Both the position numbers and the translations under genes were made by a program. A stretch of DNA of 44,733 bases, filler included, from Jimgerdemannia flammicorona (taxonomy: Eukaryota), in the NCBI GenBank assembly GCA_003990765.1. It is 2 parts of 2 records of this genome, joined end to end, with 100 filler letters (N's around TTAATTAATTAA, not from the genome) between each part and the next. Parts side by side here need not be neighbours in the genome. Positions count along the whole stretch, not along the records: positions 22,418 to 44,733 come from RBNJ01001303.1; 1 more part is not named here. The stretch is one strand, 5' to 3'. A model generated the notes under the pieces. That model was given only the letters and a program-made list of their open reading frames with translations, did not search any database and was not told where the DNA came from. Shown here piece by piece: positions 1-44,733 of this stretch (position 1 is its first letter; each line of letters begins with the position of its first letter).

Positions 1-122
1 CCCCCCCCCGCTTGGTGCAATGCTCCTTTGTGTGTATCTCCCACGCCCAATCTTGCTACTAGATAGCTTTTAAAATAATATATAAATACTAATAAACTTC
101 AAAGCACTAAATACCACACCAA

Positions 123-130
123 TGACGTCA
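123..130. promoter_or_regulatory. CRE/ATF-like palindrome TGACGTCA upstream of SPC25
   Basis: Perfect TGACGTCA about 80 nt before the ATG at 211. Function is not shown by the sequence. Confidence 0.3.
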
Positions 131-210
131 CCCATTATTTACATAATCACATGACCTGCGCGTATATCGACAGACACATCCTTCACTCGTGGATGGACCC
201 ACAAAATTTA

Positions 211-1547
211 ATGACGACCTTTGACCCATCCCCCGATTTCGCCGACGACGGCAACCTCGCGCCGCTACCGAAGGCATCATTTGCCTACGACGACCTGCGT
301 GCAAGGATAGGCGCGGTCACGGCGCAGTTCGACGCGTTCATCGTCCAGGGCAGAGATGACGTACTCGAAAAGAGGCAGAAATGGCTCGCCGGTGTCGCCG
401 AGGATCGGGGTACGTTGGGAGCAAAGGGGAAGGGGGAGGGAAGGGGGGAAAGGGGGGGGAAGGAGGGAAGGGGAGGGAAGGGAGGAAAGGGAGGGAGAAA
501 GATATCTAACATATTATGTTCCTTGTCCCCGCCACTTTTGCCATCGCAGAGACGTACACGAGGCTCCAGCAGGAATTCGAGTTCTACACCAACCAAGAGG
601 CCGTCCTCTCGCGCAGTAAGCCTCTCCTCATTGTCCACAGTTTTCGCCGTTCTTGTTTTGGCTCTCCACTTCCACTGACATTCATTTGGCCCCTCCCCAC
701 TCCGTAGCCATGGAAAAGGAGCGTCAAGAGGTCACCGAGGTCAGCGGCGCGATCGATGAGTTCTCGCGACAGAAGCTGGCCATGGAGGAGCGTCGGAACG
801 CGTTGCAGGCGCAAGTCGACGCGCTCAGGGCTGAGCTGAGGAGAAAGAGAGAGGGTGAGTTGAGGATCGGAGTTGATCGGGAATTGACAATCGGAGTTGA
901 AAGTGGGGTTATGGATCATGAAGTCACTCGCTCATCTTGCTTTTTTATTTTTATTTTTGCATGGTAGCTAAACAGGCAGCGCGGCGCACACTTGAGGCGC
1001 AGCGGAGCAAGAACGAGCCTGAGCTTCGATTCTTCGAGGACAAGCTCGCGATGCAGATCGCCGGGTTCAGGGGTATGTGTGTGGATGGTGGTTGAATTTG
1101 GCATGTGCGGGTGGGTATGCGGTGTTTTGTGAGGAATTTAATCCGCCCATTATCTCTGATACTCCGCGATTCGGGTTTCGATAGAGGACGCCCTCTCCTT
1201 CGTGTTTACGCATATCGACGATAAGGACTACGATCGTAAATTCGCGTTCACGATCGACGTTAGCGAACGGGAGTACAAAGGTCGGTTATGGAGTTCGGTT
1301 TTGGTCGTGTCTTGGCTGGAATCCCTAAGGGGCACTGTTGTGCTTATTGTTCACCTCCTTTTCCCGGCTATTTGCTCGTCGAATCTTCCCACCGACAACT
1401 CACACCACAGTCATCGAGTGCACCCCGCCCGTCGCGAATCTGGGGGAACTGCTGGACACGCTGAACCGAACCAGAAGTTTCTACGCGTTCCTCAAGTACA
1501 TGCGCAAGGCGTTCAAGGATCAGTACCAGGCGTCGAAGTGCGGGTAG
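211..1547 (+). CDS. SPC25: Kinetochore NDC80-complex subunit Spc25 (6 exons)
   Basis: Five GT-AG introns (first 410-549) join a coiled-coil N-terminal half to a C-terminal RWD-type segment FVFTHIDDKDYDRKFAFTIDV...Y|VIECTPPVANLGELLDTLNRTRSFYAFLKYMRKAF, which matches the fungal Spc25 C-terminal pattern as I recall it. Confidence 0.85.
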
Positions 1548-1934
1548 TGGGGATCAGTGTGGATGGCGGAGATGCGAAGGTGGAGGGTGTAGGTCAGGGG
1601 ATGCAGGGTATGTGGTGGGAGGATCGGTGTGGGTTAAGGGGTGCGTGTAATGGCGTTGTCTCTCTTTATTCTTTAAACTGTACAATTAACTACACGTTTT
1701 CATCGTTTGCTTGTCTCCTATTTTTATTTCTTTGACCCCATCTCTTTCAAATTTTTCGTCGCTAGATATCCAACTTTCGGTCGAGCCATCGAAACGGAAC
1801 GAACGTCCATCCTTGCATAACTTCATTTCGTCATTTCGTCTACATTAGAGCACTAGTTATTAAATAAACACAAACCAAAAATACTTGGAAAGAAACCAAA
1901 TACGATTCAATCCTCATAACCCATGGTTGGACTG

Positions 1935-2728
1935 TCACGCTTGGAAGAGCTCGAGGTCGTCGTTGTACCCGTCTGTGTGAGATGGCGTGACGTTGTGGGT
2001 AAGAAAAGTTGGAGCCGATATAGGAACATAGTGGAAGAAATAAGAGATTAACGAACGTTTCCGCAGGTCCTTCCACGTCTCATCGACATCGTTGGTTGTC
2101 TGCAGGTGGTACAGCTGCAAGAAGCCACCGAGAACCAGGTGGCCCGCGTCATTGACGTCGAAGGATGTGACGATTTCCTGGTGGGTAGGTGAGGAGAACG
2201 GGTGTGAGGTGATGAATGTGAGGTGATGGATGTGTTTTAAAGGAGGGGTGTAGGATCAAGGGTTTGGTGGCTTGGTGGCAGGATTGGAATGACTTACCTC
2301 GATAGTATCCTCGTCGAACTGAGCGGAGGGAGAGATCGGGAATCAATTGTGAGATAGGGTTAAATATTTTGTCACGGCCGTAGACGCATGGACAATGGAT
2401 TATTCCCCACGCACAGATCGGAGCCCGACTCCACAAAGCAAAACACAAACACACACCTCCTGACCATTGGTGGCCAGGGCATACTCCTCCAGCTCCTTCG
2501 TGTTCAGCGCCCCGTCGTTATCCTACGGCGTCGAAAAGCAAACAAACACTTCAACGCCTACTCTGCAGAATACATATTATATAGTTCCCGTAACCCACAG
2601 AGCACCATGGTGTCACGTCCCCCGCGCCGCCCCGCACGCACCTTATCGAACCGTCTGAATATCTCGGTGAGTACCCGCTCCAGCTTCTCCGTCAGCTGAT
2701 CGTCGTCATCCAGGAGCTCCGCTGGCAT
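1935..2728 (-). CDS. Small (~110 aa) EF-hand protein, Miro/Gem1 EF-hand + EF_assoc-like (5 exons)
   Basis: Spliced by eye: MPAELLDDDDQLTEKLERVLTEIFRRFDK|DNDGALNTKELEEYALATNGQE|FDEDTIE|EIVTSFDVNDAGHLVLGGFLQLYHLQTTNDVDETWKDLRK|HGYNDDLELFQA*. Canonical EF loop DKDNDGALNTKE; all introns GT-AG. Confidence 0.85.
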
Positions 2729-4515
2729 ATTTGTCTAGGGGGTTGAATGAAGAAGTGAAGCGACAACCGTTGCGGGCGGCTTGTGTTGCCCTACCCCCGC
2801 CGTTGTGTCACATGATCAAGGACTCGAACCATACAGGCGCCCCGATCAATCGACGAGGGTTATTTTCTTTAGGCGACTGACGCCCCGTTTGAAAGTGCGG
2901 GGGGAAGTGACGGTCGGGTAGATGGATCTTGGTGGTGGGGCCTCCGCCGTTTTGTTTGGCTAAAAGGGTGGGATGATTATTGATGCTCGTTTGACTACAG
3001 ATCACTGGTGCGCCTGTGATCGAACCTTGAAATGCGTTATTGTTTGCTGCGCCAAAGCTTATATGCGCCTCCCAATGGTCGGCCACAGTTTATTTCACCG
3101 ATGGCCTGATGGCCTGACGTACACGCGAGTTCATGGCTCAATGTCATAATATTGAGCTGTCTGTTTATGGAACTCGCCATTTTACATCGAGATCCTTTGC
3201 GTTGGTAGAGTCATGAGGACAGTTTACATAATTTGATTGAAAGCTGCTTAGTGAATTATTGTACGCGAAGGGTATATGCTCAATGACAGCAATAAAGCGA
3301 AAAAAAGCTACTGCGCGAAGTTTCGAAGTTGGTTATGTAAGCCAAGTATATACGTATGTTAGGTAAGCCGAGTTCGTATGTGCTGGGAAGCGCGAACCAA
3401 CGATATACTGCAGAGGCAAGGTTTACTGGCCGATGTTGACACTGACACCAGCGAACTCATGCCACGTTCTGGAATTTTCACCTTTTTTGCCACCTCGCAT
3501 GGATTGGATCGAGGATTTTTTTTGTTTTGACATTGAACGCGTAGGCACCAAATTTGGCGATTATATTTGAGCGGCGACTATGGTTTCGGGTCCAGCCTTT
3601 CTAGATCATGGGGCCATGGGACCATAGGCGCCCCGAGCACACGCAAATTGCAATACGACGGATACCCCGACCGAAGCCAACGCAGGTGAAACCAATTGTG
3701 CGACGGAAACCGTTCGCCGAGTCTCGTTGAGATTTATTGTTATTGTACGCGAGGCGGGTGCCCCCTCTACGATGTTTGGGCCCCTTCCCCTAGTCGCTCT
3801 CCTAAATTGCCGTGGTACCGTATAGAAGGCTCAATACCCGTTGCGGCCGACTTTTGGCCAAGCGCCTCGTGCCTCGTGGGCGCCCAATGCAGGGGCAAGC
3901 TCGGGCCGAGTTGGAGTACGCGAGCCTGTTTTGTGCCTTTGATTGATTTGATTTATGATTTACGATTATGAACTATGGGCGCCGAGAGGGGGGTGGGCGC
4001 GTGCGAGCCCGACAGCACGCCATAGGTATTGTGGAAGACTTCTGTTCGTCATGGAGGCCTTAGCGACCCTGCATTATCGGCAGGCTGACAACTTTTGTCA
4101 AATGATGTCAACTGGCACAGGGTGGGCATATTTCGTAAAATGGTTTTCTGAGAAGAAAAAACGCCCAGGACCCTGCTCGGGGATCTTCCGTCAAGAGAAC
4201 CCCCCTGAGCAGATATTCCAAATCGAGCGTCTGAACATTTGTGATCCATCAAGGGTGTGGCACCAGAGAGGTTGAAATTAGGGCCCATGAGTAAAACTTC
4301 CCTTGTTGGGCCGAACCTCGTGATCTAACCGAAATGAGAAGGTGTCTATAATGATCCCAAGGCTCGTGCGATGTATTTAAACTCAAAGATATTCTCTTTG
4401 TCCCCAACAGTTTCCCAACTTCTCACTATCTGAACGCAACAAAAGCTACCTCTAACTTCTCACCAAGTTCACCCACATAACAACCACAATCACGTCTAAC
4501 CCAAAGAAAAACATC

Positions 4516-6559
4516 ATGTTCACTATGACAAGACAAGGCACGGGCGGTTTCAAAGATAAACTGATTGGCAAGCTGTCCAACTCCCCACTGAACAAGGGAA
4601 AGACGACCACCACCACCACCACCACTATTACCCGCCCAGGCCAGAGCCCAGTAACAACGACCACCATTACCAGCAACCACTCAGGACACTCAAGCCCAGC
4701 ACCCCAACACCAGCACCAGCAGCAACAACATCAGCAGCAACCTCAGCAGCAACCTCAGCAGCAACCTCAGCAACATCAGCAGCAACCCCAGCAGCAGCCA
4801 AAGCCGGCCGCTCAGCAGCCAAAGCCGACCGCTCAGCAACCCAAGCCAACCGCTCAGGCGGCCGTTCAGCAGCCAAAGCCGGCCGCTCAGGCCGCCGCTC
4901 AGCAGCCAAAGCCTGCTGCTCAGGCGCCAATCCCGAAGGCCACGAATATCGAGACCGCGGAGGAGGTGCTCGAGGATATCGAGGATGCCATGGATCGCTT
5001 GAGGTACGGTATCACAAAGAATGGCTCGTGGCCAGATCGGGTCCCTGGGATCGAGCATTCCCAATCGGAGAGGTGTCCCTGACTAACCTCCAATACGATC
5101 TACTCACCTGATCCGCCACAGTAAATCAGGTACCATGGTTGAGAAGGGCTACGACAAGCCACTCAACCTCGCCGCCTACAATTTCGACCACACCGACGCC
5201 CACGCCCGCAAGTGTCCCAAGAAGGACGAGGCATCTATTTCCACACTCGCCCACTACCTAACCCACAAGTACACCGACCCTGTACACAAGTACCGCGCCA
5301 TCTTCGCCTGGATCGCAGACAACATCGTCTACGACGTCGCCGGATACATTGACCGTAAGCACAAATCCCAGGAGGTTGCGGACGTCCTCCGTACTCGCAT
5401 CGCCGTATGCCAGGGCTACGCTAATGTCTTCCAGGCCCTCTGCGAGGAGGCGAATCTCAACTCTTCCATCATCCGCGGCTTCTCCAAGGGCGAAGGCTCC
5501 CAGCCAGGTGATGGTCAACCCGTTGAGCACGATAAGGAAGGGAAGCCCACAGGTCACGCGTGGAACGCGATCGTCGTAAACCACCAGTTCCTTTTCGTCG
5601 ATTCCACGTGGGGCGCCGGTACAATTGAACACTCCAAGCGCGCGTTCACGAAGCGGTTCCAGGACACCTACTTCCTCACCCCCCCCAATAAGCTCATCTT
5701 CTCCCACTACCCCGCCGAAGCGAAGCACCAGTATCTCTCCCCCCCCCTCTCCGAGCACGACTTCCTCGCCCTCCCCTGGGTCAAGCCCCTGTACCACGAG
5801 TACGAGGTCCAGATTATCAAGCCCCGCCCGCGCAGCCCTGTCATCACCGCCCAAGACGATATCATCGACATTTATCTCGATATCGCAAAGATGCCCAAGG
5901 GCGGATCCTTGATTGGACAGTTTGTCAAGTTCGGAAAGGATGGAAGGTCCACCGAGGAGGTCAAAGGCGCAGTCATCGCGCAGAAGGCCCCGGAGTACGT
6001 CCACAAAAACGTTTTCTGGGTGCACGTCGTCTGCCCGGCCAAGGGCGATTACAGGCTCGACCTCGTGGTTGTAAAGGGCCCTAACGTGAGTATTTCCTGC
6101 TCTCATCAATTTGACTTGGCAGCTGCAAGTTTTTTCATTCTTCGCTCCCAAACTAAACCCTTCTCCCTCTCCTTAATCTCACAGCAACCCGGCCTCAGCT
6201 TCCTCACCACCCGCATCGTCAACAAAGGCAACGGCACGCACCCGCAAGTCCCCAATAGCTTCATCACCCCGATACCCATCACCATCCATGCGCCCCTCAC
6301 CGGCATCCTCAAGGCCTCCCAGCCCACCGTCCGCTTCACCTTGTCCGCCTTCGCCAAGGACGACAAAGCCCCCTCCAAGTTCATCATCCTCAACAAGGAC
6401 CAGAGCGTGCGCCACGATATTTCCAAAACCGGGCATGGCCAGGAGTTCCTCCGCTTCGAGGCAGAGTTCCCCATGATGAAAAAGGGTGATTACACTCTCT
6501 ACTACCAGACGGGCGCCGGCGGCTCGATGCCCGGTGTGGCCTCGTTCAAGGTTGTGTAA
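4516..6559 (+). CDS. Transglutaminase-like cysteine protease (kyphoscoliosis peptidase/Cyk3/Hillarin family) with Thr/Gln-rich N-terminus
   Basis: Introns at about 5004-5121 and 6086-6184. Motifs YRAIFAWIADNIVYD, AVCQGYA (Cys), HAWNAI (His) and VDSTWGAG (Asp). Confidence 0.88.
4705..4925 (+). repeat. Coding low-complexity repeats (QQQP and QQPKPAAQ units)
   Basis: Tandem CAGCAACCT and CAGCAGCCAAAGCCGGCCGCT units in exon 1 of the transglutaminase-like gene. Confidence 0.85.
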
Positions 6560-6836
6560 ATGGAGATTGGAGAATGGACGGGCGCGCAGTGAGAAAATGA
6601 GAAAAGCGGTTCTTCTGGCAGGGTTTCGTTTTTTTTCTTTTCCTTTTATTCCAAGTCATATGCATACATACATATTGTACGCTTCCTACAGAACTTTTTT
6701 GTTTCTCATCATCTTGCAACGATATAGATATCGCATCCTTGTAATTATGATACAACCGATCTCATTTATTTCTGTCCTCTCATGTATTACCACACCTGTC
6801 TTGTATCATTAAATGCCACAAAAAATTGTGACTAAA

Positions 6837-6887
6837 TCTGGAAACTCTGGGAATTCCGGGAATTCCGGGAACTCTGGGAATTCCAGG
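6837..6887. repeat. 9-bp tandem repeat TCYGGRAAY, ~5.7 copies
   Basis: tctggaaac tctgggaat tccgggaat tccgggaac tctgggaat tccagg, intergenic upstream of SMC3. Confidence 0.85.
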
Positions 6888-7185
6888 CCTCGTTTTTTGT
6901 ATACATTGCGACCTGGACGAGGCCACGCTAACACGGGCACTGCTAACCAGGAATGTTCTCTGGCTCTCGGTTGCAATTGCGATCGTGCGTTGTGATCTCT
7001 GTTCTCCGCTGGAAAAAAAAAACCCCCCGATTGCTACTGTGGTGATACTTGGTTACCTGGTCACATTGGTTGGGGGTGGCTTATCCAACGCATTACGTCA
7101 CCGACAATCATACGATCATGTGATTTATCGCGTGTTGGGTACCAGTGCGGACTGGACAAGACCAAACCCCACTTGTCCTTTGGAG

Positions 7186-7191
7186 ACGCGT
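7186..7191. promoter_or_regulatory. MCB-like box ACGCGT upstream of SMC3
   Basis: ACGCGT about 60 nt before the SMC3 ATG. MCB boxes drive G1/S expression of cohesin genes in yeasts, but a 6-mer can occur by chance. Confidence 0.3.
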
Positions 7192-7250
7192 CTTGAACCC
7201 AAGGACAACCTGAAACAGTGGTGAGAAGGCAGAAAGCCCGCCCGAGCGCA

Positions 7251-13788
<6,538 letters not shown>

Positions 13789-14266
13789 AAAGAGGTGGAG
13801 CGCGGCGGACTGTTTATGAAAAACCTCCATGTCACCACTCTCCCCGCGATATATGCGAGGACTCTGCTCAATTGGGCTATCTTTTATCTCCGTTTGTAAA
13901 TTTCTTCATAACCCGTTTGGCTGTTAGTAGTTCACGTTTACGTGATATGCCATGTAATTAGTGTTAGATAGTGCCTCTGTGCAATCCTGTCTGGATGTTT
14001 GTGTCTGCGCAAATATTGCCTTTACAAAAGTGATCCGTCGACTGGGGGAATCTTTCATTCATGTATGTGAACAATGGAGGAAATTATGTTTCTCATCCCC
14101 GGTCGTGGATTTTAGCCTTTGGACCTCGCCGAAATGCTACTAACCACTACAAATGGCAGTCATCGCATCTGCTGTGACGTAGACACTATTAATATCGGAC
14201 CCGCCGCTTCTCGAATCAAATAAACAAACTGTCCACTTCACCGACCTCTACACTCACTGGAACAAT

Positions 14267-16882
14267 ATGAAGCGTGCCGCTGAAGACCCTCAATCCACCG
14301 AGCAGCAACAGCGCAAGCGCCCCGGTCCCTCCCCCTCAAACCCTTCCACACTCAACGGCTACGTCAACCGTAACGGCCACGATACCCCATTTCCACCGTT
14401 CTCCCCAGCCTCGGTTGCATCCCCGTCGCCGCAGCACCAGCAGATTCATACGGGTAACTTTAAGAAATTTGTGGGGTGCTCGAGATTCGACGACTATGAG
14501 CTGGAGGATAAACTGGGGGAAGGAACGTTTGGGTGAGTCGCAATGGGAATTCGGAGTAGCGAGGCAGGCTGCAGCATTCCTCTCTCTATCTCCTTTTTGG
14601 TTAGTGTCATGGAATTCGACCTGATCTCTAAACCTTCGCGCTGCAGGGAAGTACATAAAGCACGACGAAAGTCTACCGGCGAATTGGTTGCTTTGAAGCG
14701 TATATTGATGCATAACGAAAAGGACGGGGTAGGTCCACTAAATCCGCACAGGGTTTCCTTCTCGTCTCCTCTCCGAACGCCTACGGCAATATTTGGTTTT
14801 TTCTTTAACAACTCGACTCGTACCTAACTGAGTTTTCCCCAACACCTCAAGATCCCCATCACCGCCCTCCGCGAGATAAAGATCTTGAAGCAGCTGAGCC
14901 ACATCAACGTCGTTCCGCTGACGGACATGGCGGTGGAACGAGGTAGGACATGCCAACTATCTTAGACCACGTTCGATCGAAAACTTGTGCCCTGTCGCGC
15001 GCACAAGCCTAACGGTTCTTCAGGAACCCCATCCCACGTTGACAAGCACACAGGCGAACGCAAAGAGCGCCAACGCGGCTCCATCTATATGGTATTTCCC
15101 TACATGGATCACGACCTCACCGGCTTGCTGGAGAACCCTTCCGTTCCGAGCTTCCAGCCTCCGCAGGTGAAGCTTTATCTAAGACAGCTGCTGGAGGGGA
15201 CGACGTACTTGCACAAGGTGGGATTCATGCATAGGTTGATTGATCACGGAGTTTGGTTTCGGATCCGGGAAGGGTGTACGTGTGTGTATATGTGTGTCAA
15301 AGGATGTTGGGTGATGTTTATCACTTGCATCGACGTTAAAATTCCACAATGTTTGCTTTTGGGCCTTGCTGCTCATAGAACAAAATTCTGCATAGGGATA
15401 TGAAAGGTGCATCTTCACGTTAGACGAGTTCATCGATTTCCATTTTGTTACACAATTCACAAATCGCGACTCACCTATCTCCCTAATCACATCACAGCGG
15501 CGAACCTCTTGATAAATAACCAGGGCATTCTCAAGATCGCTGATTTCGGCCTCGCGCGCGGGTTTGACGAGCCGGGTAGGGACTATACCAATTGCGTCGT
15601 CACGCGGTGGTATCGACCGCCGGAGTTACTGCTGGGCGAGAAGAAGTACACGACGGCGATCGATTTGTGGGGAATAGGGTGAGTGGGTTCTTTCCATGGG
15701 ATGTTTTGTTTTCTGCGTTTTTTTTTTTTGTCTGAGACTCGGAATCTTGGTATATATTGTATGCCACTGTTTTTTTGCTATGAGGGAACTCGCATTGTCA
15801 TTTCCGCTTATCTATCCCATGTCACACCCTTCCCACGGAACTTCAGATGCGTTTTCGCTGAAATGCTGGCTGGTAAGCCCCTCCTCCCCGGCCCCTCGGA
15901 CCTCGACCAGTTGAAACTGATCTTCGACCTCTGCGGCACGCCCACGGAGGAGACGATGCCCGGATGGCGCAAACTTCCCGACGCGGATAAGTTCGACCCT
16001 TACAAGAGCACGGGCCCGCGCTCGAAAGGTATCGCCGAAAAGTTTGCGAAGTGGGGCCTACAGGCTGTTGACCTGCTCGAGAAACTGCTGATGCTCGACC
16101 CGGAGAAGAGGATTTCTGCGTTCAATGCCCTCGATCATGATTACTTCTGGACCCCCCCGATGCCCGCGGAGCCGAGCAGGTGAGTTGGGCGATGGGTTGG
16201 AGCCAGGCGGTTAATTTTTGAGAGGTATATGTTTGCCTCAGTTACACAATAATAACTGCGAACTCGCTGCGTATTGCCATCATTCCACTCTCGCGCATTT
16301 TCCCACATTACCAGTATTCCCGTCTACGAGTCGAGCCACGAATATGACAAACGCAAGGGCCGCGAGCGCCCCGCCGACAGCGCCGCACCCCAACAACCGT
16401 CCTATCCTCCAAACCTGGCCCGCGGCGCCTCCCAAACCCTCAACAGCGGCCCCTCTCATGGCAACAGGTACAACGGCGGTGGTGGTAGCGGTGCCGCCGG
16501 CCGCGGTGGCCGAGGCAATGACCACCACAACGGCGACTCGTACCGATATGGCGGCGGATCCAAAGACGACAGGGACCGTCGCGACTATCGCGATGGCGGC
16601 CATCATCGCGATGGACACCGAGAGAGGGAGAGGGATAGGGAACGGTATGGCGATAAGTATGGTGATAAGGATAAGGAGAAAGATAAGGACAAGGATAGGG
16701 GCCGCGATCGTAGTAGAGAATCGAGGGATAGGGAGCGTGGAGAGCGCGCAGAGAGTCAGAGTGCTTTATCTGCCACGTCGGGGTCGTCATCGCAGGCAGG
16801 CAGACCCGAGAGGCAGGTCCATGCATTACCGCCTAAACCGGCCACGGTCATGGTGCCGGCTCTGCCACCGCGGGGAGTTTGA
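14267..16882 (+). CDS. BUR1: Transcriptional cyclin-dependent kinase Bur1/CDK9 with RD/RE/Gly-rich tail
   Basis: Spliced motifs [67 protein letters not shown]. Confidence 0.9.
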
Positions 16883-19201
16883 AGAGATGTGTTACCTTTG
16901 GAGTGGATGTTTTGCGGGTTGGATGTTGTGAGATGGATTGTTGGCTTTTGCGGTACATTGTAACTTGGCTCCTTGTTTCACATAGAAGTTAGTTTTTATT
17001 TTCTTGGTCTCATTCGATAGATTATTGTAGGGTTCGATCGTTGGCGTAGAGAAGATCTGTATAGAACCACCTCGAGCCCATTAGCGTATTTTTCTAGCCT
17101 ATCAGTTGTTTCGAGATTAGGGTTCAAGTATCACATTTGTAAGTACCTAGGCGATGTTGATATGGGCCCCTTAGAAATGATTCTCGTGCCTCCAGCGGGC
17201 TATGGTCGCATCGATGCGCGTTGTGGCTCCATACTTACATACTGGATCGCCGAGCAATGCCGGAAAGGAATATCGTAAACTTCAACTAAAGTAAAGAGAC
17301 CCTTCATATACTGAAAGGGATAGTGCTGCATTCAAGAGGTCGCCACGCGACATAAGAGATGGTGGGTGCAAATGTTGGACTAGAAGCTGATATATGCGCC
17401 ATACCTAAGTATATACTGTGATAGGTTCTCGCTATACGCCCCCTCGATCTAGGAACCTCATTATGGGGCCGGAAAGGGTGAGGATATGGAGGTCGTGGGA
17501 AAATTGGGAGGGCGGTGTGGAGCGAAGGCATACTTCCGACTGGTCCTTGATGCAGCTGGGAGAATGTTCGCCTAAGGATTCCGTCGCGTGCCGTGATGCG
17601 CGACGGTACATGAGGTGGATGGGTTTGTGCATTAGACCGGTAGGCATTGGGAAAAGGAGGCGGAGGTATTGTATGGGGATTGACAATTCCATCTGTGGCT
17701 CGATGGATGTGTTTTGAGCGCTTTAATAAGTTTTATTATGAGGGTTTGATGTGAATCTATTCGCACGGCTTTTATTTTGTCCTTATACGATCGCTTACGG
17801 GTCCCACCGACCCAAAGCAACTCGGCACTTATGTATGCACCCTCTCGGCATTACCCAGAAACCATCACAAGGGGTTGCATCGGCTTCCATCCAGATCACT
17901 TCTTTTTCTTGCGGGTGGGAATCGTATCATTCACTTGCCAGGGGAGTTGTCTCCCCCTTGGGAGAGAGCTGAGCGGTCCGCTTGGCACACCGTCGTGGGT
18001 GGGATTCAACAAGACATCCTGCCTTGCCCCTCTTGACTCGGCAGTTTGGTTGCGGTGATGCGAGGGACGGAAGAAAAAGTTTAGTCAGAGGAAGGTACCT
18101 GTGAGAAAAAGAGCGGTATTCTGATCAAGTGTTGTGGGTGTCGGTACGCGGAAATGTTGTCACAAAAGATATCCACTGCGCCGCTTGCCGCAACCCAAAT
18201 TCCGACTTACCCGACGTGTTCGTCTTTGGAAACGTCAATTGGCGTCACCACGCCCTATTTCCAGGTAAAAAAAACCTGCGTCCGCCTCACCGGGATCAAT
18301 ATCCGCAGCCGGCGAACCAGAGAACCCTTGTAATTCAAGTCCGTTTCCTTTGGCTCGTCATCCTCAAGACTTTTCAAGTATTCGCCGAGTCGCAGGGGTT
18401 GAGCTACGTCGTCATATAGCCCGCTTTGACAGTCAGCCCCTTTAGGCAAGGGCACGCTCGAGCCCTTCCAATTCCAAGGCAAGGCTGACGAAGAAGGCCT
18501 TGGGCCTTAACTTTGTTCGCGCAACCAACTCTTAAGGATCTTCGTATCGAGGTCCCAGCTTGTGCATCCTCTAGGTTGGACACCATATCCTTTATCTGTA
18601 TGGTCACAATCCCATAGCTGCTGAACGTCATTTCGGCTCCTCCGGGTTGACGGCATCGACTGTGGCGCTTTCAGCGTCGGATGGGTCGGACTCGTCAAGA
18701 ACATGAGCTTTTGGTTTTGTTTCTCTGGAGCAAGGTGGGTGGGTGGCTCGTGTGGGTAGGATTCTGATTACTGCAAACTACAAATAAATCAAACCGTATC
18801 GGTGAGTGATTTCATTTCTAGTAAGACTGCTCGCAGGTTTAAATGACGCCTTTAACTCGTTTTATTTTGTGTAGCATAAAAACTTGCCATAATATAAGAA
18901 CTACGCATAGCCAAGAACCAAAACAAACTCCATTCCAATCATTGGCTTTGGCGTCGATCATCATGTAAGGGTCAAATGACATCAGGTGGCTTGGTCACCA
19001 GAAACTTGCAAATTGTTACCTAACATTCAGTGGCAATGGTCACTATTACATTCCCCTCCCTCGATCATCCAGACCAATCCCGTCCTGGAAACTGATTACG
19101 TTCCCCTCTCTCGATCGCACCTATTCGTCCAGACCAACCCGTCCCGGAAGCCATCCCCAAAACCTAACCCACACGAAATAATACGAGTGTAAGCCACCGT
19201 A

Positions 19202-20785
19202 ATGTACACGCACTATCCCAGCACCTCGGATTGGGACGAGCTCTTCGCATACGTCGTCTCGCTCGCGTGCATTTCCGTCATCGCCGTTCTGTTCGGAGTC
19301 AAAATCTCTGATGGCAGGTTACAGAACCTGAGCAGCATCACATACCCAAGGATCCTCGTCCTAATGCTTTACTTCGCGTCGTGGGCTTTCTCCGCCATAT
19401 CGATGGTGCTGATAGTAACGAACGATGGCATGAACCCCGTTTCTTTTTGCAATTTGCCGTCGGCGCACGCTTACTCCAGTCCTCCCGATGGCCTCTCTAA
19501 CCCACTTCTGGTCGCTTTAGGAAACATCATTTCGTGCAACCTGACTATTTTGGCCTGCAATGTGTTCTACCATTTCGCGAATTTCATCATGTTTCTATGG
19601 CAAGTTGTCTGATCGAAAGACAGAGCGCTGCGCATGTTTGTAATTTAATAACCCATCCCTAATTACTGAGCAACCATTGCTTTTCCCAGGTTGATCGAGA
19701 AGGTGTGGGTCGTGACCTGTACCGACACCAAGCGAATGAAAACGCGGCTGTACAAATTCCATCTGGCATTGCTGACGCCGTACATTACCGCCTTCATATT
19801 AGCTGTAAGCTGACATTCCGAAATCCGTTGACGCGCGGCGTCAATTGGCTTTTTCTCATCTCCTGTTCAATTTGATCAGATTGTGAATAGGGTCAGCATC
19901 ATCGAACCAGACGGCACCTGCATCATAGGTTCTCCGCTCCATGCACTGATAATCATCTTGGCAAGCAATCGTGGTCTTTGTGAGGCAGTTACATGATTGT
20001 GTTGCAATCTCCCCCAAAATGCGCGAGACTGATGAACTTGTGCATATTACGCATGCCGAAAACTCCTAATTACGCACGGAATCCGCATGTCCGTATGATG
20101 TCTGGACTGGGCATTATCAGATATTCGATTTCGTAGGTGGCCCATATGAAATATTGAAGCTATATTTATAAATGTTTCCCAATCCACCGCTTTTGCTACA
20201 CTTTCTTAATTTCCCTGATTTCCCTCTATATTACTACAACAGACATTTACGAGTTACATTACCATCCTCTTTATCCGCCCCCTCCTCGCCGTCGGCCGCA
20301 ATGCCCCGGGCGACTGGTCGCGCTCGATACTGCACCACGTCGCCTGGCGCAACGCCATCGCCGCTATTGTATGCCTCGTCGTCTCCGCTGTCAACATTCT
20401 CATCCTCGTCCTGTTCCATGGCCATGAAAGGGGGCTTGTATGTCTAACCAGCTGTACTGTTGATGTCACGCTAAACGTCGTCGCCGTTCATTGGGTACGT
20501 ACGGATACGGAAGGCGTGGGGTGGGGGAGGCGCCCGGAATTATTCGGGGCTTATTGGGTTTGTTTCTGATTGTACGCGCAGGTCACATCGAGTCCCCGAT
20601 CGCCGAACGCGGCAATGGAGACGCCAATCTCACGGACGGGGACCAGCGACGTCATCGAGATGGACATCGAACCGACGTCGCGTGGGTCCAAATATCGGCT
20701 CAGCGGCGATGGGCTCAGCGAGGATAGGGTCAGCGGGGAAAGGCTCGGCGGGGATAGGCTCGACGTGAACAAGCTTGACGTATGA
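19202..20785 (+). CDS. Fungal 7TM/GPCR-like membrane protein (7 exons)
   Basis: Exons 19202-19427, 19521-19599, 19690-19804, 19880-19960, 20121-20132, 20243-20494 and 20582-20785 give an open frame with about 7 hydrophobic helices and motifs WLIEKVW, DGTCIIG, CTVDVTLN. Confidence 0.75.
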
Positions 20786-21659
20786 TAATCCCATGTCGCG
20801 ATTACAAGAATTTCCGCATGGAGATGGTGCACGCTGGCTGTTCGATGGCCATGGCGTACGAAGCGATTGTGGGGGATAATTAAGATGGAGTGCGGATGGA
20901 GAATGTGATTGGGAGTGGATGTATACGGTAGGAATTAAAGACATCACGTGTGACGGACGATTGGTCGTCAAATGAGTATCCACAGAACCAACTTGGATTG
21001 TATAATCTATCAGACTCACATGTATTATTTTTCAATGAAAATTTTGAACATTTCCCATCATATCCTTCATATTCGTAATCGATATTTCTTGTTTATTGGA
21101 GATTATAAGAACCCAAGGATTTCGATACAGTAAATTCACGTTGATAATTGGTACAATTGAATTTCGATGTGTTATTTTAAATGGAGAAAATGATAATGCA
21201 TACGACTTTTTTTTTTTTTCGTATGTGAGATTTGAATAGAATGCAAATGAATGTTTGAACTCCACAAGAGAATGCAATTATGTAATGTTTACAGCCAATT
21301 GAAGTCTGACCCCTTGGTGACACCAGACCGCAATGAAGGTCCCGTGTTTCTTTTTTGGTGCAGTGGTGGCCTCGACCCTCTGCTTGCTAAGACTGACAAT
21401 GGAAGGGCCGACCTTGTTGGAGAGCTATAATGTCTGGTTTGTTTGAGACCCAGGCACATATCAATCCCGCACCTTAATATCCTTAGAGGCGATCTCAATT
21501 ATCCGCTACAGCACGTGCAGCAACGAATGGGGCATTTGCCCAACTCTGGCCGAGTCGAATAGAATTTTGTTCACCGAGATGGAGATGCCATCACTACTAT
21601 GACCGAAGTGGACAAGTGCATTTGCTGTCCAATCCACATTCTCTCTCCACGTTCGCTCA

Positions 21660-22710
21660 TTCAATACTCCCAGTTCATATAGTCTATATTTACTAGTCCG
21701 ATCTATCTAGTTCATATTTACTTTAATATTATACATATCTTACTATCAGTTTTATTTTATCAGAGTTTACTATTAATATAGCTACAATATACTACTATTT
21801 CAAAATATTCAAAAGTAAACTTAATATTATAAATCTGTATCTTCTCTACAGAATTACTTTGTTATTACAACACTATTTATTGAGATAATTTATTATTAGA
21901 CTATGACTTTATTATATATTTTAATATACTATAATTACAATTTTATAAATAAGAGTTATAATTAGAGCAATTTACTATACTAAATAAATTGAAAGTTATA
22001 ATAGCTAAAAAATTAAATATTTAGTTAGAATATATAAATAATAAAGTTATATCTTATTTATATATTACTTTACTAAGTCAAAATTTTGAAAATAATAAAA
22101 ACTTTAATAAGTTATAGTAAAAATAAATTAATAGTTAATATTTTAGTTACTTTATCAATAATATTAAAAAAAATGGATATATTTTATAAATATATATATT
22201 TTTTTTTTATTAAACTATAGATTAAGTATTATAAAACTATATTAAAAAAAAAAAAAATACTAAATTGTTTTTATAGAACTTCAAACCATTACCATACAGT
22301 GCAGTGACAGATATTATNNNNNNNNNNNNNNNNNNNNNNNNNNNNNNNNNNNNNNNNNNNNTTAATTAATTAANNNNNNNNNNNNNNNNNNNNNNNNNNN
22401 NNNNNNNNNNNNNNNNNAAAAAAAATTCTTTATAGAATGAAACATAGAATATTATATATGTGTAATTTTTTTTTTTTAAAAAAAATATATGTATAGATTA
22501 TATTATTATTATAGAAAAATAAAATCTTAAAGAATGTTTTAAAATGGTCAAATATAGGTGTGAAAATTCAAAATTCTGTATCATTACAAATATAAGAGAG
22601 AATAATAATAAAGAAATAAATTTAAGAAAGTTTACTCTTAGGTTTTGTGTATGTATATACATATATTAGTTATCTAAAAATAGAGTTTTTAAAAGCAAAA
22701 GTTGACTTTA
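21660..22710. other. Extremely AT-rich block, probably an eroded repeat
   Basis: Abrupt shift to near-AT-only, CpG-poor sequence with no ORFs on both sides of the gap. Confidence 0.55.
22318..22417. other. Assembly gap with artificial TTAATTAATTAA all-frame stop linker
   Basis: 100-nt block of N with TTAATTAATTAA centred at 22362-22373. Confidence 0.95.
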
Positions 22711-24022
22711 GGCGTGGGAAACTATATTAGGTTTATGGAATCTCCAATGTCCGTGCAGGATATCGCCATCGCCGATTACCTGCATTTCCCAGTTTGGCCA
22801 TTTTCTCTGCCACTCTTTTCCTCTGTCGACAAACTTCGCCCCTTCCCGAACTTACTGCTGTCCCGGATCGCACGCTATCAACAGAATAACAAAGTACGAG
22901 CGGCTCGGCGTTTGTTATTGTCGAGCCACCTGAGCAGCCGAGATCGTCAGTTTCACTTTTTGATGCTTACGAAACATCCGAGACTTGAGCCAGGCCCACA
23001 AAGTGCAGAGAGTGTTGCATGAACTCCCCTTGCAACCGGTTTGCTTGTATTGCCCATATCGCGGGTGCATCATTCATGGCTCTAAATGTACCGCGGCAAG
23101 ACAGGGAGCATGCAAGGTTCGAAATTTACTATAGCAAAGATGTGTTACTGCACCTTCGAACATTCGCTAATGTAAGCTGTGTCGATGGATTTGGTGAACA
23201 TGGAAGCATGCGTTTCCCAGGCGTAAGCGAAGGGTTCATCTTTTTATTGTTCCGGAAAGGGATTGCAGGAACTAAGTTGCTGGCGTAGTCTACACGCTTG
23301 ATTGTTGAGATGCGACGGGTACTCAGTCGCTAGGAGTGGAGATACTGCTGAAACGCTGCTGCTTAGAGCTGGCGTCTTTTGAAACAAACCAACGCAGGGG
23401 AGCTGATACTAAGCTAAGGTTGCATAAGAGATGGTGCGGAAGGGAATTGACACTAAAATTGCATAAGAGATTTGAACTATGTTCAATAACTCTAACTTCT
23501 TTCCCAGGGCAAACGACGTGTACTCCGAAGGATTGATATCATCAAACTCATGTCATACGTGTATGACTATTTGTTATTGTGTGACCTAACACCAACCACA
23601 TCCGACTTAACAGAATAGGAACAAACCTGTTTTACAATAAATATATGAGATGATAACAGTTTTGTTTATGGGTATTGGACTTGTGTGTCGCCAACTCAAA
23701 TACTATCGTTTGGCACGCGTATAAATGTAGACATCAACGCACAATCGTGGCAGCATCTCAAACAATTACACCAAACAAGAAGCCAAGTGCTAATCTTTAT
23801 TCTTGAACTCCAAGCGAAAAGATGCCTGCGAAAATGCTCATCTTCAGCAAGGTATCTGACCGCTCAACATGCGGCGTGGCGACGAGATCGGAGGACCAAA
23901 CACAGACAAATCAAAATGCGTATACGAAGCATTCCTAATCACCGCAATCCTTACGGCGTACTCAACAACTTCACAATGGTCATGTTCACCCAGATTGCAA
24001 GCGTCGTGGCCCAGGACACACC

Positions 24023-24973
24023 GTGCATTCAATATCGACCCAATCTCGGCGGTTTTCTCGGTGTTGGCCATCAATGCCAACCATTTTTATGATGTTATGT
24101 TCCAGTGCGCCGGAATTTATCTGCCTATTTCTCATTCAGAGTATGTATGCTTTCTTTCGACTTCGGCAAGCTGGACTGGCACAATATCAGGCGGTACTGA
24201 TCGTACGGGGACAATTGATCCTCGCACACAGCACGGAGTACGAAAAATTGGAAAATTTCCAATACAGGAAAGAGATAGAATCTCGCCACATTGTCGACGA
24301 CAAGACTCTTGGGAGGATCGAATGCAAACAATATAATGATGTAAGCTGGTCACTGCAAAAACTGGAGTTAGTTCCCGCCGAAAACCTCATCAAGGCTCAA
24401 TCAGCGAGCTCGACAATAGGTCCCGTATTCGCATTGGTTCAGGCAGGATGGTCCCTTCTCAATGGGGTCGAACGACTGGTGCACAAGCAGGCGCTTTCAG
24501 GATTGGACGCAATCGGTTTGCAGTATAGTATATTGAGTATACTTACTGCAGCAGAGACAATCTTCATTCCAAATATTGGGCACGATTTCGTTCGCATCAT
24601 CAACGAGACCAAGCAAGAATCGCTTGGCCAAAATGTCTCTACAGTTGGTTCAGAAATCAGTATGATACACATCATATTACCTTTTACAATTTACGTGCTC
24701 GGTGCCTGGCTCCAAACGCAAGTGGATTTCCCTTCATATGCCATCCGGCTCGCCGTAATGGTGCTGTACCCAATACGAATTATAGTCATAATACTTTTTT
24801 TCGTTGATTTACTTACAAATGAAAAACTGGAAACAAGCTTTACTATTACTATTATTTTATTATTTTTGAATATCTGTACAACAATCGCTTGGATTGTCAT
24901 GTGCTCGATCGGGATCTCCAGACCAAAGATTCTTATGAAAACTGACGCAGCCTTCAACTGGCCACATTTGTAA
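24023..24973 (+). CDS. Intronless multi-pass membrane protein of unknown family; 5' end uncertain, possibly frameshifted
   Basis: 316-codon ORF with several hydrophobic segments. It starts on GTG, the first in-frame ATG is near 24074, and overlapping upstream frames look protein-like. Confidence 0.55.
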   Translation: MHSISTQSRRFSRCWPSMPTIFMMLCSSAPEFICLFLIQSMYAFFRLRQAGLAQYQAVLIVRGQLILAHSTEYEKLENFQYRKEIESRHIVDDKTLGRIECKQYNDVSWSLQKLELVPAENLIKAQSASSTIGPVFALVQAGWSLLNGVERLVHKQALSGLDAIGLQYSILSILTAAETIFIPNIGHDFVRIINETKQESLGQNVSTVGSEISMIHIILPFTIYVLGAWLQTQVDFPSYAIRLAVMVLYPIRIIVIILFFVDLLTNEKLETSFTITIILLFLNICTTIAWIVMCSIGISRPKILMKTDAAFNWPHL

Positions 24974-27497
24974 CGATATCATTGCGCTTACAAGTATTCC
25001 TTTCTGAGCACTTTTTTGTCTTCGCCGCTCAAATATTTGTCATTCATTGAATTAAATATACATATGTTACAGAGGAAGTATTTTCTGCGCTGAATTGTAC
25101 CCTCCATGGAATGTCCCAGAACGGATTCACGCGTTCAGAATTTGTGATGGAATAACTGAAATCCGACTTGCTGACCTGTCTAGAATTCTAGTCACCGCAC
25201 AACGCCTTTGCATAAGGTGATCACCTGTATGACCACTTTGTCCTAACCATAACTACAACAGCCTCATCTCACTCTCGCTGCCTTTGCTTCCTGCCGCAGC
25301 CTAAATTCCTACCACCACACACGCTCTCTGGTGCAACCATCCTCTCGGATCGGCGCTGATACGGTGACCGGAACTGAGGGCGCTCACGGCGGAGGGAATG
25401 GCGACAAGTTGCGTGAGGTTTTGATATCGGAGCGGGTGGAGATGGCGACAAGTGCATTCCCCGAGCTGCGAAGTCAAAGTCCGCTGGCTCTTTGGTTAGC
25501 TCCGAAGGGCAACAGTTCTTCCCCTGCCGGATGCCAATCTCCCATCGCCGAGGTGGGGTTGGTACACTTCACCTTTTCTTGTTTGCCCTAGTACTCTTTC
25601 ATCATATGAACTGGAAACTATTGCCCCTGTTGGGATCTCCACACCGGTCTTGGCTACTCTGGAAACCAACTGACGAGCTCCTTGAGTAAGGGCGAAACCG
25701 GGGGATACTTTGGGCATTCTATTTTTTTTTTTTTTTTTTTTTTTTTTGGTGGTGCGGGGGATTGCTTTACGTTGATACACAAATTTGGAAGATTCACTGG
25801 ATTCGTTTTTCATTTCTTTATTCTTTCATCCTTATTTCTCTTCCAACTGCAGCCTTTCCTGTTTCGTCGAAGTCTTTGACAACGAAAAAGAACCAATATT
25901 TTTAAATGCGGTGAGTACATGTTTTTTGAACCCGAAACACTCTACGCTCAACCAATATTTATACGGGCGGGTGAGACTCCCCTCAAAACAGTATGTATAT
26001 GTGTAAAATGGGTATTATGTCGGTTAGGCAGAGGTTGGACTAGGGTGAATGGAAGGACGCTGAGTAGGGTGGTGGTGAACGGTGGTGAAATAAAGAGGAA
26101 TGCATATGGTGGTGAGACGCGAGGAGAAAGTGGGGAAAGTGGGGAGATGTTGTTTGGTTTACGGCGGCCGGAGCTCCGACCGCGATCTTTCACAGAATTG
26201 ACGATCGTGACGGTCCCGCGCAGATCTCCTGACGTTGCACCTCCATAGGGACTACCCGACCATAGTCGTCGTCACCACGGACGACATCAAGAGCCTTCCT
26301 ACTAGCGTGTTCGGTTGCTTGGAGCATGAGGTTCGGGCTGAGGTACATGTTGCGCGGTAATTCAAGTTTGTCAATATTTTGCCTCCCTTAGGCGCCCACA
26401 GAGCCAGCGTCTGGAGATCCTATGTGCCCTGAAGTCGGCCCTTCCCACCTGGCGCAGGACGTCGCTCGCGATACATACCGCGCGTTCGTGGTGTTGACCT
26501 TGTCGTGAAGGCGAGGTATACGGCGTATGCGGCGTTGGAGAAGGTTAGGAGAGAGTTTTGTTGCCTTCCCAATTCTTTATCTGTCTTCGTGGGTGGGTGT
26601 GAGATTTCGTCGTCGTCGAAGAGAGACTATGCTCAATCATGCCGTCGTTCCCAAATATACAAACAAACGGTTTGATAGTCACCGGCTGACAGGTACTAAT
26701 CATGATATCGCCAGTGCGATCATCGTTGATGGTCGCGGATTTCGATTGGGGCCAAGGTTAACGAGCGAGCGAATTTTTTTTTTTTGTTCTGAATGTTCTA
26801 TCAGATATTTTTGTCTCTTACCTTTAGTGAATATTTATTATAACTGTAAAATATGAAAATAAATAAATATATCAAAACCTAAAGCCCTACGCCGGCTGTG
26901 TTATGTGACAACGACGTCAGATGAGCATGTATTTTATCTTCGTTCTGCGGTTAATAGTTAATTATCTGTGTACAGTTAATCATCAGTCTATGTTTAATCG
27001 CCGGTCTGTGGATAATCGTTGTCTTTCTGCAGTTAACCGTGTTGTAGTTTTAATTGTCATTCTGTGGTTAATTGTCATTCTCTGCAATCGTAAATCGGCA
27101 TCATTTGCTTTTGATTACAATGTCCTCAAAAATTCTATATGATAATTTATAAATCTCATTACTCTTCTACCTCTCGATATTACTATGTTATACAGCGTTA
27201 TTTTATCGTTCATTACGACGCCGGCCTTAGCGGTGTATATATCTAAAAGTAAAGAAATGGTGCTATAAACAATGATAAACATCTTTTTGGAAAGTTGTTT
27301 TTTGACAATGTTACAACCACTGTTTGGCAGCTGATGCGTGAATTGATGGCCAAGGCATTATACACCAAAGGCAGTTCTTTTATTTTATTTTTTTAAAAAA
27401 AGGTTTTATTAGACAAATTGGAGGACAAAAGTTATTTCTCAATTAGAAGGCTGCCGGCCGCACGGGATGTGTACGAGAGACTTGGTTAAAAGTCTCC

Positions 27498-27529
<32 letters not shown>

Positions 27530-28059
27530 AGGGGTGCAATTTACATTATTAAGAAAATTCGCGATGTCTTGAGTGAAATACGCCTATACTTGCAGACGCG
27601 TGAGAAGAGCCGTTTTCTCAAATGTTGCAAATTCGGTTGGCGAGCGAGAAGTACAGAACCCCTCGCTCGAACTCACCGAGGGAGAAACGGATTGCAATAT
27701 TGGAGAGGAGGGCCGTGAAAACGCTCACCAATCAACTCACCGGCATTCATAACGGGGTGCAACACAGCTGACAGCTGGTGGAGGCGGAGACGAGGAACCA
27801 AAGGTCATGAGCTGTTCAAAGCGTGTGTTTTGGTGCCAAGCTGCATCTATGCCATTTCCATATGGCGCATGGCAATCAAGTCCATAAACGTTGCGGGAGT
27901 GGGTTTACAACAAGAGGAACGGACGAAGGGTAACGGGTAACGAAGCGCGAACCAATTAATTAGGTTGGGTTACGTCAACGTCATCTATTCTGCATTGTGA
28001 CACAGAGAACTTTTCACCATCTTTACGTCAAAGAAATCTCTTGGGAACAGTAGCCAACC

Positions 28060-31000
28060 ATGTCCACTCCCAACCGTCTCCAGGAACTACTAGCTCGACT
28101 CAAGCCCTTCCACGATCTGGACAGAGTTCATCAAACAGAAATTTTAGCATGGAAGAGTCGCTATTCTTTTAGTGAGCAAACACTCCGTGCCTGTCTCAAC
28201 ACGTTGGACGTGCCGCAGCTGGAGCCATACCTTGCCTGGATTGAGCCCGGTCTATTCACCGAATTTAAACAGCTTGCCGAAGGCGGATTTGCCAATGTTT
28301 ACCAAGGAAGCGTTCCTTCAGGTTATGGTTATATACCCCATGAGGTGGCTGCCAAAGAATTGAAGAAATCGATGGTTACCGAGGTGAGATATCATTGGGG
28401 TAATATACATATTATTTTCACACCACCTAGCTTATTAGTAACCTTGCCATGTACTCATCCCACCAAATCAGTTGGTGTTGAATATCTATTTGAGTCGCTG
28501 TGGAAATAATACCAATGACACCCCCACAATGGATACCATTGGGTTGTCAAGACATCCAGAAACTGGAGAGTATCTGATGATTATGCAATTTGCTGATATG
28601 GGAACTCTTGAGAAGCAGCCATGTGAACAAGATAGTGATTGGTACACTGCTTTGACATATGCTACAAAACTTGCCAGTCGTTTAGCTAGTCTTCACGACC
28701 TGGGCTTCAGCCACCAGGATCTCCATGCCGGAAACGTAGTATTCCACAAGTCCCGCACCACTCTCTTGATCGACGTTGGACTTAGTCGAAGTGTAGAAGA
28801 CGCACATTCTGAGGATGGTGTCTATGGCCGTATAGCATACTTCCCTCCAGAGATCTTCGAGAGAAAGCAGTATACACAGAAATCGGACATCTACTGCCTG
28901 GGAACGCTATTGTGGCAACTGATCGCCGGTGTTCCGCCACAAGGCGTCGCTTCGGTGGCCGTCTCCAGTAAACCGGATGGGCTTCGCGAGGAGCTTATTC
29001 CTGGTGCGCCAACGGCATTTAATAATATCATCAAGAGCTCCTGGCATCTCGACCCTGATCAGCGACCGAGCGCTTGTGAAATCTACAATCAGTTGATTGA
29101 ATGTGCAGCTGGTTTAGTTGGAATTTCTCCCGTCTCCCAGCTGAATACAGAAGACCAAATTCTTGGATTTCTGGCATTATCCCCGGTGCCATTTTCACCC
29201 GAGGTACAATCGTTCATCGCCGCGCGATCGGCCACCTATCGGAACGATACGAAATCCAGTAACAGTGACGTTTTCAATTTTGCCGGGTCCCCGGCAAGCG
29301 GGTGCCACGCCGGAAGCAAATTCTACACTCCTGTGCAGCTCAACCAAATCACGGAACAACACTCCCGAACGGGACTTGTCACACTCGGGCGGCAGCTGGA
29401 TCCAGGTATGTAGCGCGCAGGCGCACGGTTCAGACAGTTTGTGTTCTTGATTCATGTCTCGTCGTTAAGGCAATATTGGCAAGTGAGAGATCGCGATAAT
29501 AGCCATAGAGAAAATCACCAGTTAAAACTTGTTATCCTTCATCTCTGTCTAGGGGAAAACATTGGCACAGACGAGCCCCACGCCCTAGCCGAATCTCTGA
29601 AGCAGAACACAACAATGAGCAAGACGAAAGTTTCGAGTATGTCTGAACTGGGTGACCATTGCTTTCAGCTGTGCGATAAGGCCAAGCTAATGATCTATAC
29701 ATGTTTGCTACTCTCCTCATCTTTAGGAAGCTTGGTGGACGACAAGGGGACCGGCGTCCTAGCCGAGTTACTGAAGCAAAACGCAACACCGAATCAGCTG
29801 AACCTCTCTGGTATGTGTGAATTGTAGGAAACGTACACACTTTTTACGACTGTGAGATTTAATTAGACACAATCTCTGTGTGTTCGCTCATCCCTGTTTA
29901 TCTTTAGGGAAAGTCTTCGATCATAGGGAATCACGAATTCTTGTCCAGTTTCTGAGAGAGAACGAAAACCTGACCAAGCTCAATCTCAGCGGTATGTCAG
30001 CATTATATCAATTACTGTTTACAGTAGCATGATGGGATCCAGACCATGCTTTGAGTAATGCTCTTAATCTATGTTTATGTTTTTTAGGCAACAGCATCGG
30101 CTTATTGTTATGCCGTGCTCTAGCCGAATGGCTAAAGCTGAACACGACCTTGACCGAGCTGAATCTCAGTAGTATGTTGAAGCATTGTATGCGGCTGAGC
30201 GATAAAGTAGGCTAACTATATGTGCATATTCGATCATTTTATAGATAATGAGATTGGCGAGCATGGAGCACGCGCCCTAGCCGAGTCTCTGAAGCAGAAC
30301 ACGACCCTGACCGAGTTGAATCTCCAAAGTATGTCAGAACTGTGTAGAGTATTTTGTGAGGCTACGTGATGGAATCAAGTTAATGATATTTGGCTATTTG
30401 CATATCCCTGTCTATTTTAAAGATAATGTTATTTGTGACCGGGGGACAAGCGCCCTATCCGGGTCTCTGACGCAGAATACCGCCTTGACCAAGCTGAACC
30501 TCGAACGTATGTTGAACTGTGTGAAGCATTGTGTGCGGCTGCATGATGAAAGCAGGCTAATGATGTGTGCATGTTCGCTCATATCTTGTATTTTATAGTA
30601 AATGAGATTGGCGAATATGGGGCACGCGCTCTAGCCGAGTCTCTGAAACAGAAAACATCCTTGACAGAGCTAAATCTAGAACGTATGTCGGAAGCATTGT
30701 GTGTGGCTGCATGATGGAATCAAGCTAATGATCTTTGGGTGTTTGCTTGTCCCTTGCTCATTTTAAAGATAATGATATTGGCAAGCAGGGGGCATGCGCC
30801 CTAGCCGAGTCTCTTAAGCAGAACACGACCTTGACCAAACTGAATCTCGGACGTATGTGGGAACTTTTGAAGCATTATATATATGCGGCTGCATGATGAA
30901 AACCGGCTAACAATATGTGCATGTTCACTCATCCCCTGTTCATTATATAGATAATGAGATTTTTGGGCATGGGACACGCGCCCTATCCGAGTCTCTGAAG

Positions 31001-32556
31001 CAGAATATGAACTTGACTGAGCTGAATCTTAACGGTATGTCAGAATTGTGTGAAGCATTGTGTGCGACTGCGTGATGGAGTTAAGCTAAATATCTTTGCT
31101 TGTTCTCCTATCTCCTGCTCATTATAAAGATAATAATATTGGCGAGAGAGGGGCACGCGCCCTAGCCATTTCTCTGAAGAAGAACACAGCCTTGGCCAAG
31201 TTGAATATCTCCTGTATGTATGTCAGAAAGCATTGTGTCTGACTGCATGATGGAAGCAAGTTGACGATCTTTGCACGTTCACCCACCTTCTTTTCATTTT
31301 AAAGATAATAATATTGGTGAGAAAGGAGCACGCGCCCTAGCCGAGTCTCTGAAACAAAATACGACCTTGATCGAGCTGAATCTAAAAGGTATGTCGGAAC
31401 TCTGTGAAGAATTGTGTGCGGCTGCGTGATGGAATCATACAAATGCTCTCTGCATGTTCGCTCATCCGCTAGAGAATACGATTGGAAAGGCGGGGGCACG
31501 TGCCCTAGCGGAGTCCTTCAAACAGAACACGAGCTTGACCAAGCTGAATCTTGAACGTATGTCGGAACTGTGCGAAGCTTGTGTGCGGCTACATGATGAA
31601 ATCGGGCTAAAGATACGCATGTGCGTATCCTCTGACCCTATGTTCATTTTAAAGGGAATGGAATTGGTGAAGAGGGGGCACACGCTATAGCCGAGTCTCT
31701 GAAGCATAACACGACCTTGACCGAAGTGAATATCGAAGGTATGTCGGAACTGTGTGAAGCATTGTGTGCGGTTGCATGAAGAAATTAGGCTAACGATACG
31801 CATCAGCGTGTTCGCTGACACTATGTTGATTTTAAAGGGAATGGAATTGGTGAAGAGAGGTTACACGCCATAGTCGAGTCTCTGAAGCATAACACGACCT
31901 TGACTGAAGTAAATATTGAAGGTATGTCGGAACTGTGTGAAGCATTGTGTGTGGTTGCATGAAGAAATCAGGCCAATAATACGCACGTGTGCGTTCGCTG
32001 ACCCTATGTTCGTTTTAAAGAGAAGAGAATTGGTGCCGCGCCAGCCGCCACTCCGATTATGGGTGACCCTCTCCCCCACCATCGGCTACGGCAGTCGCCC
32101 ATCCGCAGGGTCCGCTTTGTGCTCGATAACTCCACCGCATACTTCCGTTACGACATCGTTCGTGAGGGCTACGAAGTCTTCTACGTCCTAGACCAAACGC
32201 CGCTCGAAGTCCTGCAATCCATCAGAGACAGTGATGTAGCGGTGCTTACCCTTGACCAGAGCTACGCTAATTTTTCCAGGACTTCCGACAGGAAACCCGT
32301 CCTCATCCTCCCGCCCATGTTCCTGCCAATCGACGAAAACCGCAAAAGAAAGCGAGAATGGTTGGCACAGCTGTTGAGAAGCCATGATCAGATCGTATTG
32401 CTCCGCATGTTCCCGATACGCACATTCACGGCTCATTCACTCAGGCATGGGTGGTGGAGGCTGGAAGAAGTAAGCGGGACGTTTATTCCGCCGCCGGTAA
32501 ATTCTACTAAATCAGTTCTAGCTAATAGGATGCTAGGGCGTTCTCGAAGACTATAG
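28060..32556 (+). CDS. TKL-type kinase + 14 RI-like (28-aa) LRRs + C-terminal PIN-like domain, ~989 aa, 17 exons
   Basis: Exons 28060-28383, 28472-29405, fourteen 84-nt exons from 29553 to 31921, and 32021-32556 splice into one stop-free 2970-nt frame. Kinase motifs AEGGFANVY, VAAK, HQDLHAGN, DVG, YFPPE, SDIYCLG. LRR consensus NxIGxxGARALAESLKQNTTLTxLNLxx. Confidence 0.9.
29553..32020 (+). repeat. Tandem exon+intron repeat array, 14 units of 157-183 bp
   Basis: Each unit is an 84-nt exon plus a 73-99-nt intron starting GTATGT. Most introns share GAAGCATTGTGTGCGGCTGCATGATG-like cores. Confidence 0.95.
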
Positions 32557-32769
32557 AGGCAAATGAGGCAAAGTACGAGGAATACGAACGATAGAATGTA
32601 GGATGTTAGGTGAAACACTTGATAGTTTACGTACTCTTTTATTCGAAACGGCGAACAGTCTCATCTGAAATTTCAGCAAAGCTGACATTGCCTTTTGGCC
32701 AATAAACGGAGTGATAAAACTGGATTCGTTTACCTCACTTCATGCCTTACTCAGACTTGCGAGTATAGC

Positions 32770-35700
32770 GTACATCTATAAGATTTATTAGATGTTTTTG
32801 ATAATTATTTCAGAAGAGTAGAGTGTGAAATCCTAAAAAAAAAATCAATTTGATATCTTAACTATCAACTATTATACAGTTGCTTTTAAGATAATTAGCA
32901 ACTTAGAATTTAATCTAGTTGATATCTTCTACTGTCAGATATATGATATTTCAGAGAGTAACTTCTTAAAGATACATATATAATGTAATCAGAATGAATA
33001 ACTTCAAAGAAGATATAAATAAAGATACAATTATATGATCTGGTAATAATTTCATAAATGAGTTATATATAATAAAAAGTTAAGTAAGATAAATAATATA
33101 AAAATACTATAGTAAGTTATTATTGAGATGACAACTCAATATATAGGTACATGACTTTATATGCCATCAGTATTATATCATTTATCATTAATATGTAAAA
33201 TATACAACTTATATATTTTGAATAAATTGCTTCTTTTATTCATTATAATAATTACTTAACTCATTATATAATACTATGACTGGTGTTTTGAAATAAATTT
33301 ATTCCAATATACTAACTGGTATTTTAGAACAAAACTTATCTTAACAAATATAAATTATCTGAAATAGTCAAGTATTAGTTAGTTAAATTATCATATATTA
33401 GTATCAATACAAATAAATACTCTAATAGTAAGTCAGTAATAAATCAGTCTTAATTTAGTATAGTTCTTTATATAGCTAAATAGTTTAGAGAAGATGCTAT
33501 ATCTAGATGCTCTGATCTCAATACCTTTTTATATATCACAAGTACTCTTTTATTATAACAGTGACCTCAGAATGATGATATCAGCATAGGAGACAGCCTT
33601 TCCTTACAAGCAACCAGATCATTTTGACAAAGTAACTTGGGGCTCAAGCTAATCTAAATAGTACTTCATCTTGCTTAAGATTAATAACACTATCTTCAGA
33701 ATACCCAAGTATCCCAAACTCAAGGAATAACTCAGAAAGTAAATCAGAACCAAAATCAGAACTAGAAGACAGTAATGATGAAATGGCCACCTCAATATCA
33801 ATCTTTGTAAAATATCTAGAAGATCTGAGAGAATTTCTTAATAGAATTGAAGAAATAGAAGATCTATAGAATCTCTCTATCTAGAGAAAAGTTATCATTT
33901 TTAAGGCCCAACTCAGAGAACCTATCAAGGAAATTTTTATGAATAGATGCACTTTGAGGACCTTAGTTTATATCAATTACCTCAAGATATACTTACTATC
34001 TATATATTAAACTAGAAGATTGACCAATACCTCCAGACCCTTACTCTCAGTAACTTCCAAGCCCTATCAGTTCTCTTGCCTCAGTTCTGAGAAACCAATA
34101 GAATCTGTCTTCAATAAATTCAAATATATGTATGAAGAAAACCTTATCTTGGCAAAACATCTACTGCAGATCTATCAACTATAGGCCTACTATATAATTA
34201 GTCAACTACTACAAAACCTTTTATCTTCAGAACAGACCAATATCTATAATACCACTGGTATGTTCTGAAGAAATACTATTATAGCTATAACTTCCAAAGA
34301 ATAACAATATCTATCTATCTAAACATTATCAATCATATTGAAGTTCTGTTCTCTGAGGAAGAAGAAGAGCTATTAAAATGAAAAAAATTCAGATACTAAA
34401 GAATATAATAGTACAGGTATTATACTTAAGATATCTATATATACTATAATAATGACTAAAGAACAGTCTGGAGACAGATTACTCTTTAATAGAGACTGAT
34501 GTAATAAGAGAATAATATAGTATATTCAGATGATATAAATACTCAGCATAGTATAGTTATCTATTTCTAGTTACCTATATACTCTTACTTATAATTAGTA
34601 AGATACTAAATAATATTTATTGATTTATATTCTAAGGATATACCTGTATCTATTAGATACATCTGTATCCATTAGACAAATCTATACTTATTAGATATAT
34701 CTGTATCTAGTAGATATACCTGATCACTCTCTATTCTCAAAATAGTATTACTGTATATTCTATAGTTAGCTATATAGTAACCAGATAGTAATTATAACTA
34801 TATAGAATATCTCAGAGATAAGAGTGAATAATCCTCAGTCTGAAATTGAAATAAAAAGGCAAAAGATAAGCCTGCTTACTATACTTTAAGAAATATATCT
34901 TTGAAGAGCCATATGATCCAGAAAGAATTATAATACTTAGGAGAAATACCAACTATAAAGCAACTTTAGAATATTGTGAGCTAGAGGTTCTTTTTACTCT
35001 AGTCCACTTTCTAATACAAAGAATTTGTCTTACATAACCAGTCTAGTATAAGATATACTTTTATATTAAATATCCATTTATATAAATAAAGTAGTTTTCA
35101 ATATAACTATATTAGAAACCTACTGCTTAAGAAAGCTAAGTTATTATTTAAAACAAGCTACTAATTTAGAAGAATCTGCACTATTTAAGTTAATCTACCA
35201 ATTCAGAAAGTTTTACATTCTCTAAATAGTCTGCCAAATTGTCAGCTCACTACTAATAAAGAATACTATCTAGAATCATATAGAAATTATATTCTTTTTT
35301 TGAATAAGATTATTGTACAGAAATTACATACTTTTGAAAATAGGATCATTATATAGAAATTATATAAGAAAATTACTCATACCATATAAAGATCATCTGC
35401 TATCATTTATTTCAAAAGAATCATCCATATCAAAGAACTATCTCAATTAGAAAATCATACAAATTATCCACAATAAGAATAGGAGAGCTTGTTCAGATAT
35501 TTGAATTTTTCTATTATATAGCTAAATATCAGAATATTAGGAAATATAGAACATTTTATTACTTTTTAATAAAGTAACTAGAGGCTTAAGCTAATTTACA
35601 TAGTAGTCTCAAACTTGTAATTTGCCTTTATTAAGCTGATATATTACAATACTCAGTACAGAGACTATTTAAATAAATTAGATAATTATTACTAAATATA

Positions 35701-36780
35701 AAGTACTAGATATATTTATATATATCTAGTTATACAAAATATGATATATATCTAGTTATACAAAATATGATATATAACTACTAAGTTGAAATTTCTGTTA
35801 TAAATTCTATTACAAATTCTATTAGTATTATAGATAGTATTTAATAATAATGTCAGTTACTTATTACTATATAATGAACTATTATATCTTTTTTCTTTTT
35901 ATTTAAATATATTTACTTAAATCTAAACCAAACTTCTGATATTTATTAAATTGAAGTATAGTATACTAAGTAACTTAAAAGTTTATATTGTACTAATTTT
36001 TATTAGTTAAGTTAGTAATATTTTCAAAGAATACTCCTCAGAGATAATTAATGACTTGTAGTTAGTATAATGTAGCAGATACATAACTATGTAAATATGG
36101 CAAATTCTGAAATTCATATAAAGAGAAAAAGAGTATATAAAGAAGATACTGGAGATATTTATACAAGTGTGCTAGCTATAGGGTGATTAAGTTATATATG
36201 AGTTACTTTTTACAAGTATTGAATCTTTTCAATATCTACTAGGATTTCACTGATTGCAAAATATTTTAATATCTGTATAATCTTTAGCAATTGTTAAAGT
36301 TTCTGTACTTTGTAAAATATAACTGCTATTTATAAGACTAAGCTATATTTCAGAATTGGATTCAGGTACCTTGATCAAATTTCTATGCTTCTGATTTATA
36401 TTTCTAATTTATACCATATGTCACATCTTCCCTCTAAATAGGTTATTTTTAATATAAAAATATCTATTCAAATTTCTATATTATAATATTTATATATTTA
36501 TTCCCCTTACATAGACATATTTGTGATATATCTAAGCAATTGTCAAAATGTTTTTTGAGAACCCAAAAAGTCTTCAAATAATTAATTTAGATAATAGTAT
36601 ATATATTATCAAAAGGGATTAATTCTTATAATGTTGTCCCTCAAACTAAGGAGTGATCTGACTATTAACTCAATTATACAATCCTTTGAAGAGTATCTAT
36701 TATTCAATATTGATAGTTTACAGAAATGAGAGTAACAACCAGAACAACCAATTAACAGCAGATGATGCAGACAAAATAAT
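32770..36780. mobile_element. Heavily eroded AT-rich transposon relics, including a probable Ty3/gypsy gag-like remnant
   Basis: CpG-poor and stop-riddled. From 33783 (+) it reads MATSISIFVKYLEDLREFLNRIE, compatible with a C-to-T/G-to-A-eroded gag P..F.G..ED..EFL motif. A weak integrase-like trace (IITKYKVLDIFI) lies near 35690. Confidence 0.4.
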
Positions 36781-36781
36781 G

Positions 36782-36783
<2 letters not shown>

Positions 36784-36841
<58 letters not shown>

Positions 36842-39607
36842 GTCACTTGGACTTTCCTTTATTACCTCAATCTATAATAATAATACAATATCACCTGCAT
36901 TCCCTCAACCGATATCCTTCAGATCTCCCTCTCTACCCTCTATCCCCTCCTGTCAAAGGATAACTTGGTCACTCACTACTTGAATCCTCTCTCTACTTTT
37001 CTGGCAAATACAATTCACCAAACTTCAGTGGCTCCCCCCACCTGGTCCCCACCCTCTCTACCAGCCATTCCCAATATACCACCCTAGTCCCAATTCCAAC
37101 CTGCTGGCTCTCCTTAAATATATATAACCAATGCCTGGCCAGCCCAACCCAAATTGCTAGAGCTCAACCCAGGGTCAACTATTCATCTCCAACCCCTCCC
37201 ACTAGCCTTTAGCGGAGCTCTCCCCATCTCCTCCTGTCCCCTCTCACCAGGGCCTACAATCCTAACCAGTCTGCAATATGGTGCCAAAACTCCCCTAAAA
37301 TGTCACACTTGCCAAGCCAATGTTTAGATATTTGTAGCACTCCCCCTTCCTGTCCAACATCCAAACATTCCTCACACTCAAATGTGCCATCTGCCACCAA
37401 GTGTCCAGACTGATAGTTCAACATCATATTCCTCCTTAGAAACTGCCACCACACTACTCAGAACTTGGGGGGAAGCCACCACATCATATGCTTGCTCTAA
37501 GGCCAAAAACCATTCCAGTCCCACTCCTTGCCAATCCCTACCCTCTGCCATGCCTCAGGCCACAGGTCCCCCCCTAAGCTCGACATATACTCCATTCCAT
37601 TACCAAGCTGGAAATCCTCCACCAAAGTACCATCCAGCAAAAGCCTGTCCCATCTCCACATCTGCAGTCTCCAATCTTTCTCTCCCTCAGCCCCCTACCA
37701 CCAAAGTCCAATTCTCCTAACACCATCCACCACCCCCCACCAAAAGCCCCTATACTGCATCCTCTTGCTCCCCTCCAGGGCCACCAATGCAAACAGATCG
37801 CCAGATGCTCTACAGGGGGAATACTGGACCTCCCATACCCTCTGCATGAGTGGAACCCACTCCTGGCCCCTTAACTAGCTTGTCATCATCAGCCACCATG
37901 CTTGCAAGCAATGAAGGCATTTGGTAAAGTCCACCAAGCCTAGCCTGCCTTTGTCCACAGATAGGGTCAGAACCTCCCATCCTATCTGACTTCACTGCCC
38001 AGCCCAGATCCATGATCTTGTCATCTTCAAAAGTCACCTGACCACCCATGCTGAGAAGTCCAGATGATAACCCACATACCACAGCTTCAGCAACCAATAT
38101 ACATTCAGCACCATCACCCTTTCTGCCAAGGATATATACTGATCACCCCACCATAAGTATATATCACACCATACTAGGAGTTGCTGTTCCCACCAAGCAC
38201 AGGGCAGGAGAGACCCATATATCAAAAATTAGATCCCCAGGTAGTGAACTGGCTCTCCTGCTGGCACCACTATTCCAATCATGTCACCACTAACTATTCT
38301 GCCATCTAGCACCAGAGTCTTGTACTTGTGCCAATTGAGTCTAGCACCAGAGCCCCTCTCATACCATTTCACAGTCCTCCTCAATTTCTCCACATCTGCC
38401 AGCATACCCAGTCTGACCACCATATCATCTGCAAAGGCCCCCACTTTCCAATTAATCTTCAGAATGTCCAAACTCCCAATTTGATACTGGATCCTGTCCA
38501 ATAGGGGCTTTAAGTAGAGGATATATAAGATGGGTGACAAAGGGTCACCTTGTGGCACCCCCTGACTAAGTGGAAAAGTTACACTCTTATGTCCATTGAT
38601 TATCAATACTGCCTGACTGTTTTCCAAAAGACTGATTAGTGACCTCCTGAACTCTAGAGAAACACCACCTATTTCAGCACCCTCTCCAGCCAGATCCTCC
38701 TTACTCTGTCATATGTCTTCTCCTGATCCAGAAATACTAATCTGCCATTAACCCTGGCCACCTGAGCCCCTTCAATCATACCATGGACCCAGGCTGTCTC
38801 ATCTTGGATCAACCAACCACCAACAAATCCTCTCTGCTCTACTCCCAGTACTTGCTAAGCAATCCCCTATAGTCTGGTCACTAAGACCTTTGTCACCAGC
38901 TTGCAGTTTATGTCAAGGAGTATGATCAGTTCCAGTTCTTCCAATCTTCCCTTCTCCCCTTATCCTTATAGATCAAGGAGACCAGCCCTAGACACTGGAC
39001 CCCAATCCAGGTCTCAGACTGAAGAATCTCATCATATATGGCCATCAACTCCTCCAATACTACCTCCACCCCAGCTATCTTTTTCCAAAATCCTAGAGAA
39101 GTCCATCCTCTCCCAGAGCTGTCCCCTTACTTGTTGAAACCAGAACCTCACAAATTTCCAACCCCCTCACTGGGTCTCCCAGAGTCTCCAGACCCATTGC
39201 TGGGTCTAGATGCCAATCCTCCAACTGCCTTTCAATGTCTGAGGCATCCTCACCCCCTTCTTCCTCACTCCATAGGTGCCCCCAGTAGGACCTTAACAAT
39301 CCCAGAATGGCTGGAGTCCCTACCACTATCTCCCCATCCTCATTTAAGAGACCATCCCACTGCTGTTTAGTTCTCCATGCCTGTAGCATCTGAAATAAGA
39401 TATGGGTCTTTCTCCCTCCTCCAACCCTTGGCACCTCAGCCTTACTACCATCCCCTTTAAGTTAATCTCCTCCTCCAATTATATCACTTCCTTAAGCTTC
39501 TCGACTTCCTTTTGAATCTACATAATATGCTAGTCTGCCACCTTCCAATCCTCAAGCACTCCTGCTCATCTCTCCAGAAGTACTGCCAGTCACTATGAAG
39601 CCCAAAG
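36784..39607 (-). mobile_element. Degenerate non-LTR retrotransposon (L1/Tx1-like ORF2), 5'-interrupted, with poly(A) tail
   Basis: Minus-strand RT motifs GEDGL, DQEKTYD, GVPQGDPLSPILY and AFADD, a Cys/Trp-rich C-terminal region (CEEC), multiple stops, and a 55-nt T run at 36784-36838 forming the poly(A) tail. Confidence 0.88.
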
Positions 39608-40711
39608 TATAGTACACCATACTTATACTCAACCTTTTTGCTACTCCTTTTTAATGTATTTAATAAAAAAATATAAAAAATCATAAATTGATATAAAATC
39701 CTGTCAAGTTTAATCAAATAGAGAGCTTTTTTTATTATTATATATAATATTTTAATAAAAATAGTTTTTTTTACTATTCCATAGTGGATACCATAACTGG
39801 TCACAATTTCGGCCTTAAATTAAGCACTTTCACAAAGTCAAATTAATCAAAAAGGCAACTCATGAGGCCAGTCACAATTTCAGCAGGTCTAAAAGTCACT
39901 TTTACAAAGCCAAATCTCAAATATTTGAAATTATATTAGCTGAATATTTTATTTACTGAGTTCTCCTTTGTTGAGATCCTCTTTATTGAATTCTCTCTTC
40001 AACTAATCTCATTCTTACTGAGTTTCTCTTTATTAATATGAAATAAGCTAATTATATAATATTTTTTAAAGTGAAAAATTATAATATTATATTATTGCAC
40101 AGCACTTATATTCAACTTTTTGCTACTCCTTTTTAACAGATTTAATAAAAAAATAATAAAAATCATAAATTGATAAAATATTCTATTAAGTTTAATCAAA
40201 TAGAGAGCTTTTTTTATTTTTATATATAATATTTTAATAAAAATGATTTTTTTACTATTTTATAACTTAAAATATCATAATTTATAAATCTCTTCTCCTC
40301 TGTATTGGCTATATTAAAAAAATATATTATTAAAAATATACATAATAAATATTATCTACTTTAATCAAATAGTGAGTTTTTTTTTATTTTTATTTTAGTT
40401 ATAATAATATATAAATTTAAATAATATAGTTATATAGAACTGAAATTGTGACCTGCCTTTCACTTATCTCTCTAGTCACAATATTGGCCTTAAAATTGTG
40501 ACCAGCCTTTCACAGGCATGGATTTGGCTTTAAAAATTATGACTGAGGGGAATGAATGTGACATCTACATTTTATTTCTAACTCAGCTGTAAGATCGTTC
40601 ATTTGACAATACTGTCAACAATCTTTCTCAACATCTTACAAAACCAAGGTATGTAATATATATATATATATTCAGTAATAAATATAGAGGAGATACCATC
40701 CAAACACCCTG

Positions 40712-41029
40712 ACTCGTCTCAATTGTCCATTTCATCTCAATCGTCCATCTCATCTCAATTGTCTGTCTCATTTCAATCATCCATCTCATCTCAATCGTCC
40801 ATCTCATCTCAATCGTCCGTCTCATCTCAATTGTCCATCTTGTCTCAATCATCCATCTCATCTCAATCGTCCGTCTCGTCTCAATCATCCATCTTGTCTC
40901 AATCATCCATCTTGTCTCAATCGTCTGTCTCATCTCAATTGTCCATCTCATCTCAATTGTCTGTCCTGTCCTGTCCCATTATCTCAATCGTCCATCCAGT
41001 CCCATCTCATTTCAATTGTCCGTCCAGCC

Positions 41030-41065
<36 letters not shown>

Positions 41066-41250
41066 GCAATAAATATAGAGGAGATACCATCCACACCCCG
41101 TCTTGTCTCAATCATCTATCTCGCCTCAATCGTCCATCTTGTCTCAATCATCCATCTCGTTTCAATCGTCCATCCCGTCTCAATTGTCCATCTCATCTCA
41201 ATCATCTGTCTTGTCTCAATCATTCATTCTATCATCTCAATCGTCCATCC
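40712..41250 (+). repeat. 18-bp minisatellite CTCATCTCAATCGTCCAT in the left arm, two blocks split by a (TA)n module
   Basis: Tandem copies are directly visible and produce the spurious 6-aa-repeat ORFs in the track. Confidence 0.92.
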
Positions 41251-41335
41251 AGTCAAGACCTCTACCACATTCACCCAAATCACCTTTCTATAAATTTTAC
41301 TAAATTATTAAATATATATTTTTAGTTATAACAAA

Positions 41336-43471
41336 ATGCCAAGACTAGCTAAACAAAGCCAGCACTTATAAGTTTTAAGATATCATAAACTTGAGGAAGA
41401 AATTATAGGTATGTAAATATTATTATATAAATATTAATAATATTAATAATATATTAATTATAATTCTAATTCTAATTATAATATAGATGATAATAATAAG
41501 AGAGTAGAAGATGATGAAGATGAAGAAGAAGATGAAGATGATGATGATGAGAGAGAAGAAGATGATGATGAGAGAGAAGATGATGAGGAAGAAGAAGAAG
41601 ATGATGATGATATAGATAAAGATGAGAATACAGATGAAGATGAAGATAGTGATGATGATGAAGATGATAAAGATGATGATGAAGATGATGATGATGACAA
41701 AGATAAAAAAACTGATAGTAGCTGGGAACCTCACATCACTGCACTTAAAGTTCATATGAAGAGTTTGGAGAATCTATCTTTAAATTATATTCTAAAATAT
41801 CATCATATATCACAATATATGGTATTTAGAAATAATAATAGAAGTACTTCTCAAGCTAGTCAACTGATTGCAGAAAGTATCAACAAAGGCTTATACTATG
41901 CAAAGCTTTTGAGAAGATAGATACAAAATTGGATTGACAACAAAACTCTTCCTATTTCTCAGCAAGGAAGACATGCTAAGAAGAAAAGTCTTCTTAAAGA
42001 TAAAAACATTAAACTTGCAGTTCAAACTTATTTAGAAAAGAACAAGTTTACTGCTACTCCAAAATCTCTTAAAAAACATTTAGAAAAAGAGATTTTGTCA
42101 ACATCAGCAGAATTTATAAAAATTCATGAAGATACAGCAAGAAGATGGATGCTAAAGATGGGCTATACTTATAGTAGGCGCAGAAAAGGACTTTATGTTG
42201 ATGGTCATGAAAGAGATGATGTTAAAGTATCCCGTGAATAATTTTTAAAGCAGATGGCTGACTGGAAACCATTTATGATTCAATATGATGAAGATTTTCA
42301 ACCATTATAATATAATATTTCTCTTGGACAACAACATATTCTGGTGACACATGATGAGGCTAATTTCAATGCTAATGATGATCTAAACTATGGATGGGGA
42401 CCAAAAGGACAATTTCCTTTAAGACAAAAAAAGTAGAGGTGCTAGTATAATGGTCAGTGACTTTCTACTGGATACTGTTGGAAGGCTGGCTATATCTGAG
42501 GAACAATATAAAGATATTAAGAGTCCAAAGCCTTCAAGAGAAGCTTATTGTCTACTTGAAATTGAAAAAGCTAAAAAAGATTATTGGACTGGAAATGATC
42601 TAATAGATCAGGTATGTATATTTATAATAATAATTAAATTTATTAAACAGATAAAATAAAAATACTTATAATATAAATTAATATTATATTATTAGATTAA
42701 AACCAAAGCTATTCTAATTTTCAATACTATTCATCCCAACTATATGGCAGTATTTGCATTTGATCATAGTCAAGGATATTCAATGTATGTATCAGATGCT
42801 TTATTTGCTCACAAGATGAACCTTGGACCTGGTGGAAAACAGCCACTTATGAGAACTACAAAGTTTAACAATATCACTCAAGAAATGGTATTTTTATCAA
42901 AATATGAAATTGTTAAACTGCATGGTAAAGCAAAGGGCCTGAAATAAGTACTTGAAGAAAGAAATCTTTGGAGAGAAAATTTAAGAAGAAAATGCAAGGA
43001 AAAATGCAAGAAAGAAGATTGTTGTGCTGTACAAATTCTATCTCTTCAAGAAGATTTTAAAGCACAGAAGCCACTTATTCAAGAAGTTATTAAAAAAATA
43101 GGTCATAAATATATTTTTTATCCTAAGTTCCACTGTGAACTCAATTATATTGAATATTTTTGGAGCAGTGTAAAAAGGTATTGCAGGTATGTAATATATA
43201 TTATTAAATTATAATTATAATTTAATAATAATGTTAATTATTATATTTATTAATTATAATATTTAGAACTCATTGCAATTATACATGGACTGGACTGAAG
43301 CAGAATATTCCAAAAGCTTTGGCCTCTGTTGATCTTATTACAATTAGAAAATATGCATATCATTCACAAAAATATATGAATGCATATCAAAAAGGACTTG
43401 TATTGGCTGATGCAGAAAATGATGTTAAAAAATATCATTTATATCGCCATGTCTCTCAAAATGTTATTTAG
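41336..43471 (+). pseudogene. Intron-containing DDE transposase, inactivated by stops
   Basis: Motifs LYVDGHERDDV, VTHDEANFNAND, VFAFDHS, MNLGPGGKQP and FYPKFHCELNYIE. Three AT-rich GTATGT..AG introns start near 41409, 42612 and 43187. Acidic D/E tract at 41487-41700. In-frame stops at e.g. 41369, 41918, 42239 and 42945. Confidence 0.85.
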
Positions 43472-43611
43472 CCAAGGCATGAGTTAGCTGCCTGATATAT
43501 TATATAAATAACTCTATCAAATATATTTAGTTTTTTACCAAGTTTCTCTTCAGGCCTGATAAATTTTAAAGTCATAGAGGTAGCCAATTTGGCTTTAGTT
43601 TAAGGTCAATC

Positions 43612-44045
43612 AGAACGGATGATTGGGACAGGATGGATGATTGAGATCCCAATTGTCCATCCATCTCATCTCAATCATCCATCCCATCCCAATCGTCTGT
43701 CCCTCTTGTCTCAATCATCTGTTCTGTCCCAATCGTCCGTCCGTCTCATCTCAATCGTCTGTCCCATCTCATGAGACGGATGATTGAGAGATGGATGATT
43801 GAGAGGAGATGAACAATTGAGAGGAGATGGACGATTGAGAGGAGATGGACGATTGAGAGGAGATGGATGATTGAGAGGAGATGGACAATTGAGAGGAGAT
43901 GGACGATTGAGAGGAGACGGACGATTGAGAGGAGATGGACGATTGAGAGGAGACAGACAATTGAGAGGAGATGGATGATTGAGAGGAGATGGATGATTGA
44001 GAGGAGATGGACGATTGAGAGGAGATGGATGATTGAGATGAGACA
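43612..44045 (-). repeat. 18-bp minisatellite in the right arm, mostly inverted (GAGAGGAGATGGACGATT)
   Basis: Reverse complement of the left-arm unit, with a forward-oriented block at about 43648-43770. Confidence 0.92.
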
Positions 44046-44733
44046 AGACTGGATGGACTTTGAGATGAGACATGGCAAGGATGGTATCTCCTCTACATTT
44101 ATTGCTGAATATATATATATATATATCTTGGTTTTGGGAAATGTTGAGAAAGGTTGTTAACAGTATTGACAGATGAATGATATCATATTTGCAACTTGAA
44201 ATCCAACCTGACCAGATGAAATAGATACAACCTAAGAGAATAAATCTGTTTATGAATATATGTCCAATTTGGATATACTTCAGCTTGTTGGATCCACCTT
44301 TGGTATGGAAATCTAGCACAATAAAGATAAATAAATTTGGAAATATATTTATAAAGTTATTCATATTTATGTGAAATATTTAATTTGGCTTTGTAAAATA
44401 AGGCCAAAATCGTGACGGGCCATTCACTGAGCTGAATTTATTCCCAAATCTATGCATGTCACAATTTCGGGTAACATTTCTATATTATAATACTAATAAC
44501 TATATTATTTAAATTTATATATTATTATAACTAAAATAAAAATAAAAAAAAACTCTCTATTTAATTAAAGTAGATAATATTTACTATATATATTTTTAAT
44601 AATATATTTTTTTAATATAGCCAATACAGAGGATAAGAGATTTATAAATTATGATATTTTAAGTTATAAAATAGTAAAAAAATCATTTTTATTAAAATAT
44701 TATATATAAAAATAAAAAAAGCTCTCTATTTGA

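Follow-up and report, generated by a model that had tools for sequence, protein, structure and literature searches.

A candidate chimeric gene joining a kinase-LRR protein to a DUF5615-like tail in Jimgerdemannia flammicorona

Introduction

Can a single fungal gene encode a protein kinase, an array of LRRs and a nuclease-like terminal domain, and is such a protein an evolved receptor or a chimera of recent making? This question is raised by a locus of Jimgerdemannia flammicorona (GCA_003990765.1) within the window, that is, the whole 44,733-nucleotide stretch of DNA that was analysed. An initial annotation had described there a cytosolic non-self receptor whose LRR array would control a kinase and a nuclease-like effector. 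Proteins combining a kinase with ribonuclease-inhibitor-type (RI-type) LRRs are abundant in Mucoromycota and almost unstudied. Genes with kinase and LRR regions are reported in Glomeromycotina, Mortierellaceae and their Mollicutes-related endobacteria (PMC10507103).

Results

Gene model and predicted protein

By rebuilding the exon model from the sequence, we obtained a 17-exon open frame on the plus strand (28060-32556), with GT..AG borders at all sixteen introns. Its CDS of 2970 nt contains no internal stop and encodes 989 aa plus the stop codon, in agreement with the intact spliced frame initially described. Three parts are encoded: a TK/TKL-like kinase, 14 RI-type LRRs and a tail of 177 aa. 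The gene is organised as follows:

28060..28383, plus strand: exon 1, conserved N-terminal region and start of the kinase N-lobe (EGGFANV glycine-loop-like motif, VAAK lysine), from translation
28384..28471, plus strand: intron 1, GT..AG, 88 nt
28472..29405, plus strand: exon 2, kinase catalytic core (HQDLHAGN, DVG, PPE) and a conserved linker of ~110 aa
29553..31921, plus strand: LRR array of 14 units, fourteen 84-nt phase-1 exons (29553-29636 ... 31838-31921)
29636, 29810, 29991, 30171, 30328, 30506, 30682, plus strand: ends of the first seven LRR exons
30852, 31034, 31213, 31388, 31556, 31738, 31921, plus strand: ends of the last seven LRR exons
31922..32020, plus strand: intron 16, copied from the LRR introns before it as judged by alignment
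32021-32556, plus strand: exon 17, the last, an LRR-derived stub followed by the tail

A stop codon stands immediately 5′ of the exon 1 ATG, and exon 1 shares 47% identity with the first part (residues 1-106) of the Endogone sp. FLAS-F59071 protein BC937DRAFT_86469 (hereafter P0004). At the other end, the frame of the last exon is open over 184 codons (32002-32556), for which we estimate a chance of ~2e-4 at this composition. No TM-like segment was detected (maximum Kyte-Doolittle 19-residue mean of 1.34) and the N-terminus is not hydrophobic, which bears out the lack of a TM helix and signal peptide noted at the outset. The kinase-LRR-tail protein is thus predicted to be cytosolic. Having its kinase at the N-terminus, it departs from the plant-type LRR receptor kinases, in which a signal peptide is followed by extracellular LRRs, a TM helix and then the kinase.

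A non-RD kinase followed by one-repeat exons

Exon 2 alone matches the Pfam families PF07714 (E 7.4e-24, 84.9 bits for a cut-off of 23.1) and PF00069 (E 6.2e-20, 72.1 bits for a cut-off of 31.7). The motifs quoted in the initial annotation are indeed present, VAAK in exon 1 and HQDLHAGN and DVG in exon 2, the latter exon also carrying PPE. Among kinases of solved structure, EGFR, FAK, Abl and MLK4 come closest (E 1e-16 to 1e-12). The catalytic loop aligns with HRDLAARN and DFG of EGFR and is of the non-RD type (Q for R), the glycine-rich loop reads EGGFANV versus the canonical GxGxxG, and a candidate alpha-C glutamate (VTE), missing from P0004, lies at the exon 1/2 border. Because the RD arginine is missing and the alpha-C glutamate is uncertain, the activity of the predicted kinase is not assured.

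Every LRR exon corresponds to a single repeat of 28 residues (xNxIGxxGAxALAESLKQNTTLTxLNL; 14 units) and is parted from the next by a GT-AG intron of 90-99 nt. Identity between the units ranges from 0.46 to 0.90, reaching 0.90 for the last two, and TRF detects tandem periods of 354 and 183 across the array. Partial matches to LRR_6 (PF13516) were found in all three single exons scanned (E 0.005-0.011); these scores are below cut-off because the Pfam repeat spans the exon borders. The LRR exons are 50-69% identical to the LRR_6 region of P0004, which itself scores 1.3e-33. Moreover, at 12 of the 12 joints listed for transcript contigs of run X1, LRR exons meet precisely at the borders of the model, and these paralogue transcripts suggest that the LRR family is greatly expanded. 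The kinase-LRR family may have grown by tandem duplication of such symmetric one-repeat exons.

The tail is predicted to be coding and has a stand-alone-like paralogue

Six distant homologues of the tail were recovered from 1.84 billion representative proteins (E 1.4e-22 to 1.5e-10, 36-44% identity), all of them short stand-alone proteins of 146-228 aa with a Met start; together with this tail they make up a family of seven members. A closer paralogue, 93% identical, is carried by a 1374-nt contig of run X1 (record 7). Between tail and paralogue, dN/dS is about 0.4 (ratio ~0.39, binomial p 0.015), a value based on the 27 substitutions listed out of the 31 in the contig; 12 of these are synonymous and 15 non-synonymous, for 110 S and 352 N sites. 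The two copies also differ by an in-frame 6-nt indel. On this comparison, purifying selection is shown on the tail frame, and it could lie wholly on the paralogue's branch. We take the tail, as judged from its sequence, to be real coding sequence.

Run X1 was the only run found, and no transcript evidence for the 31921|32021 junction was found. In this run the stand-alone-like paralogue reaches a depth of 240, and the window's own gene is represented by two short exon-internal contigs only, at depth 3-5.

The tail is related to DUF5615

The tail is divided as follows:

32104..32472, plus strand: DUF5615-like (Mut7-C-like / PIN-like) domain, tail residues 28-150
32473..32556, plus strand: C-terminal extension and TAG stop, poorly conserved, pLDDT 47-54

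Homology to the paralogue through the tail coding region stops at 32498.

Taken alone, the tail has no Pfam match at E up to 1. As a family, it aligns by HHalign with DUF5615 (PF18480), which we take to be COG4634, at 95.0% in local mode (70 columns, P 3.7e-8) and 95.3% in global mode (104 columns). The controls gave 0.1% for the reversed profile, at most 4.3% in 20 of 20 column shuffles, 5.9% for Response_reg (25 receiver domains) and 2.7% for PF01850 PIN. The Pfam model of DUF5615 itself matches three of the seven family members in the same register (E 4.4e-4, 0.02 and 0.021), with scores of 20.5, 15.2 and 15.1 bits that all fall under the gathering cut-off of 23.8.

The AF2 model of the tail, built on an alignment of only 7 sequences, has a core pLDDT of 83-94 and carries, beyond what DUF5615 has, a pair of helices and a beta-hairpin on its C-terminal side (residues 107-149). 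Its top BFVD Foldseek match is a DUF5615 protein (E 1.1e-3, 134/141 residues, TM 0.52 on the target), and its ESM-Atlas neighbours, to be read as leads only, include DUF5615, PIN_10 and Mut7-C clusters (0.80-0.83). Searches of PDB structures returned generic flavodoxin-like matches only: the best is the asparaginase 8uoo_A (Z 7.1, rmsd 3.9, 122 aligned), the FixJ receiver 1d5w_A gives Z 6.7 (rmsd 2.9, 93 aligned) and receiver domains score about 6, a Z below 8 being the usual background for such folds according to the tool's note.

In prokaryotes, the DUF5615 gene follows a DUF433 gene in 15 of the 15 loci examined, and at two loci the DUF5615 model and the Mut7-C model each give a match. An HMM made from these 15 DUF433 proteins found no such partner in the six-frame translated window (best E 3.1). 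Since HHalign relates DUF5615 to classical PIN at only 30%, the “PIN-like” label rests on the literature, where the Mut7-C-like group (COG4634, PIN_10, PIN_16) is placed within the PIN-like superfamily and described as a reduced PIN-like fold whose members are potential toxin-antitoxin (TA) toxins (Matelska et al. 2017, PMC5499597). The reading itself is supported by the 95% score for DUF5615, with controls at 5.9% or less. The terminal domain can be regarded, as initially proposed, as PIN-like, with a fold that is probably nuclease-related, and sequence comparison supports placing it near DUF5615, as a divergent relative, among the PIN-like domains of the Mut7-C-like branch.

Half of the conserved acidic positions are lost

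In a sample of DUF5615 sequences, the conserved acidic positions are D6 (27/28), D41 (26/28), D59 (21/28) and D62 (25/28). The tail keeps D35 (7/7 family members) and T76/D78 (D78 in 6/7), and in the model D35 and D78 would directly follow strands beta-1 and beta-3, a placement shared with the acidic residues of PIN domains. The positions of D41 and D62 are taken by P60 and S80; none of the seven family members is acidic at the former and two are at the latter. Furthermore, the family-specific glutamate of LPE is a proline in this copy. With two of the four conserved acidic positions lost, the tail is probably not a canonical PIN RNase. The sequence does not support an active RNase in the tail, nor the reading of the nuclease-like effector of the initial annotation as a working nuclease.

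A sharp breakpoint in the last exon

Three segments document the junction:

32021..32034, plus strand: LRR-derived stub encoding ..KRIG, its last bases homologous to an LRR unit
32035..32058, plus strand: first 24 nt of the captured copy, read as AAPAATPI, probably former 5′ UTR
32580..32748, plus strand: 3′ flank homologous to the X1 paralogue contig (record 7, second piece)

Three independent marks fall on one base: the alignment to LRR units ends at 32034, the period-183 array of TRF at 32035, and the match to the X1 paralogue starts at 32035. The breakpoint marked in this way (32034/32035) precedes the likely ATG of the small gene by 24 nt: an in-frame ATG is found at 32059, and the alignment with the stand-alone homologue P0016 begins at 32068 with residue 2 of that protein. 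As the 3′ flank also matches the paralogue, the captured segment includes the 3′ UTR region. We estimate that a stop-free in-frame junction would arise by chance with a probability of about 0.2. The fusion looks like the recent capture of a copy of a stand-alone gene, which counts against the evolved sensor-kinase-effector system first put forward. The same fusion was found in no other protein, either among the 1.84 billion representative proteins or in a search of proteins >310 aa, in line with the initial view that the architecture is not a recognised one; with no fused relative in these databases it does not appear as a conserved single-copy housekeeping gene.

The repeat-rich neighbourhood noted initially is also confirmed, the downstream flank being AT-rich (GC 0.24-0.43) with satellite arrays and one coding remnant outside the gene:

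38232..38708, minus strand: reverse-transcriptase fragment in the downstream flank, RVT_1 E 1.3e-13

Discussion

We lean towards reading this locus as an intact, lineage-specific chimeric gene of Endogone-like Mucoromycotina, a variant of the known Mucoromycota kinase-LRR family that has captured a DUF5615-like tail. The first 16 exons would represent a Mucoromycota cytosolic family made of a TK/TKL-like non-RD kinase followed by RI-type LRRs. Its original 3′ end would have been lost recently, and the truncated LRR unit would now run into a duplicate of the small gene. With the copy joined at this place and intron 16 spliced, a single kinase-LRR-linker-tail frame results. Hardly any upstream DNA of its own came with the copy, and its expression, if any, would therefore most likely be as a fusion. 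The captured domain belongs to a eukaryotic family of very few members, which branches divergently from DUF5615, itself the toxin-like half of prokaryotic DUF433-DUF5615 modules. In the protein, the LRR solenoid would probably bind a partner and regulate or localise the kinase, and the tail, hung on a disordered linker of ~27 residues, would bind RNA or protein, any nuclease activity being weak or atypical at most. The analysis establishes the exon structure, the identity of the domains, the breakpoint, purifying selection on the tail frame and the lack of fused relatives in the databases covered. We infer the binding role of the tail as well as expression of the fusion and any role in defence; the mechanism of a defence receptor is speculative.

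The same data must be weighed against an accidental juxtaposition, in which a rearrangement bordering repeat-rich DNA would have left a promoter-less copy of the small gene behind a truncated kinase-LRR gene, in a fortuitous frame, neutral or decaying and devoid of any selected three-domain function. The sharp breakpoint just upstream of the presumed ATG speaks for it, as do the appreciable chance of an open junction, the AT-rich border with its reverse-transcriptase fragment and satellites, the loss of the LPE glutamate, the lack of fused relatives in the databases covered and the fact that the high depth in X1 comes from the paralogue and not from this copy. However, all 989 codons and the splice sites of the 16 introns are intact, synonymous change in the tail frame is above expectation and the indel is in frame, and we regard this explanation as rather unlikely. 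A cytosolic sensor of non-self whose LRRs, on binding a ligand, would switch on the kinase and release an active PIN-like RNase by analogy with RNase L and IRE1, appears improbable. Indeed, the architecture is real and predicted to be cytosolic, the tail is homologous to toxin-like PIN-family domains of TA-like modules (PMC5499597), the modelled places of D35 and D78 recall PIN and the LRR family seems greatly expanded; nonetheless, P60, S80 and the proline of LPE, the absence of KEN and NTPase domains, the single and young fusion, and the role of the related MUT7-C in RNA binding and not in catalysis (PMC11347159) all argue against it.

We consider it highly improbable that the tail is instead a receiver-like (CheY/flavodoxin-like) phospho-acceptor or small-molecule binder, without kinship to nucleases and serving as a target of the kinase in cis. 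The best solved-structure matches are of this kind, but their Z scores do not exceed the background, the HHalign score for receiver domains is far below that for DUF5615, and Pfam Response_reg matches none; the DUF5615/Mut7-C placement is, at the level of sequence, the better supported. A bolder scenario, and in our view a distinctly improbable one, is that a prokaryotic toxin-type DUF5615 was domesticated in Endogone-like fungi, giving a small gene family, and that here it came to serve an innate-immune receptor devoid of an NTPase as its effector, causing death or targeting RNA. The RI-type LRR horseshoe of this receptor would sense non-self and restrain the tail while the kinase relays or licenses its release. 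If true, fungi would possess a defence protein in three parts of an undescribed kind.

Under the chimeric-gene reading that we prefer, the locus illustrates how kinase-LRR genes are built up, by tandem growth of symmetric exons with one repeat each, and how mere juxtaposition can provide them with new C-terminal modules. The captured module, which in eukaryotes forms a very small branch of a toxin-like PIN-family domain of bacteria, raises the question of its bacterial origin and fungal role. Should the fusion be expressed and its tail act on RNA, it would represent a rare case in fungi of an intracellular sensor based on LRRs that has its own effector built in; otherwise, it offers a clean natural example of a chimeric gene at birth.

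Comparison with known systems

The closest named relative, P0004 (769 aa; LRR_6 as above and PK_Tyr_Ser-Thr 1.9e-22), is 63% identical to the kinase exon over 100% of its length. Both proteins have in common the N-terminal region, the TK/TKL-like kinase (H-x-DLH-x-GN, DVG), the linker and the RI-type LRR_6 repeats, but P0004 ends in LRRs, without the tail. The resemblance of the tail to DUF5615 covers the whole domain of ~105 residues, with an Asp after strand 1, T-x-D after strand 3 and the same alpha/beta order. Unlike prokaryotic DUF5615 proteins, it is eukaryotic, fused to a kinase-LRR protein, without DUF433 in the window and deprived of two of the four Asp.

MUT7-C of MUT-7/EXD3, also a Mut7-C-like domain at the C-terminus of a larger eukaryotic enzyme, is described as acting in RNA binding and partner recruitment, not in catalysis (Busetto et al. 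2024, PMC11347159), and may be a precedent for a non-catalytic role of the tail. The two differ in that MUT7-C has a four-Cys zinc ribbon, which the tail does not have, and is attached to an exonuclease instead of a kinase; in Pfam scans, the tail family matched DUF5615 and not PF01927.

The comparisons with RNase L, IRE1 and NLRs are analogies only. Like RNase L and IRE1, in which a repeat or lumenal sensor is combined with a kinase fold and an RNase, this protein would bring sensing, a kinase fold and a nuclease-related domain together in a single polypeptide. However, those enzymes have a C-terminal KEN ribonuclease domain next to the kinase fold, for which the tail shows no Pfam match at E up to 1, and here the kinase comes first and the repeats second, with LRRs instead of ankyrin repeats. 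NLRs carry a NACHT or NB-ARC NTPase, whereas no Pfam match to either was found on exon 1, exon 2 or the tail, and only ~110 residues separate kinase and LRRs. Fungal NLRs, as surveyed, use repeats other than LRRs (PMC12258605), namely WD40, TPR, ANK and HEAT, in contrast to the RI-type LRRs found here. With NLRs, of which the animal NLRC3/NOD type has RI-like LRRs, this protein can be likened by an RI-type LRR array that is its likely binding module and by a repeat-per-exon organisation that makes rapid expansion possible.

Gene organisation and genomic context

Working from the raw sequence of positions 28060-32556, we rebuilt the gene model anew. Each of 16 strong donors (GTATG/GTGAG) has an AG acceptor partner, and together they delimit 17 exons: the first two measure 324 and 934 nt, the next fourteen precisely 84 nt each and the last 536 nt. 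The coding sequence has 2970 nt and encodes 989 residues without internal stop. Exon 2 matches the Pfam model PK_Tyr_Ser-Thr (E 7.4e-24) and carries the motifs HQDLHAGN, DVG and PPE, while VAAK lies in exon 1. The solved structures closest to exon 2 are TK/TKL kinases (EGFR, FAK, Abl and MLK4; E 1e-16 to 1e-12), in which its catalytic loop aligns to HRDLAARN. The 84-nt exons each correspond to a single ribonuclease-inhibitor (RI) type repeat of 28 residues. With all LRR introns in phase 1, the LRR exons are symmetric throughout, and units can duplicate, drop out or be skipped with the frame kept. At each LRR exon junction, the split codon specifies the residue that varies most within the repeat (N, L, H, H, D, Y, E, R, G and others).

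Since the rebuilt gene shows the exons, motifs and repeats that the initial annotation had described, this description is correct; its statement that no signal peptide or transmembrane helix is obvious also holds, as neither a TM-like window nor a hydrophobic N-terminus was seen in the 989-aa protein. The three-part architecture is thus real, with an intact 17-exon frame. No second kinase-LRR-tail fusion was found among 1.84 billion representative proteins, nor in a search for tail relatives longer than 310 aa, in which none of 808 candidates scored.

GC content is about 0.5 in the upstream half of the window, which carries ordinary genes; the kinase-LRR gene is placed where gene-rich DNA meets a repeat-rich flank:

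1160-1732: Spc25-like fragment
5087-6556: transglutaminase-core/KY-like protein
14966-16183: parts of a second kinase gene (CDK-like)
23939-24973: ORF of 344 codons with hydrophobic stretches and without Pfam match
28060-32556, + strand: kinase-LRR-tail gene
36784-36838: 55 uninterrupted T in the AT-rich flank
40713-41249 and 43646-44043: 18-nt satellite arrays in opposite orientation, CTCATCTCAATCGTCCAT and reverse complement GAGATGGACGATTGAGAG

The two opposed arrays, about 2.4 kb apart with a highly acidic ORF (41450-41920) between them, may mark both ends of a large mobile element.

Exon borders and apparent abundance of the LRR family

One public sequencing run, X1, shares words with the gene (5% of sampled words); the label "RNA?" that the tool gives it is a guess. 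Its contigs hold many paralogous LRR arrays in which units adjoin without the introns of about 95 nt. Wherever the bridging letters of such joints were listed, their count equalled exactly the sum of the joint's distances to the predicted exon end and from the predicted exon start (12/12), as would fit spliced paralogue mRNAs. These joints confirm the one-repeat-per-exon borders from paralogues, not from the gene's own transcript. Two short contigs that match exons 1 and 2 fully or almost fully were also present (170 nt, 0 differences, depth 5; 174 nt, 2 differences, depth 3). Of 215 joints 15 were listed, and of 1325 pieces 8; the joint from 31921 to 32021 is not among them, which is uninformative either way.

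Summed over contigs, X1 depth reaches tens of thousands on some LRR exons (71,502 in the bin 30132-30295) and 15-1000 over the kinase; 314 of the 987 contigs placed on the gene fit two places. Judging from these contigs, the organism(s) of X1 appear to have a very large, strongly represented family of RI-type LRR genes that extends far past the gene studied here.

The tail is a coding sequence with signs of purifying selection

The final exon is open over 184 codons. A HMMER search of the 1.84 billion representative proteins returned six relatives of the 177-aa tail (E 1.4e-22 to 1.5e-10, 36-44% identity), all short (146-228 aa), starting with Met and present only as Logan-assembly singletons. 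A profile search of a word-indexed collection with the tail alignment recovered two proteins, both already-known members; in metagenomes, none of 117 pattern matches was confirmed and an exact 29-mer of the tail gave no match. For two of the relatives, P0012 and P0016, the longest contig listed is of 8829 nt in both cases. Possibly the two genes are paralogues that sit side by side on a single contig; in that case, the small tail-gene family would also duplicate in tandem.

Positions 32035-32498 are matched by a 1374-nt X1 contig of depth 240, which differs by 31 substitutions and a 6-nt insertion that keeps the frame; the contig has a second match at 32580-32748. Among the 27 substitutions listed of these 31, 12 are synonymous and 15 non-synonymous, for 110 synonymous and 352 non-synonymous sites. 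The resulting ratio of about 0.39 (binomial p 0.015) therefore indicates purifying selection on the tail frame along at least one of the two branches. An extra intron at 32470-32536 was considered and dropped: the unspliced reading, ..EEVSG..PP.., matches the C-termini of the homologues, and the X1 paralogue is collinear up to 32498.

The tail is related to DUF5615

The tail alone has no match in Pfam, and the profile of its seven-member family has none among PDB sequences at E up to 10. Three weak lines nevertheless point alike to DUF5615: sub-threshold Pfam matches in the same register in three of the seven members (best E 4.4e-4), ESM-Atlas neighbours (0.80-0.83), and the first BFVD Foldseek match, a DUF5615 protein of a phage (E 1.1e-3; TM 0.52; 134 columns on a target of 141 aa), obtained with an AF2 model of the tail (core residues 30-150, pLDDT 83-94). 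We then collected DUF5615 domains, 28 in all, from genomes of cyanobacteria and Chloroflexia and aligned the seven-member family with them by HHalign.

Table. HHalign probabilities for comparisons with the tail family
DUF5615, local (70 columns, P 3.7e-8): 95.0%
DUF5615, global (104 columns): 95.3%
Reversed DUF5615 (control): 0.1%
20 column shuffles of DUF5615 (control): at most 4.3%
25 receiver domains (control): 5.9%
22 classical PIN domains, PF01850 (control): 2.7%

A receiver domain was rejected on its HHalign value. In all 15 prokaryotic loci examined, a DUF433 gene lies directly upstream of the DUF5615 gene, overlapping or abutting it, and two loci are matched by DUF5615 and Mut7-C models alike. 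This pairing agrees with Matelska et al. (PMC5499597), who place DUF433-linked, toxin-like clusters (COG4634, PIN_10) in the PIN-like superfamily, within its reduced Mut7-C-like group. One protein upstream of a DUF5615 gene also bears a ParD-antitoxin-like RHH, and some cyanobacterial genomes have up to 21 DUF5615 matches. Through DUF5615 and this literature, the "PIN-like" label first given to the tail gains support. DUF5615 itself reaches an HHalign probability of only 30% against PIN. With the tail model, Foldseek found nothing among PDB structures at E <=1e-3, and the matches listed by VIA-align were all generic flavodoxin-like folds, with no PIN nuclease among them, which leaves room for a PIN-like fold. 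DUF5615 is not mentioned by name in the literature searched; the supplementary tables of PMC5499597 may list relatives.

Nuclease or binding module

Four acidic positions are conserved in the 28 DUF5615 domains: D6 (27/28), D41 (26/28), D59 (21/28) and D62 (25/28). The tail family retains the first (D35, 7/7) and a T-x-D motif (T76 7/7, D78 6/7), while the other two correspond to P60 (acidic in 0/7) and S80 (acidic in 2/7); the Glu of an LPE motif specific to the family (5/7) is Pro in the studied copy. The related MUT7-C domain was shown to bind RNA and to recruit partners (PMC11347159). Given this role and the lost acidic positions, a binding or regulatory role of the tail seems more likely than canonical RNase activity, and the captured domain is probably catalytically reduced. 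The sensor-kinase-RNase defence mechanism put forward in the initial annotation is a hypothesis to which we give a low probability.

Origin of the fusion

In an alignment of the last three intron-plus-exon units, LRR-unit homology spans intron 16, continues over 14 nt of exon 17 and ends at 32034; the period-183 tandem array ends at 32035, where the match to the X1 paralogue contig starts, the contig's upstream 147 nt being its own sequence, not placed on the window. Three marks thus fall on one base. An in-frame ATG at 32059 lies next to the position to which the start of P0016, a stand-alone homologue, aligns.

The simplest reading of these sequences is that a small stand-alone gene was duplicated and that a copy, with its 3′ flank, would have been fused 24 nt 5′ of its start codon to a truncated LRR unit; because of this position, the eight codons of AAPAATPI would be former 5′ UTR. 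That the frame is open across the junction could be due to chance, with an estimated probability of about 0.2. The event is recent, since the final pair of LRR exons shares 90% identity and the captured copy and its paralogue share about 93%. Because the copy has almost no upstream DNA of its own, the kinase-LRR gene lacks its original 3′ end and the splice signals of intron 16 resemble those of neighbouring introns, a spliced fusion transcript would be expected on structural grounds. The captured segment might be a retrocopy: further downstream, an A10 run lies near 32836 (32834-32845), but it is about 90 nt past the end of the paralogue homology at 32748, beyond which the X1 contig extends 305 nt further.

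Comparison with known systems

For exons 1-16, the closest database relative comes from Endogone sp. FLAS-F59071: a hypothetical protein of 769 aa, 63% identical over the whole kinase exon. The two proteins share the N-terminal region and the linker, and the Endogone protein matches LRR_6 (1.3e-33), but there the LRRs form the end. Kinase and LRR genes are reported in Glomeromycotina and Mortierellaceae, even transferred to their endobacteria (PMC10507103). From both sources, the association of a kinase with RI-type LRRs is an existing, poorly studied Mucoromycota family. Nothing on this family in Endogone or Jimgerdemannia was found in the literature searched, nor a match for Rhizophagus tyrosine kinase-like proteins with leucine-rich repeats; the supplementary tables of PMC10507103 may list relatives. 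Unlike NLRs, the protein has no NTPase domain and is therefore not one of them. Altogether, the description that fits the gene best is a young chimeric variant, specific to its lineage, of the kinase-LRR family known from Mucoromycota, with a captured PIN-like domain of a divergent DUF5615 type.

Follow-up and report, generated by a model that had tools for sequence, protein, structure and literature searches.

A divergent DUF5615-like domain of the Mut7-C group, probably joined to a kinase-LRR gene in Jimgerdemannia flammicorona

Results and discussion

Organisation of the kinase-LRR gene

The window, i.e. the whole stretch of 44,733 nucleotides (filler included) of Jimgerdemannia flammicorona DNA that was analysed, carries on its + strand at positions 28060-32556 a predicted kinase-LRR-PIN-like gene, which we modelled as a single gene of 17 exons by demanding open frames across GTATG...AG introns. 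In this gene model, the CDS of 2970 nt encodes 989 aa, distributed over a TKL-like kinase, 14 LRR exons and a terminal exon. Exon 1 (28060..28383, +) contains the ATG, an N-terminal region of about 60 aa and the start of the kinase, recognised by a Gly-loop-like EGGFAN motif and the Lys of VAAK; its N-terminus is collinear with that of a homologue from Endogone sp. (hypothetical protein BC937DRAFT_86469, here P0007). Exon 2 (28472..29405, +) encodes the TKL-like protein kinase domain, with the motifs HQDLHAGN and DVG, followed by a linker. This kinase is matched by the Pfam families PK_Tyr_Ser-Thr (E 7.4e-24) and Pkinase (E 6.2e-20).

The 14 following exons (29553..31921, +) measure exactly 84 nt each and encode a single LRR each. 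They start at positions 29553, 29727, 29908, 30088, 30245, 30423 and 30599 for the first seven, and at 30769, 30951, 31130, 31305, 31473, 31655 and 31838 for the last seven. The introns of the array are phase-1 GTATG..AG introns of 73-99 nt, and every one of them shows an in-frame stop when read through. The units appear to be 28-aa repeats of the ribonuclease-inhibitor/NLR type. All four exons that were scanned singly matched LRR_6 (PF13516) with E-values of 0.0046-0.19 and 12.3-17.4 bits, below the cut-off of 23.4 bits because exons of 27 aa were scanned one by one; the Endogone homologue bears precomputed LRR_6 and LRR_1 annotations. The last intron (31922..32020, +) is a copy of the array introns, sharing their donor, tract and acceptor, and aligns with the two introns preceding it at 89% mean column identity. 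Downstream of the gene, a probable 3' UTR was delineated at 32557..32748 (+), with an AATAAA at 32701-32706; its segment 32580-32748 is conserved in a contig of a relative (1374 nt, about 93% identical).

The terminal exon and the junction at position 32035

The terminal exon spans 32021..32556 (+) and ends with a TAG stop at 32554-32556. The peptide singled out by a previous interpretation of the sequence alone, hereafter the sequence-only reading, is located in the stop-to-stop frame 32002-32556 of the + strand. According to that reading, the exon opens like a further LRR, with an array-type intron followed by EKRIG, and then switches to unrelated intronless sequence, and we recovered both features. 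Repeat homology crosses the last intron and enters the exon through ...AATTGGTG up to position 32035, where it breaks in the intron/exon alignment; Tandem Repeats Finder also places the end of the 183-nt array at 32035. The LRR-exon stub so delimited (32021..32035, +) reads (E)KRIG and matches the beginning of exons 15 and 16 at 12 of its 15 bases. The sequence downstream of (E)KRIG is unrelated to the repeats and intron-free.

The stub is followed by a Pro/Arg-rich linker (32036..32103, +; pLDDT 52-57), which aligns with N-terminal extensions that vary among the homologues described below and holds the first in-frame ATG, at 32059-32061, a possible start for a stand-alone product of 165 aa. 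The PIN-like core comes next (32104..32478, +): it comprises 125 aa, is DUF5615-like and includes Asp35 (32125-32127), Ser37-Thr38 (32131-32136), Thr76 (32248-32250) and Asp78 (32254-32256). The exon finishes with an unconserved C-terminal tail and the TAG (32479..32556, +; pLDDT 47-53). A second copy of the domain was not found by a six-frame scan of the window.

Detection of remote homologs

The core (32104-32478) has no match in Pfam even at E ≤ 10, nothing relevant was found in NCBIfam or PHROGs, and PDB sequence searches using either the single sequence or a profile retrieved nothing relevant to the core. Using phmmer against 1.84 billion representatives, six homologues were recovered with E-values ranging from 1.4e-22 to 1.5e-10, all of them 146-228 aa long. 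The alignment of the resulting family of seven sequences exhibits 17 invariant columns, all kept in the window's copy. Three of these seven members are matched by Pfam DUF5615 (PF18480) with E-values of 4.4e-4, 0.02 and 0.021, corresponding to 20.5, 15.2 and 15.1 bits, under the gathering cut-off of 23.8. The window's own domain has no DUF5615 row in Pfam at E ≤ 10, nor is the window matched by an HMM built from 21 DUF5615 sequences and run with default filters. Mut7-C (PF01927) gave no Pfam row for the domain or for the family.

When profiles were compared with hhalign, the family aligned with the 21 true DUF5615 sequences at a probability of 95.3% (P 2.4e-8, 69 columns), and a second comparison with DUF5615 yielded 94.2% (P 1.2e-7, 72 columns). 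The controls gave 33.5% for Response_reg, 6.9% for PIN PF01850 (24 sequences) and 4.4% for Mut7-C (2 sequences), and the known pair DUF5615/Mut7-C reached 88.2%. The Response_reg alignment (P 4.4e-4) covers 32 columns lying outside the beta1 and beta3 motifs, and no Pfam row corresponds to it. The alignment to PIN-like proteins drawn by eye in the sequence-only reading was reproduced by the profile-profile alignment, in which the Asp of FVLD corresponds to that of 'llDE' and LTLD to 'T.D'.

The family profile was also searched reciprocally in 201 + 251 + 251 prokaryote genomes. Among the best matches in intact ORFs (per-genome E 3.3e-4 to 0.029), six of the eight tested are true DUF5615 proteins, with Pfam E-values of 1e-16 to 4e-24, and the other two are chance matches. 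When account is taken of how many genomes were searched, these bacterial profile matches are marginal, and none of five genomes of other phyla was matched. The ESM Atlas lists DUF5615, PIN_10 and Mut7-C clusters at 0.80-0.83, which we treat as a lead only because these values are under the 0.9 level. Longer relatives of the domain were searched with a word index and none was found; combined with alignment and restricted to near lengths, this index recovered just two of the six known homologues and is therefore insensitive here. The single locus retrieved by the metagenome scan was discarded: its word match is fortuitous, lies antisense to the gene of a bacterial penicillin-binding protein and is interrupted by an internal stop.

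Structural comparison

The core was modelled by AF2 with pLDDT values of 83-94. Searching BFVD with Foldseek at E ≤ 1e-3 retrieved a sole match, A0A8S5NIT0, a phage 'DUF5615 domain-containing protein', with an E-value of 7.4e-4 and a probability of 1.00 over 134/141 columns. The same protein was the first and single match when the model of a true DUF5615 protein was searched (E 8.6e-6), and the AF2 models of the two proteins both follow the order b1-a1-b2-a2-b3-a3-b4-a4-b5-b6. Among solved structures, the 50 best matches of Foldseek on the PDB (best E 0.039) and those of VIA-align wide contained no PIN chain; CheY-like receivers came on top in VIA, with a best Z of 6.9. The true DUF5615 control searched against the PDB also placed receivers on top (best Z 7.8) and no PIN chain, with 15/50 entries common to both lists. 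Since this control behaves alike, the lack of a PIN chain in the PDB top 50 is uninformative.

The sequence-only reading had assigned the domain to the Mut7-C group of PIN-like folds, DUF5615 type, and hhalign, the BFVD structure match and the reciprocal profile search bear this out. It had also proposed a comparison with PIN-like families by profile and by structure; because this comparison returned matches of both kinds to DUF5615, the objection that such matches are missing does not arise.

Conservation of the acidic residues

Acidic columns were assigned from the alignment of 21 DUF5615 sequences. Asp35, invariant in all seven family members, aligns with the Asp ending strand 1 in 20/21 true DUF5615. 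In the T-x-D motif, which follows strand 3, the Thr is found in 7/7 members and the first Asp in 6/7, including the window's copy. The second Asp of T-x-D-x-D is a Ser in the window and is acidic in 2/7 members, and the Asp preceding helix 2 ('D.evL', present in 19/21 true DUF5615) is a Pro in the window and is acidic in 0/7. The alignment of the family with DUF5615 thus displays the pattern given in the sequence-only reading, with the first Asp and T-x-D retained and the other acidic columns substituted. As far as residue patterns can tell, the loss of two strongly conserved DUF5615 acidic columns argues against canonical catalysis, and the earlier description of the domain as catalytically weakened fits this pattern. 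A metal- or phosphate-binding pocket would be kept where beta1 and beta3 end, formed by the invariant D-x-S-T and T-x-D-x-x-Y motifs.

Comparison with known systems

Bacterial members of DUF5615 are small proteins, putatively nucleases of toxin-antitoxin systems. In profile-profile alignment, the family scored best (94-95%) with DUF5615 (PF18480), which gathers small PIN-like proteins of prokaryotes and phages. Strands and helices succeed one another identically in DUF5615 and in the domain, both lead to the same BFVD top match, and T-x-D, the 'evL..A' helix and the beta1 Asp align. Unlike DUF5615, the family scores under the Pfam cut-off, lacks three acidic positions, namely the Glu next to the first Asp, the Asp that precedes helix 2 and the second D-x-D Asp, possesses family-specific invariant D-x-S-T and E-G-Y motifs, a Tyr after T-x-D and a Trp, and has its long helix 4 broken in two by an insertion; moreover, the window's domain is eukaryotic and located behind a kinase and LRRs. 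The true DUF5615 proteins retrieved here also match the PIN_10 and Mut7-C models.

Passages of Matelska et al. 2017 (PMC5499597) place PIN_10/VapC45-type and COG4634 toxins in the Mut7-C structural group, characterised by a shortened PIN fold, and describe them as stand-alone proteins adjoining DUF433-type antitoxin genes in prokaryotes; such a partner does not apply to the window's domain. The Mut7-C domain of MUT-7/EXD3 is presented in passages of Busetto et al. 2024 (PMC11347159) as located C-terminally on a larger enzyme and as serving RNA binding rather than catalysis. The window's domain resembles Mut7-C (PF01927) in being a eukaryotic Mut7-C-group domain that would be appended C-terminally. 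It differs from Mut7-C, for which excerpts of both papers (PMC5499597, PMC11347159) describe a four-Cys zinc ribbon inserted near the C-terminus, by the presence of zero Cys in its 125-aa core, and the hhalign probability between the two is the 4.4% obtained against only 2 sequences.

The closest relative of the gene as a whole considered here, Endogone P0007, resembles it in the N-terminus, the TKL-like kinase (62% identity) and the array of RI-type LRRs. Unlike the window's gene, P0007 (769 aa) ends in an LRR and is devoid of the PIN-like domain (BLASTP E 8.2). RNase L and Ire1 associate a repeat or sensor domain, a kinase fold and an RNase. By analogy, the predicted protein would likewise unite in a single chain a part that senses a ligand, a kinase fold and an output domain putatively directed at RNA, with the differences that the nuclease of RNase L and Ire1 is the unrelated KEN domain and that the domain order is not the same.

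Probable joining of the domain to the LRR array

We consider that the domain encoded by the terminal exon is a Mut7-C-group member nearest to DUF5615, highly divergent and restricted to its lineage, and that it is joined in the kinase-LRR gene, with a probability of about 0.6. In the proposed scheme, relatives of the host, seemingly an early-diverging fungus of Endogonales type, would carry the domain as small proteins of 146-228 aa; in the window it sits directly behind the last, truncated unit of the LRR array of a TKL-kinase-LRR gene. The splice signals of the repeat-derived intron are intact and its phase is compatible, so that splicing would yield an in-frame protein of 989 aa, predicted to comprise the kinase, 14 LRRs and the PIN-like domain. 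A fused mRNA is presumably made, and the arrangement may have arisen by the joining of a stand-alone gene to the LRR array. Capture into the array, as put forward in the sequence-only reading, is plausible given that the junction coincides with the end of repeat homology, that the Endogone homologue lacks the domain and that 6/6 homologues are small; the fusion itself is the part that we infer.

The main competitor is an organisation in two genes, in which a stand-alone PIN-like gene of 165 aa starting from ATG 32059 abuts the array and the kinase-LRR transcript ends without the domain. We regard it as possible, if clearly short of an even chance. The six homologues are all small (146-228 aa) and have a Met of their own, one of them (P0006) has an N-terminal lead of like length, and the Endogone protein terminates in an LRR. 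In addition, homology with the contig of the relative starts at 32035: its 147 letters upstream diverge from the last LRR exon and intron of the window, neither of which was found there at ≥ 90% identity, and the comparison reported no junction with an LRR exon. In that contig, 286 other letters also replace 32499-32579. No contig bridging 31921|32021 was found, and part of 31982-32017 is uncovered. Against two genes, just 137 nt, occupied by an intact repeat-type intron, separate the end of the last LRR exon (31921) from ATG 32059, the donor and acceptor of the last intron resemble those of the other 13, splicing in phase 1 leads into the reading frame of the domain with no stop between 32021 and 32059, and AATAAA is absent before 32701. 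As to the small homologues, they were predicted on short contigs and could therefore be terminal exons themselves. A terminal exon that is a decaying relic devoid of function is quite unlikely: the canonical acidic residues are lost and the C-terminal tail is unconserved, but the frame is open over 177 codons and the window's copy retains 17/17 family-invariant residues. Furthermore, the sequence differs from the contig of the relative by 12 synonymous and 14 non-synonymous codon changes over 154 codons (110 and 352 sites, respectively), i.e. a dN/dS of about 0.4, and by an indel of +6 that is in frame. Codon comparison with this relative shows the domain to be under purifying selection.

A receiver-like (CheY-type) or generic flavodoxin-like domain, whose likeness to DUF5615 would be convergent, was also considered and appears very unlikely. 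Receivers too bear acidic residues where beta1 and beta3 end, they are the top solved-structure matches with Z about 6, and Response_reg reached 33.5% over 32 columns in hhalign. However, the DUF5615 alignment scores far better (P 2.4e-8 vs 4.4e-4) and covers both motif regions, the reciprocal search retrieves DUF5615 and not receivers even though the latter number hundreds per genome, the true DUF5615 model yields the same receiver-dominated PDB list, and A0A8S5NIT0 is the single BFVD match common to both models. The idea that the domain derives from a bacterial DUF5615 toxin gene acquired recently by horizontal transfer finds an argument in the mostly prokaryotic distribution of DUF5615 and Mut7-C-group relatives. 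We take COG4634 to be DUF5615. For COG4634, the counts given in excerpts of PMC5499597 are 1536 in Bacteria, 117 in Archaea and 4 in Eukaryota. Yet phmmer detected no prokaryotic protein at E ≤ 0.001 among the 1.84 billion representatives, the best per-genome profile E-value over the sampled genomes is 3.3e-4, the GC3 of 0.61-0.67 falls within the host range of 0.45-0.77, and the family includes members just 33-40% identical to the window's domain, so that the family is old in its lineage; a recent acquisition is accordingly most improbable. The taxonomic check suggested in the sequence-only reading, which had raised a possible prokaryotic source, therefore gave that source no support: phmmer produced no prokaryote-like match, the bacterial profile matches are marginal and GC3 falls within the range of the host. 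Prokaryotic origin of the domain is neither supported nor excluded.

Biological implications

Under the favoured reading of a domain joined to the kinase-LRR gene, the domain may serve a kinase-LRR protein acting as an intracellular sensor, as its output or regulatory part. It would be expected to bind RNA or a nucleotide, as the MUT7-C domain binds RNA, with a nuclease activity that would be weak or altered at most. A bolder scenario, which we find rather unlikely, is that of a recent exon capture, by which a TKL kinase with NLR-style LRRs gained a prokaryotic DUF5615 toxin fold as C-terminal output, making it an RNase L-like effector in conflict or immunity without NOD module, or a hypothetical integrated decoy guarding the small stand-alone PIN-like proteins. 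Passages of Dyrka et al. 2014 (PMC4986451) report that fungal NOD-like receptors lack LRRs. Our literature searches on kinases and LRRs of Endogone, Jimgerdemannia, Mucoromycota and Rhizophagus returned nothing on a kinase-LRR-PIN-like architecture, and the name 'DUF5615' was not found in the literature searched.

The gene would be a testable candidate for kinase-LRR signalling with an RNA- or nucleotide-directed output in early-diverging, plant-associated fungi, and it would illustrate, as a dated case, how a domain can be gained at the margin of an array with one exon per repeat. It would also bring the DUF5615 lineage into the eukaryotes, under a form missed by Pfam.

The kinase-LRR gene and its terminal exon

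Removal of the GTATG...AG introns with the frame kept open gave a single gene model on the + strand at 28060-32556. Exon 1 (28060-28383, +) encodes a short N-terminal region and the start of the kinase, and exon 2 (28472-29405, +) the TKL-like protein kinase itself (Pfam PK_Tyr_Ser-Thr, E 7.4e-24). In this kinase HRDLxxxN reads HQDLHAGN and D-F-G reads D-V-G, and the VAAK lysine, the catalytic Asp and the Asn are kept. The next 14 exons (29553-31921, +) are exactly 84 nt each and encode one 28-residue LRR per exon, of the ribonuclease-inhibitor/NLR type with the consensus N-x-I-G-x-x-G-A-x-A-L-A-E-S-L-K-Q-N-T-T-L-T-E-L-N-L. Their introns are in phase 1, 73-99 nt long and homologous to one another, and reading through them met an in-frame stop in every one. 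All 4 LRR exons scanned singly matched Pfam LRR_6 below the cut-off, as expected since the scanned pieces were of 27 residues each. Tandem Repeats Finder reported a 183-nt array at 31494-32035 with 84% matches, and a 354-nt super-period of two repeats at 30234-31797.

An alignment of the last intron (31922-32020) to the two preceding ones has a mean column identity of 89%. Repeat homology extends 15 nt into the terminal exon (32021-32556, +), through ...AATTGGTG, and ends at 32035; 12 of these 15 bases are identical to those that begin exons 15 and 16. The spliced exon opens with (E)KRIG and continues with a Pro/Arg-rich linker, then an unbroken frame to the TAG at 32554-32556. The sequence-only reading, in which this exon began as a 15th LRR, is borne out by 14 full LRR exons and the stub of a fifteenth, and the peptide that it quoted is present in the uninterrupted frame.

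Elsewhere in the window, a transglutaminase-like core (E 1.6e-12) and, weakly, a KY-type Ig-like domain were identified in a 490-aa open frame at 5087-6559; before it, at 4456-5082, comes a low-complexity frame rich in Gln, Pro and His. Upstream of the kinase-LRR gene, at a distance of about 3 kb, is a 344-aa open frame (23939-24973) with hydrophobic stretches and no Pfam match. Blocks of 21-35% GC (21000-23000, 33000-37000 and 40000-44733) stand beside genes of about 50% GC and hold long degenerate short-period repeats; several reading frames are open in those at 40.6-41.3 kb and in those at 43.7-44.4 kb, which are oppositely oriented. A reverse-transcriptase fragment (38229-38708, - strand; RVT_1, E 1.3e-13) was recorded with them.

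Homologues of the terminal domain and their link to DUF5615

No relevant family was found for the 177-residue product of the exon in Pfam (E up to 10), NCBIfam or PHROGs, nor any match among PDB sequences. Searching 1.84 billion representative proteins with phmmer retrieved 6 relatives (E 1.4e-22 to 1.5e-10), which are unnamed singletons from run assemblies, 146-228 aa each and 33-40% identical to the window's domain within the alignment; no carrier of the domain longer than 228 aa was found among these representatives. For two of them, P0002 and P0006, the longest contig is of 8829 bases, and they may share one contig as neighbouring paralogues. The alignment of the seven sequences, hereafter the fungal family, has a core of about 125 residues (32104-32478 in the window) with 17 invariant columns and the conserved motifs F-x-x-D-x-S-T, E-G-Y, L-L-T-x-D-x-x-Y (Asp in 6/7), I-L-x-L-P and a Trp near the end.

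We consider this family homologous to DUF5615 (PF18480), in the Mut7-C group of PIN-like domains, with a probability of about 0.9. The Pfam DUF5615 profile matches 3 of the 7 members below threshold (E 4.4e-4, 0.02 and 0.021) in a consistent register. All members score under the Pfam cut-off, which places the family outside Pfam DUF5615 as defined. A reference set was taken from the 32 DUF5615 matches listed in five cyanobacterial genomes, by keeping the 24 that cover nearly the full profile and removing 3 with internal stops, which left 21 sequences. Comparing the fungal family to this set with hhalign gave a probability of 95.3% (P 2.4e-8, 69 columns), and 94.2% (P 1.2e-7) on untrimmed alignments. 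With the same procedure the controls gave 33.5% (24 receiver domains) and 6.9% (24 canonical PIN domains). The comparison with Mut7-C (PF01927), based on 2 sequences only, gave 4.4%, and the accepted pair DUF5615/Mut7-C 88.2%.

Reciprocally, the profile of the fungal family was searched against 201 cyanobacterial, 251 Chloroflexota-phylum and 251 Pseudomonadota-phylum genomes. Per-genome E values were marginal only (best 3.3e-4), and 6 of the 8 examined matches are genuine DUF5615 proteins by Pfam (E 1e-16 to 4e-24): the four best (E 3.3e-4 to 0.0024), rank 6 (E 0.0048) and one cyanobacterial protein (E 0.029). The rank-5 match, L215 (E 0.0039), has an internal stop and was outside the 8 examined. 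The remaining 2 of the 8, one a dehydrogenase (E 0.019) and one the ribosomal protein L17 (E 0.05), were rejected as chance matches.

The AlphaFold2 model built from the seven-sequence alignment has a pLDDT of 83-94 over residues 30-150 and a predicted element order b-a-b-a-b-a-b, long split helix, b-hairpin; the model of a true DUF5615 (pLDDT 92.7) is predicted to have the identical order. In BFVD, a library of viral predicted structures, the fungal model has a single match with E <= 1e-3, to a 'DUF5615 domain-containing protein' of a phage (E 7.4e-4, probability 1.00, 134/141 columns); this entry also ranks first for the true DUF5615 model (E 8.6e-6). The ESM Atlas, taken as a lead only, returned DUF5615, PIN_10 and Mut7-C clusters at 0.80-0.83. 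The sequence-only reading had proposed a Mut7-C/DUF5615-like PIN domain, and these five lines (Pfam, hhalign, reciprocal search, structure and the ESM Atlas lead) tie it to DUF5615. Unlike Mut7-C proper, the window's domain contains no Cys, so that the four-Cys zinc ribbon is impossible and the domain is not Mut7-C proper.

Against solved structures, nothing specific was found for the fungal model with Foldseek (best E 0.039) or VIA-align (best Z 6.9, CheY-like receivers on top). Receivers also came first for the true DUF5615 model (best Z 7.8); its top 50 contained no PIN chain, and 15 of 50 entries were common to both lists. Because this control behaves alike, the missing match is uninformative for the fungal model. 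It agrees with Matelska et al. 2017 (PMC5499597), where the Mut7-C group (Mut7-C, COG4634, PIN_10 and PIN_16) is said to have a shortened form of the PIN fold, with no structure solved at that time.

Active-site residues

Two DUF5615 positions are kept in all 7 fungal sequences, the Asp after strand 1 (20/21 true DUF5615) and the Thr after strand 3 (18/21). The residue following the first Asp is acidic in 16/21 reference sequences and 1/7 fungal ones, and the Asp before helix 2, present in 19/21, is acidic in 0/7. The D-x-D after the Thr is found in the majority of the 21; its first Asp is kept in 6/7 fungal sequences, the window's included, and its second position is acidic in 2/7. These columns match the earlier claim that the first Asp and the TxD Asp were kept and other acidic positions replaced. 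Beside the two kept Asp, hydroxyl and aromatic residues that are invariant and specific to the family suggest a conserved ligand pocket rather than decay.

Probable fusion to the LRR array and origin of the domain

The domain frame would be a stand-alone neighbour gene, not fused to the array, if translated from the ATG at 32059, and the 165-aa product would then resemble P0006; every homologue of the domain is likewise a small protein. The match of a 1374-letter contig of a relative, from a public run (X1) guessed to be RNA, starts at precisely 32035; the 147 contig letters before it do not align with the window's last LRR exon or intron at 90% identity or more, no joint to an LRR exon was reported, and none of the listed runs is recorded as RNA. 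However, the donor, tract and acceptor of the last intron are the same as in its 13 siblings, the splice phase is compatible between the last LRR exon and the terminal exon, and the sequence is stop-free from 32021 to the domain. Moreover, AATAAA is absent upstream of 32701, and the first in-frame ATG is only 137 nt away from the last LRR exon, which ends at 31921. From these sequence features we favour, with fair but incomplete confidence, a fused kinase-LRR-domain transcript.

The closest full-length homologue, P0007 (Endogone sp. hypothetical protein BC937DRAFT_86469, 769 aa), has a kinase 62% identical and ends in LRR without the domain. Its lack of the domain, together with the breakpoint at 32035, where repeat homology ends and homology with the relative's contig starts, fits a stand-alone gene recently joined to the array end. 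A prokaryotic source had been put forward for the domain. No close prokaryotic relative was found by phmmer on the representatives or by the family profile on the prokaryote genomes, GC3 of the terminal exon (0.61-0.67) is in the range of the window's other coding regions (0.45-0.77), and the family has already diversified; a recent transfer from prokaryotes is therefore unlikely.

The relative's contig is about 93% identical to 32035-32498 and 32580-32748. In the coding part 26 codons differ (12 synonymous, 14 non-synonymous), which on a background of about 110 synonymous and 352 non-synonymous sites gives a ratio near 0.4; the replacements are mostly conservative (I/V, R/K, Y/F) and the sole indel adds 6 bases in total. 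Between the two matching segments, 81 window bases (32499-32579) face 286 other letters in the contig, so the C-terminal tail behind the domain is not conserved and the probable 3' UTR (32580-32748) is.

Proposed function

The gene product would be an intracellular kinase-LRR protein with the DUF5615-like domain as its C-terminal output or regulatory end. This domain may bind RNA or a nucleotide through a pocket of Asp35, Ser37, Thr38, Thr76, Asp78 and Tyr81, and its nuclease activity would be weak at most. Busetto et al. 2024 (PMC11347159) report a role in RNA binding for the MUT7-C domain of MUT-7/EXD3. A binding-type function is our tentative preference, at slightly less than even odds; a real nuclease is more doubtful, and another function, or none, unlikely. 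A candidate decoy role is possible. None of the papers in the literature library searched contains the term 'DUF5615', and no description of this architecture turned up in searches on kinases and LRRs of Endogonales, Mucoromycota and Rhizophagus.

In run X1, which is small, 114 contigs align to the window, almost all of them at the conserved 42-nt core of the array's last LRR exon (31863-31906), with a summed depth above 100,000 and loose ends leading to another LRR start without an intron. This suggests that such LRR genes form a very large and expressed family in a related organism. With one exon per repeat, unequal crossing-over would gain or lose whole LRRs in frame.
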